Of a DNA stretch of 64,000 bases, positions 1 through 64,000 are shown one piece after another (the stretch's first letter is position 1; each line of letters starts with the position of its first letter). Source of the stretch: Haplodiscus bocki. Its lineage: Eukaryota. The position numbers and the translations under genes were made by a program. The notes below the pieces were generated by a model. It was not told where the DNA came from. It searched no databases and saw nothing but the letters and a program-made list of their open reading frames with translations. The stretch spans positions 22,568,001 through 22,632,000 of the forward strand of contig OZ296656.1 in assembly GCA_965655095.1 (NCBI GenBank). Direction: 5' to 3'.

Positions 1-3000
1 ATTACTTCGAGATTCTGTGTCATATTTTGGGGTTTAATTACTCTTTGTTTTCTCTTTAATGTAGATCTTCGAGGATTGGTGTCTGTATTTGGGTGTGATT
101 CTCTGTTTTTCTTCAATTTTGGGGCGTTAGGAAGCAGAATGTGCTGGATTGTTTCTCTTGTTTGAATGTTTGGAGTAGCTCGTTCAGGTTAGTAGTCAGA
201 TCCGGAGTACCATCCGGACTTATATTGAGGGTTACCAGGTCTACTGGTTTGATGAACTTGGATTGCTGCAGAGTCACTACGGAAATCCCGGCAATCGGTG
301 TATTTTTCTTTATTGTGCAGAAAGATTCGGTTGTGTTGATTACTTTGACTGCTTTTATCTCGTCAATTATTGTTGACAATGAGTGGGAGGTTTGCAAACC
401 TGCTGTTTCGGTGAATCTATCCAGTTGAGTCACAGTACACAATGTTTTCCATTCCGATGGGTGATCACCAAAAGCAGTATTTGTTTTTGTAGTCTTTGGT
501 GGAATTGTCAGGTTATCATCGCAGAAGGAATGTTGGGGTTCTGCACCTAATTTTCTTGCAGCGCTTTTGACTTGCATTGTCAAGTGGGGAAAAAGAATGA
601 GACAATATGTAGTGTCGATGACTATAGTGTTGGGTCTCTTGCAATGCATAACTATAGTTGGCCCTGTAAAATTGCTCATTACGGCAAAAAGTTCTGCAAG
701 AGTATTGCTTCTAATGTCAAAAATAGGTGCGGTTGCTTCTAACGGTTTTTCTAACTGGCCATTTGCTACCTTAATTTGAAAATTTGAAGGATTGTTGTTT
801 TCAAAACCATTGGCGGGGCCTGTTGTTTTATTCTGTCTAATACAATTTGGACGATTGCACTGAATAAATCTTCTATTTGCACTAGGGCATCTATGATTAG
901 GTCATTCTCGAAATTCAAAATGGTTTAACAGCAATTCACTCTACCGTTTCTGGATTTTCATGGAAAACACTGGAAGATATATTTCAATGGTATTTTCGAC
1001 TCTCATTAGCTTTTCTTTGATCTCTGGGGTATAATTGTGGGAGGGAAAAATTTTCTCATCTCTATGTCGATTATCTGTTGTGTGTTTATCTGTTTCTTGG
1101 GTTTCAGTCGGCCACTTCTTGGTGAAGTTAAGAAAAATTACCCGTCCGTTCTCAGAATGCTTTTCTCTGATCAATTCCGTAACGATGCCGGAGTTTTGAC
1201 ATCGGAATCCCTCTGGTAACGATGTTTGGCTCGCTTTGTCAGATTGCTGCATGTTTTCAAGTCTTTCAGCCCCTTGATTAGTTTGAATTGAAAAGTCATA
1301 CATACTTTTATCTATCTTTTGGTGGTTCACAGATGTCTAAGGGGTTTGCTGGTTTGAAATTGTTGTATAATTAATGGTCTCCGATATGTCAATTGCAATT
1401 TGGGAGTGAGTACGGGGCGTTTCATGTTTTCTTTCATTCTCATTAGCAATGTTTTAGGTGTCTCTTTGTTGAACCTGGTCTTGTCTTGCCAGTCTTCTTT
1501 TCCGGGGTTGCGGTCTGTTTGCTGTAATGGTTTCAATTAATAAAGTGCTGTGGGTTGGTTCGTTTTGCCACATTCGGCACAGGGTTGATAGACAGCTCAC
1601 CGTTTTCTCTGTTTTTTTTTCGATTGTGCGTATTGTTTTTGTTACTAATATTATTAGCGTTAATGTTATTCGGGATATACTGTGTTTCACTACTGTTAAA
1701 GTAGCTAGCACTAATCTTGATGCCTTCAATTTGGTCTTTCTCTCTCCTGGGCTGAAGGCATTGATTTGGATAGTGATCTTACCTTTTGAAGTGATGAGTT
1801 GTCGGTTTGGGTTTTTCAGGGTTTAGTTTTGAGGCTTGTTGTGTCAGAGTAAACAATTCAAATTCATCTGGGGCTTCCAAACTGTTCTGTTTCTAATTTA
1901 TTCAAGATGTGACTCAATCTGTTCATAGGTGCCGCTCTCCAAGTGAATCTGGCTTGTGAATTTCTTTAGGTGTCGAGGCATCTTGGCATATATGAATTGC
2001 TCAATATTAGCTTGGGCAGCAACTCCGGACTCATCTTTTGCTAGTTTCTGGCAATCGTCCAAAAAATCATTTGACTTATGTTTCGCTTGATTGAAGGCTA
2101 GTTGCATGAAATTGCGTTTTGCTATGGACATTGAGTAGGGTTTCACGGATTTTTTAAGAAAAACCGTCAAATCTTCTCCCTGGGGTTCTCCGCTAGGGCT
2201 GTTGATGTTTTTTGAACGTGTGCAGCGCATCATCAAGCCTGAGACCTTGAAAGGAGTTCCTCTTATTTTCTTCAGACAACTGTTTGCTGTTTTTGACACT
2301 CATTTGGAACAGACCTTCAAACAATTCAAAATTTTATGATTTTTCAGTGAAGGTTGGCATTGTTGTGATAAGGGATTTGTGCGGTTTGAAATTTGGTTTA
2401 TGTTGTTTTTAAAGTTTGGCGGCGGTGGCGGAGTTGCTTTTGCTCGCCAACAATTGAAAGTCCAACAAAATCGGGTTTGCTTCAAATGTCGCAAGGGTGT
2501 TCTCACTGAGGATTTGTGGTTGAGTTGTGGTTCGTATCTGGTTTTGTTCTCCTAAAGAAATCCCGAGGGAGCGAAAGGGGATTTCTTCTTGGAATCATGT
2601 CATCATTATCTGGGTCTAGATGATATAGATGATGGGATTAGTAGACTGAAGACGCCACTTCAGGTTGAAGATCATTCTGGAAACGATGCCCACCCATTGG
2701 TTCCTGGTTTCCTTTAACAATGTTCCTGGATATTCCCGGAACGGTTCCGGATTGTATCCGTACCTCTAGGTCCAAGATAAAATCGTTTAGTTTAGACAGA
2801 GCATCCATAATGGTGAATTCTGTCCAGTTGATATCCTCGGACTGATTTATAGTGACCTTGCTTTCAATCTCATCAAAGAACTTGTGTTATATTTCACTGG
2901 TTGATTCTAGGAACGAACGTGGTTCGTGACTGGCCTTTCCTAGGTTGTTTATCTTATGTTTCTCTTGCAACGGCCGCCAAATTTCGTTTATTTATCAAAT

Positions 3001-3007
3001 TTTCCAT
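1..3007 (-). pseudogene. decayed gag, aspartic protease and post-protease region
   Basis: ATG at 3007 (MENLINKRNLAAVARE); zinc-knuckle remnants near 1540-1810; many stops and frameshifts. Confidence 0.8.
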
Positions 3008-4074
3008 CTTTTGAAGTGAAAAAAGCTCAACACTAGTGGAGACTGATTTAATTTTGCATTTTTTAACAACCTCGAGAGTACAAGAAAATGTAACTCTTCT
3101 AACAAATAACTAGTAGCAATATTGAGATTCAACTGATGAACAAAAGTGATAACAAGCCTCTAATCATTAGGCCGCGTCAGTTTTCATCTGTTTAACGGAA
3201 CTAATCAAACCTAATACGTCAGAAGTGGACATCATGGTGGTTTTTCCCGCGCCGACAGGACAAATATCAAAATACGCTACGAATCAAAGGGACTTCACAT
3301 ACTTCGAAAAAAATTAGGACAATTCAGCGAACAAAATAAAATTAAAGAGAAAAATTTAAGATTTCATGTTGAGATACGTAAAATACATGACAACCTACTG
3401 CTCTTCATTTGAGGGGAAATTGAGCTGGAACTAGTAGTGTTCCTAGTCTGCTCCTCAGTTGTGCTGTTCGGTTCCTAGTTTCCACAATGCGGTTCCCGAA
3501 TGGTTACGAATTCGATTGTATCCCTGCTAGTATCAGTGGTGCTGATTGATTGAACTGAATGAATACGGAACTGTTCCGTAACTGACCACAACAGCACAGC
3601 ATCAAAGCACAGCAATTTGAAGGTTTTTTCGAAACGTCACCAGTTTGATAGCGACGGAACAAGTACAGAACAAACAATCATTTTTGAAGTCACTTATTCT
3701 GCGCTACTTGTGCGACGAGTCAAGCTCGTTACCAGTGTCACTTTAGTTTAGCTACTGGCTTCTAGCTCTTTGAAAAGGTGGATTTCAAATAAATATTTTT
3801 ATAATTTACTTGAACAAAGCACTTTTTAAGATCTAACCGAGCTAATAGTTGCTTTCTGTTTTTATCCGTAACAGTTCTTCCCAATCCGGATCAGTACACT
3901 AGGACAAAACTTTTATTCTACATACTACGGATCAGTAAATTAACATGAAAGAAATACATATATAAAACAAAAAATTCATTGATTTATTTGGTCTTAGTTG
4001 ATCCATTGATGAACCGGGGATACTTTCTCTTAATTGCAGCACTTGCCCGCAGGCTTCGCTGATATGCAGCGACA
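2606..4074 (-). repeat. 5' LTR of copy D (~1.47 kb)
   Basis: Starts TGTCGC like the other copies; shares blocks with 49350-50823 (gcgacggaaca, ggatcagt, cgcaggcttcg); followed by PBS-like TGATGACATGA at 2605. Confidence 0.72.
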
Positions 4075-5426
4075 TTAAAAAACAAGATTTTGTCATTTTT
4101 TCCTGCTGACTTTTTTGGTGCGAAAATCTGGGTGTATGAAAACTTCCGTTTTGGACCAGAAGAAAAACAATCCATTTTTTTTATTTCCTCCTGTGGAAAT
4201 ATGCTTTCCAATTGGGTTGTGGGAATTCAGACCATTCAGACATGACGCTGACGAACCGAGAGTTATTCTAATCAAAACCATCAAAAACAACAGTTTTGAG
4301 GCGAAAACAGTTTTGGAATACATTTGCAAACGTTTCCGTAAAAGTGCAGTACGACAAAACTTCGTCCTGTCACGTGACGTACAAAAACAACTCATTCCAA
4401 CTAACAATGTAACAGTTTTCACCAAAACAGAGAAAGTAAAAGTAATTTGTTTCCAATTTCTTCCATTTTTGTCCGAACAACTTTTGAGCACCAGTTCCCA
4501 GAGATTTCTGCACCTCGAAAAGTTCAAGGCTGTTGTCTAGTCGTTGCAGTCCAAACACACATTTTTGTCTCAAGCAGGGCCACCAGCGACAAGTTTTTCA
4601 ACAGTTTTCACTACTGTGTATCAGAACGCAAACATTACAGTAAACGGAGTAGAGCATCAAAAACCAATCACTTTTTGAAATATTGGAAAACGGACTAAAT
4701 GGTTTTCTGATGTAGTCATACAGTTGTATCATCACCACTCGTGGGAAAACCAGATCACAAGAGGCCCAAACATGGGAAAAAAAGTTGCATGGACTGATAA
4801 TTCTTTTAGTTTTGCATCAAACAAAAGTCCTCATTTTGTCTTTCACCAAACTTTAAATTCAAGTTGCTTCACGTTACAGTTAGAAGAGCAGTAAAATCCT
4901 TTTTTTACATTGTTTCTACTATAGATTTTGTTTCCACGAAGTTGGGTCTCTTTTTTTCTATCATCGAAACAACCGCAACTGTCCTTCGCTGCTTTAGTTC
5001 TGAATGACGTAACATACTGCCTAAACACTTCATTACTATGTGGTCACTCTATCTCTAGGAAACTGGATTTTTGAATTTTAAAGGGAAAATTCCCCAAAAA
5101 AGCAACGAGTTCTTCCTTTTTCTTCTACTTCGATGTGTTTTTAAGAGCACTGTGTTTCGAGTGGTATTCAGACCAACTCCTATTTTTGCTCAACATTTTT
5201 CGTCCACTCGGTATCTGCATGGACTGAAAGTTGCAAGAATTGCTCAAATTTTATTCTTTTTTGCCGACATCAAACATTCCAGATAGTTAGTTTGAGTGGT
5301 TTTTTGGTATGTTTTTTAAATCTGCCTGTACTTTTTAGCCATTGGATTTTGTAATTTCAATTGATGAGCTTTAGCAATGCTTTTCAACTTTAGTTCCCAT
5401 GTTTCTGCGTCTTTCATTCTGATTTT

Positions 5427-6135
5427 CCCGCAAGTAGTGATAGATTTTTGGCACGACTGCATTACTTACAAAAGCGGGGAACTTCTACTTGCCGAAGGAC
5501 GCATGTAAAAAGGCCCCACACGCAGTTTACCGGGGTTAGATGCAGTTTACCTGCAAAAACATGGAAATACACCTGCTTCTATGCGGCAAGCATCTCGCGC
5601 AGAATACACGCGATGGCACGTAAAAAGCACGAAAGTTGCGGGTAACTCCACCTGAAGGATGCAGGCTAACTTACCAGCAGTTTGCAGGTGAATTTACCCG
5701 CGGTGTGAGTGCAGATTTTGTGTGCAATTGCGGATATTTTTGCCTGTAATTATGCGGGTATTTTTGCTTGCGTTTGGCGGGTCTTTTTACCTGCGATTCT
5801 AGTGTTTTTGCCTGCAAATTGCATGTATTTTTGCCTGCAAAAGTAGGCAAGTTTGCATACTAGTCGCGGGCAAAATTGCATGAGTTCCGCATGTAAAATT
5901 GACTGTAAAATACCCGTTGTATGCAGGTAAATTTGTTGAGGCTTGAGGCAATTCGCATGTATTCTGCTCGAGGTGCTTACCGCGAAGAAGCAGGTAAACT
6001 TACCTGTTTTTACAGGTAAACTGCAGGTAACGCATTTGAACTGCGTGTGGGGCCTTTTTACCTGCGAACTGCAGGTAGAGATACCTGTGCTTGTAGGTAA
6101 TTTTGCACGCGCCAGTTTTACAGCGTGTAATCCAC
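5427..6135. mobile_element. MITE-like element with long imperfect terminal inverted repeats
   Basis: taaaaaggccccacacgcagtt (~5506) is the reverse complement of aactgcgtgtggggccttttta (~6040); inverted similarity covers roughly 5440-5600 vs 5970-6125; no coding capacity; ends approximate. Confidence 0.6.
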
Positions 6136-6374
6136 CAGAGTTCACCGTGATATATGCCTCCCGTTCGCCACATTTGCAGTGCGAAGTTAAATTCCTAATT
6201 AGGATCAATCAATTTTGAAAACTAATAATGCTTCTCACTGGTTATGTCCAAATCATTCTTTTATGCTTTCTGTAAGACTGACTGTCCGCTTCTAATCCTT
6301 TATGGACTATCAGTTGGTTTAACAGACGTCGCACCCGAGTCGAAATATTGACCGAAATTTTTCCGGTTTAAGGG

Positions 6375-6960
6375 AGTTAACGGCGGTCAAAATTAGCCAC
6401 CGAAGACGTAATTAATCGGAAAAAGAGCGGCGTTACCAGCGTTGAACCGGAAAAATAGCGGCATTAACGGCGTTTAACCGGAAAAATAGCGGCGTTAACG
6501 CCACTATACTGGAAAAATAGCAGCGTTAACGGCGTTGAACCGGAAAAATAGCGGCATTAACGGCGTTTAACCGGAAAAATAGCGGCGTTAATGCCACTAT
6601 GCTGGAAAAAACAGCAGCGTTGACGGCCTTTAACCGGAAAAACAGCAGCGTTAACGACGTTTAACCGGAAAAATAGCGGCGTTAACGGTGTTTAACCGGA
6701 AAAATAGCGGCGTTGACGGCGTTTAACCGAAAAAATAGAGGCGTTAACGGCGTTTAACTGGAAAAATAGGAGGGTTAACGGCGTTTAACCGGAAAATTAG
6801 CAGCGTTAACGGCGTTTAACTGAAAAAATAGCGGCGTTAACAGCGTTGAACCGGAAAAATAGTGGCGTTAATGGTGTTTAACCGGAAAAATAGCGGCGTT
6901 AACGGCTTTTAACCGGAAAAATAGCGGCGTTAACGGCGTTTAACCGATAAAACAGCGAAG
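6375..6960. repeat. 31-bp tandem subterminal repeat (gttaacggcgtttaaccggaaaaatagcggc)n
   Basis: Directly visible head-to-tail units without unique spacers. Confidence 0.95.
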
Positions 6961-9900
6961 CTCCGAAAACATGGGTTTTAACGGAAAACCAATTTGAAGA
7001 TTTCAGACAGAAAAAAGAACAGAAACAATATTCTCGAGCTTTCAGAAAAAAACCCAATGGAAAACAAAGAACCCTACAGGTATCAATCGATCATGGCCTT
7101 CGTAAACCGTAAGAGTTAAAATAGAAAAACTTGAAAAGAAAGAGAATTAAGATGAAAACCGTTGGAACTTTGCAAAACTAGAACTAAGAAGTCAAGTCTT
7201 GACATGCTCAGTTTTTGCGTAATCTCAACTAGTCATGACATGGTCAATGACACTGACAGTTTTACCACGTGACGAAGCAAATTCAAAGCTCCACCAATGA
7301 AAACAAAATTACAAAATGTGAAGTTCCTTCCGAAAACATGGGTTGCACCAAATAACCGTTTGACGATTTCAGACCAAAAATTCAAAATTTTGACTTTGTG
7401 CAAAAGAGAACAAAACAAAGACCTCAGAAGCAACAAATGGAGATGGACCTCTCAACCAGGAAGGAATAAACAGAAAGAAAACTGAAAAAAGCATTCAGAC
7501 TAAAATTGTTGGAACTTGGCAAGACTAGAACTAAGAAGGCAAGCCCTGACATGTCCACTTTTTATGTAGTCATGACTGGTCTTGACATGGTCATTGACGC
7601 TAGCAGGGGCTATCACGTGCAGGCGCAAATTCGAAGCCCATCATTACCAACAAAAAGTGCAAAAACTGAAGGACCTTCCGAAAACATGGGTTTTAAGGGG
7701 AAAACAGTTTGAAGATTTCAGACGCAAAGAAGAACAGAAACATTATTCTCGACTTTTCGAAAAAACTAAGTGGAATACGAGGACCCTGAAGGCGTCAAAT
7801 GAACAAGGCCCTCGTAAAGTGTAAGAATTAAACTACACAAAAGTTGAAAAAAAATCATTCAGATCAAAACTGTTGGAACTTGGAAAGACTAGAACTAAGC
7901 AGTCAAGTCTTGACTTGTTTAACTTCTATGTAGCCTTGGTTGGTCATGACAAAGTCAGTGACGTTGGCAGGGCTACCAAGTGCAGGTGAAACTTCAAAGC
8001 CCCATGATTACAAACAAAAGTACAAAAAATGAAGGATCTGCCGAAAGTGAATTTCATGAAAAAACCGTTTGAGCATTTCGGACGAAAAAAAGTAATAAAT
8101 TTCTAGCTTAGACCAAGCAACCCCGTGACACACACGGCCTGTAATAGCAACATTTGAAATTAAAATTGTTGGAACTTGGCAAACTAGAACTAAGAACGCA
8201 AGCCCTCACATGTTCAACTTTTATGTAGTCTTGGCTGGTCGTGACACAGCGGGGCTGCCTTGTGCAGGCTGAAACTCAAAGCTCCATCATTACACAAAAG
8301 TACAAAAATAGAAGGACATTCCGAAAACATGGGTTTTAACGGGAAAGAAGGTTGAAGATTTCAGACAAAAATTGGAACAGAAACATTATACTCGACCTTT
8401 CAAAAAACCCCAGTGGGACACCAGGACGCTAAAGCCATCAACTTAATATCTGCTTTCTAAACAGAAAGAAATTAAACTGAACAAAACTTGAAAAAAGGCC
8501 TTCATATCAAAACTGTTGGTACTTTGCAAGACTAGAGTTAAAAAGTCAATTCCTGACATGTTCAAATTTTATATAGTCTTGGCTGGTCTTGACAAATTCA
8601 GTGGCGCCGGCAGGGCTACGACGTGCAGGCTCAAATTCAAACCCCCAAAATAACGAACAAAAAGTACAAAATATGAAGGACCTTTCGAAAATATGGGTTT
8701 CAACGTGAAAACCATTTGAAGATTTCAAACGAAAAAAAAAACATTTCTAGCCTAGACCAAACCACCGCGTGAAACACACGGCCCTTAAATGCAACTATTG
8801 AAGCTGGTCATTGTAACCAGGAAGAAACATGCTGAAGAAATATTGAAAAAAAAAGAATTCAGATCAAAACTATTGGATCTTTGCAAGACTAGAACTAAGA
8901 AGTCAAGTCCTGGCATGTTCAACTTCTATGTATTTTGGCTGGTCATGACATGGTGAATGACGCTAGCAGGGCTACCATGTGCAGTCATGAACTCAAAGCC
9001 CATCATTATAAAAGCAAAAAGTACAAAAAACGAAGGACATTCCGAAAACACGGGTTTTAACGGGAAAATTTGAAAATTTCTGACAAAAAAAGAACAGAAA
9101 CAGTATTCTCGACCTTTCAAAAAATCCCAGTGGGACGACAAGACCGTAAAGTCAACAATTGAACGTCGCCCTCGTAAACAGTAAGAATTAAACTAAACAG
9201 AATTTGAAAAAAAAAGCATTCTGATCAAAACTGTTGGATCTTTGCAAGACTAGAACTAAGAAGGCAAGCCCTGACATGTCCAACTTTTATGTAATCATGA
9301 CTGGTCATGACATGGTTACTGACGCCAGCAGAGCTACCACGTGCAGGCGAAAACTCAAAGCCCCATCATTACAAACATAAAGAAAAAAACGAGGGACCTC
9401 CCGAAAACATTCTCGAAAAAACCGTTTGAAGATTTCAACGAAAAAAAAATAGATACAAAAACTTTTAGCCTAGACCAAACAACCCCGTGAAAAACACAGC
9501 CCTTAAATACAACGATCGATGATGGACCTTGTAACCAGGAGGGAATAAACAGAAGGAAAACTTAAAATAAGCATTCTGATTAAAACTGTTGGAATTGGCA
9601 AGACTAGAACTAAGAAGGCAAGCCCTGACATGTCCACTTTTTATGTAGTCATGACTGGTCTTGACATGGTCATTGACGCTATTAGGGCTATCACGTGCAG
9701 GCGCAAATTTGAAGCCCATCATTACCAACAAAAAGTGCAAAAAATGAAGGACCTTCCGAAAACATTTGTTTTAAGGGGAAAACAGTTTGAAAATTTCAGA
9801 CGCGAAGAAGAACAGAAACAATATTCTCGACCTTTCGAAAGAACTAAGTGGAACACGAGGACCCTGAACGCGTCAAATGAACAAGGCCCCCATAAAGTGT

Positions 9901-10240
9901 AAGAATTAAACTACACAAAAATTGAAAAAAAATGATTCAGATCAAAACTGTTGGAACTTTGAAAGACTAGTACTAAGAAGTCAAGTCTTGACTTGTTCAA
10001 TTTCTATGTAGTCTTGGCTGGTCATGACAAAGTCAGTGACGCTGGTAGGGCTACAACATGCAGGTGAAAATTCAAAGCCCCATGATTACAAACAAAAGTA
10101 CAAAAAATGAAGGACCTTCCGAAAATGAATTTCACGAAAAAACCGTTTGAGCATTTCGCACGAAAAAAAGTAATAAATGTCTAGCTTAGACGAAACAACC
10201 CTAGAAAAACACCCCGTGGAACATATGGCCCCTGATTACA
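6960..10240. repeat. ~350-bp tandem satellite with two monomer variants
   Basis: Anchor aaaactgttggaactttgcaagactagaactaagaag recurs near 7157, 7503, 7866, 8162, 8510, 8866, 9228, 9582 and 9944 (again near 14886). Confidence 0.9.
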
Positions 10241-10249
10241 ACAATTGCT

Positions 10250-11570
10250 TCTGAAAATTTTTGTGCAAGTTATAAGATCATTTCTGTAACACCTAAAAGG
10301 TTGTTTAAAACATAATTTTTTGAAGAAAAGGCAAACTTTCCAGTGAAAAAAAATTTTGGCCTATTTTTTTCTCGTATTATCGAACACAACAAATGTTAGT
10401 AAACAACTTATAGGGGCACATGAGGTGTTTTGACAAGTATTGTTCAAGCTATATGATCATTTCCTTAGGATCTTGAGAGGTCGATAAAAAATTGTTCAAA
10501 AAAAGGCTGTTTTCCCCGTGAACAAAACAGATTTGGGCCTTTTTTTCTGACAAAACAGCGTATGTCAGACCTCAGCGAACAATCTAAAATGGTCCGCAAT
10601 GAATTTCGATATTTATTGTGCAAGTTATGAAGTTATTTCTAAAGGACCCAAGAGGCTGTTAGAAACAAACATTTCAAAAAAAACTATCTTCCCGGTACCT
10701 CAGCCGACAATTTGTAAGGGTCCAAAAGGTATTCTGACAAATACTGTGGAAGTTACAAGATCAATTCTGTAACACCAAGAGGTTGTTGAAAACACAAATT
10801 CTTGAAAAAAACGCAATCTCTCCAGTGGAAAAACCATTGTGGCTATTTTTCATCGTACTATCGAACATGACAAATGTCACGGAACATCTTACAAGGGTGC
10901 AGAAAGTCTTTTGACAAGTATTGTGCAAATTATGAGTTTACTGCTATAGGACTTAAGAGGTTGTTGAAAACACAATTTTCTGAAGAAAAAGCAATCTTTC
11001 CAGTGATGAAAAATTCTGACCAATATTTTTTTCGCATTATCGGGTGTGACAAACCTCAAGAAACTACTTGTAAGGGTCCAACAGTTGCTTTGACATTTAC
11101 TGTGTAAGATCTTTTCTTCAACACCCAAAAGGTTGCTCAAAAGGCAACTTTTTGAAAAAACTATTCGTTCAATGGAAAAAATTTAGGCCAATCTCCTCGT
11201 ATTATCGAAGTTGACAAACCTCATAGAACAACTTATAAGGGTCCACAAGGTATTCTAACAATTTTTGTGCAAGTTATACGATCATTTCCTCAGGACTTAA
11301 GAGGTCGACAGAAAAATTGTTCAAGAAAGGGCTATATTCCTTGTGAAAAATTAACTGGCCTATTTTATCTCGTATTGCCGAGCATTGCAGACCTCAGGCA
11401 ACAATTTTTTGGGCTGCACAAGGTATTGTCGAAACCATTGTGCAAATTAAAAGATCATTTCTGTAACACTTATTAGGTTGTTGAAAACAAAAGTTAGAGA
11501 AAAAGCTACCTTTCCAGTAAAAAAAATCTTGGCCTTTTTTCGTTTTATCGAATAAGACAGACCATTTGGC
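10250..11570. repeat. ~175-bp degenerate tandem repeat
   Basis: Anchor aggttgttgaaaaca recurs near 10298, 10478, 10652, 10780, 10958, 11130, 11300 and 11475. Confidence 0.85.
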
Positions 11571-14500
11571 ACAAACGTTCATATAATACCTGCTTCTAAT
11601 CTTGCTCCCAAAGATCTCAGAGTTACCCTTGAGAGCGTAAAGGGTGTCTCTCAAAGGTTAGAGATGAAAAAATTAGGTATGAGCATTAATTGGTGTACTC
11701 CCCTGATTGTTCCACAGGAGAGTTACAACCACACACCTCGGAAATCATAACAGAAATCAAAGAAAATTTATTACCCACTGGCCCGGTGTTGAAAATATTT
11801 ATCATGCTTCTACTACTATTAAGATATTTATTAACTTTTTGGAAAGGAAGCAGTCTCTCAGTTTATATATGGCTGTTACAAATTACAGAGTTTTTACAAT
11901 TAGAAGCCACAGCTTCGAAAAAAAATTGAAATACCAGGAGCCGCTCCATACAAATTGAGCCAAAAAAGAGCTTATTACAGAAAACTGGTCCGACAATGTT
12001 TGAACTTGTGAGATGAATCCAAAACAATGATGTCTTCAAGAAAAGTCTGATTAGAGAAACGACAGACTTAGTTGAATCAAGACTGCATCCAAGAGAACGT
12101 ATTGCATTCTCAGAGGACAAAGTTGCCTATTTTTGAAGTTTAGATCTTTACCATGAACCAATGGATAATTCAAACTTCAGATTTTTTCCCATGGAACCCT
12201 AAATCTCAAAAACAGTACTACCTATCCATCGGCTTCAGGATGCGTGGACACGAAAATTGCTCCGGATCTACCAAGGCGCACGGTTGACTTTTTTTTTAGC
12301 GGAATATGAAAATGTTCTACAATTTTTTCCACAACAAAAGCGTTGTCAGAACTGGAAAAAAATGTAGTGCATTTTTTCCCGACCTCGAATGAAATTTGAA
12401 TTAACTCGTGAACGGTAGAAATACATCTAACACGGGATGAGAAAGTTTTGTTTGACTACTAGTTCGAATAATCCATGGAATTGCCTGAAAAACACAGATG
12501 CTTTCGGTTGAAGCAGTCTGAGTGATGCTTTCTGTAACAGATTGTCACACTTCGAACACACCAATTCGCAAGGCAAAGCCCAATATCTCCGACAGGAAGA
12601 ACATCTCGCGTTTTTTTTGACGCAAGTTTCAAAGGACAAAACGATGTATTCTACAGAAAACTTGTTGAAGAAATCCCATGACTAGTCACAATTTTTCAAC
12701 GCTATGAAAAAGATCCAGCAGACTAGGTTTCGAGAAGAATACTTGAAGGCTGTGGAACTGACAAAATTTTTCGTACAATTTCGACCAATTTAGACAGCAA
12801 TAATTCAGGCTCATATCCAAGCAGGGTCCGTATGCGTAATGACATAAATTTTGCGAAACAAGAAATTAATACTGTTACACCTAAGCAGTCTCCGAGACAA
12901 TTATTTTCAAAAAAGCTACCGCTTAGTCGAAGAGAAATAAATGGCTAACCATAACTCCTAGTTTTAACAATGATAAACGTCATTGCGTTTGTCTTTAAAT
13001 TTCTCAAAGTTTTGTGATGATTAGTCTGATTCTGCAAGCAATTCGATCACTTATGCCTTCAAACCTATGTAGTTGGTCGCAGCAGTTGATATTGAAACAA
13101 GTTTTTCTTTACGAAATTGGAAAACTTATGGTCAATTATTCCACCAAAAATCGAGTATGAGAATTTTTAGAGCACACTTTGAGCTGGCCAAAATATTTTT
13201 CCGATGATTCTTCCACAAAAGGTAGCATCACTTCTCTAAAACCTAGGACGTGAAAAAACACCCATTTTTTTGGGAAGAAACGCTACCTTTGAGCTGAAAA
13301 CAAAATTTTGCCTTTTTTTCTCACACTCGAGCAACGCAGTCCTCAAACTTTATTGTTATTCGCAGTCCTCATTGAGCTTTTGGACCAACTATTTGACAAA
13401 CTAAGATGTCGTACTTGCTCCACTTATGCTCTCAGTACAAGTGCCCATCATCAAGAAGAGGAGCTACTTTTCCGACAAGGAAAGTAATTGGACGTTCGTC
13501 TCCTTTTTTTGAGGCTGAGAAGCCTCATTACTTTTTAATCTAAGATCTACAAGGTAATTTGACTGTTATTCTGTAACTTAGAAAAGATCTACAAAAACTT
13601 GCGTAGCCAATACAATTACCTGTTTCATAGAGATGAGTTTGCTTTCGACCACGAGGAAACGTGTTTGCACAATTTTTCCTCTCACAGTCAAGCTGGCCAG
13701 TTCTGTTTTTTTTCTGAGTGTTGATAGGATTTTTTTGTTTTTTGTTTTTGGCAACAATTAGAACATTTTGTGAAAAAATAGGCAGTCTTTTATTGTTTTT
13801 TCTTTTTCTATGGAGGGTCATGTTTTTGACAAAAATAATTTGGGTAATCAGGTCTGTATTCATCATTACAACACAACCAATTGTTCTCTTGTTGGGTTTC
13901 GGAGGCTATTTCAGAATTTAATCCCTAAATAATATCATAAACTTAAGAAAGCGACAGGTGTTATTTAAGAAGCCTACTTTCGAAGAAAAAGCCATTCTTT
14001 CTGACCATGAAATTTGAGAATTGTCTCCCTTTTTGAGCAGATTTAAAATTCCACTGTTTTATACTCGCAGTATTCTAAATATTCGCTACCATCCATTCAA
14101 CGAAGTCGAGGAATGATTTTGCATTAGTTCTTTTTTGTTGAAGAACTTTTTTTCAGGAAAAAGAAGAAGTTTCAGCCTTTCTTGCTATTTCGACCGACTT
14201 CTATAGTCCAGAGGAATGAATGCCAGAAGACGTTTGGGGAAGGTCCACAGAGTGTCTGCCATACTTTTCTTGCTTTTGATATCACTAGGACTGGAATAGA
14301 ATATGCTTGTAAGTGTGAAAAATTTTTCAATGCGATTGACAGATAATGAAAAGCAGGAATTTTGCTGAAAAGAAAAAAAATTGTTCACAGACTAACTCAC
14401 ATAGCGTACCAATTTTGCAATAGCAATCAAATTTGAGGAAATGTGGTGCCCACAAACCATCGACAGAAACCAACTTCGTTACTGGATGAAAAAACTGGAA

Positions 14501-16134
14501 ACGGACGAAAAAATTGTAGGAAACGAGGCTGTAGCACCTTTGGAAAACTCAACCTAGTAGGCCAAATCTCGGCAGTTGCTGCTTTCAAATAGTTTCAGTT
14601 GGTTGTGACATGATTAGTGATAGTCGCGAAGCTCTAATGCGCTGGCGCATTTTCAAAGTATCAACATTACACTAAAAGTGTTAAAAAAATAGACTTTCCG
14701 AAAAAAATGGAATGGATTTACCGGGGAAATTGTTTGAAGTTTCAGACTGAAAAAAGAACAGAAAAAAGATTCTCGACCTTGCACAAAAAACAGTTGAGCG
14801 CAAGGTTTGGGAAGCCAACAAATTAACATTTCCCCTGCAAACAGTACGAATTAAACTAAAAAAGATTTTAAAAAACGTTCAGATCAAAACTGTTGGAACT
14901 TTGCAAAACTAGAACTAAGAGGTCAAGTCCTGATATGTTCAGTTTTATGTAGACTTGGCTCGTCTTGACATGCTCAAATTTTTCGTAGTCTCAGCTGATT
15001 GTGACATGATCAGTGACATTGGCAGGTCTACCACGTGCCGGAACAGATTCAGAGCTCCACCATTACAAAGAAAATTACACAAAATTAAGGTCTTTCCGAA
15101 AACGTTGGTTTCATCTAATAACCGTCTGATTCCTCCAGCCTTGAAACTCAAAACTTTCAGGTTTGGCAATAGAGGAGAAAACAAAGAAACCACAAAAACT
15201 CAAAGGCAACATCGGAAGATGGACCTTGTAAGCAGGAACTAACAAACTAAAACTTTTTTGAGAGAGGTCTCCAGGTTAAAACTGTCAAAACTTCCGCAAG
15301 ACTCCAACTAGTCAAGTCGTAAAATGATCAATTTTTTGGTGAACTTGCTTGGCCATGGCAAGTTCAATGACACTACCAATGCTGCCACGTTCAGGCCCAG
15401 ACTCCAGTCCCCTGCAGTTCTCCCACACTTATGCTCGAAATATGCTCGAAAAGCTTCGTGAGCTTTTGTCAAATGAATGATTGACCATGAGTTTCTCAAA
15501 CTTCAAGGAGTGAGAAAATCAGATTTTTGTAGTTACAAGTTTTTTCTGGTAAAACATCATTAACGGCGTTCAACCGGAACGATAACGGCGTTAACGGCGC
15601 ACCTTGTCGTTGTAAAGGCGTTAATGGTGTTTTGCTTGTTGCTTGTAAGTTAACAGCGTTAGCGGCGTTTACGCCACTATACCGGAAAAATATCGGCGTT
15701 TTCCCAAAAAAGTTCGACTCGGGCACTGAACAACAATGCTTGACTCTATAAAATGGTCAAACCCATTTTTTTAAATTTGTTACTGGGTCCTTCTTGATTA
15801 GTCCTGAGCCGCCCTTCCTTCTCTTAAATGTTGCTAAAGTTTAGCCAAGTTTTTGAAGCATTCAACGAACTCCATTTTTTCCAGATTGTGTCTCAGAAAA
15901 TCTTCGAAATCTTTTGCTTTCCTCTGCTCCTGTTTTAATTGGTTGCCAGAGTTTCAGCAGATCTGCGGAGTTTGCAACAGATAACCTTCAGCAAAGTTTC
16001 AGACCCCAATTCAGGAGAAAAGTGATAGAGTGATTGATTAAGAAACAATACAAAATATTTCTTTTGAATCATGTATAAAGATCCGTAACTATACGTATCA
16101 CTCCCTGGTGAACTGATACAGACTAGGACGTAAC

Positions 16135-17872
16135 TGTCGCAGCACGCCTGCGAGGCCTGGGGGACAAGCACTCCCGGAAGTAAAGGACATCCCAGCTCCT
16201 TCTACAAAATAGACTGGAAACTCAACAATCAATAAAGTTTGTACATAGTGTTGTCTTAATGTAAATGATACGTAACGCCCACGTATCACCTTTTGAAATT
16301 GTGTTCATATAGACGATACGTAGTGTCTACGTATCGTTCTTTTTTAATATTTTCATGTAAATAGCACGTATCGTATAGGTGCAAATCTGGTGTACGGATC
16401 CAGATTGAGAAGGAACACCTACGGAACAAACGGATACTTACATATTTTCCTAATTACATATTTATATTATTAGAAAGTGATAAATTTATAAGCATTTGTG
16501 TCTCTATTCTTATAAGTCCACCTTTTCAATGATCAGAATGGCGACTTAAATTGTAATTGATAAATGTCAGTAAGGTTGCTGTGGCTATGATTGCAAATAT
16601 AGAGTTTGACTTTAAAAGTGAATATTTGTTCCGTTCGCGTTCCCTCGCTAACAATCTGGTGACGTCACTAGAATTAAATCCAATCCACTGTCCTACTATA
16701 CTGTGGCAATTTGTCCAAACACGGAGCGGTTCCGTAGCCACTCAATACATTCTTCTCAGTAGCACTTCAATAAGCAATGCTACAGGCGGCTACGAAGTCG
16801 TTCCGGAACGCTTTGGCCAAAAAGAGGAAACAGCTAGTAGAAGTGAGAAACGAAGTAGGAACAAGCCGCGCTTTGTTCCAAAAGTATACATAATCGATGC
16901 AGTGAAATCGCATGTCAATTTCTGACATGCAAATAAGATTTTTCCTTCATTCATTCCTTTAATACTGGATGCAATTACTAATAGTTTAGTATTATGGGAA
17001 AACCTTTTGATCTCTTGTTTGTAATAATAAAAAATCTGTCGGCGCGGGGATAAGCCTTTTGATGTCCTTTTTTTTAAAGATTAGGCCCGTACTGTTTCCG
17101 TCGAAAGATGTAAAACCGCGGCCTATGTAAAGAGATATGGTTGGAAAGGTGTTTAATTCCCGCCATAGTCGGCATTTCTGCTTTATAGATAAAATGAATA
17201 AAGTAACTTTCCCTATTTGCACATCAAATTGGCGTCTAAAGAGTTTTGTTTCCTGCCAAGTAAAAAATATAAATAGGTGGAAAGAAAGTACTAGTACTCT
17301 AATAATTTGTATTGTTGAAGCACCATTTAACCCTTTGTAACTCAGTTAATTGTCGTTGAAAACTATTTCTCCCTCAAAGAGAAAATTTTATCCTGTCAAG
17401 AACACATTTTCAGAATGAAAAATCAAGTCATTCTTCACAACTGTTGAGCTTTTCTCTCCTTGAAATTATGGCAAGTCAACGGATTGTGCGAAAGTTAGCA
17501 GCTCGTACAAAAGAAACACAGGAAACTGAGAGAAACAGCCAGTTGCAGAACACGTTCGTTGGAGGTATGACCGAAGAGTACATTACACAAAGTTCAGAGG
17601 AGATTGTAGGCAGGGTTACTGAAAAACTGTCCGAAGAATTTAGTCGAACAGAGTCACGTGTTGCAGGTGCTCTGCCCAAACCTGACGAAATTCGTCGAAC
17701 ACGCGAATACGGACATGCTCCGGAACCGTTCCGAAAACAAACCAGAACAGTGACTTAGAAAACCAGGAACCCACTAGAAATCGTTCCCAGAATGATCCCT
17801 ATCCCAAAATGGAGCTCTCTACTTGTCGGACCAGCAACTTAGCTGATTCAGATCAGGAGAAAACCCTTAACA
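16135..17872 (+). repeat. 5' LTR of copy A (~1.74 kb)
   Basis: Begins TGTCGCAGCAC exactly where similarity to the post-PPT sequence at 27988 begins; ends ACA immediately before TGGTG; contains TGACGTCA (16660) and CCAAT (~16681). Confidence 0.8.
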
Positions 17873-20800
17873 TGGTGCCAAGAACTCAAGAAGGGATTCA
17901 CTTTTGCTACCTTGGGACTTCTTCAGGGAAACAAAAGAAGGCGCGCTCCACAAATCAGCCACCGTTTCGCAGTAAGAACATCTCTGTGACGATAGATGCA
18001 GACGAAATTTCGTCGAACCTTCAAAAATTAGCGAGCAGCATTAATTCAGCCACTTTCAATCACAACATCGCCAGAAATATAAAACTGCCCAAATCCCTCA
18101 CGACGACAATTCCCACATTCAGTGGGGAATCACAAAATTTTGAACTGCTTGTAGACCGAAAGAATCTGACAGAAGTTCTGACTGTGTCCTGTAGAAAATA
18201 TGTCAAACCCCAGTCATTGGCTACGGCAAAACACAAATTTCAACATCTAGTCTTCAATCCAGCGAACCAGAAGTTAATTGATTTCATGGATTAACTCCAT
18301 AAACTAGCAGAAGATGCTTCCGGAGTCGCCACCGAGGCGATCATAGAGCAATTCATATATGCCAAGATGCCTCCAAAACTGAAGAAATCAATCAACTTGG
18401 CTCATTTGGAGAATGGTGCGTATAAAAAATGTGTCGCATCTTGAACGGATTTAGATTTATATGGTATGGAAGCCCCAGATATCTGCAGAAAAAAACTTTG
18501 ACGCAATAAACCGAAAGACCGACTCCTGAGAAACCCAAACCAAGTTGTTACCACGGCAAAAGGCCACGCCACCACAGAAATCAGTGCCAGCAAGTCAAAC
18601 GAGAAAAAGACCAAGCCTAAAACACCACAGATAGTGCTGGTAACAGTACTAACAACAACAGTGGTCAAACAAACTCCAATTCCAACAACAAGAACACCAA
18701 TAAAAACAATGCAAACAATCGAATTGACGGAAAACAAAGGACCGTCTACCCACCCTGTGACACCTGCAGCAAAACCAACCATTCCACAGAGAAATATACT
18801 TTGGAGCCAATGCAGCCAAAAGACCACCTCCCTGGAACAGAAGACTGGAAGCTTAGAATCAGGTCCAACAGAGAGACAATCAAAGTAATTCGAACGATAG
18901 CGCTCAAGATGCAGCCCAAACGTAAACTACAAACGCCACGTCTTCACTCCGTGACTGCAGTTGACAGACCGGAGACCAGCACAAAAGAACTTCTACCGGT
19001 TCCCATGGTTGTCTTGCATCAACCCCCGGAGACATCTGTCAATTACCACAAGTTGGATAAAATTCTTATTGATGACTTTACAATGCAAAGTAATGTAGAC
19101 ACTCCAGAACTCAAAACTGCACAATTATCTGACATAGCGAGTCAGACGTCACCACCAGAAGGAGTTCAACCACAAAACCACGTAATTGCAACGGAACGAT
19201 CCCAAGGAAGTCAAACACGAAACTAACTTTTATCGCTTCCCATTCGCTCCAATATTTGTCCTACCGACATCCAAGAAACAGTAAGGCACACAATGACTAC
19301 CCTTAAAGGAGATACCAATTTCCCGTCCCACAATTACAACCCGCACATTGAAGAAAAATTAGTGAGAGATGAGCAGACCAATGATTTATATCTCCCGTTA
19401 ACGTCTACAGTAGTCCCCAAACGCGAACAGAAAATGCTGTATGTGCCTTTTGATTTCAAGAATAACCTAACAACGGATGCTTTGGTAGAGTTGAGAGCAT
19501 CTGTCAGTGCGATCGCCCAGAACGAATTCGACACAATAAAACAACAAGCCTTGAACAAGATCTTAAAAAACGACGACACTCCCAATTTTCAAAAACAAGT
19601 AGGAAACTGCCAGTTAGAGAAACTCTTAGCAGCAGTTTGACTTGAAATTGATGTCGGAGAAAACACACTTGATGAAAAATTCGTCGTAGTGGAGAAGATG
19701 ACAGTGCCAATCAAAGGTTTGCACTTCAGGACTATTACAAGTGTTGTCATTAACACGACGCATGGCCACAAACATTTCCTGCACCTGACAATGCAAGTCA
19801 AAACTCCCTCAAGTGAAACAAGAGCAGAACCCCAGGCTGCCCTCACTGACAACGCCGTGACAATACCACCAGAGAAAACGAAAGCAATCACGACTTTTGT
19901 TGACTAACCCTCAGAATGGAATACAAGATGTACTGTGACAGCATTGAAGAAATTTACGGAAGCAGCAAGTCTGGTGATTTGCCAGTCAATGTCAACCATA
20001 TTTGAAAGGAAATTAGCAGTCAGAGTAAACAACCAGGGGCATGACCATATTCAATCAAAAAGAAGACGCAAATTGCCGAGTTCTCCGTAGTCACTCCGGA
20101 GCAGACCAAAATAATCAAACCAGTGGAGTTGGCAAACCTCAGTAAGATTCCGTAAGTTGCTCCAGAACTGACAATCTATTTGAACGTTGAATGAACTCCT
20201 GGGAACAAATGAACCAGAACAACAAAACAACATTTTCTGTTTTCCAACACCTGCAAATCATCGCAAATTTGAAGATCACACCCCAATTCAAACACGAATC
20301 GTCAAAAACTGTCTCCAGCCATAATCTGCCGAAATTCCAACCCCCTTGAAAGAAAACCAATGGGTTGTTTTTATCTCTGATGCACATTTATGGAATCATT
20401 ATAGTACTGCTTCTTTCCAGAAACGCAAGTCCCATTTTGGCACAGAGAAAACCCAACGGAAAACTACGTCTTCATGTCAAGCTCAGAAAAATCAACAACC
20501 TAATTGCGGTTAAACCAACCAAAAACAATCATCCTGCTACCATTTTGTCAGATGCGGCATAACAGTTGGTAGGGAAGTCTTTTTTCTGCAAACTAGGTTC
20601 CTCTCTTCTTTATCACAGTTTGCAGAAGGCGGACCAACGATCAGTTGAAAAGCTGGCATTCACTTCTGCCAGCAAAACCTTTGCCTACAAAAGACTTTCA
20701 CAAGGGCTCATCAGATCTGTATCTGCCTTTTCAAGTTTCATGCGTGAGAACTTGGACACAGTTGTCAAAACTGGTCAAGGCGCTCAGTACTTAGACGATA

Positions 20801-23580
20801 GTGGAAGTGAGGCCAACAGTGCTACGGGACTTACTGCTGAATTTTTAGGCAGTCTTCAGGTGCATTCGCCAGGGAGAACTAAAGCTGACCTCAGGAAAAT
20901 GTCAATTTGCTGTCTGAGAAAAAAAATTTCTTGGCCGAACTATTTCGCTAGAAGGAGTTTCATCGCACTCTCGGAAGATTCACAAAATTTTGACAAACTC
21001 AAATTCCCCAAATCAAAAAGGCCTAACAGCGCTATCTGGGATTCGTAAATGACAAGAGAACTTATTTTCCCAGACTGTCCGAATTAGTAGCTCTCAAAGC
21101 AGAAGTGCCAATCATTATCACATCAGAGCAGAAAGACACCTTTGAGGCAGTGAACAAAGCGTTAAGTGAAGTCTGCAAGTTAGCCATGAAACAGCCCAAT
21201 TCAGAGAAGCAATTTGTCCTGATGACCAACGCAAGCTTCAAGATCGAGTATGTTCCTGACCAGAAAATACAAAGAAAGCAGAAAACGTACGCTCCCGTGG
21301 CATTCGGATCCAAAATCTTCTTCCCAGCGCAACTCAAAGTGTCCATCTACTCGAACGAATTTTAGGCAGTCTTCAAAGCAATTCTTGAGTTTTCATTTTT
21401 TTGTGGTAAGCAGCAGAACCGACAACCAGTCTGACAGATACAAAACCAGTTCTGCGATTTTTCCAGACGAAAGCAATTCCACCAGCGCTGTGGAATGAAT
21501 GTGACTAATTGTTGCATTTTAACTTCGAAATAGTACACACTGCCGGGTCAGCCAAGACAGCAGCTGATTTTCTCTTTAGACTAGAACTCAACGTTACGGG
21601 GAAGATACGTCTCAAAATACGGGACGACCTTCAAACAACACTCCTGAGGTGACAACTTCTTCCTCGGACGTCGCTGATGAAAGACAATTATTCTTCACTC
21701 AAGCAGACAATGAGAACGAATCAGAAGAAAAGACCTTTCACCGAAAGAAACAAACTCGACAAGACGCAAGGAAATGGGTTATAAACTCGAAACAATGCGC
21801 ATTGACGACTAGCGTCAAAAAAATTTCAAAGATCGACGAAAACTTTACGTCCTACTCCATCAAAAAAACCAGGCAATTTTGCGAATACGAATGAAGCAAG
21901 ACATCTATCTAGCTCTGAAGAATTCAAAACTTAAAAAACTGGGCCATTTTTTTGATGCTGTGCTCCTAATGACAGACAAACGATACAGCACTATAAAGCA
22001 GACGAGGATTGCATAACCCTCAAAGATGGCCTATTGTTCTGGATATATGACGGAGAAACTTGTAGAGTTAAATACTACCAAATTGTCATTCCAAAGCAAA
22101 TAAACAAATAAATGTCCCGGAGCCTGCACGGAGAAACTAGAAAGCACTCAGGAGTTACCAGATCAATAGTTGCTCACAAAGAAAAGTACTAAAATCGGAA
22201 CATAGCGCAACTGATCAGGGAATGGGTCATTTCACGTAAGCAAGGCATTAGAGATTCACGGTTCGATCTTAGACTCGCCAGCTCACCCCTGAAAAATGCT
22301 ATCGAATACTTCACAGCAGCCGAAGACGCCATGCAAATTGAGTTGGAGCCTAAATTGTCTCTGATCGTTGGCGACGACAAGATAGTGACAGCCAAAGATG
22401 TAATTTCCTGCAATTTTTTGCCGACCCTACATCCGACCAAAAAGCCAAAACAGTTGCAAAGTCAACGTTATCATAATGATCAAGCACGTCAACTTACCAA
22501 CGACACTAAAGTCGGACAAAGAATCTGTCTTTTGTGTCTCACGTAACCAAAGAAGTAGCTAGAGTCCATAGAATTACTTTGAAGCACGTCACAAAAAATC
22601 ACGCAAAAATAATGGCCATGCTTGAACTATCTCACGCGTCATAAAAAGAAGCGTTAAAGGTTGCAAAAAGCAAGCCAAATCAAGGTGGCTTAATTACATC
22701 TGCATTGTTTTCCTTAAATACAACCCTTCTTACAACGCAAGCATTAGCTATGAGCCAAACTGAGTGTTTAATGGATGTATTCCTAAAATTGTCCTGGATT
22801 TAAAATTGGGCAATACTTCGCAGCAAGCATTCTTAACCAATTTGCAAAAAGTTGAACATGTTTTCGAAGAAACGGAAATGATCTACAAAATTTTCCGCAA
22901 AAATGCGATGCAAGCTTACATCAAAATGAAGCCTAATACGATATACGACAAGAACGTCAACGCTTCAAAATTCAAACAAGCACATTATGTTTCTGTCTTG
23001 CAGCCGAAATCAGACTATTAGGGAATTGGAAACCTTTTCACAGAACTCCGGTGGATTGAACCGTATATTATTGAAGAGAACTTACCAAACAACAAATACT
23101 TGCTAGGCAAAGTTTGGACCGACGAAAAGCATGTGCTTCATCGCATACCACTACGTCATTTCACACTTTGACAAACCAAAACCGATGTACAAATCACGCC
23201 ACAAAAAGTGAATCTCTATCTGAACGGGAGCTTTAAACATGATAATTTGTACGCCAGAGCATGGCCACGCGAAGACGGAAGGCCAAATTTTGATAACAAT
23301 CACAATAATGTGGCGACACCCGATTCAACCGAAATTGCAGTAAAATCTGACTTACCAACCGATGGAGCGGCTCTTACTGAAGGAATCTCACGAAGAGGTT
23401 TCCCAGAACTTTTTCCCAAACTTATGAGTTATGTGACGGAACAGACACGTCTTTGCACATAGAACCTGATGTGGAAACGAGTTCAGAACAACCTAACCTT
23501 ATCCCTACTAAACCACGCTGTACGAAAAAAAATTACGTTACAATCCGAAGCCGAATTGTATTGATGATTTTAGATAGTAA
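17468..23580 (+). pseudogene. decayed gag-pol polyprotein (Gag with two zinc-knuckle remnants, aspartic protease, RT, RNase H, integrase)
   Basis: Protease DALVELRASVSAI (from ALVDSGA); RT ASPILAQRKPNGKLRL and AQYLDD; RNase H FVLMTNASF and VAFGSK; integrase region ~22100-23100. PR-RT-RH-IN order is Ty3/Gypsy. Numerous stops and frameshifts. Confidence 0.92.
17873..17887 (+). promoter_or_regulatory. Primer-binding site (degenerate, possibly tRNA-Leu type)
   Basis: CA|TGGTGCCAAGAACTC; the equivalent position reads TGATGACATGA in copies C (29435) and D (2605); the 3' LTR of copy C stops at about this point (46168). Confidence 0.6.
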
Positions 23581-23899
23581 ACATTTTAGCTGCATGAGTG
23601 TGTTCCACGGAACGCATAAGGAGACACTCCAAAAAAATTCGGAAAGGGGTTCGGAACCAAAACGTAGCTATTCAGAAGTTTCCTCTTAATTTTTTTTGGA
23701 TATTCCATGCCGACTGACTCACTTACTGTTCAGTATTACCTGCTTCAGAAACACGGCCACTAAGGTTAAATTCATCTCCATTTTCAGGCCGGATACATAC
23801 CATACTATGGATTATTATTTTTTGATTATCCGACTAAAGACTATATACAACAATTTCAGATTAATGCAATGAGGACGGCAGTTTAATAAAACAGACGAA

Positions 23900-26800
23900 G
23901 GTAAATAAAGTCGAATAATGAAAAAATAATGCTGCAAAGTATCCCTATGACATGCCATATTGAAAACAAGGGCGGTAGGTCGATCCCCCAAACTTCGAGC
24001 GAAGTCCTGCGAGAAGGCTGTACTGCCAGGGCGGATGGATAACATGGATCCTCTACCAAGGATCGTCTCTGAGGCGTTACAGGAGGACTCGCAGACTCAC
24101 ATTTGCGAGGCAATCTCAAGAGTCTCGAGAAATTCTCTTCTTTCGTTCGCCATGGAAGCACGAACTTTGCTGGACGCAGGAGGAACAGGAGCGAGAGAAA
24201 CAACTGGCACGTATTCGACACACCCCTCTTTCACGACAATGGAGATCCGCACCCCGGACTTGACGAGGTCTCACTTCGAGAGTGCCACTATGGTACCATT
24301 GCTCACTGGCTTTCTTTGCAGTACGCCTGCGCGAGTTAGCCCGGTCCCAGTAAGCACGCAAATTAGTCACAACTTGGCCTGCACTCACTGTCTCCACATG
24401 GCTCCACGGAGCATAAACGTGGCTTGAAGTGATAGTGTCAGCGATGGCCGCATATTCGGAGACAATCGTCAGGTCCGATTCCCGAAAGAAGCTCCTTCAA
24501 AAGCTCATCTACGAGCTTGTTGAAACGCTGTATAGGAGCAACATCATCCGCATCAATCACAATTGTAGTGCAGAAACAGCCCACTCTTTGTCCTACAAGC
24601 AATTTTGAAGCGACAGTGGACAGCAGACAATTCACCAACTCGTCAAGGAGGTTACGGGAATCACGGTGAAACACAGTATTCAAATCGTGGTTTCCAACTT
24701 TGTTCGGAGGTTTCATCACGCGCGTCCCGGCAAGAAAGTCCTGCTCAGTTATGGCAGGCACTCGGGAGTCATTGAGTGTAACATACTCCCGCTCCCACTG
24801 ATCTAAAAACGGCAAACAGGAGCTTTTTTTAATTCTCCGCACCAGGCAGTAGATAAACGGCGCCAATTCTCCAAAGCATGATACCGTTAATCTTCTGCAA
24901 ATGGGTATTGAGTCAAATTCTTGGCAACTGAAACAGCAACCTATGTCACAGTCATAGAAACAACTCCAATATAACCCAGAATTTTCCACGATGCGTGAAA
25001 TTCACCAAAATGAAAGTGTGGAACCAACGGGGAAGATTACTAGTGCGTTCTTAGAACATCGTGTAACTAAACCGGAATGACGACGTAACCAAATACAGAA
25101 CAGCAGAGACATCACTAAAAACTCAAAGACCTCAAGCAGCATATGGAACAAACGTAACTTGAGCCGCGCGAACTGGTCCTAATAAAAATAGCCGTATCTC
25201 ACATTTTTCTAACTTTCATAAATACTAAATACATGGGTTCGAAATTGTGATAAAGCAACAGAAAAAGGAAAACCTTACCACAAGACTATCACCGTCATCC
25301 TTGCAACCTGTCTCTTAATGAGACAATTAACGACCACATACGAATGATTTTTGTCACAGCGTTTACGAGATATGGCATCGTTAGGTCGTTTGTTAAGATA
25401 GTTTCTTTAAGGGCGGCGCGAGATGACATCTAATCCTGTGTCTCAGCGCCTTTCAACCAATTGACCATGAACTCAGTCATTACGAATGCGTCTGAGCTGC
25501 CGAGGACGTTGGAGGTTATGCGCTGCAAAGAAATTTTAAAGAGGCGGAGATTCAAAAATGTGTAGCCAATCAGTTTTTGACGGTACCCACAGCCGAAAAA
25601 GTTGCAATTTGCCTCATCAATAACAATTGATTAACCGCGGAGTGATACAACACACAAATCAGTTCCCAAAGCATATACAAAGTGACCTAGAACAGCAAAT
25701 TCAAGATGAGAGTTGTCCCTGTACCGGTCCAAATTTGCCACACACACCCTGCAAAGCACATCATGATCCCACTTTCGCAAGAAGACCCACACTTCTTCAC
25801 CCCGTTCTTCGATTAGGATGCCCCAACCCCGATGCATTTTCGCCCGATTGATAACACGTGACAAAATCCGAAGGTGGTTCCCATTGAGGATAAGAGAGTA
25901 AACACGCAACAAAAAATTGAACATATAACGATACGCACGCAATAAGTAGGAAGTGGAAATACCAATCAAGACCTCGTCACATGACCACATCACGTCTACG
26001 TTCACAAGTCTACGAGACCAAGTGAACTGCGCGCAGAGCTGATACACCAGCTCGTAACTCCCTCCCAGCCGCAAAACCTCAACCAGGGAAAACTTTTTCG
26101 GTGTTACTGAAATATTGGGATCAACAGCGCCAGACTCGTCCACAATCAGGTCTTCTGAGAAGGAGTATTCCCTGTCTTGCACAAGCAAAGGAGCTCTCCA
26201 GGGGCTCTAGCGTTGACGTTCCAGTCCAGCAGGGTTCATTGGGGTGCCCTCATAATCCAGCAACTCGCAGCCTGGTGTCTCCAACCTCAACCGTTGGTCG
26301 CAAGAAAAAGTATGCTGCCTTGAAAATTCCGCAAGATCTCATGGGGACCGTGAGTGAGCAGGAACACGTCCTTGCAACGCACGCAACTGAAAAAAGGACT
26401 GCCTCGTGCAACAACATATTTCGGTGCAGTCACAAAAAGGCGGCCGACATCGCTTGCCTTCCACACCGTCCTCATCTTGTTGGTCGGCTTAGACCGCACC
26501 CTCGGTCGAGGTTGACTCACATCGGTCTCATCACCACTTGTTTCGCTAGTATCTAATGTCCAAGGAAATACATATGATGGTCCTTGTTCCTTCTCTCCAA
26601 AGAGCTCAAAACGTCGTCTCACTCTGTGAACAACAAAACATAAAAAGAGGGTGAGAAAAAACCATACGTGGTTGACACGGGACAGTACTCATTTGTCTTT
26701 ATGGGATCAAAAATCTGCGCACTCAAATCCGCACAGATAGAGCGAAACAATGTGACAAGCTGGTGACCCGTCGCCTTGATAGGTGTGACAACATGGTCGG

Positions 26801-27030
26801 CAAAAAAGTGGCCTAAAACAAAATATAGTGCACCCAACTTCAAATTCAGTTTCGGAACAACCCGGAACACCTGAACCATTTTTTCTTGAAAGAACAGTAG
26901 GCTCACCAGGAAAATCAATTACTGAAACGCAACAGTCCATGATGCCTTCTTCATGCACAGACACGCGCTTGCCTTGTCGGGGACGTCAGCCTTGCTTTTG
27001 TCTGAGTGAAATTCATTTTCATTCAATGAA
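23900..27030 (-). pseudogene. antisense cargo gene of copy A (zinc finger, hAT-transposase-like, spliced)
   Basis: Fragments 26619-26918, 26287-26622 (CVRCKDVFLLTHGPHEILRNF), 25631-26188 and 24438-24989 are collinear with the genes at 51810-54675 and 35250-38970; most of the acidic first exon appears deleted. Confidence 0.78.
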
Positions 27031-27120
27031 TGGCGTGCCTAGTACATGGTGGTTATATATTTCTATCCATTAAAAATCATAAATATTGATTTTCAAGTTT
27101 GATTAATTTGTCTTCCTGCA

Positions 27121-27312
27121 ATGACGTCAGCATGCATTTTGAAGGACGCATTGAGGAACGGTACTCAGGTGTTCTTTATTTTCAAATTCCTTCGTTTTGC
27201 GGTTTGTTCACATCCCATCAACGTCAACTTTACTTCTCACTTCAAATTTTCATCAACTCTGACTCGTAACGCGGGAACATCAAAGACTATGCCGCTGGGT
27301 GAAAGTGAATGA
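27121..27312 (+). CDS. small accessory ORF Z (copy A, truncated)
   Basis: MTSACILKDALRN aligns without gaps to 51418-51696 with several synonymous third-position changes. Confidence 0.5.
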   Translation: MTSACILKDALRNGTQVFFIFKFLRFAVCSHPINVNFTSHFKFSSTLTRNAGTSKTMPLGESE

Positions 27313-27394
27313 ACGTTTCGCGCATTACCTAATCACTTTCATATTTAATATTTCAAAAATAAGTTGTCCATACAAAGTCTTCATTTTGATCGAA

Positions 27395-28066
27395 ATGTTT
27401 CGACCAACTACCCCTGAATCAAGCAACTGAGCCATGTCCTATGTGAAGAGGTTGGATGAAGCAAGTCGTCGGATGAAGCAAGTCCACTCAGCCACAATGC
27501 CCCAATTATCCTCAATTAAGCGGAAACTTCCGCGTTCCTAATAAGAGAATTGAAAACTATAATAATCGTCGCTTCTCCGGAACTAAATAGTATTACCCTT
27601 GGTTCCGACTCAATTAAGCCGATAGTTCCATACGTGTTCGGGAGGCAGACAATTATTGTACCACCCAGTCTCGATTACTTAAATCTACCACCCAACCCCT
27701 CAAATATCCTAGCAACGGTTACAGTGGTGCAGCCCACAACGCCACAGTCCGAAGAAAGAGACAGTACTCTATGACCGGTACCGTCAGACTTTTCCCCAAT
27801 CTCAACGCCGTCAATGAATAATAGCGAAGTAGGAAGATGGGATACTTCTTCGTACGGAACCTTCTTCGTACGGAACCTTCTTCGCCGAGGTGAGTCTATC
27901 TCATATTCAGTCCAACTCCTCCGTAGCCACCCAGAAAACAGAAACGAAGGCTCGGCACAGAGATGTCTTTTGCAAAAAGAGGGGGAGTGTCGCAGTACGC
28001 AGCCAGTGGCCCAGTCCTTCCGGAATTCTGGAAGTAAAGGACATCCCAGATCATTCTACAAAATAG
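27395..28066 (+). pseudogene. accessory ORF Y (S/P/T-rich, reads through the PPT into the 3' LTR)
   Basis: PYVFGRQTIIVPPSLDYLNLPPNPSNILAT matches copy B PYGFGRQLPIVPPSLNDLNFPP; interrupted by stops and frameshifts. Confidence 0.6.
27974..27987 (+). promoter_or_regulatory. Polypurine tract
   Basis: AAAAAGAGGGGGAG directly before TGTCGC; equivalents at 50824-50837 (minus) and 45304-45313. Confidence 0.85.
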
Positions 28067-28620
28067 ACTGGAAACTCAACAAACATTAAATTTTGTACAT
28101 AGTATTGCGTCCATGTAAATGATACGCAACGCCCACGTGTCCGTTCTGAAATTTTGTTCATATGAACGATTTGTAGTGTCTACCTATCGTTGCTTACTTT
28201 TATCTTCACGTAACTGAGAAGTATGGTATACGTGAAACTCTGGTGTACTGATCCAGACTGGGACGGAACCTTTACGGAAAAAACGGATTTTTACATATTT
28301 TCTTAATTGCAAATATATATTAAAAAAGGGCGCTAAATTCAAAATCACTTGTGTACTTTTTAGTACACACCTACATTTTCAACAACCAGAACGGTGATTC
28401 AAATTGTATTTGAGAATGTCAATAAGTTTGCTGTAGCTATGACTTCGAACGTAGAGCTTGACTTTAAAAGTGAATTTTTGTTCCGTTCGCGTTCCGTCGC
28501 TATCAATCTGGTGACCTCACCAGAATTCAATCCAATCCACTGTCCTACTATACAGTGTAAATTTGGCCAAACACGCAGCGGTTCCGCATCCACTCGATAC
28601 ATTCTTCTAATTAGCACTGG
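27988..28620 (+). repeat. 3' LTR of copy A (truncated)
   Basis: Direct repeat of 16135-16770; similarity stops abruptly near 28620. Confidence 0.85.
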
Positions 28621-29048
28621 AAGAAACATTTTGTACAATTTTTTCTGCAAAAACTAAATGTTTCCGATAATGTTTGTCGCTGAAGGAGTTAATATTTTGA
28701 TTTCCGGTTCCAGTGGTTCAAAATCGTCTTCTTTTTGTCAAAAATGGACAAGAGAAGATTCAAGAATGACGAAATTAAACCTGAATATTGTTTCAAGAAA
28801 TTAAACTTGCTTTTCGTTGTCTTCTACGGTTTTATTCAGTGTGCGAACAACTGTTCCCGTCCAGGAAAAAGAACTATTAGGAGAATTGAATTTACCAAGA
28901 ATGATTACCCTTGTATTGATGCTATTAATTCTTCGCTGAAGCCATAGTTTTTGGATTATTGATAATCACCATTTGTTTTACAATTTACTCCAAGAACAAG
29001 TTGCTATTCAAAAAAGTCAATTCAGTCTTCAATGGATCAATTTTCCAA

Positions 29049-32000
29049 ATTCCTACTTTGCGAAACAACATGAGTCTTGCTGCAGTTAACAGACAACGTT
29101 GAGAGGAGCAGCAAAGGAACAATTTGTCACTAGAAAGTTTGAAGATTGTGTAACACAGGTTTCCAGAGACCAGTGACGTAGGGTCCAAATAACTAAAAAG
29201 CTAAACTAGATTTTCAGCAGGAGAGAAAATCAAATCGACGGCGAACTGTCCAAGCTAGACGAGTTTTTTCTTATCTCACAAATCAGGTTTGAATCAAATA
29301 AATTCCATGGACAAAGACAGTGAAAACCAGAAATGTAACCGGGCCGTTCCGAGAACGATCTTCGTCCTGATGCGGGCACTACAGTGAAAAGGTCCCTCAC
29401 TCAGTTGAATCAGGCCCCAACGACATTTTTGACATGATGACATGACTTTAAGAGAACATTGCTTAGCGCACCCTGTGACTTCATCAGGAAAGCAAAAGAA
29501 AATGAGTTCTTCTTCTGGCTACAATTCTGCAGTGAAAACACCCTTGCGAAGTTCTAAGCAGGCCGTGTTTTCGCACTTCAGCAACGGGCCAACAAAAGCA
29601 AAACTGCAAACTTCAAAAACAACGTCAATTGAACCCCCAAGCTATCGAGTTCAGTCAAAACAGCACAGTCAACTTGAACTCTTGGAAAACAATTTTAAAC
29701 TAGCTTGAAGTTTATAACCAGAAGCTCACCCCAAAAAAAAAGGAAACTTTCTTAGCAGTAGTCGGTAGCAAAAAATCCAATCATCAATCAAGGGCTATGT
29801 TGAAACAAAAATTCCAGAAAATCGTCTTAAACCTTGTAAATTTAAGAAAAAGCGTTTTTTGATGAACCACACAGACTGACAAACTGAGACTTCGGCAAGT
29901 CTGCCAAACAGTTGTTGAACAATTCACATACACTAAAAAGCCACAAGTCTGAAGAAATTAATGAACCCAGCTCATCTTGAAACTGGGATATGAGAAAGAA
30001 TTGTCACGCATCCTGAACGGTTGAGGGAACTGAATGGTTCGTAACCAGAGACGAGCTGACAGGGAAAACAAGAAGTCGAAACAGTGACTCAGGACTTTTC
30101 TAAACAAGGACAACACCTTACTGGCATCAATTTGTCAAATGGAGCGACAAAAAACCGACAAAATAAGGGCAACAAAGATAAGGCTGTAAACAATAACAGT
30201 GTCACTAAAATTCTAACCCCAACAAAAACAAAAACGACCTCCAAAAAATGAGTTAACCTGCAAAACAAAATCAGCCCCAATCGGCGGACATATAGAAAAA
30301 AACCATTGGAAGTATGGAGGCTGCGGCTTCTCATTCTGGAGCTGCACCTGACAGATCGGCGACGACGAGATTGAGTATACTTCCAGCCATCACAGAAACA
30401 GTTCGGCAGCAAAGACCGGGGCTATTCATGGGGCATTCCAAGTTAGTTAAAAAAATTGATAATCCGAGCACAAAAAGTACTTAAGAACCCTCTCACTGGA
30501 ACCCACACAGAGAGTTGATGTAGATTCACAAAACGTAACTATCAGAAAAAAATTTACTTCAAGAATTCAGATCTGTTACTGAGGCTTCCCCCAGAAATTG
30601 AAACTGAGACCAGACGATATCCGTTCCCGCTCAACTAGCAGAACAGTCCAACAGTTTTCTGAAAACCCTGTGCCTAGAACTCATACAGTCGTTTTGGAGA
30701 CAACAATATTCTTCCTCTCACAAAAACGACCCCACATTGACTTTATGACTGTGAAAGATAAAGAACTTTTGAGCTGTACTCGAATTGTTTTTTCAATATA
30801 GTTCAGAAAAAGAAAAGTGAAAATGCTAAAAGTGTCTCATTTTGAAAACGGGAAAACATATGACAGCTTAGTATACTGCAGAGCTACTGGTAGTTCTATT
30901 GAAGAAACTAAACGGGACAGGATCAAACAACAAACACCCAACAACATCTTCAAAATTGCCAATCATCCAAGTTCTTAAAAACGCGTGGCAAAAGGCCAGG
31001 TAAGGAATCCGACAGTAACAATCACGGTAATGAAAGGTATTGTACCTTTTTCTAATCTTTTTTTAAGATTCTAATAGTTCTCACTTTTACGTTGCACTCG
31101 ATGCTAGATAATAGTGTAGTTTTTGACATCACACAGGGCCTCGTACATTTTCCCTACTCGACAATGCAGGTCAATAGTACCAAAAACGGAGAAAAAAAAC
31201 CGCAGGCGGTCCTTGGTTAAGATATCTTGACATCTTTTCCAATGTCAATGAAAGCGACTATAGCGTTCATTGATCATCTCCCAAAAAGCGAAAAGTTTTG
31301 CAACACTTTTTTATGATTCCGCTGCGTCTCAGCAAATTTGTTGATTTCACATTCAGAATCAAGCACATTCGAAAGAAATTTTCAGTAAAAGTAAACTACA
31401 AATTACACTGTTGTCAACCTACACTGTGAAGAGGAATGCACAGATTTCCGAGACTGCAGTGTTCACTCCAGAAGGAGCCAAGCTCACCAAATTTAAGAGA
31501 AACGGCAATACGGCAGCAACCAGTATGATTGTGGAAATTGATTTGGATCTGTTTTCGTGCTGCAACAAATTGCTCAGAAACAACAAAAAGTAACATCACA
31601 ACAACAGAGCAACACAACAGCTTCTTGTCTCTTGGACAAGAGAGATCGGGACAAAATGAGGATTAAACTGCAGTTAAAATGAATATCCTCGACGTTTTGT
31701 TAGAAATCAAAACTCAAGAGAAACTCTCACCAAGACAGACTTGGTAGGACGCAAAAATCCTGAGTGGTCTAACTGGACCGACCACTGCTTACATACGCCG
31801 AGAAACAGGCAGTTGAGGAGGTCGTAGACTAGTACCATGATAATTTTGCCACGCAGAGAAAGGACACCGAGAAAAACATGGAGTTCAGGTTGAAATTGAC
31901 ACAAAAGACAGCGAAGCTGTAAACAGACAAAATCTTTCAAGGTCAATACATTTGAGAGACGAGCTAATCATTGAATTGGCCCTAGAGCATAAAAGTGAGA

Positions 32001-34960
32001 ACATTATTACTGGCAAATTCAAATAGACTGCAGGCCTCACTTTTGCACAAGTCGGAGAAATTACGCCATCTGGACAAATAGGTCTACTTGTGGACTTACA
32101 GAAACTCAGTTTAACCTCAGTTGCCTTTCAATTTGCCGGCTGGTTTTTTGCAGACAGGAAATTTGCACAAAGCCTCAGTAGCGTCGTGCCTGCACTTTCA
32201 AGCGTGATGTTTTTATACTTGATCCCAGCTGTCAAGGCTAAACAATGTACGTTACTCTTTGTGGTTGATAACGAATTAGCAGGCAATACAGGAAGATTTC
32301 GAGTGCTTTCACGAAGCAGACTCAGAACTGACAAAGTTCAGCGAAGTTTAATTTAATGGTAGGGCCATTTCACCGTACCAAAAGACACTGCAGTCTCACA
32401 AAACTGATTTTTTTCCCAACAGAGGGAGATTCCACAAACAACAATATGATTTGCTCCTTTATCTGGATTTAGTTAATTTTTCACAAAAATTACATTTCCA
32501 GAAAAGTGTAGAAACTCAACTCATTATCAATTTTCTGAAAGCTGAGACTCCTATCATTATAATAACTGAAATCCAACAAACATTCGAATAAGTGAACAAA
32601 GCATTCAATGGTGCTTGCAAAGTGGCCATGAAAAAACCACTTCTTGGTAACCAACTCGTCCTCTTAAATAATGCAAGGTTCAAAAGTGCCGTTATGCCCT
32701 CATGGTTGATGATAACTAAGAATGAAAATGCGGTCAAAACAAAAACATTGGACCAAGTCGCTTTTGGATCAGAAATCCAGTTTCTTGTTCAACTGAAAAT
32801 GTCAATATACTCGAAGGTGTTCTTGGCTGTAGACAAGATTTTTCTCGAGTTGGCACATATTTTGTGGGATGCCGCAAACCAAGAATTGTCCTGACAGATG
32901 AAAAATATCTCACACAAATCTTCCAGACAAAAGCAAGTCGACCAACGCTGGAGAACGCGTGTGATATTGTATTGAATGTCAAATTGAGAAAAGCGCTTCT
33001 CGCAGGTTCAATCGTTACAGCGCTGTACAACAGTGTTCAATTTCACTGACAAAGTCTGGATCTGAAGTTCGGGTGAACATACTCAGTCACCTAAAAGAGT
33101 TGACACCGTTTTTTTCTCAAAAGTTGCTGAAAAAGAGTACTTTCTCTTCACACAAGAAGACAACAGATTTGAGAATTAGGAACAAGTTTCCAAAAAGGAA
33201 CAAAAACCTTGAAAGAAAACGGCAGACTGTATAGCAAAAGAAGAACTATGCTCATTGAAAACATTTATAAGGGGACTTGGGAAGATCAACGAAACCTTAC
33301 ATCAAAAGACACAAGGCAATTGCATGAAAAGTCATCGGTCTGATGAATACGACAGTGACACTGAAAATGATCAAGTAACCATTTAATAAAGTGTTACTAA
33401 AAGTGAATAAGAGTTAAATAAACTAAAGGGTAAATGGGAAGCGCAACAACCTGACATGTAACCTACTGCACCTAAAATACTACGAGAACAAGGGAAGGTC
33501 AACCTCTGTCGAATCCTGTTACCAAAACAATTTGTTAACCAAGTGCTACACAACGTACACAGACAACTTATAAAGTATCCTGGAATCGTTAAGCCCATAA
33601 GGTAGACAAAACTATGGTTCAAATATGGCATTACTAATCATTTGGCGGGGAAACTCAGCTGAGCAAAAGGTCAGACAATCCTGACTTGATAATAGATTCA
33701 TGGAGTATCCTAGCGAATATGTTAGAGGACCAGAAAACGCCACAAATATAAGGTTTTTTTTGGAGTTTCCTCCACTCGTGATTACAGAGACATTGCTACA
33801 GTCAGGGACATATTCCCTGGGGGCTTGTTCGCCTATCCAACCACAAACCAAGTGGCTAAACTATTGCCATAATCATAAATAACTTTATGACCCAGCAACT
33901 CATTGCCGACAACAGTCATCTCCGTAAGAGGATCGTTGTTTTCTGTCACAACCTATCAAAGAAGCGGCAGACTTTTTATGAATTTTTTCGGAACAGACAT
34001 GGCCTCACATGGATTGTCAATGGAATGACTTTAAAGATAATATTCCTCATTAAAGAAGGCGATAAGTAGCAAAACGGACGAACCAAATTCAACTTGGCAC
34101 CTGTATATCAATCAACATTAGAGTGCTCAACTATATGAAGTCCTACTACCCACGCATAGAACTCGAGCTCCGTCAAACGCACCACGGAAGCCGTCGTAAC
34201 GAAGTCGAAGACTTAAAAGTTGACTTTCACCCAAGAAACATCCAAAACCGAACTTGCCAAATGCTAGAGTTGTTCTTGAACAGAGAGAAGAAATTTACGG
34301 AAATTCTCGCTAAAACACTAAACAGACCCACATCAGGTATATATTGTACTGCTATAAGAAATTTTGTACGTCATACAGCTGCAGGAAGATCATCTAAGAA
34401 TAAAAACTCTTTCATAAAATTCCGCTGTGTTGAACCATACAACCTCGCAAAAACTTCACGAAAAAAAAATTATTTGGCCCCGAAGATCGGAATGAACAAA
34501 ACTCGAGTACTTTATCACATACGAAAACGTCCGTTAATACCCATGGGTCCCAAAAAATGGTTTTACAAAAAACATCTTAAAGGTGGAAGCAGAGCCCCGC
34601 AGGGACTAAGGCGCCACGAGACACCCTCACCTCGATTGTGTTTGGAAATCTGACATGAAAACAGTTTTCGAGGTTAATCAAGTTGAGCTTAACCTCCTTT
34701 GTCATGTGAAGTAGACAGCTGTCAGATGTGACAAAACGACTGAAGATGCCAGTAGTAAACGAAGCAATATGCCAGAAAGCCGCCCAGAACGTTTTCCTCG
34801 AACAGACGGGATATTCGACGCAACGGATACGGATCAAGATAAAAGATGACAACGGACACGAATTTGGAGCGTCATGAACGTATTTCCTTTTTCCCCTTCA
34901 TTGAAAAGTACGGTCTGCGTCAGAGCCTGAAATCCAATTGCAACGACAATTAGATATATT
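29049..34960 (+). pseudogene. heavily decayed gag-pol of copy C
   Basis: Remnants collinear with copy A: PTLRNNMSLAAVNR, TSSGKQKK, VAFGSEIQFLVQLKMSIYSK, terminal KYGLRQSLKSNCND. Confidence 0.8.
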
Positions 34961-35249
34961 AGTTTCTCAGTATTTCATATTTTTTTCCTGGTTTTCCCTA
35001 GTAAAATAAAAGAATCGCTTAGGTATACTCACTGGGTTTTTCCTGAAGTCTTTCTGCAGATTCTTTACTGATAATTTGCCCGTTTCTCAAGGGAACCTGA
35101 AGCTACATATTGGTTGTAGACTAATTGACTTGCTACTCTCTCCCATCACGTCAAAAAGACTATTCCCATGATTAATCCACACTAAAAATACAAATTTTTA
35201 GTTTGCAGTTAAAGATGTACAGGAAGGCGTAGTTCAACTTTAGTTGAAA

Positions 35250-38200
35250 AATCTGCATCTTACCACATTCCTAGATTGGAAGTCTGGGTGACTGCTGGTT
35301 TAAAAGGGCCTTGAAGCTTGGGTCATCAAAACAAGAAAACCATTTTCGAGGAATGAAGGAAAGGCTCTAATTCGAGCTTTTCTTGTTATTGAAGGGACTA
35401 GCAGAAGGAGCCTTCTTTTCTATTTTGTCGGTAACGTTTCGACTTTTACTAAATTAGTGGAGTCCGAGCTCATGTTCATCGATGAACACTTAGTGTGTAC
35501 GTTCTTCCTCAACTACATCAAGAATCTATTTTAGTGATCTTGTGACTGGCTCCGACACAACAGAAGACTCTTTGCTTGCAACACTGTACCACAGCTGTTC
35601 TTTGTATCTAGCCATTGGTTGAAGAAAAACATAGCGTTGTTCACCCAAGCACGAAAATCAGGTTAACCTCAGGCAATGAATCCGTCCCAACAAGCCCGCG
35701 ACGATCAAAAACTACACTGGTGGTGATGATGTTGGTCATGGCAAACCTACATCGAGTCGGAAGACAATTTCTGTCGGGTGAAAAGAGGACTCTTGGGCCC
35801 GGACAATTGGCTCACGCACTACCAAGGCTGTCTACCGAAAGTACTGAAACAAAAAAGTACTCACTTTCTCTTACAATGTTTAACCCTTCTCGCCCTTCTC
35901 ATGTAGGATATATTACATACGTTGTACAAATGACGCCGAGCGGGGAAACCAACCTGTGAAGATTGGAAGGACGGGATAATCTCTACATTTATATGATTCC
36001 TGTCAAAACCTCACAATTGTCTCTCCTGCATGAATGACGGGGAATTGCCTTAGGATTCTTGGATCTCAGAGCCATTGATACAACCTCTATCCGTCAACCC
36101 TTCTTTCGAGACCCCAAAAAATGAAATGGAGCTTAATTGCGGCCCCCAATCAGAGTTGCGAGGCAGACACAGCTTAGCCCCTGGCCCATCAAAAGTCTTG
36201 CAGCGACAGCAGAGAGTACACAGTTCGTAAAATTCTAATGAAATCTTAGAGCATCTTACCAACGTTTTGTTTTCAAGTAGCAACTCCCGATTTTGTTGCG
36301 AACTATCAAACGACGTGTCCCGACGATAATTTGCTCTCTCGAGTTACAGGGTACTTGGAGTAGTTGGAGAACTTGTACTCCTCTGACTCCTTACTAAGGC
36401 GGAAGGAATAGCATGTCCCTGTCCTGTGGAGAAGGCAGCAAGTGAACCGGCAAGGTTCACCATAGGCAAAACAGCCATAATTAGTGCTTAAAAACTGCTG
36501 TAGAAGGAAGTTGTCGTAAAATGAAACTGAACAAAACTTTTTTACCAGACAGTGAACGTGGAATTTATCCCAAAGAATCCTAATTACAACCTTCCCACAT
36601 TTATTTAGCAACAAACTGGGAACAAGAATAGTGAGTTCCTTGATTCTTGCTGCAGATAATCGGAACAGTTACGTCAGAAAAAATGGAAATATTATAATCT
36701 TATGTAATACAATATTGAGCATGAAGACAAAGTTCTGCAAGCATGCAAAGAGACGAATGGTCATGCGCTCCATCTGGTAAACGTGGAAATACCCTTCCAA
36801 ACTCTTTCTCGAATCAACAGAAGCAAAAACTGCTACAAAAAGACAAAGGCAGTAAAATTGGAACCGTGAAGTAGACTATACCCTTAGATTGTCGCTGTCG
36901 CCTTTTTCCGACTTTCTTCTTCGGGTACAAGGCAATCAAGTGCCGAACCCCGAATTTATTCTCAACCAGTTTGATGAGGCTTGATCTTGAGAGATCATCC
37001 GTCACTACAGTTCTCCGGATGACGGGGTGGGAAAGCATCCAATCCAAATGTTCGGTTCTTTCAGCCTAGTGGGAACAAATTTGGCCTCCAAGAATCGATC
37101 AAAACTCCCGAAACACCCTTGAGGTAGACAGTGCTTGAAAAGGCCCATGTTATAGGTCGTGTAGTCAATTGGGTTTCGCTTGTACCGGCTGCGGATGTAA
37201 CTACTAACCGAGTCTTCAAAAATATGGAAGCCACCACAGAGGGTGAAAGCAGAAACATTACTATCAATGACTTCTACAAATCGTTCGAGAATTGCAGTCA
37301 TTTGCTGGGGATCGCCACTCCAACGGTTGAGGACCGCCACACAATATCTTCCAAACTCAGTCTTCTTCCATGTGCTTACCAAAACCCAGAACTTTCCGAG
37401 GTGCTCCTAAAAATTTGTGCGACCGGAGCTGTAAGCTTTAGCCCAACACCTGACTTAGGAAAGGATGCTTGGTACATCCTGCTTAGAATAGTGGATTTCA
37501 CGAAATCTTGTGAGGCTCATGGGTGAAAACAAACGCATATTCATTCGGCAAATTGGGCAGCAAAATTGATTGAACGTCTCGATTGCATCAGTTGAAACAT
37601 ATGCAAAGAATCGACAACATCATACGACTCAGAAAGTTGTCCCCGTTTTGTAGTTTGCCTAAGTCTCGTCACGGATCGTGTCGAAAGTTTCCATCGGAAG
37701 AGGAGCTGGCCGTGATGGCCTTTGGTCCAGTCCGCTAAGCACTTCATAAAACTCGGTGAGCAAAGAAAAAAACGTACAACAGATACGAGTAAATACTTGT
37801 AAATTGAGGAGAAGACATTAACTACTCTTGATGGGGCCCATAGTCTGCATTGTGTCTTCTTCGCAGACTGAGCTAAAACGATTGATGAGATAGTTACCAG
37901 TCGCGTGAACTGTTGCACTGGCAGAATTGACAGCAAGATGGTCTGCTCAGAAAACCCGGACCTGAGGAGCCAACATGGAACGATACTAGTATTGTACTCA
38001 CTTGGAACAAACCATATCGTCGTCGAATTTTTTTTTCAAAAGGTCGAGACTGCAATCACGTGTACAGTGCAAAACGGAGCTGATGCGCTATGGGTTGAAA
38101 GGACTAGCTGAAGGGTGATCATAACGTCTTTTCTATTTGTGTGAATGTAGGCCTCTACCGCGCCCTTGAATAGTCACCAGCCCTGGAATAAGCTCAGACC

Positions 38201-38970
38201 ACTTCATCTACAAAAAACCAGTAACTCGGTGTCAGAGTACAAGAACCACAAGAGTAGTATAAACTTGACGCCATTGCCAAGGAAGGGTTCTCTTGGTGCC
38301 TCTTGCAGAGACATCCTCTCATGATATCGCACCCTCAGTCTTGATTTCAATTCCTCAAGTATCCGGAACATCAACTGTGTTCCTCAGGATATGCAACCGA
38401 CTCCCCGGAAGAAACTAACACTGAAACACACAAATCACAGGAAGTACTCTTGATGTAACAGCACACGCTATAAACTACCTTAGAGGAGAAATGTAGCTTG
38501 CCTATATGTTACTCTATAGGCAACAGTTAACGAGAATGAAGGATGAGTACTACTCCTTGGTTATTCTTGAAGTAACCACAGCACCTTTAGAATGAGTCTC
38601 TCAATCTTCAAAAACATCAGCAAATCCAATTGCTTCAGGTTTAGCCCTTCTGTCGCTGGCATCAGAGTTGACAACGTCCACGAAGCCCTGGTTTCTGTCA
38701 TCGCTTTCCGCTTACGTGGCCGGAAGTGCTACGGCCACCCTCTGCTTCATCGAGCTCCAAGCTTTGTAATGGCTCCAAGCTCATTGAGAACTCACCTGGC
38801 ACAGCTGCCTCCGTTTCTCTCCAAAACAAAAAAATCGTTGACAAAAAGAGGATTCAGAGACAATCGCAGTGCAAAGAATCACGAGAGATTAGTCCCTGCG
38901 GCCGTCAATTTTTTTGGCAAAGGGGATGACACCCCTTCAAATTCAGAAGAACTATTCCTGGCACAAAACT
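35250..38970 (-). pseudogene. antisense cargo gene of copy C
   Basis: VSTWKKTEFGRYCVAVLNRW...AILERFVEVIDSNVSAFTLCGG (37005-37382) matches copy B VLTWERFTFRRVCVAVLSRL...TILAKFLDATGPDTSVVSLHGG; NCVLSAVAARLLMGQGLSC (~36200) matches copy A NCLLSTVASKLLVGQRVGC. Confidence 0.72.
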
Positions 38971-39048
38971 TGCAAAACAGACGTGGAAAATCAAAAGGTG
39001 GTAAGACATATTTTTTGTTCATGGATTTTTACCTGCTCGTGCTGGCAA

Positions 39049-40663
39049 CCCGGGTCGAAATAATGGCCGAAATTTTTCCGGTATCAGGGCGTTAACGGCG
39101 GCCAAAGTTAGCCACAGAAGCCGCTCTTAACCGGAAAATTACCGGCGTTAACGGCGTTTTTTGTCGGTATAAATGCGTTAACGGCGTTTAACCGGAAAAA
39201 CAAGCGCGTTAACGGCGTTTAACCGGAAAAATAGCGGCGTTAACGGCGTTTAACCGGAAAATTAGCGGTTTTAACGGCGTTTAACCGGAAAAACAGCAGA
39301 GTTAACGGCGTTTAACCTGAAAGATAGTGGCGTTAACGGCGTTTTACCGGAAAAATAGCGGTGGTAACGGCATTTAACCGAAAAAATAGCGGCGTTAACG
39401 GCGTTTAACCGGAAAAATAGGAGGTTTAACGGCGTTTAACTGGAAAAATAGCGGCGTTAATGGCGTTCAACCGGAAAAACAGCAGAGTTAACGGCGTTTA
39501 ACCTGAAAGATAGTGGCGTTAACGGCGTTTAACCGGAAAATTAGCGGCGTTAACGGCGTTTAACTGGAAAAATAGCGGCGTTAAAAGCGTTGATTCGGAC
39601 AAATAGTGGCGTTAATGGTGTTTAACCGGAAAAATAGCGGCGTTAACGGCGTTTAACCGATAAAACAGCGAAGTTCCGAAAACATGGGTTTTAACGGAAA
39701 ACCAATTTGAAGATTTCAGACAGAAAAAAGAACAGAAACAATATTCTCGAGCTTTCAGAAAAAAACCCAATGGAAAACAAAGAACCCTACAGGTATCAAT
39801 CGATCATGGCCTTCGTAAACCGTAAGAGTTAAAATAGAAAAACTTGAAAAGAAAGAGAATTAAGATGAAAACCGTTGGAACTTTGCAAAACTAGAACTAA
39901 GAAGTCAAGTCTTGACATGCTCAGTTTTTGCGTAATCTCAACTGGTCATGACATGGTCAATGACACTGACAGTTTTACCACGTGACGAAGCAAATTCAAA
40001 GCTCCACCAATAAAAACAAAATTACAAAATGTGAAGTTCCTTCCGAAAACATGGGTTGCACCAAATAACCGTTTGACGATTTCAGACCAAAAATTCAAAA
40101 TTTTGACTTTGGGCATTTGAGAACGAAACAAAGAAACCATAAGACCTCAGAGGCAACAAGTGGAGATGGACCTCGTAACCAGGAAGAAATAAACTAAAAA
40201 TAGTTTGAGAGAGGCATCCAGGTTGAAACTGTCAAAACTTCCGCAAGACTCTAACTAGTCAAGTCGTAAAACGATCATCTTTTTTGTAAACTTACTTGGC
40301 CATGGCAAGTTCAATGACACTACCAATGCCGCCACGTTCAGACCCAGACTCCGCTCCCCTGCAGTTCTTCCTCACTTTCGAGGAAATATGCTCTAAAAGC
40401 TTCGTAATCCTTTGTCAAGTAAATGATTGACCATGAGTTTCTCATTCTTCATGGAGTGAGAAAATCAGATTTTTTGTAGACACATGTTTTTTTTGGTATA
40501 ACAGCGTTAACGGCGTTCAACCGGAGCGCTAACGGCGTTAACGGCGTTCCTTGTCGGTATAAAGGCGGTAACGGCGTTTTGCTTGTAAGTTAACGGCGTT
40601 AGCGGCGTTTACGCCACTTTACCGGAAAAATAGCGGCGTTTTCCCAAAAAAGTTCGACCCGGG
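39049..40663. mobile_element. Non-autonomous CACTA/EnSpm-like element, short copy
   Basis: CCCGGGTCGAA...TTCGACCCGGG with AA on both flanks; 31-bp repeats at 39085-39670; internal sequence closely matches 6960-7400 joined to ~15160-15723. Confidence 0.8.
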
Positions 40664-40665
40664 AA

Positions 40666-43600
40666 GCTCAGAAGCAGAAGCCCCACAAAGCTTCTGGGAA
40701 CAAAAAGCAAGTCCGAAAGACCAGGGAAGAACGGGAACAACCCCAATAACATCAGAGCTCGAATTTTGTCCCTCCGATCTGGACAAGTCCATTCCGCAGG
40801 AAAGAGTCTACCAGACAAGCATCCTTTTTCCTAAACTTATTCGTGTTTTTCCCTGCTGAGTCGATCAAGCTGCATTCCCAGCTCATCGCCTTTTATCGGC
40901 AATAGACATTGAGGCGAACCCTGGTCTGGTGAAATACCCAATACGCAAGAGATCAATCAACGACAGAAAGCAAACCAGCGCTTGGTGTCATCTGGGGGGC
41001 TAGGCACAGTTACAATGAACCAGCCTAGAGGAGGGCAATGAATGGACCAACCACTTCACTTGTGGCAACTCTGAATGGTACCTCAAACAAACAAAGAGCA
41101 GAAACAAACGCAAAGAACACAGGCAACAGAGAAGAGAAATGCGCAAGCAAAAACAGAAGAACTCAGCTAGAGAAGCCAGACGGATTCCCAGATAGTGACA
41201 TGGAACGTCCACAAGACGTCTTTGCGACAAAACGGAGAACGAAGCTCAGGGAATTCTATTTCTATTGCATCAGAAAGAAACTCCATATTGTTGTGCTATC
41301 AGAGGTAACTGCAGACGAAAGTGGTGTCCACTGGATCGAGGAAGGGGAAGTCTGTGCCGTGGACATTCACTCCAAAAAGGCAGCAATCATGCTCTCCAGA
41401 TCATGGAAACATAAGTGGATATTAGAAGACCAGAAAAATGGACGAGAGACAGAGACGCAACGGTCAGTGACAGTGGTTTCCGGTTAGTTGCAGGCTACCA
41501 ATCCCTATGGGACCATGGAGATCAGGCGAGAGAACTATACCACCGAGAACTCGAAGATCACCTGCACAAGAACAAAGAGGAAATCATCATCATCGCAGGA
41601 GACCACAATTCATATACGTGCAAAAGTAACTGTGACAAGTTCAATCCGGGCACTAAAGACTCCTTTAGATTTGGCCGCATAGATCACACTGGAGTTGAAT
41701 TCTTCCACTGGGGTGATGAAAAGATTTGAGCTGGACCGACTCCTAATATGAGATGGAAAAACGTGGCACCTGGTACAGCTCTGGTAACAAGAAATGGTTT
41801 GACCTAGATGTCTTCTCAGTCAAAAGACATCAAAGAGAGAACATAATCAAATCAATAACTACACACCGGGAAGTTTCCTTCTCAGACCACACACCAAAAA
41901 TCATGATTAACAGACTCAACAACAAAAGAAAACGCTACAAACCACCAAGAAAGAAACAGAAAGTCAACACAGACATACAGACATATTTGATGAGCGAGCG
42001 AAACAGGCGGAATACAATCTGGCTACCAAAAGAATAATCACTGAAATTGAGGAAAGTGACTCAATCAAAGCCGCTTACAAGATCTACGAAACCACCAAAG
42101 ACATTTGTGGAGCAGTGGAAAAGAAAGTGAATACGCCATCGATGGAGGGCAAAAAAGCAATGCGAAGAGTTCAGTCACACGATCGGGGAAGCTGTGAGAG
42201 CGAGAAAAAAACCCTAGAGACTCGTCAGCGAAGAAGGTACCGCAAGCGGATTTGAACAAAGACAGAAACGCGTTCCCCAAAGCTCATCAGAAGTGGGAAG
42301 ACATGTACTGGGACGGAGTTATGAAAGGAGCCCAGAAAGCAGCTGAACAAAACGGCTTTGGGAAGATGTGCAGATCCTGAAAACAGTTGGCAAGAGAGAC
42401 AACAAGTGTACAGTATCTAGCGAGATTTTTACAGCGGAAGAATATAAAACCCATTTTGAAAAAGTTGGAGCAAGCAGACACAAACAAAAACACGACAAAA
42501 TGGAAGAAGTCATCAACTGGATTCCTGACCGAAGGGATGACACTTTTGCTAATGAAGCTGCAGATTGAATGGCGACACCTCTCACAGATTCAAAAGTTAT
42601 CGGAGAATGGAAACTAATGAGTGATGGCCCACCCGGTAAGGATTCAGTCATCATCAAATTGACTCGGAACAGCGACGTCAAAATTCGGATGGAGGTGGCT
42701 AGCAAAATTGTGGAACTCAGCGAACGGGAACCCAGAAAATGGCCCGCCACACTAAACGAAGGAATCGTGGTTAACATATTCAACAAGGGAGACAGAAAAA
42801 CCCTAGGGAACCAGTGGAATTTTCCCCTCGCGATGACGTCCCGGATAGTAGCACGGGTTTTGGTTATCCCAGAGTAAACAAGACCAACCTATGGGTCATG
42901 TTAGAGAAATTGGGTTTCAAAACTCCAACCCCGAGGCTCATTAACCGCTTACACGAAAACACAAAATACGAAATTCAAGGTAGAGACACAAACAGCAGCC
43001 AATGGAAACCAGAGAGGCCTGTTAGAAGGATATGCAACATCACCGGTCCTCTTTAAAATATACCATGCCCAAGCCATGTATAAGATTTCGGAACTCCGGA
43101 CTTTCGAAGCTCTGCAGTTATGCCCTGGCAGCGGACTCCCGGGTGTTCCTCGCCCCCAAATAGACACAAAAAAGCTTATGGGAACTCTGATACCGATTAG
43201 ATATGTGTCACTGAAACCTTGTTTGCGGAAGATACAACTCTCCCGGGTGTCGTACCCGAAATTGATGCAGCCAGAAACACCACAGTCGAAACCTTAGCCC
43301 AATTCAAAGAGAAATGCCATCCAGATAAAGAGGAGCACTTGTAATTGGGTCAGCAGAATGACATGCGCATCCTAGATTCTCACTGTGATCGGAAAGTTCA
43401 TCTGAAACAAAGACAATAAAGACTCAGAAGAGCATCGTTTGTCATCGAAAAAGCTGGTGAAATAGTTTTAAACTTTTTAAAAGTTAAAGGAAACAAGCCA
43501 AAGTCGTAGAACTATGCTGTGAATCTACTGCTCTCTTTGGCAGTAACATCAGATCTTGGGCCAACAGTGAAATCAACGCCCTGCTGAAAACCGTAGACAA

Positions 43601-44515
43601 ATCATACAGGTACATTTAGTCAAGCAGAAAAGAACAGCTAATAAAAATGGTCAGAAATGGAACAAACATGTTCAAAGTGAGAAATGAGCCGCAAATTGAG
43701 GGGAATGACCTCAAGATTAAGGAAAGATCCCTCCAAAGAAAAAGCACTCACTGCGTAGGGATAACCAAACGAATAATTAGAAAAGTGGTGTTAGGATGGC
43801 CCTCGGCCCTCAAGGGGTCTCAAGGACGTGAATATCATGGGATGGCAAACAACCAACAAAAATTGGAGGAAGCTACTGAAAGACGGAGACCAGGATTCTG
43901 ACACATTAGAAATGCTAGTACTCGACAGAGAAGATTACAGAACCTTTGTCGACAAGAGAGCTGTCCATATGCAAAAGTGGGAATAGACTAAAACCTAGAA
44001 AATTGGCATGCCAAGATCGCAACACTTCGAGCTTAACCCCAAAAATTATGAAAAATCTTCATGAAAACTATCGAATCATAGAAGGATTGAAAACCCACAT
44101 CCGAAGAATGCACAAGCAAAAAAGAGCTGAGGAACACATATGTGGAGTGTGTCAAAGTGATCTGAAAACCAAGTCTGCAAAAATTAACCATGGAAAAGCC
44201 TGCGCGAAGATAAAAGACCCGAAGAGTACATATGCAGCTACAAGACCTAGTGAAGATAGAAAACCTTATGATTTATATGGCGCGACCATCAGCAAGAGCA
44301 ATTGGGCAAGGCAAAAAAACATATGTGAGGAGAAGAATGCTCGAATGGTGGCGGCAGATCCCACTGGGGACCGACAACGCCAGACCAACATCAAGACCAA
44401 GACATGTTTTGTTGAAAACAATCCTAATTCTCTTAATTCTGTTGAATTTGTCCGCCAGCAGCGATGTCAGAGAAATTCAACATGAAACTTCAAGGACATG
44501 CTGAGGAAGGAAATT
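40666..44515 (+). mobile_element. decayed non-LTR retrotransposon (LINE, RTE/RTEX-like): 2A-like motif, PHD remnant, APE, RT, C2H2 fingers
   Basis: APE motifs IVTWNV, IVVLSEV, IIIAGDHN and FSDHTP; RT motifs GPPGKDSV, IFNKGDR, SPVLFKIY and LFAEDT; C-terminal KTHIRRMH and CGVC...HGKAC. The 5' end may extend left of the CACTA insertion to ~38980. Confidence 0.85.
40905..40928 (+). other. 2A-like (StopGo) motif DIEANPG-L
   Basis: Translates RLLSAIDIEANPGL; consensus is D(V/I)ExNPGP, and the last codon CTG is one change from CCG. Confidence 0.7.
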
Positions 44516-44842
44516 CAAATTTTCTTCATTTCTTTTTTCAAGTCTTTGGTTTGTTTCCATCCTATATTATACAGATCATACTGTACAAAAACAACTTTGA
44601 ACGACGAGACTACAAAGAACTTGCCACCTGATGAAAGCCATCGAGATATTCCGTATTAAAATTGTCAGTAGACCACGTCCTCGCTTCGAAATTAGTAGCT
44701 CTCATTTTAAACTTTAATTCAGTACAAGTTATAGAGTTTCGTTTTCTCGTTCGTCATCATCTGATTCCGCTCCGTTTCTGACGAAAAATGATCACGCGAG
44801 CAGAGCCTAGCAAGACCAGAAAGCCCTGTCAATTTTGCACTC

Positions 44843-45313
44843 TATGGAAAATCCAGAACCATGAAAACGAAGAGCTGCACCAAACTATCAGTGTGAACCG
44901 CACGACCACAACTTCTCTCCATTGAGTCTGACACTAACGAGAAAACAATGCCGTAGAGAACAGGGAGACCAGTGCCCATAAACTTGATAAGCTTGAAAGA
45001 TTCGAAGTTACCAATCCAAGCATTTAATGCAACAGTTGAGATTGAGTCGAAGTCACGGCGGGACAACGTTATGACCCCCTAAACTCTAGACGACTGCCGT
45101 TAATCACCCGTTCCCTCGAAAAACCAGGAAATTACGGATACATCAATGCCATCTATTGTCACCAGCTTTATTAAATAATTGTTTAATCCATCGGATGTCA
45201 GCACTTTGAACACCGATGGTTACAGGAGCCCGCCCATGTCCCTAAACCCCTCTCCACAAAGAAGCCGAAAAACCGATTGAATATGGGAATATCCTTTCTA
45301 AATAGAAGGCGAG
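44843..45313 (+). pseudogene. ORF Y remnant and PPT of copy C
   Basis: atgccgtagagaacagggagaccagtgccc resembles the PYGFGRQLP region; ends at AGAAGGCGAG before GGTCGCAG. Confidence 0.5.
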
Positions 45314-46168
45314 GGTCGCAGCCAACCTTTGAAGCCTGTGTGCAAATAACAACCGGCAAATAAGCGTTTCCCAATTGAAAGCAAAACTGATCGACTGCCT
45401 GATTAGGAAAAAAAACATATTGCAATTTGGTTCATTTTTCGTTTCATGTATAATGATCCGTAAAAAAACCAAACGTTGCCTAGTGAATTGATCCAAGCGA
45501 GGATACAGCCACTACAGAACAGACAGTTATTTACGCAGACGTATACTAAAGATTCAAAGAATTCCCGCCAAGCAAAATGTATCGATAGGAATAGTGAATG
45601 TATCGAGATTAACTAACTTTGTATTGATGTTATTGGCCATTTGGTGAAACAATACCCTTCTCGTAATGATGAGAACAATCAGCTGTTTTACAATTTGACT
45701 CCGAAATAAAGTTTTTAGTAAAAACATTCAGTTCAGTCTTCAAAACTGTTGAAATAGTTTTCCAAATGGATACATTATGAAACAAGGTGAAACAAGCGGT
45801 AGTTAACAGGAAACGTGAAAAAAAGCAGCAGGCTAAGAGCAGCTTGTCTCGAGAATTTTTGAGAAGTTTATCGATGAGGAGTACACAAGCTTCCGAAGAC
45901 AGTGGAGAAATGTAACTAAAAAGATATCTGAGGAGGTTAGCACAACATGGAGTCAAAAACTCGGTGCAATGCCAAAGTTAGACAAGTTTTTCATAATTCA
46001 CAAATCCGGGTTCAATCCGGAACCGCCTGAGAACGTCTCAGTACGTGGACAGAGAAAACTAAGAGCGTTACTAGGACAGCTCCCAGAACGAGCCTCGACC
46101 TAAAGCGGAAGCTGCATTCAATTGATCCCCTCACTCAGTGAACTGCTACATTGATGAGGTACTCCACA
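45314..46168 (+). repeat. 3' LTR of copy C, containing the gag 5' fragment (ATG 45766)
   Basis: Follows the PPT; GAAGCCTG block as in the other LTR starts; gag-like MDTL*NKVKQAVVNR; ends CCACA at the position equivalent to the LTR/PBS junction. Confidence 0.7.
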
Positions 46169-48109
46169 GTGTTTTAAATCACGCGGCTGACTATTCTCCA
46201 ACTTCTAAAAACACAGATCGTTCTTTTTCGAAATCCACATAGACTCTCTGATTATGGTTTCGTCTTTCATCAGCGAATATTGCCTTCTGGCTCTCAGGAA
46301 CGTTGAACAGGACCAAATCAAACTCTATGGTTTTGTGATTGATTTTATCCATCTCTTGGTGCACATCCTTATTGTATTAAATTGCGTTTATGGTTGAGAT
46401 TGTGGTGGTAGAGGCAGGATGAGAGAAACATCTGCAAAGAGAGCTCAAGATGCAAAGAAGAAACTCTCAGAGAGGATATGACTTGTAATATACTCAAAAG
46501 TTTGTTCAGCTAAAGTTCAAAAATGCGCGACAAGTCACAGCGATACACGATCGCATGTTCCTGTCTAGTGGGCAAATATGGGCCCCAGCGTCGTCCCAAC
46601 AAGATTACACAGCAGTAGTGAAGAACTCACCAAGAGCCAACGGTTACAAGACAATTATAAACGCCCAATCAGCGTCTAGCATGCGGCAAACTAACAAAAA
46701 TGTTAAAGATTATTAAATTATTTTATCGAAAAAAATCCACGTGTTTCCGGCAAACCATTTCACAATTTCAATTTCCACCAACGTTGAGTTGAATGAAATC
46801 ATGCATTCCAATTAAACTGTTAGCTTTAGTGTATGTTGCTCTTTTACAGATCCAATTGCTACCCTTGGTCTTTGAGATGCAAGACACCCCTAAATATTAC
46901 AATTACCTGAACATTGCAGTTGTTAAACCGATAGAATGTGTAGTACCCGTACTAACTCAATTTAAGGAATTATGAGCGCTACATCAACTCTAACCTTCCA
47001 AAAGTTGCCGACTTGTTGACCTACAATTAAATCTGCACAGAACAGCACGGACCTATGTATTGAAAGTGGTCCAAACGAGCATTTCAGATTTTGTTTGATG
47101 TTCTCACACGTTTGAAAACCTAATATTTTTGCCTTGTATCAGATTATTCGTTTAATTAAACTTGTTTTACTAACTTGTCGTTCGAAAACCCGAAAGTTGG
47201 TGCAGTCTTTTTGAAAGTTGGCATCGGTACGGCGTTGTTCTGTGTGGGGCTTTCTTGATGATCCCCACATCACGCAGGGGAATCAGCAAAGCTTTTCTTA
47301 ATTTAGCCAGCATTGGCAATGTTGAACGCAGACATGACTTGAAACATTTTGCAAGCGTGCGTTTTGCCGTTAATACGAGAACAGAATAACGCTGTAATTT
47401 CATTCGCTGTTTTAGTTTTAACTAATACTGATAAAATATAACTCTAAGTTCACAGATAACAATATATCGCGTTGAGCTGTTACAGTTGCTAAGTGATTTA
47501 AAAAGCAACCAATACCTACTTACCTGTGAGGGCATCTTAGAGGAAAACGCGCCTTAGAAACGCTCAATGAGTCTCCTAGTTCTGGTTGCTAACGGCTTGA
47601 TACGGAAAATGAGGACTATCTGCAGAATAACTTTATGAAATATCTCAAAAGATAGTGAAAAAGCTAGCTAGGAAAATGAAAGGTGTTATCAAAAAGTTGG
47701 AAAATACCATCTTGAAAACCCTCAACTCCCTGTCAGAGAACTCACTAAACGACGGCTATTTTAGTCCCGACATGGGTCACACAGCAGTAGGTGAAAGTAT
47801 GATGCTAGTCTGATCTACGTGTCGCATATCTGAATCAGACCGGGAGAATAATAACCCGATTGAATAATTTAACGGTGCACAAGCGCATCCTTATGACAGC
47901 TGTTTTTGCATGTAACACTTCAAAGCAGCAAGTATCGGTTCTTGATCTGCAACAACAGTGTTCAGTTTTGTTTCCAAAGTGTTTTCCAGACTCTAAGTTT
48001 TTCTTTCCGCACAGTATTATCCATTATCATGGTTTCTTTGGAACCTAGTTAGTTTTGAAACGCGTCGTGTTTAATCTTCAGTGACAGTATGCTTATGGTT
48101 AGTGTCTTA

Positions 48110-48444
48110 ATAATTGTTGATTTTAGGGGCAATAATACTATCAATAGCGGTCAAAATTGCGTTTTGCATTCGGTCTTCGACCGTGTCAACAATATTACTC
48201 TTTTTCCTGTCAATCCATTCATCAAAACATCTTTCGAAGGTTTTCACATTCACCGTAATTTCATTAGTCATTAAGTTATTATCTGAAGTACCAGCGGCAA
48301 AATCCTGGTCACCAGTACCTTCATTGATTATAGTATTTTCCTACCTGTAACTGGCAGTGTTGCGAATATTAACGTCTTGACAAAGTCATCTAATTGGCTA
48401 AGGAACCTTCTATTAGACTCTCTTTTCTTGCGAGTAGAAACCAT
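48110..48444 (-). pseudogene. gag-like N-terminal fragment, probably from a different LTR family
   Basis: MVSTRKKRESNRRFLSQLDDF...NIVDTVEDRMQNAILTAIDSIIAPKI; frameshifted; CCAAT-type motif nearby (~48713). Confidence 0.4.
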
Positions 48445-49349
48445 GTTTGCTTTGATAACTCAATTGTGCTTGAAATAGCAACATCAACAATGCAACAATG
48501 TTTAGAGAATTTAAAATGCAGAACTACTAAAAGATTAATAGTGTAAAACAGGTATTGGCAGTTTGAATAAAAACTTCAATCAACAGTTTTGTTAGAGTTT
48601 TCAAGATCATATCTTTGAGCAATTGTTTTTCAAGATGAATATTGTTCTTCTAAAGAAGGATTTTTTGTCGACCTCGGGTTAGGAATCCGTGTCATGACAC
48701 CAAATTCGTCGGCCAATCACATCTTTTAGTGGGTTGACGTCCTACCTGTAACGACAAAAATATCACACATCAAAGTATTTAAAACGCTTGTTTGATGACA
48801 TCTTCGTGTCATCATTCTAAAATTAGCACCACTTTTGCACTTCAAAAGAGATTTTCACCGAAAGATGTTGACATGCAAAATTGGTTAGGGCATTCTAAAT
48901 GAAATCAAGGAATTAGAAATAGACTTTATGGAACATGATTACATGCGTATTAGAGGTCATAAAAGAAGTCATGGTACTTCCAGGAAACTCAAGGTGGTGG
49001 TTATATCACAAAAGATGTTAATTGACATGGTTAAAATAGTAAAAAGAATTTTCAAGTGATTAGGACTTGTTTATTTCCTTTTTCATTCAATAATGAAAAT
49101 TGATCAGAATTGATAAATGATCAGAACAAAAACATAGAGCCCTTTTCAAGATGTATACTTTAATAATAATGTGTATTCACTGGGTAAAGTTGCTATTAAA
49201 GTTTGGTGGGCATAAAACAGTCTTGGATACCGTCCTGTGACCAATTTTAGTTTTTACGGGGGGATTGTTGACAATAACCACTGGATGGGTTAAAATGAGA
49301 TGCTATTTAAATATATACTTATAAAGTTAGTAAGGATATCATGAATAAG

Positions 49350-50823
49350 TTCATTCGAATAAGTTAATTCAGGGTCAAGCATGTTCTGAGCTCTACTGTT
49401 TCTAGTACATTCAGGTGTTTCTCCCGAAACTGCTGCTAGTTTCCTCTTATTTCTTAAAGTTGCCATGAGAATGAGGGAAAAGTTTTATCAGTTATGAAGA
49501 CTGAATTTGAGCTTTATTTTTGTAATGAAAGTGATTATATCCTCTTGTTATGAGGGAAAAGAGTCTCCAAAGAAATACAACAGTCAAAAGTGCGAACAGT
49601 TCAATATTCAGTACAATACTCAAAGGCGACAATGTATCTATTAATAACAAAACTTTATTTGTCCTATTTATACCTTTCCTTGGCGGGAAACATAATTGGT
49701 TACACGCCAAATTAAGGTACAAATAGGGAAAAGTACTTTAATCATATTATTTATCAAAGAGAAAGATGCCGACTCTGGCGGAAAATAAACACCCTTCCGT
49801 CCATTTCTTCCTTCACGGATCACGTCTTTTCCATCTTTCGACGGAAAAAGTACGGGTCCGATCTGTCGGAAATGGACATCAAAGTGGTTATTCCCGCGAC
49901 GTAACAATAAATAATGACAAAAACAAAAAATCAAATAAATTTCCATACAAGGAAAATACTAAAGTACAGTAGAAAAACAATTTAAAGTATGGAAAAATAT
50001 TGTTTATATATACTAGACAAGTTCATGTTTACATCTTGCGTCAATTAAGTCTACTGTTGGGAACAAACTAGGCTTTTTCATAGTACGTTCCACGTTTCTA
50101 CCAGCTCACGCCTCACTTTGACCGGAGCGTTCCGTGGAGACTACGTAGCCGCTTGTAGCACTGCTCTCCGCAGTGCTATTGAGGAGAATGATTCTGGTGG
50201 CTACGTAGACGTCCCGTGTCCGTCCAAAGTGAAACAGCGTAGTAGCACAGCGGATTGGCTGAAATTCGTGTGACGTCACCAGATTAGCTACGACGGAACA
50301 CATACGGAACAATTATTCACTTTTAAAGTCAAGCTCTGTTCTAAGAGTTAAACTATTGAAACTTGTTAAACCTGTCAGTCTAAGCAAAATTACTGCACAG
50401 GTTAAAAGGTGGATTTTTATAATAATTAGCTAGATCAATTAAATTAAATAGAACCTGATATTATTATAAAAATACAGTGAATAATCGTTTGCTCCGTATG
50501 TGTTCCGTCCCAAAAGGATCAGTTCACCAGAATTACACGTATCGGATACGTGCTTTTTACATGAAATCAACCTTGTGGGACGATACTTAACTACTACGTA
50601 TCGTCTACTTGAATTACTTGTGTGAATACTAGGTGGATACGTACCTACTACGTATCCTAAATATAAATTATTGAATACATGATGGGTTAAGTGAAAACAT
50701 AAGCTTTATTAGTTCGTAACTGAGTTTGAATGTCTTTAAAGTTCTAATTCTTGTGTGATGGACTTGGGATGTCCTTTGCTGATGGGATCGTCTGACCGCA
50801 GGCTTCGAAGATGTGCCGCGACA
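49350..50823 (-). repeat. 3' LTR of copy B (end truncated) with gag start MATLRNKRKLAAV at 49466
   Basis: Minus strand reads AAAAGAAGGGGGAG|TGTCGCGGCAC; matches the 5' LTR of copy A through the gag ATG. Confidence 0.82.
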
Positions 50824-51410
50824 CTCCCCCTTCTTTTGGAAAGGACATTCCCCGGCTCAATTTCCTTTTTTGTTTTCGGGGTGGTGACGGCGGCGATGAA
50901 ACGCTGGAAGAAAATAGATTCTCCAGGGCTCGTAACTTGAATAAAACCTGTCGTCGTCGGTCGTCGTGAAAGACGTCTCGCAGTTGTTGAAGGCCCTTAA
51001 ATTCATAGGAGGCGTCAATATTGGGGACGGTTCTGACGGCTCCGGTGACTGCGGGCTATAAATGTCATCATTGGCATCCGCAGTAAGGTTTGCGACCACC
51101 ATTGTTGCCAAGATGTTAAATGGGTTGGCGGAAAGTTCAAGTCGTTCAGGCTCGGCGGGACGATTGGGAGCTGCCGTCCAAATCCATATGGCATTGTTGG
51201 ATGGTTAGAGTCATTAATAATAGTAAAGATTTGAGATTTGAGGGATGCGATAGAGGTAATTGAGGGCATCCCTGTCGTATGATGTTCCGATAGTTCCGTC
51301 GAGTTCAGGATATTCGGAGAGTTGTTTTGTTGCACACTAGGCTCGTTGGAGATTTGTTCCACATGGAACACATCGGAATCCATCGAATTAATCGAAATAT
51401 TGGATGACAT
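50744..51410 (-). pseudogene. accessory ORF Y (copy B, frameshifted)
   Basis: ORFs 51015-51410 and 50857-51111 join into an S/P/N-rich protein ending FPKEGGVSRH...PSPSHKN*. Confidence 0.65.
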
Positions 51411-51417
51411 GCTGAAT

Positions 51418-51696
51418 TTAGAGAGAAAATCGAATAAGTTTCGTGATTGAACAGCTGAATTGGAAAAGTGGAAAAGAAAGAGTGATCGGTATTGCGGGTA
51501 ATGATACTTCGTTGTTATGGAGCGGGATTTCCTTTGATGTTCCCGCGCCGCTGATCAGCATCACTGAAGGTAGGAAGTAAAAAGTGCAGTTCCAATTGAT
51601 GAGATGTAAACAAATCTCAAAAATAAAGTCTCTAAATTTGAGGAACACTTGAGTATTGTTCCTCAATGTGTCCTTGAAAATACAGGCTGACGTCAT
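51418..51696 (-). CDS. small accessory ORF Z (92 aa)
   Basis: Open ORF, homolog of 27121-27312; its stop lies 7 nt before the ORF Y ATG. Confidence 0.55.
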   Translation of the reverse strand: MTSACIFKDTLRNNTQVFLKFRDFIFEICLHLINWNCTFYFLPSVMLISGAGTSKEIPLHNNEVSLPAIPITLSFPLFQFSCSITKLIRFSL

Positions 51697-51809
51697 TGCT
51701 GGCAGACAAATTAATCAGACTTTGATTAAAAAAATTACGAATTTTTTGAATAAATATGTAAATCCACCATGTAATAGCTCATTAACCATATCGTTCATTA
51801 TTGCAAATA

Positions 51810-54675
51810 ATGAGTGCAACTGAGGAAGAGGTCGGGATAACATCCCCCTTTGGCGGGAGTGTCGCCACTGACGAGCAAGAGCTGGCAATTGACGAGGGTG
51901 TTCGTGAGAGCAATGCAGTCCCCACTTTGCAGTTTGTCCCCGATTTGGATGTGGTCGTCATGGAGGGAGAAAAATGCGTGAGTAGAGGGTTGGTGGAAGT
52001 CGAAGCAAGTGATAGTCGGACTGAAGAAGCCAGTGAAGGAGATAGTTTTCTGGACATCATGGGCGGTTTGGAAAAAGAGACGGGAGGTGAATCTGAAGGA
52101 TTCACGCTTGAAGACATTCTTCGACATGCAGATTTACTGTCAGAGACTGTACTGGAGGCTGTTGTCGATACTCTTGATTTGCCAATGTGTTAGTCCTCAT
52201 TCTTCATATTCCTTTAGCTTTTCTTTTGAGGAGTAATATGGTGGCCATCCATATTCTCCATAATCTAGTATTCAGCGCGCGACTCTTCATGAAGATGGCA
52301 CCATGGGGCTTTGTGTTTTAGTATTTGATTCTTCCGGAGAGCTTGTTAATGGCCCTGAGGAGACGGTGTGTGGTGTTCCGTGTAGTTCCAGAACCGAGTT
52401 TGTGATGGGGCGCTCTACATCCAAAGAGGAGGCTTTTGGCACTTCGACAGGTGCTCCCATGGAAATTCCGTCAAGTTTTAGCATCAGTGTGTTCTGTTTT
52501 GGCAAATTAGGGATCATCTGATTTCGTTTCCCTTTTCCAGGTGCAGCTAGTGATGGTCCTTGTTTCTCCAGGGCTGGTGATGTATCGACTGAAACTGAAG
52601 TGAGGCACAAGAGGAAACGAAGGCAAGCCGTCATCACACGCCGCCTTGTGCCTTTATCGGGTCAGGAGCCAAGCCCAGTTGAATTTGGAAGTCGGGAGCG
52701 GAGCAGAGAATTGTTGGAGCAGGCATTTGACGATGCTAATGGTGAATTCAAAATGAGGATACTTTAGGTGTGGTTCCTTGTGGGTTCCTCATTTCTTTGA
52801 ATTGTTTAGACCATATTCCCGTTGACCCTGCAATTGCTCCAATCAATGCCACCGGACATCAATTGGTGACACTGTGCCGCTCAATTTGTGCTGAAGAAAG
52901 AGCACAAATTTTGGATCGGCTCATGTGGAGTAAGTATATTACTACGTATTTCATGGCTTTCGTTGTCTTCCTCTTTTCACTTTATTTCCTGTTCACAGAA
53001 TTAGATGCCGATCTCCAGCATTTGGGACATGGTTCTGCACCCTTGAGTCCACATGCTGCTGACACAAGTGACAGCAGTGCAGACGAGTTAGAAGCAAGTC
53101 CTCCCCGTCGACGTGTGAGGTCAAAGTGCACATTCAAAATGAAGAAGGTGTGGGGAGCAGATGAAGTCGGTCGGTTCTTCGTCACTGGGGCTACAGATGC
53201 AACTGGCAAACCTAGCCACATCTACTGTCGCATTTGCCGCAAAGACGTTTCAGTTCTGACCCACGGCCCACATGAAGTCCTGAGACACTTCCAAGGTGTC
53301 AAGCATTTCGCCCGTGACCAGCGATTGATACGGGAGACACCTGGTTGGCGGGTACTGGACTTTGAAGGAAACCCCCTTAGTGAGAGTGAGCTGGAGCGTC
53401 GCAGGGAGTTCATTCTTCGAGGTCCTCTAGTCATTGGCGATCGGGAGCATCCCTTTGCTGAGGATCTGATTGTGGATGATTCTTGAGCTCCGAATGCCAA
53501 ATTATCAATCCTTGCTAAGGTGTCGTCGCTGGTTTAAGTGTTGCGATTGGGTGGGTCCTACGAGCTTGTCCATCAAATGTGGTCGCAATTTACATTGACT
53601 GCCAGCCGAGTGAACATAGACGTAACATGGTCTTGGGATGAGGTGTTGGTTGATATTTTCCGTTTTATCTGTCTGCGTATCCATGTCCACTGGCTTATTG
53701 ATGTTGTGTTTTAGTCGATCATTTTGAACGGGATGTACTCCTGTATCCTTTCTCGCGTGTTTGGTTGGTTGAAGGCGTATGGGCACTGCAGCATTGAATT
53801 TGAGGAGCGCGGATCAGAAATTTGGGTGCTGGTGCTGACATGGGAAAGGTTCACTTTTCGACGTGTTTGTGTGGCGGTGTTGAGCCGATTGAGCGCCAAT
53901 ACTACCCTGGAGGCTACAATCTTGGCAAAATTTCTTGATGCTACTGGTCCCGATACATCTGTTGTGTCTCTGCATGGGGGCCATTTGTGTTGGCAGAGGC
54001 TTCTGCAAGCTATCTGGGAAGTAGATACGGTGCGAAACTCGTGGAATACCCCCCATTTGATCTCCGGCTATTGAATCGTTGCCTCCAGCGAACTGCTGCA
54101 TCCTTGTTTGGGAGCCTAGACCCATTCTCCATGACAGAGTTCGTGGTCAATCGTCTGAAGGGTGCAGAGACTCGGGACTGGATGGCGTCTCGTCCTGCAT
54201 AGCCCAAAGCCATCATCACCAACGATCTCTCCATGCCTGGCCTTGTTGATGTGGTGGCAAACATTGTTGGGGTAAGGCCACTGGTGGCGTTGTACTTGAA
54301 GGAGTCTGGCCGCAAAGACGATGGAGATAGTCTTGTGGTAAGGTCTTCCGCTGTGGGTGTATTGTCTGCATAATGTAAATGTGCTCATCACTTATTTGCT
54401 GTTTTTAGAAAAAGGGGATGGACGGGTATCTGTACCACGATCAGCTTGCTCGCGTGAAGTTCCGGCTGTTCCATCTTCTTATGGAAACCTGTAAGTATGA
54501 TCATCACATCCCGAATATGATTCATGTTGGTACGTAGTGGATCCGGATCAGTTCCTTGAAAATTTCTAGGAACGCACTAGTACCGTTCCATGATGGTTCC
54601 ACGTTTTACTTTTGGGTGGAATTCTGCATCATAGCAACGCATGGGTGATGCTAGTGGTAAGAGTGTGAGCTGATC
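51810..54675 (+). pseudogene. antisense (relative to element) spliced cargo gene: acidic N-terminus, zinc finger, hAT-transposase-like core
   Basis: ATG 51810; YCRICRKDVSVLTHGPHEVLRHFQGVKH; candidate GT-AG introns 52768-52809, 52930-52998, 53649-53714 and 54338-54408; a few stops; truncated by the Polinton. Confidence 0.8.
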
Positions 54676-55260
54676 AGGGGGGGGGGGTAAAACCTCCATG
54701 TATTAAGATAGGTTATAGCGAGCCGAGAGGAGCCGAGAGCCGAGAAGGGTCTACCACCCGAGCCGAGAGCGTTTGGGTTTTTTTCGGCACTGTGATACTC
54801 AATTCTGATTGGCTGACGACAAGAAATTGCTTTTTGGGCTAATTTTGATTTTTTTCTAATTGTAATATGAAAGGGTTTAGTTTCGGCCGTGGGTTCGTCA
54901 AGGTATTAAGATAGGGTATAGATTCGGCAATGTATTAAGATAGAGTATAGGTTCGTCAATGTATTAAGATAGGTTCGTCAATGTATTAAGATAGGACGGC
55001 AATGTGGTAAGATGTTGTAATGTATAAAGAATGGTTCCCGCAGTGTATTAAGATATGGAATAGGGTATTTTAGGAACTCTGCGACAATTTTCGGCACTGT
55101 GAGATTTTTCGAGAAAAAAATCTCGAATTTTTTGCCCACATGCGCCCGCCCGGGATAATTATTCCGCCGCCGGATAATTATTAAGCCGCCAGATAATTTT
55201 GCCTCCGCCGGATATTTTCCCCCAAGTAGTATAGTATGAGCATAAGTAGGGGGGGGGGGG
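54676..55260. repeat. putative Polinton terminal region with short repeats
   Basis: G11 and G12 runs; about 6 copies of gtattaagata; agccgag x4; ggataattatt-type repeats; tttcggcactgtga twice. Confidence 0.65.
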
Positions 55261-55278
55261 AGACGAGGTCTCCTACGG

Positions 55279-55338
55279 GGATTCGAACCTGCGCGGATGG
55301 AGTGCCGGACACCATAACTTTTTGTTGCGATTGAGCTA
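55279..55338 (-). promoter_or_regulatory. RNA polymerase III type-2 promoter-like A box and B box
   Basis: Minus strand TAGCTCAATCG (55338-55328) then GGTTCGAATCC (55289-55279), in tRNA-like order and spacing; no cloverleaf. Confidence 0.45.
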
Positions 55339-55439
55339 TTTAAAAATATTGTGGTAAAGTTTTGAAAAGTTGTTTAAAATGTATAAAGTTGAACACATAC
55401 ATTGTATAAATGGCACATTTATAGTAAATTGGTAATCAA

Positions 55440-55835
55440 TTACACGAAATTACTTATAAAAGAGAGTACATTGATATCATGAACACCAGTTGTCTCCTCT
55501 TGTTGAAACTTGAACAAATGAAATGCTGCATAAATTGTGTAGAAACCGCATACACTGGGATGATCTTGTAGTCTTGTCCGAACCATTTCACTGTAATTCT
55601 GCTTTAGAAAAGGGTAATTGTTGATGGATAGACCAAGATAGTCGGCAAAATACTTTTCATGATGAAACTTTGCAATCATTATTCAATGCTCTCCTGGCGT
55701 GTTGCTAGGCTGTGTTAATAATCGGAAACGTGTCATTCCGGAGGTTTGGAACAAAGTCTGAGGGAATGATCCCATTTACTGATACTTGAACAAAGGTATA
55801 CAGTTAACGATTTGTTTGAGGGAAGTGTTGTCCAT
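55440..55835 (-). pseudogene. adenain-like cysteine protease
   Basis: SNTPGEH*IMIA (H-W motif with W changed to TGA), YFADYLG and LQDHPSVCGFY. Confidence 0.88.
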
Positions 55836-57175
55836 CTCGAAGATTCTCTCCCACAACAACAAACTTGTCGACTGCAGCACAAGACATACGTTCACCCAAT
55901 ACAATAACTTCTGTAACATTTTCAAGAGGCGAACTAAAGTATAGCTTCAATCTCAATGGTTCTCCAATTAATTCCGGATAGTGACAGTGTTCAGTAGCAT
56001 CTTGCATTGAAGTCAGATCAAACACTAGTACGTAATGGTCTTTGAAATTATCAACTGGAATTGATGGAAGATCATCTTGGAAGTTCATCGCTGTCATTGT
56101 TGTGAGATACAAGCGACAATTATCTGCCGTATCGTGGTATACAAATGGATGTCCTCCTCTGAGTTTTCTAATATCTCTCAGATTAAACTCTTGATACCAG
56201 AATGGGTTCTCAGCAAAGGAACCAGTAAAGAAAGAGTTTGAATTCATTGCAATGGCTATTCGACGTATAGTGCGTTGTTGAATATTTTTTCTTGAATGAA
56301 TTGGTTCTGTCGTGCAGGAATGATAAAAGTCTTTGCCAACGTCTCCATGTAGTTGTATTCAACTGGAGCATGAGCTAGTTGAGACATTCTTTCTTTGTGA
56401 TAGTCTTCTTTGAGCATCACGCGCCGAGTGTACAGAGAACAGTCCACAATACCCAAGCTAACATTTGGATTCTCGCTAATCATGTAGAAATTTGGTCGCG
56501 CTCGAATTAGGCTGATTCGAATTTTCATATTTGGATAAAGTTATTCCGAAGTTGTAAAAAAATCGATGGCCAGCTTACCGTACATGAAACCGTCAGGTCT
56601 ACTGTACAATTTCATTCATCTAGTGAGAAATGGTCCTTCTAGGAAATTCTCTGGATCTTCTTCATAGTCATACCCTTCACAATGCAAGACTCCCTTGTAA
56701 TCTGACAAGGTACTTTTGAAACGGTTAGATTTGTGAGATTTGTGAGCATAAAGTCCATTCGAATTGTAGATTTGGTGATAGTTAATGTACAATTCTGCAT
56801 TAGAAAAAATGGAATGCAGAATATTGTTCACATGGGTAATGTGAGGCACTCCCTCGTCCTCTTCTATAAATCTAACGTCATCGTCAACTTTTTCAGTAAA
56901 AACAGTGCCTTCTTTCTACTCCTTTTTCTTTTCTGTTGTTTTGTAATTATCAAAACCACGTCCTTTAAATTTTAGAGCAAGATATGTTTGTCGCAAATCC
57001 ACGTAAACGTTGCGCTCTGTTTGAAATTCAAACTCAATACTGTTTTCATCAAAAAATGTAGTGGGATAAATTTGTTTTTCGTGAGAAGACAACACATTGT
57101 CCACAACTGGGACTTTCATACCAGGATTCCCAGAAACTGCAACAAAAGGTTGATACCGAAAATTAATTAGATCTG
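55804..57175 (-). pseudogene. double-jelly-roll major capsid protein
   Basis: SIEFEF..VDLRQTYLALK, NNILHSIFS, FTGSFAENPFWYQ, VFDLTS and LRLKLYFSSPL across four ORF fragments. Confidence 0.9.
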
Positions 57176-57181
57176 TGATTA

Positions 57182-57534
57182 TTAATTTGCAATTTCAGTA
57201 AAAGTGTCTCCGCGTGAGCAACTGCTTCGCTTCAATTTTTTGACTGGAATGCTTGTCGTTTGATTGCCACCTCCAAGTTGTTTTCTCAATGTCTGTCTTC
57301 CTATGCTTTTGGCAGCAGTTTTGAAATTTTTTTTCCGCTGATAACATGAGCTACCTCTGGCACTGCAAACTCCAACAAATCAGCACACATGCGTTTTGAA
57401 GCTGGGACGATATATTTTCTCAAGAAAGGAATGGCGGTTCCCCCAATGACTTGCGCAAGAGCCCCAAAACTACGTCCTCTTTGACGTCCAATACTTTTGT
57501 AGTAAGGAAGTTAAAGAGTGTTTGATGCAACCAT
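57182..57534 (-). pseudogene. small basic Gly-rich core-like protein
   Basis: Manual translation MVASNTL*LPYYKSIGRQRGRSFGALAQVIGGTAIPFLRKYIVP...LRKQLGGG; lies between mCP and MCP; absent from the ORF track. Confidence 0.65.
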
Positions 57535-57548
57535 TGTACACACTAATT

Positions 57549-58354
57549 TTAATACAAATGAATGTCAGAAACTTTTCTAAACATGAGAACAAGTTGTGTT
57601 ATTCCCACCAAGACAAAGGGAATCTTTTCACCAGACGTGTCTCGCAAATCAGTGTGTATGCCGTGAAAAGAGTTTTTCACAATCGTCTAAACTGAACATT
57701 GCTAAAAGTCTGATAGTTCACGTTTTGTCCAGTAGTTATTATGTCACCAGATTTGAGCTTGGATATGAATAGAAAGCAACGGAGCAAAGGCTCCTTTTTG
57801 TCTCCAACAATATTATACTCTACATTGTCAGTATACATCATGAGTGAACGGATGCGAACAATAACGTAAGCGAAAGTTGGTTCTTGCGGTCCTTTCCCAC
57901 ACAGGAGTATTCCCAAACAATTACCCATGTCTGCTCCAAACATAGGTTCCAGGTCAGTACTAAGAACCGCTAGACTCGAATCTTTATTCGCCAGATACAC
58001 CTCTACTTTTTGCGTTACCCTGCTATCTTTGATTGTAATGCAAGTGTCTCTGTGGTTGTTTCGTTCTTGTATGAGAGTTTTCATAGCTTCCACAATGTCA
58101 GTTATGGAGGAATACAGACCGGTTTCAAGGTAGTAAGCCTCTGTTGTTTTGGAGAGTTTCTCATCGTAAAAGACGAATTTCCCCTCTGTAATGTTTTGGT
58201 ACATTGATGGAAAACAAATCTCGGAAATTGCTACCTCCCATTGTCCGTCCAAATTCACTTGCTCCGGCAAGAAATTTTTAAATGAACTGAGTGTTTTGTT
58301 TGGAAAGGGCTGTGATGATGCGTTGAAAACCAACTCGATTGTAAATAAATCCAT
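57549..58354 (-). pseudogene. minor capsid (penton-like) protein
   Basis: FTIELVFNAS..FPNKTLSSFKNFLPEQVNLDGQWEVAISEI and MYTDNVEYNIVGDKKEPLLR. Confidence 0.88.
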
Positions 58355-58356
58355 AC

Positions 58357-59270
58357 TCAAATGACTCTAATTAGTTCCTTCTCGTAGGATTTCCCGCGTA
58401 TAACTTCTTCTTTTTCGTCTTTGATATTATATGTTGGAGGCTTTTTGGTAGCAATGGCAACAATTTCGAAAATTTCTTGTGTAAATTGTGGTTTTTAACA
58501 TTTCCTAAACGGTAAATCATACTTGGAAATGCGAACTCTGTTTCCAATTCCAAATTTGGGCTTCTTGTATTCTCTGAGTGGTTTACTGTAAAGTATGGAC
58601 ATAAAGTCAGAGTTCTTGAAGTGGTTGGGTTTCATGTCTCTGCTACGAATGTTTCTAGAATTCATTGTTGCAAGAAATTGAGGTAACTAATGATTATACT
58701 TGTATCCATAATCCTCCATGTTGCGATAGAAAATGTTTTTGAGTGAGCGTATTGTACGTTCTGCGAATGCTGATTTCGTCTCACTCATTGTAGAGTAAAT
58801 TTCTATTTCTTCAGCGCTGCAAAATTTCTTGAATTCTCCCGCAGATTCTGTCCCCTGATCTAGCCAATTGTTTTGGTCTCTTCTTTTTGGTAATCATTTT
58901 TGAAAATGTCGTGACAGTTTCCTTCCTGTCTTTTGTCTTCATTCCCTCTGCATCTACGGTTCTGTCAAACAAGTCTTGGCGAACTAGTAAATACTTTACA
59001 CCATTATTGTCTTTTGACAATTTATCCACATATGCTAGATCCAGACACCAAATTTCATTTTTGAATCTCGCAAAGGCTCTCATTCTTTTGAATTTACGTG
59101 TTGCTTGTGTGAACCTAGTATATGAAGTCTTTGACTGTAAAAACTCTCTGACCTTTGACGGAGAGAGTTTCGCTGCTATTGCCAATTTGCGCACAGAACT
59201 ATATGCTGCAAATCCTTGCGTGTAAAGTCTCTGCAACTTTTAACGTTCAGATTTTGAAAGGGATCCAAGC
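58357..59270 (-). pseudogene. Polinton retroviral-like (rve) integrase
   Basis: VREFLQSKTSYT, IWCLDL, DQGTE, AERTIRSLK, FGIGNRVRISK and YEKELIRVI*; frameshifted. Confidence 0.92.
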
Positions 59271-59657
59271 TCCTCGTTCTTTACCCAGGCATGACTGTTG
59301 ACAACAATGACGGGAGTGATGCTAGCCGCGTCAAGTAAGGTAAAGTAAATATCGGGTACGGGTACGTTTTTTGCGCTTCAAACGCTGTGCAAAGTCCTTC
59401 AACAGCACACCAGTCTCTATTCCATCCAGAATCAAAGTGTTGGAATTTGATAGCTTGATGCGAGGAGTTTCTAAAATTTTGTTTACTGGAGGGGAAGCAC
59501 TGGTATTTAGCTGTTGGCTAATTTCCTTTTTTAACGTACCTTTGTGGTACATGGGAAATTGCTCAAGTTTGTATTGGGGTAGTTCTTTTTTTGTTATAAT
59601 GATTGGGTTGTTGCTGCTGTTGTAGACAGAAAGAGGTATTAGAACAAACTGATCCAT
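59250..59657 (-). pseudogene. uncharacterised Polinton-type protein (MDQFVLIP...GAWIPFKI*)
   Basis: ORF 59331-59681 plus a frameshifted tail; tightly packed between neighbouring genes. Confidence 0.55.
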
Positions 59658-59659
59658 CT

Positions 59660-59961
59660 CAAGACAAATGATTAATGACAAATGGGGAAATTGTTTTTAT
59701 GAGCAATAATCGTTTTTGCGACGGAAGTGGACTTCTTCGTTGCTTCCAAGTTGTTCATTTTAAAGACAGTTCGTGAATTTCGTCTCTGTACTTTAGGACG
59801 TGACTTTTTTTTACTTCTGACAAATTTCCTTGCAGCATGTTGACGATGTATTCGCTGAGAAATCGGATAAATTCTTTCGGACAAGTTTTTACAAACTGAA
59901 TTTTGCATGCGAGTGAAATGTGCTGGAAGGCTTGGAGAGTAGAGAGATTTAGTGTCTTCAT
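59660..59961 (-). pseudogene. small Polinton-type protein (E..VN.LQGNL motif)
   Basis: FIRFLSEYIVNMLQGNL...LKYRDEIHELSLK; overlaps the ATPase tail in another frame. Confidence 0.55.
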
Positions 59962-60616
59962 CGTCCAAATAATTCAAATGCTTCAAGTTGTCGGGTACAT
60001 AAAATTTTTATGGAATTTTTCCGCTCGTTGTGCAGTAGCGTAAACGATCGTCTGTTCGCGGAGACAAACCAATCAGCAAATGACCAAAAGGTACAGATGT
60101 TGCATCCCGATACCAGTCAACGAGAGCTGATCCAAGTCCCAATTGTACACTTAATGTAGCAACTTGATGCACATCTCGAGGTGACTTGAAAAGAACAATG
60201 TGTGTGTTTTGCAGCTCAACATCCCTTCCTAGCTTACTTTGTTTGAATAAGTTGTGTTTAATGTATATAGTACTGAATCCGCGATATCTGCCAGCGGTAG
60301 CAATGTCCAAAATTTCCTCGGAGATGCAAATTTCTGCACATGAGTCATCAAAAATGAGCAGATACTTGGTACCGTTATTTTTCAAAGAATTGATAAATTC
60401 AAAGTGTACACCTTGAACAAACTCAAGACTATCAATTTCTTTTTGCATAACATCATAGAGTGGTTGAGGGTGTTGATAGAAAAAATAGATTTTGTCAAAC
60501 TTGGGTTGAAATGTTCCAACTTTCAACCACTCATGTATCAAGTACGTTTTGCCAGAATCGCTGGGTCCAACGAAAGTTGTAAAAGTGCGGTTTTTTGTAG
60601 AAAATAACTTGTTCAT
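59900..60616 (-). pseudogene. A32/FtsK-type genome-packaging ATPase
   Basis: Walker A VGPSDSGKT, Walker B LLIFDD, GRYRGFSTIYIKHNLF and HIVLFKSPRD; frameshift near 60010. Confidence 0.93.
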
Positions 60617-60873
60617 AACTTTGGTGAAGTCAAAATATATTCTGCTGCACTGCACAAGATTCCTACCCAAACTGTAGATTCGTCACAAGTCTTGCCCAAA
60701 TGTATACGCCAAAAGCAACCGCAAATAATCAAAAGTATTACATCAAATTGTGACAAAAAATCAATTGAAGACCTAAAACAGGTTTGTCCTAAACAATACC
60801 ACAATCTCCTTTCAACGTTTTGGTCGTCAAAGACAAAGTTATCCAAATTGATATTATCAGTGTGATCAGGCAT
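60613..60873 (-). CDS. small hypothetical Polinton protein
   Basis: 86-aa ORF whose TGA overlaps the ATPase ATG (ATGA). Confidence 0.5.
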   Translation of the reverse strand: MPDHTDNINLDNFVFDDQNVERRLWYCLGQTCFRSSIDFLSQFDVILLIICGCFWRIHLGKTCDESTVWVGILCSAAEYILTSPKL

Positions 60874-60982
60874 CTAGTTTTGGACGCTCAAAATTCTTAG
60901 AATGAATGCTATAGAAAAAATAATTTCGAGTTGAAAGAATTAAATTAGTAGTAAACACAAATACAATACACACGTTCGGAAG

Positions 60983-61440
60983 TTACATTTCTAAAGGTTG
61001 CATAGCCCAGTCTTCATACACTTTTGTTTTCCTCTCGGCACAGTGAAGCCTTGTTTTGTGTCGCAAAGGGTAATTAGAGCAGATCCACGAACTGTTCGAT
61101 TTTTCTTCTCAGATCTTGAATTTTTGGGCAACCATATTCATCCAACTTCTCTACCTTTTGTCCGACAAGTCTCGTTGACAGTCTACACTTTTCGAACCCT
61201 TTAGCAAACAGTTCTGCATTCATCAATTTTATGTTGTAAAAGACAGCAAACAGCTTCTCATATTCCAGCTTTCCACTACTCCACGCAATTCCATGTAGAT
61301 GACTTGTGTTCCATGCTGTCCGTTTATTAGTTCTGAAAGTCTTAAAAGTCTCTTAGTTTTAAAAGTGGACAAAATGAAAATCCTTGTAGAGAACCATCAA
61401 TAAAAAGTCCCAGATCTTTAATTATGTTTTTCTCAGTTAG
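60983..61440 (-). pseudogene. DnaQ/DEDD-exonuclease-like Polinton protein
   Basis: IIKDLGLF..FSFCP, WNTSHLHGIAWSSGKLEY, FAKG.EKC, YGCPKIQDL and HCAERK; N-terminal DxE not present. Confidence 0.55.
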
Positions 61441-61837
61441 TCGATTAAATTGAAAATGGAGGGTAAAAAGATTTTTACGTAAAGACAAAATAATAGTCCA
61501 GTCACGTGACCAAGCAAACAACAGTTGGACCTCGACCAATCTTGTAGCAGTAGCCGGGTCCTTTACGGGTTTGTAATCGAACTGCTCCAGCAGCATTGTG
61601 TAATATTGCATGCAGTCTGAAAACTTTGGTGTAGCGAAATACAGAGTCCAAGTACGAGACTCCATAACCAATGAGTCCACCAAATTCAAATTTTTGGTCC
61701 ATCTCACGTAGAGAAAGTCTAGAATCTCAACAGAAACATGCATTTAGAAATAGGTTTTTGCGAACACTGTTGTGTTCAAATGATATTTTAAATCCCGGGT
61801 ACAATCGGAAAATGCTCATGGGGAAAAGAACATCCAT
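61437..61837 (-). pseudogene. phospholipase A2-like protein
   Basis: GGLIGYGVSYLDSVF...RLHAILHNAAG resembles a GxG loop plus an HD dyad (here HN); followed by GPGYCY and a hydrophobic tail. Confidence 0.4.
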
Positions 61838-61854
61838 TCTTGATGAAATTTACT

Positions 61855-62037
61855 TTAATTATGAACAGTTGTTTCATCCAATACAATGCACTGCTTAAAG
61901 AATACCTCAATGCAACTCAAAAGATATACTCGTTCAGATAAGAGTTTTTCGTATTCAGTCATTTTCAGCTCCATTTCAGTGTCTTTGACGTATGTTTTGT
62001 TTCGGTAGCGGTAAACTACATTATTCAACTTGTCCAT
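61855..62037 (-). CDS. small hypothetical Polinton protein fragment
   Basis: MDKLNNVVYRYRNKTYVKDTEMELKMTEYEKLL; co-oriented in the gene array. Confidence 0.35.
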   Translation of the reverse strand: MDKLNNVVYRYRNKTYVKDTEMELKMTEYEKLLSERVYLLSCIEVFFKQCIVLDETTVHN

Positions 62038-62329
62038 ATCAGTCTTGAAACCTATGCGTACTTTTCTCCTACCATTGTATATTGTCCATTTTACATAAGA
62101 AATTTATTTCTTGGAACCCACTTTTTCAATTTAAGACAACTGTTGCATTTTAACTAAGGTTAGGGTATTTTTTTCGAGGGAAGTTTTGGGTTTTGTTAGT
62201 ACAACATGATAAAGTCCAAATTTTGATTTCAATTTGAGACATAGGTTTCTGTTCTCTCCAATGTTCCAAATCATTCTGACTCCAACGGAAAGAAAAAGAT
62301 AGTAAAGAGTAAAAAGTTGCAATTACTTG

Positions 62330-62903
62330 TTACATAACATTGCAAAGAGGTTCGTTAGCAATAACTCATTTACAGAAATCATTACATCAAATAAATAAAT
62401 AAATTCATCATGTTTATAGTTCACTTAAACAATTTGATTGAATTTTTTTCGTCTTTTCTTCTTCCAAACAATCGAACTTGAACGTATGAAGTCTCTGGCT
62501 TCTCCACATTGTAGCGCAGCATAGTCACTCAAATATTTCTGTGTGGTCGATCAACAACTTTTGCAACTTTGTGTGTAAGTTTGAGCTGCTCTTCCTTGTC
62601 TCTTGCTAGTAGTTTCACTAGCACAGGGGGCAGATTTTCCTCTTTGTTGAAGTCTCTGACTGCAACAACTAGCTGATTTTTCAGTCGAATAAACTGATTA
62701 AAGTCTGCCTCTCCCATTGTCAAATTTCGTGCCAGTCGAAATTGTTTGTTCTCGTCCCTCTTGAACAATTTGAGTTTCACGTGCAAGTAGTCGAAAGAGT
62801 TTTTGGACCAAGAAATTTGTCCAAATCTGTCTTGACATTTGCCAAAGTTCACATAGTCGCTGCAAGCCAGTTTGTCCAAGGTTGCTGTAGTGTTGTAGGT
62901 CAT
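62330..62903 (-). pseudogene. tandem PC4-like ssDNA-binding protein
   Basis: Two similar units: YLHVKLKLFKRDENKQFRLARNLTMGEADFNQF and YVQVRLFGRRKDEKKFNQIV*VNYKHDEF. Confidence 0.5.
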
Positions 62904-63371
62904 TTAAGATTCAATTTTGTTGTTTGGAGAAGTGAGAAGAAGAAAAACAACTTCATTCTAGAGAAAAGAGTGAAATAATGAATATTGGAGATAAACAAAC
63001 TGGTATTTATAGTCAATCTGATAAGGCATGATTTCCTTTTATGGGATTTTTTCCATATATGGAATATTCCGACCATTTCAGTCGATTGTGCATGCAAGGG
63101 AGCGACAGCAGTAGGGAGCCGTAGGCGTGGGACATTTCTATATATGTATGTAGTTTCCATATTAGATAATAGTCTTCGTAATTCAAAAATTTCGCGTTTT
63201 GAGATTCATTTTGTCAATTTTTACCGCAGCATTCATATGGCAGCCCCTATGTTACAAACAAAACCCAGCTTTCCGGAAAAATTTCAGAAAAAAGTCTCTT
63301 TGTTTCTGCAATAATATATGAAAAAAAATTGCCTGTAAAGACTACTGCATCGCCCATCACTTCGATAAAAC

Positions 63372-63731
63372 GTGTTTTTACCCGCTTGTAAATATCACAT
63401 TATATTACCTGGAGAAATTGAGGAATTGCTACATAACTTGGATAAATTTTGTTTCATCTATCAACAGGTGGACTGTCTTTTTACCCTAATCAAGTACCGC
63501 TTCAATGGAAAAATTAATGCGAAGAGTGGAAATGTGTTTGACAATGTGCACAGAGCAATCTCCTTTAACCAAAGAAACAGAGGAGTGGACAAAATGCCGA
63601 GTATTGCAAAAAAGAGGCTCTTGAGAAAAAAGTTTAAACAACATTTTATGAGTGCTCTCCAAAAAGAACAAATCAACGCAGACCAGTGGTTCAGTGTTTG
63701 CAGAAAGAGTTGGAAAAGCCAAAATGACTAA
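63372..63731 (+). CDS. hypothetical protein, first ORF of a divergently oriented arm
   Basis: 119-aa open frame after a ~470-bp intergenic region; no recognised motif. Confidence 0.35.
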   Translation: MFLPACKYHIILPGEIEELLHNLDKFCFIYQQVDCLFTLIKYRFNGKINAKSGNVFDNVHRAISFNQRNRGVDKMPSIAKKRLLRKKFKQHFMSALQKEQINADQWFSVCRKSWKSQND

Positions 63732-64000
63732 ATTTGAATTGGAACTAATAAAAATCGTAGATTGTTTTCTTGATGGTCATGGTAGTTATGATAGTAATTT
63801 AGTAACTTTTAAAATAAAATCTTTATAACAAACAATATTTTTTGTTACAGTTAGTAAGAGTAATGAGTGTTCCCAACGAAAACAAATTAATTGTTACAAA
63901 TGAGGTTCCAAATTAAAAAGTTTGAATTCTTGTCAGATTTTAAAACAAAATTTTCACAATATGTCAGATTTCAAATCAAAAATTTTACAAAGTGTCAGAT

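Follow-up and report, generated by a model that had tools for sequence, protein, structure and literature searches.

An antisense, selectively constrained gene of probable DNA-transposase origin in a Ty3/Gypsy lineage of Haplodiscus bocki

Why does an animal LTR retrotransposon carry a large gene on the strand opposite to its own gag-pol? This question is raised by a stretch of 64,000 nucleotides (the window) within the 1.5-Gb assembly of Haplodiscus bocki (contig OZ296656.1, 22568001-22632000). Wnt genes occur in this assembly, which marks the host as an animal. A first-pass annotation had noticed three Gypsy copies (A, B and C) with such a gene and described it as an inherited part of the element that had been captured from a hAT transposase.

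Pfam analysis of the pol region of a related copy (L136) gave the order RVT_1, RT_RNaseH, Integrase_H2C2, rve. Thus, pol reads reverse transcriptase, RNase H, integrase, which identifies the element as Ty3/Gypsy. Its full length is about 15 kb. One-piece LTR pairs (1.6-2.0 kb, 88.7-98.7% identical) were found in 13 of the 20 family-B copies, the LTR termini read TGTC...CACA and a primer-binding site (TGGTGACAG) is located directly 3' of the 5' LTR. Among the eight printed copies, a 5-bp target duplication was clear in four and carried one mismatch in two, and no duplication was resolved in the remaining two. At 37 of 38 additional loci, which include a few of the 20 family-B copies again, integrase and the antisense gene stand tail to tail on opposite strands, and the gap between the integrase end and the end of the last-exon match measures 287-536 bp. 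Integrase lies at the expected distance from the gene in 19 of the 20 family-B copies and the remaining copy is internally deleted. The same tail-to-tail order was seen in one tested copy of a young family that is only 47% identical. All copies were collected via the antisense gene, and gene-less relatives are thus outside these counts; among the copies found in this way, the antisense ORF between pol and the 3' LTR is a nearly constant and conserved component of the element.

When the exons of a young copy were mapped onto the window, they matched in order in copy B (51810-54489, + strand) and also in copies A and C (Table 1), the matches to copy C being 26-49% identical. The pol regions of copy A (RT-RH-IN, 20485-23574) and of copy C lie on the opposite strand to the gene, as the annotation had stated. 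The pol of copy C is 24-45% identical to the young pol and its exons 4-8 are still in order, and therefore the arrangement is old. Copy B is decayed: exon 5 contains two stops, exons 2 and 6 are frameshifted and the donor after exon 3 is altered. All 29 other fetched copies cease to match copy B by 54658, because a nested insertion interrupts it from 54653. In its size and its ends, this insertion resembles a Polinton (its genes were labeled by eye). It has inverted ends of about 800 bp (80% identical) with the termini AGT(A/G)GT, and is flanked by a 6-bp near-duplication (GATGCT, 54647-54652; GATGGT). Copy B resumes beyond the insertion, at contig position 22640510, with the two final exons of the gene, gag-pol and a 5' LTR, and this 5' LTR is 91% identical to the 3' LTR over 930 bp. 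Nested insertions are common in this genome, and copy B is an example. For copy B, the annotated arrangement of the gene between integrase and polypurine tract was thus found, but the integrase lies outside the window, beyond the insertion. The annotated extent of the gene (51810-54675) was too short. The gene spans about 4.3 kb, with about nine predicted exons and about 1,190 codons, and the earlier account lacked the full exon-intron structure, the split by the Polinton-like insertion and a second ORF.

Table 1. Positions of the element copies, of the predicted exons and of neighboring features in the window
Feature	Position	Strand	Remarks
Copy A	16133..28619	+	5' LTR from about 16133, pol to 23574
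Copy A, remains of antisense gene	26970-24012	-	exon matches
Copy A, 3' LTR	28030-28618 (matched)	+	truncated
Copy C	32108..37940	+	pol 32108-34551 (+); exons 4-8 of the gene 37940-35921 (-)
Copy B, 3' LTR	49362..50823	-	family LTR about 1.76 kb, 1.46 kb matched here; ACGT-core motifs clustered in U3
Polypurine tract AAAAGAAGGGGGAG	50824..50837	-	directly before LTR start TGTC
Second accessory ORF	50740..51410	-	sense to gag-pol, about 220 codons, broken in copy B
Conserved spacer between divergent ATGs	51411..51809	.	about 400 bp; among the best conserved parts
Exon 1, predicted	51810..52186	+	ATG at 51810; donor of intron 1 at 52187 or 52193; pN/pS 0.25-0.37; 0.2 stops per young copy
Exon 2, predicted	52269..52469	+	weakest constraint, pN/pS 0.58-0.68; frameshift in copy B near 52409
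Exon 3, predicted	52541..52735	+	donor altered in copy B
Exon 4, predicted	52810..52929	+	present in copies A and C too
Exon 5, predicted	52999..53648	+	BED-like finger (C-x2-C-x16-H-x5-H) followed by helices; copy B has two stops
Exon 6, predicted	53715..54337	+	RNase H-like core and start of helical insertion, without catalytic Asp; frameshift in copy B near 53980
Exon 7, predicted	54409..54490	+	27 codons; most constrained, pN/pS 0.08-0.17
Intron 7, first part	54491..54652	+	ends in target duplication GATGCT (54647-54652)
Exons 8-9 of copy B	outside the window		past the Polinton-like insertion
Polinton-like insertion	54653..64000, continues past window end	.	about 17.9 kb in total

A genome search with the antisense-gene stretch gave 43 DNA matches at 80-100% identity from the 40 scored of 3,732 candidates, and because of these matches elsewhere in the genome the stretch is not a chance sequence. 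Protein searches with the gene yielded 6,277-9,921 first-look candidates, which are not copy numbers. Three divergent C-terminal queries found 150, 87 and 63 places among the matches listed, and thus the gene family comprises at least hundreds of copies. The Ty3/Gypsy lineage with the antisense gene is, at this scale, very abundant. Its young subfamilies are near-identical (98-100%), and older subfamilies are also present.

The nine exons were read from a young copy (L138), with the junctions picked by eye before the frame test. When copies were compared with each other in all six frames, one frame of the + strand had the lowest pN/pS in nine of nine exons. Best-frame values were 0.08-0.37, except for exon 2, and there were not more than 0.3 stops per young copy. 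The clear introns follow the GT-AG rule (67-76 nt, one of 206 nt), and in seven of seven the length modulo three corresponds to the frame shift, a result that is partly dependent since the junctions had been eye-picked first and one donor was chosen from two. GT and AG are conserved in 41-45 of 45, which partly reflects kinship. Splicing is independently supported by the modal intron lengths, which differ between subfamilies by non-multiples of three (for example 72/72/74, 67/67/66, 69/69/73) while the exon frames hold. From these patterns, we infer that the antisense gene is spliced to about 1,190 codons. A candidate extra exon inside intron 7 was rejected, as no frame there was constrained in both comparisons. 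Read joints from four runs were inspected over all contigs and none of the 15 best-supported ones (87 more were present) fell on a predicted intron; the kind of these runs is unrecorded and the result carries no information on expression.

Between subfamilies, pairwise dN/dS values of 0.13, 0.15 and 0.19 were obtained (140, 252 and 45 pairs; 1,182 codons), which indicates purifying selection. Within subfamilies, the values were higher (0.39-0.46, 1,182 codons), as expected because neutral decay after insertion adds to them. For exons 6-8, dN/dS was 0.01-0.14, and seven of 17 younger copies carried no stop in the model frames. Gene and pol distances correlated over 36 copies (Spearman 0.74; 0 of 2,000 permutations) in a comparison that was limited to copies with a fetched pol and from which L001, L007 and L127 as well as two rearranged pol regions were omitted. 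Most subclades recur in both trees, which largely agree. One subfamily (L124, L129) swaps its position between the gene tree and the pol tree, and this swap suggests recombination. No inverted repeats flanking the gene were present among the five longest inverted pairs in each of four copies. Taken together, these sequence comparisons establish the gene as an inherited Gypsy component with a fixed position and with selection on its predicted spliced antisense frame. The earlier claim of an inherited part rather than a chance insertion is borne out by the position at 37 of 38 loci and by the correlated distances, and the checks that it had suggested on selection, on phylogeny (apart from the one swap) and on terminal repeats (among the longest pairs) came out in its favor. 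Since hAT families also occur in this genome, where some of them have long open frames, and since one transposon is often nested in another, the gene might have been a nested DNA transposon or a passenger that hitch-hikes without function. This idea retains almost no credibility: the low dN/dS between subfamilies, the same position at nearly all loci, the lack of flanking inverted repeats in the four copies and the exon order kept in copy C all speak against it, and a functionless passenger is refuted by selection, fixed position and the frame test.

The inherited gene is not the only accessory frame of the element. A second ORF stands head to head with it and ends just inside the 3' LTR. It is S/T/P-rich with a basic PPPRKLKRK patch and had no Pfam match. 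Its pairwise dN/dS was 0.11-0.13 (dS near saturation) with few stops, and judged from this pattern it is also under selection. When the region was checked for an env-like gene, the large gene was antisense and the small, S/T/P-rich ORF was sense. Over 51521-51777, the spacer between the two divergent start codons shares 72% identity with 27039-27296 of copy A, and we consider this spacer a candidate bidirectional promoter.

The motifs quoted in the first-pass annotation were all recovered on the + strand, where CRICRKDVSVLTHGPHEVLRHFQGVKH (about 53227-53307) is followed by SYELVHQMW, WSWDEVL/SIILNGMY (flanking an intron), GHCSIEFEE and VLVLTW. In the finger (C-x2-C-x16-H-x5-H), the residues C, C, H and H are kept in 91, 92, 85 and 80% of the aligned rows. 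Pfam gave weak C2H2 matches only, not zf-BED, and the pLDDT of the model is low there. The N-terminus of the protein is acidic (exon 1 of L138: D+E 23%, K+R 6%) and its C-terminal tail is basic. The annotated acidic N-terminus was found in copy B and the nearer subfamilies, but exon 1 had no tblastn match in copies A or C. The core was modeled with AlphaFold from a sequence that retained one natural in-frame intron; the pLDDT was 56 overall and 60-86 over most of the core. The model consists of strands 217-225, 228-237 and 240-250, a helix, strand 275-280, a helix and then helices only. For residues 200-302, structural alignments with integrase, ISCth4 and further RNase H-like folds reached Z 5-7.4, and the core is thus predicted to have RNase H topology. 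The helices that follow the core are spanned by the Foldseek alignment to Hermes at E 1.6e-3. For the C-terminal half, the model had a pLDDT of 44, neither the structure search nor the Atlas search gave a usable match and PF05699 was not matched.

Catalytic positions were assigned from the model and by eye. On this basis, the first site is a Glu at the end of strand 1, as the annotation had proposed, Gly occupies the position expected for the second Asp in 89% of rows and YPxFD stands in place of CxxH. No ERxFS-like motif was found in the aligned rows. With these triad motifs lost in the model, the protein is very probably catalytically dead. At the end of strand 1, the pair seen most often is Glu-Glu/Asp (64% and 73% of rows), and this might point to an altered enzyme with Glu for the first Asp, such as a nuclease acting on cDNA ends. 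We consider such an enzyme very unlikely, since the Gly at the second position and the missing CxxH and E-R-x-F-S-like motifs argue against it.

Is this catalytically dead protein of hAT origin? In Foldseek, ranks 1-6 were all Hermes (PDB 8sjd, 8edg, 2bw3, 4d1q), with a best E of 1.6e-3 and a probability of 0.87 over about 350 columns; no row reached E 0.001 and the TM-scores were 0.13-0.21 (0.15-0.21 for Hermes). In the Atlas, 10 of the 10 rows shown were hAT-type families or DUF659/DUF4371 (0.84-0.89), an agreement that is a lead only, as a third of shuffled proteins also yield ten concordant matches. VIA-align gave a generic RNase H-like match and ranked ISCth4 first (Z 7.4, rmsd 3.4, 94 aligned), followed by ribosomal and kinase folds, where Z under 8 may reflect a common arrangement; Hermes was absent from the top 50 of both VIA-align searches. 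Sequence profiles gave no hAT signal: there were no hAT matches in Pfam and no PDB matches by phmmer or hmmsearch, and no hAT Pfam family and no free-living donor of the gene among the best 150 of 1,532 relatives (E up to 0.001). With one DUF4371-type profile and four single hAT sequences for the profile comparisons, hmmsearch against hAT reached 2.9 bits at best vs 3.9 for shuffles, and hhalign gave probabilities of not more than 1.4% against 11 templates, like reversed controls. The annotation had likened the motifs to ZNF862-type hATs; the DUF4371-type profile did not match the gene product. The ETRDW motif is similar to TRW, which is nearly invariant in the hAT alignment, and it lies about 40 residues from the expected CxxH position vs about 55-65 in the hATs of this genome. 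A similarly spaced CxxC-H-x5-H finger is located at the N-terminus of an intact hAT of this genome (L174). The five long hAT frames that were read in the genome are single frames of 588-652 residues without introns, and therefore the introns of the antisense gene stem from a different donor or arose afterwards. Compared with hATs, the protein is longer by about 340 residues at the N-terminus and by 120 at the C-terminus. Like Hermes-type hATs, it combines a putative N-terminal BED-like finger, a helical region and a predicted RNase H core that is followed by a putative helical insertion; unlike them, it showed no DDE triad, no CxxH, no Pfam hAT domain and no TIRs among the longest inverted pairs, and its gene has predicted introns. 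The annotated hAT derivation is thus backed by the Foldseek and Atlas rows but neither by Pfam, HMM and hhalign nor by VIA-align. The same anatomy might also have come from another ancestor, either a Mutator/IS256-like or similar DDE transposase with a helical insertion or an unrelated host protein with an RNase H fold. The ISCth4 rows, the missing profile link to hAT and the shorter spacing fit such an ancestor, but Hermes in Foldseek ranks 1-6 over the length from finger to insertion, Atlas rows that all belong to hAT-type families or their clan and the similar finger of the intact hAT make it unlikely. We regard hAT ancestry as likely, though unproven.

Antisense ORFs between pol and the 3' LTR (aORF-3R) have been described for the plant elements Grande, RIRE2, Retand and PvRetro13 and also for the fungal element Boty (PMC7264820, PMC11963269), which agrees with and extends the annotation's statement on plant elements. 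According to these sources, their origin is unsettled and a regulatory DNA-binding role has been proposed, Grande gene23 is transcribed from an upstream promoter of its own and its product is nuclear, the Retand aORF carries a domain named transposase 28 and an origin of aORFs by TE insertion lacked similarity support (PMC7264820, PMC11963269). The element of Haplodiscus bocki shares with the aORF-3R elements the Gypsy type, the antisense gene between pol and 3' LTR, its presence in most copies and its conservation. It differs in its animal host, its length of about 1,190 codons, its about eight introns (the available text on Retand mentions none), its recognizable transposase-like fold and its pairing with a divergent sense ORF. 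The TRP28/PF04195 domain of the Retand type had no Pfam match in the gene product. Animal Gypsy-like elements with accessory genes are also represented by bdelloid elements with ORF3 (PMC5408684) and planarian Burro (PMC6431247), but the cargo of these elements, in the portions consulted, differs (env-like, exonuclease, esterase or apoptosis domains); the ORF3 text at hand mentions neither transposase nor intron (PMC5408684), and that of the giant transposon review neither antisense nor hAT (PMC6431247). In the openly accessible main texts searched, we found no animal Gypsy element with an antisense, intron-rich, transposase-like gene. The element is a variant of the antisense accessory ORF arrangement and not a member of the hAT transposons.

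These comparisons suggest the following scenario. Long ago, a Ty3/Gypsy lineage would have acquired a DDE-transposase gene, most likely of hAT type, in reversed orientation between integrase and the polypurine tract, through an insertion of DNA or through read-through into a host gene in antisense orientation. Its GT-AG introns would survive reverse transcription and persist, because the genomic RNA carries their complement and thus no splice signals. Transcription would probably start from an internal promoter common to the gene and the head-to-head sense ORF. The product would have kept the BED-like finger, the RNase H scaffold and the helical insertion and lost the triad, and would most likely bind DNA sequence-specifically in the nucleus and act in trans on the element that encodes it, by activation or protection from silencing, with ACGT-core clusters as candidate sites. 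We put the chances of this overall account, a captured antisense DDE-transposase gene that now encodes a nuclear DNA-binding regulator of its own element, at about even.

A regulator role, taken alone, appears somewhat more probable than not, because the finger, the acidic end, the basic tail and the loss of catalysis are combined as in domesticated hAT DNA-binding proteins. Such proteins (CGGBP, ZBED) are catalytically dispensable and missed by Pfam (PMC8097297). They are hAT-derived finger proteins that bind DNA sequence-specifically and often have introns (PMC8097297), and the gene product, a probable hAT derivative with a putative finger, predicted introns and no Pfam hAT match, resembles them; unlike them, it is carried by a retrotransposon and has kept the whole scaffold, whereas they are host-domesticated and mostly short. 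ACGT cores were counted in U3 (14 vs 3.3 expected) and at the integrase end of L138 (8 vs 2.2). The clustering, which was noticed after the fact, was significant in three of four U3 slices and not in L130 (5 vs 3.1), and the cluster at the integrase end of copy A was weak. The flanks of the cores differ by subfamily (TACGTGCC vs TACGTATC types), and the cluster includes a CRE-like GACGTCAC. These motifs are candidate binding sites, which host bZIP/bHLH factors could equally read. The main functional rival to a regulator is an integration-targeting or tethering factor, which would bind host DNA or chromatin, and also integrase, and steer insertions. The large folded scaffold, which is under strong selection beyond the finger and which a bare activator would presumably not need, and the co-descent of the gene with pol are compatible with targeting. 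At the eight printed insertion sites, no common flanking sequence was apparent by inspection (no formal test), and the acidic N-terminus and the motif clusters inside the element would fit transcriptional action better; we therefore judge targeting rather unlikely.

VANDALs are plant DNA transposons. VANC of VANDAL offers a functional analogy to the putative regulator, being an element-encoded accessory protein with short repeated target motifs that differ between relatives (PMC5735166). For the protein described here, an anti-silencing role is a hypothesis. A more far-reaching reading, in which a hAT transposase was domesticated by a class I element as its own sequence-specific activator or anti-silencing factor, a spliced antisense product that would bind to clusters of short LTR motifs and co-evolve with them, aiding high copy number in an animal, is tentative and at present rather doubtful. 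If true, the domesticated factor would parallel VANC in an animal LTR element and would illustrate a route to antisense accessory genes.

Antisense accessory ORFs of LTR retrotransposons have so far lacked a settled origin and function (PMC7264820). The present case gives a probable origin for one of them, a captured DNA-transposase gene, and suggests that long genes with several introns can be carried by a retroelement if they lie antisense. The coexistence of young and old subfamilies enables tests of expression, DNA binding and co-evolution with the LTR motifs. Should the protein prove to counteract silencing or to target integration, it would represent a new mechanism in the interplay of animal hosts and their transposons.

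Predicted intron 1 of the antisense transposase-like gene is 82-95% conserved between the subfamilies of the Ty3/Gypsy element, which is more than the exons on either side, and it contains a conserved in-frame stop. This intron may be regulatory or alternatively spliced. We also found that a second accessory ORF of the element is under purifying selection. Its product looks disordered and matched no family in Pfam, and the 3' LTR contains the end of this ORF.

U3 and the integrase end both contain clusters of ACGT-core motifs, where the flanks of the motifs vary by subfamily and a conserved GACGTCAC is present. In the element copies L031-L045, a unit of LTR-end and PBS (CCCTCACATGGTGACAGG) seems to be repeated in several copies just 3' of the 5' LTR.

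Positions of the features described (G000, assembly; C9 and C4, contigs; L009 and L138, further element copies)
Feature	Position	Strand or orientation	Remark
Predicted intron 1	L138 2531-2609; window 52187-52268
Second accessory ORF	window 50740-51410 (-); L009 430-1395; L138 970-1698	sense
ACGT-core motif clusters (U3, integrase end)	L138 300-1050 and 6600-7050; window 50070-50824
Polinton-like element	window 54653-64000, on to G000:C9:22640510		~17.9 kb; in intron 7 of copy B
Additional gag-pol remnant	window 1-3060	-	64-65% identity to copy A
Complex tandem repeat arrays	window 6333-11563; 14641-15723; 39048-40663
Very young divergent subfamily, example copies	C9:34274636; C4:33415530

The Polinton-like element carries minus-strand frames, which we take to be ATPase-like (GPSDSGKT) and integrase-like, and its inverted ends bear TGTATTAAGATAGG repeats. 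The 3' region of the gag-pol remnant lies outside the window. The tandem arrays, built of short (~31 bp) and longer (~340-360 bp) units, are shared among their locations.

Several hAT families of this genome (loci L174-L176, L170) have long single frames (623-652 aa), and one family is probably recent since its many copies score equally. For the Ty3/Gypsy element, the assembly holds a divergent, very young subfamily of at least 18 copies (98-100% over ~490 codons). Two other copies, L124 and L129, are placed in one subfamily by the gene and in another by pol, and this disagreement in their sequences suggests that the subfamilies recombined with each other.

Follow-up and report, generated by a model that had tools for sequence, protein, structure and literature searches.

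The window analysed here, a stretch of 64,000 nt, contains three copies of one protein-coding gene, referred to as copies A, B and C (Table 1). The gene is an accessory gene of a Ty3/Gypsy retrotransposon family. It is antisense, is located between pol and the 3' LTR, and comprises nine exons and eight GT-AG introns, the summed exons amounting to about 1,170 codons. The remains of the element at copy B consist of the 3' LTR, a second extra reading frame (ORF2) and most of the gene, which breaks off at about position 54660. Its own gag-pol region is absent from the window; the retrotransposon setting of copy B is taken from copy A and from other copies of the family.

Table 1. Features of the retrotransposon copies in the window. 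GT and AG give the number of family copies that keep the dinucleotide.
Feature	Position	Strand	Description
Element A	16135..23630	+	Decayed gag-PR-RT-RH-IN with a remnant of the 5' LTR; on the strand opposite to the antisense gene of copy A
Copy A	about 23900..27220	-	Same gene, old, partly deleted
Element A 3' LTR remnant	starts 27988		
Copy C	35200..39000 (limits approximate)	-	Third copy, much older; several intron positions still recognisable
Copy B 3' LTR	49400..50823	-	Decayed; start motif as in the family; element on minus strand
Copy B polypurine tract	about 50824-50837		
ORF2	50760..51554	-	Second extra ORF, sense to gag-pol; broken in B
Putative internal promoter	51596..51809		Shared; between ORF2 and antisense gene; presumed function
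Copy B	51810-54660	+	Decayed, 3'-truncated copy of the nine-exon gene
Exon 1	51810..52188	+	Start codon; acidic low-complexity region
Intron A	52189..52321	+	133 nt, phase 1; GT 37/39, AG 35/39; conserved internal motif
Exon 2	52322..52474	+	
Intron B	52475..52540	+	66 nt, phase 1; GT 55/60, AG 55/60
Exon 3	52541..52735	+	
Intron C	52736..52809	+	74 nt, phase 1; GT 56/60, AG 56/60; donor decayed in B
Exon 4	52810..52929	+	
Intron D	52930..52998	+	69 nt, phase 1; GT 53/60, AG 53/60; 67-139 nt across copies
Exon 5	52999..53648	+	C-x2-C...H-x5-H zinc finger, helical region; 2 stops in B
Intron E	53649..53714	+	66 nt, phase 0; GT 59/60, AG 57/60; 65-76 nt across copies
Exon 6	53715..54337	+	RNase H-like core predicted (strand-strand-strand-helix-strand-helix); reading frame interrupted in B
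Intron F	54338..54408	+	71 nt, phase 0; GT 58/60, AG 56/60
Exon 7	54409..54490	+	
Intron G, start	54491..54660	+	About 200 nt in the family, phase 1; GT 57/60, AG 60/60; copy B ends here
Exons 8-9 and intron H	only in copies other than B		Intron H: GT 54/60, AG 56/60

Family copies were collected from the 1.5-Gb eukaryotic assembly, whose mobile elements suggest an animal host. A single-exon query returned 6241 first-look candidates, 150 of which were scored, and a diverged query returned 6730; neither figure is a copy number. Twenty copies, picked by score or by long frames, were fetched with 20 kb each, and a further 40 with 5 kb each. Ten of the latter were extended, which gave 30 flanked copies overall. 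Because the best scorers among thousands of candidates were used, decayed and solo copies are under-sampled. The splice-site alignment has 62 rows, with counts taken over 60 copies, or over 39 copies for the upstream intron A. Copy E13, whose 5' part is replaced, was dropped from the upstream alignment, which included 20 of the 40 copies of the L series. The comparison of pol was made without E18 and F066, and those of ORF2 without E13, E08 and E17.

The intron ends are well conserved, and the acceptors are pyrimidine-rich. At seven junction pairs the GT is kept in 53-59 and the AG in 53-60 of 60 copies (88-100%), and all 14 tested junction dinucleotides show a conservation of 0.88-1.0. For comparison, GT dinucleotides in exons have a mean conservation of 0.49 (49 of 209 reach 0.85) and AG dinucleotides one of 0.47 (35 of 197 reach 0.85); in intron interiors the values are 0.37 for GT and 0.26 for AG. 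The phases agree from the end of one exon to the start of the next at all six internal exons, and every exon has one reading frame that is depleted of stops. The frame is intact across all of the last six exons in 15 of 60 copies, the remainder of exon length on division by three is preserved in 36-54 of 60, and the column of the start codon reads ATG in 33 of 39. Eight intron positions are common to three gene types that are about 60-65% identical. The metagenome contig L133 shares all seven intron positions tested and copy C shares them in part.

An earlier note on this DNA had listed four short introns in copy B. Three of them, now introns D, E and F, were confirmed, and the splice dinucleotides proved to be conserved across the multi-copy alignment for which the note had called (GT/AG in 53/53, 59/57 and 58/56 of 60 other copies). 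The remaining one, a 42-nt segment, was placed correctly at its acceptor (52809) only. The donor proposed for it, at 52768, comes after a stop codon in frame and, being of phase 0, does not agree with the phase-1 acceptor. The donor of the family lies at 52736 (GT in 56 of 60 copies) and defines an intron of 74 nt. What speaks against this correction is that 54 of 60 copies also have the GT at 52768, which is located inside the conserved stem of intron C. Recursive splicing at 52768, which would produce pieces of 32 and 42 nt, was considered and rejected on account of the same stop and phase conflict. Introns A and B, the one that starts at 54491 and the one beyond the truncation of copy B were not described in the note, nor were the eight-intron structure, the likely transposase origin and the cassette types discussed below.

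The two sites said to be shared with copy A are indeed present there, namely the acceptor motif of intron D (26632-26624) and the donor of intron F (25278-25273). The donor of intron D and both dinucleotides of intron E are lost in copy A, and the peptide joined by removal of intron E, described as the same in both copies, differs by one residue in copy A. The statement that intron interiors diverge more than the flanking codons holds for two codon positions out of three: between subfamilies the identity is 0.53 in introns and 0.69, 0.78 and 0.39 at codon positions 1, 2 and 3, respectively. Gaps are five times commoner in introns.

One might read the segments instead as in-frame coding linkers or as chance GT-AG matches. 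In copy B, three of the four lengths given in the earlier note are multiples of three and one frame of 246 codons spans two of the segments; among the family copies, intron B has a multiple-of-three length in 35 of 60 and intron C in 44 of 60, which also counts against introns. The comparison of copies refutes this reading, and we regard it as scarcely credible. The length of intron E falls into all three remainders modulo three (25, 18 and 17 of 60 copies), intron D varies as given in Table 1 and intron G from 154 to 302 nt, and the ends are kept while the interiors change and the phases match. The comparison likewise disposes of the case named in the note as contrary to its claim, that of conserved in-frame coding sequence. 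Conserved ends, matched phases, free length change and purifying selection on the exons support the view that the segments are spliceosomal introns and that the gene which holds them runs antisense to gag-pol, as the note had proposed from sequence.

Searches for spliced products covered two kinds of data. Of 265 database proteins, all of them gene calls on contigs, none contained a spliced-junction peptide; two matches to the pattern were out-of-frame chance hits. Four sequencing runs resemble genomic DNA, and none of the 15 joints listed, of about 285, matches an intron.

Several smaller features lie within the introns. Intron A carries a GC-repeat motif in 32 of 39 copies, also seen in the third gene type, which is a candidate binding site; it is adjoined by a palindrome in 26 of 39 copies. 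The stem motif of intron C is present in 43 of 60 copies. Compared with mononucleotide shuffles in 14 copies, intron C has a mean folding z of -1.7 in the sense of the gene and of -2.8 in the sense of the element RNA. Intron G folds as well (z of -1.4 and -2.2). These folds are possibly cis signals of the genomic RNA. As to genes of the host, introns in chaperonin genes appear to be longer (about 180-740 nt, from six gaps), with GT/AG-type ends visible in some of these few cases. Two chaperonin-family genes (L156 and L157) match the full model in one uninterrupted frame and have paralogues with introns.

The element that carries the gene is about 15-16 kb in length. In one copy, the Pfam families RVT_1, RT_RNaseH, Integrase_H2C2 and rve were matched above the cut-off, with the protease below it; the resulting order PR-RT-RH-IN identifies a Ty3/Gypsy element. 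Long direct LTR-like repeats with identities of 79.5-99.8% flank all 30 flanked copies, and the element ends, where mapped, show TG...CA, a primer-binding site and a polypurine tract. The gene is antisense to pol in 30 of 30 flanked copies and in element T1, and occupies the same position in the same orientation in 31 of 31. Perfect 5-bp target duplications were observed in 14 of the 30 flanked copies and in T1, the others being nested, in tandem or decayed. One copy of the third gene type combines LTRs of 99.9% identity with a target duplication. The family is a very abundant Ty3/Gypsy element with a protein gene on its reverse strand. At copies E09, E11 and E13 (L011-L050) and F075 (L146-L147) the repeats extend beyond the fetched edge, which suggests tandem or nested elements that share LTRs. 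More than one gene type has short inverted repeats, which lie between the gene's 3' end and the end of pol (L022:2004-2107; L089:4917-4988).

ORF2 (L017:6980-7879 on the plus strand in another copy) is arranged head-to-head with the antisense gene. Its product of about 250-300 residues is rich in Ser, Pro and Thr and has a basic patch and a C-terminal CxxC, the latter overlapping the start of the LTR; it matched no Pfam family. The dN/dS ratio of ORF2 between subfamilies is about 0.2. In the putative promoter between the two genes, two short motifs are kept in 33 and 29 of 39 copies. The segment 51596-51780 is 88-96% identical even across elements with differing gene types and contains motifs that we take to resemble CRE and forkhead sites.

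Retention of introns through retrotransposition, another claim of the earlier note, is borne out by these copies. The introns have passed intact through the independent events marked by the target duplications, and none of 420 intron sites (60 copies, seven introns) is shorter than 40 nt, so no precise intron loss was seen. In a sampled stretch of pol, 26 of 28 copies have no insertion or gap of intron size and two have a gap of 40-48 nt. Introns in reverse complement are no substrates of the spliceosome, and sense introns are removed by retrotransposition. Retroelements are, however, also able to export RNA that is unspliced and still has its sense introns, so that the antisense orientation is the likely but unproven cause of the persistence.

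The exons are under purifying selection. Between subfamilies, dN/dS is 0.08-0.16 in the six pairs with finite dS, dS being saturated in three further pairs, and a purifying pattern is present in every exon tested. The ratio of 0.33-0.42 among close copies is as expected from decay after insertion. A gene under constraint of this depth must be expressed, and one protein is possible only if the transcript is spliced. We infer, as the earlier note did, that the gene has its own spliced transcript.

The encoded protein gave no significant match in Pfam, NCBIfam and PDB sequence searches beyond weak sub-threshold C2H2 hits, and the Pfam families hAT, zf-BED and PF04195 (TRP28) were not matched. The Cys and His residues of the C-x2-C...H-x5-H zinc finger are kept in about 83-91% of rows. 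The ESM Atlas places the N-terminal half beside clusters of the hAT clan; members of the top cluster (0.94, 176 shared features) carry DUF4371 (18%), FAM200-ZBED5 RNase-like (18%) and ZBED1 RNase-like (12%) domains. The ten best named matches of this half all belong to one clan, which is also the case for one third of shuffled control proteins. The predicted model of the N-terminal half is poor (pLDDT 49) and shows an RNase H-like succession of three strands, helix, strand and helix at residues 263-340 in exon 6. The C-terminal half has a weaker model (pLDDT 41) and no related match in the Atlas (best 0.87) or in Pfam, including the dimerisation domain PF05699. In fold searches the two models matched only generic structures, either RNase H/actin-like or helical (with Z up to 5.5 and 6.1), and the matches listed included no hAT chain. 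Comparisons by hhalign with hAT alignments of 4-72 sequences, built from transposases of the same genome or from 64 database relatives, gave probabilities of about 1% or less, at the level of reversed and shuffled controls. An hmmsearch for hAT homology was not significant, and a search with the alignment of the N-terminal half among proteins of 913-2605 residues, a weak test, gave no match.

We placed the presumed catalytic positions by eye from what we take to be the hAT motifs. The first Asp is Glu in 51 and Asp in 3 of 70 rows; the second site is occupied by His, Ser, Ile or Phe, with Asp not among the four commonest residues, and the CxxH motif is not kept at its presumed position. The protein has a long acidic N-terminal extension and basic patches in its C-terminal exon. 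It probably derives from a hAT-like DNA transposase, although we do not class it as a member of the hAT superfamily, and to judge from the residues at these positions the catalytic aspartates have apparently been lost. Intact hAT elements are present in this genome, and the hAT frames examined are single long ORFs. One hAT family with an open frame of 624 codons occurs with identical scores at L107 and about 20 further places and has therefore probably been active recently.

Three gene types of the identity given above reside on backbones that are up to 95% identical. Between types, the divergence is about 0.1-0.2 in pol, rises to 0.3-0.5 across the gene and drops again past the 3' UTR. Over LTR, ORF2 and gag-pol, one element matches two others with an identity of 94-95%, against about 64% in the alignable part of the gene. 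The divergence has one edge directly after the shared putative promoter region and the other past the 3' UTR. The correlation between gene and pol distances is weak (rho 0.27 for 378 non-independent pairs), and the gene and pol trees differ (unrooted, compared without a clade test). Such sharp edges on similar backbones mean that old alleles move as blocks on a young backbone; as read from these alignments, recombination in the flanks that they share swaps the gene types as entire cassettes. Both balancing selection and uptake from extinct sister lineages could have produced the pattern of old alleles. The between-type comparison revealed no type-specific cis or target site outside the cassette.

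Our preferred interpretation, to which we assign a probability of roughly 60%, is that of a separately transcribed accessory gene whose introns persist owing to its antisense orientation and whose product is probably a transposase-derived, DNA-binding regulator. The genomic RNA would very probably carry the introns as reverse complements, unread by the spliceosome, and every new copy would hence retain them. Transcription would, in all likelihood, start from an internal promoter beside ORF2, and splicing of the transcript would be followed by its translation into a product of about 1,170 residues; with the same confidence, taken jointly with this step, expression of the protein would be what selects for the splice sites and the reading frame. 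The protein, with its C2H2 finger and RNase H-like core, would probably stem from a hAT-like transposase that had lost its catalytic aspartates. By analogy with TnpA and VANC it may be nuclear and promote its own family; more tentatively, the same analogy suggests a sequence-specific DNA-binding activator or anti-silencing factor. Diverged alleles would be exchanged as whole cassettes through recombination in the shared flanks. Taken to its full extent, the interpretation is rather doubtful: a retrotransposon would have domesticated a catalytically dead, hAT-derived gene with eight introns, possible only because of its reverse orientation, as its own sequence-specific regulator, and the ancient alleles would circulate on a single gag-pol backbone as specificity cassettes that can replace one another, maintained by a frequency-dependent conflict, either with silencing by the host or between subfamilies.

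The gene could in principle be a still-active, intron-containing DNA transposon that is nested in the retrotransposon and hitch-hikes with it. DNA transposons keep introns, and both the transposase-like features and the intact hAT elements of this genome fit this scenario, which we nevertheless consider very improbable. Position and orientation are identical in all flanked copies, the presumed catalytic aspartates are missing, and five copies, compared by the five longest of the 25-33 inverted-repeat pairs present in each, have no bracketing pair in common; the hAT frames examined, moreover, are not interrupted.

Two other functions, both live rivals of the regulator, would leave the spliced antisense gene as described. 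The protein might tether or chaperone the pre-integration complex (target choice, nuclear entry or protection of the ends) and have no part in transcription. A zinc finger on a transposase-like body under purifying selection and the basic patches of the C-terminal exon would suit such a role, and a nuclear role for antisense extra ORFs has been suggested in the accessible part of a review (PMC7264820). The element, however, already encodes its own integrase, in which a zinc-binding domain, a core domain and a GPY motif are present. Near-identical integrases are paired with gene types that differ greatly, and this speaks against a tight protein interface. We find this function unlikely. Less likely again is a self-restraint or immunity factor, i.e. 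a dominant-negative binder or repressor that limits copy number or excludes competing subfamilies, with alleles under frequency dependence. Old, sharply bounded alleles on a young common backbone would be in line with it, and antisense proteins of the HBZ type, according to the text available, inhibit the transactivator of their own virus (PMC3185765). On the other hand, the genome contains thousands of candidates of the family and very young copies with LTR identities of up to 99.9%, so restraint is not evident.

For the regulator that we favour, the individual components have precedents, as far as the accessible portions of the cited sources go. Antisense extra ORFs are known from plant Gypsy elements (maize Grande gene23, rice RIRE2 and the TRP28/PF04195 protein of Retand). 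Like the present gene they are protein-coding, lie between pol and the 3' LTR and are found family-wide; Grande gene23 has its own upstream promoter, and one plant domain is labelled 'transposase 28' (PMC7264820, PMC11963269). The word 'intron' is absent from the main text of these papers in its accessible part, whereas the gene described here has eight introns, encodes a far longer protein and lacks PF04195. A search for antisense spliced transcripts was urged in the 2020 review (PMC7264820). HBZ of HTLV-1 and APH-2/3/4 are regulatory proteins encoded, as proposed here, by a spliced antisense transcript of an LTR retroelement (PMC3185765). In the available description HBZ starts in the 3' LTR and has about 200 residues; the present gene is a separate multi-exon unit outside pol with a presumed internal promoter. 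Multi-exon spliced antisense RNA that is conserved across related LTR families has been reported for Arabidopsis Copia elements (bioRxiv 10.1101/2024.04.02.587720), where it is, in the text seen, non-coding and mostly LTR-initiated, in contrast to the present exons, on which purifying selection acts at the level of the protein.

TnpA of Spm and VANC of VANDAL/MuDR are transposon-borne accessory regulators; the accessible text traces the DNA-binding domain of TnpA to a transposase and describes loss of catalytic residues as recurrent among transposase-derived regulators (bioRxiv 10.64898/2026.08.24.746577). They serve DNA transposons, whereas a putative derivative of a class II enzyme would here serve a class I element; the likeness drawn here is one of role. 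The hAT transposases and their ZBED/FAM200-type derivatives, the nearest Atlas clusters, have a C2H2 finger followed by an RNase H-like core, as predicted here; the present protein differs by the lack of a significant profile match, by the presumed DDE and CxxH positions, which are not kept, and by its acidic extension. Retrotransposition indicator cassettes also place an antisense gene with its own promoter in a retroelement, but with the intron, as far as the source was available, in the sense of the element and hence removed (PMC9719517); with the opposite orientation found here the introns stay.

Antisense extra genes, spliced coding antisense transcripts and spliced non-coding ones are thus known, from plant Gypsy elements, HTLV and Copia, respectively. 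In the openly accessible literature that we searched, no LTR retrotransposon is described as having a multi-intron, protein-coding or transposase-derived antisense gene, and the accessible parts of PMC12477816, PMC13547354 and PMC5418596 hold no direct precedent. What is new within that literature is the eight-intron, possibly transposase-derived antisense gene. Genes copied through RNA are expected to be intronless, and this family is a standing exception at scale, with eight canonical introns kept over many retrotransposition events, and so an instance of the antisense spliced genes for which the 2020 review had urged a search. If the transposase origin is true, one class of mobile element has been co-opted by another. 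With dated copies in the thousands and three alleles that can be swapped, it becomes testable what antisense accessory genes do in LTR elements, how a selfish element keeps a separately expressed gene under selection, and how splice signals evolve if the opposite strand serves as a genome. ORF-based annotation would miss or fragment such genes.

The remainder of the window contains further repeats. The minus strand from 55000 to 64000 is a decayed Polinton/adintovirus-like stretch with weak matches to an integrase (rve) and an A32-like ATPase and with frames that we take for capsid genes. Fragments on the plus strand at 41000-44500 presumably belong to a non-LTR retrotransposon (endonuclease/RT-like frames, C2H2 finger); a Pfam RT match was not obtained in this segment. 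A tandem array (period about 31 nt) and the longer repeats that come after it occur twice, at 6333-10212 and 39048-40194, with 89% identity over 1.15 kb.
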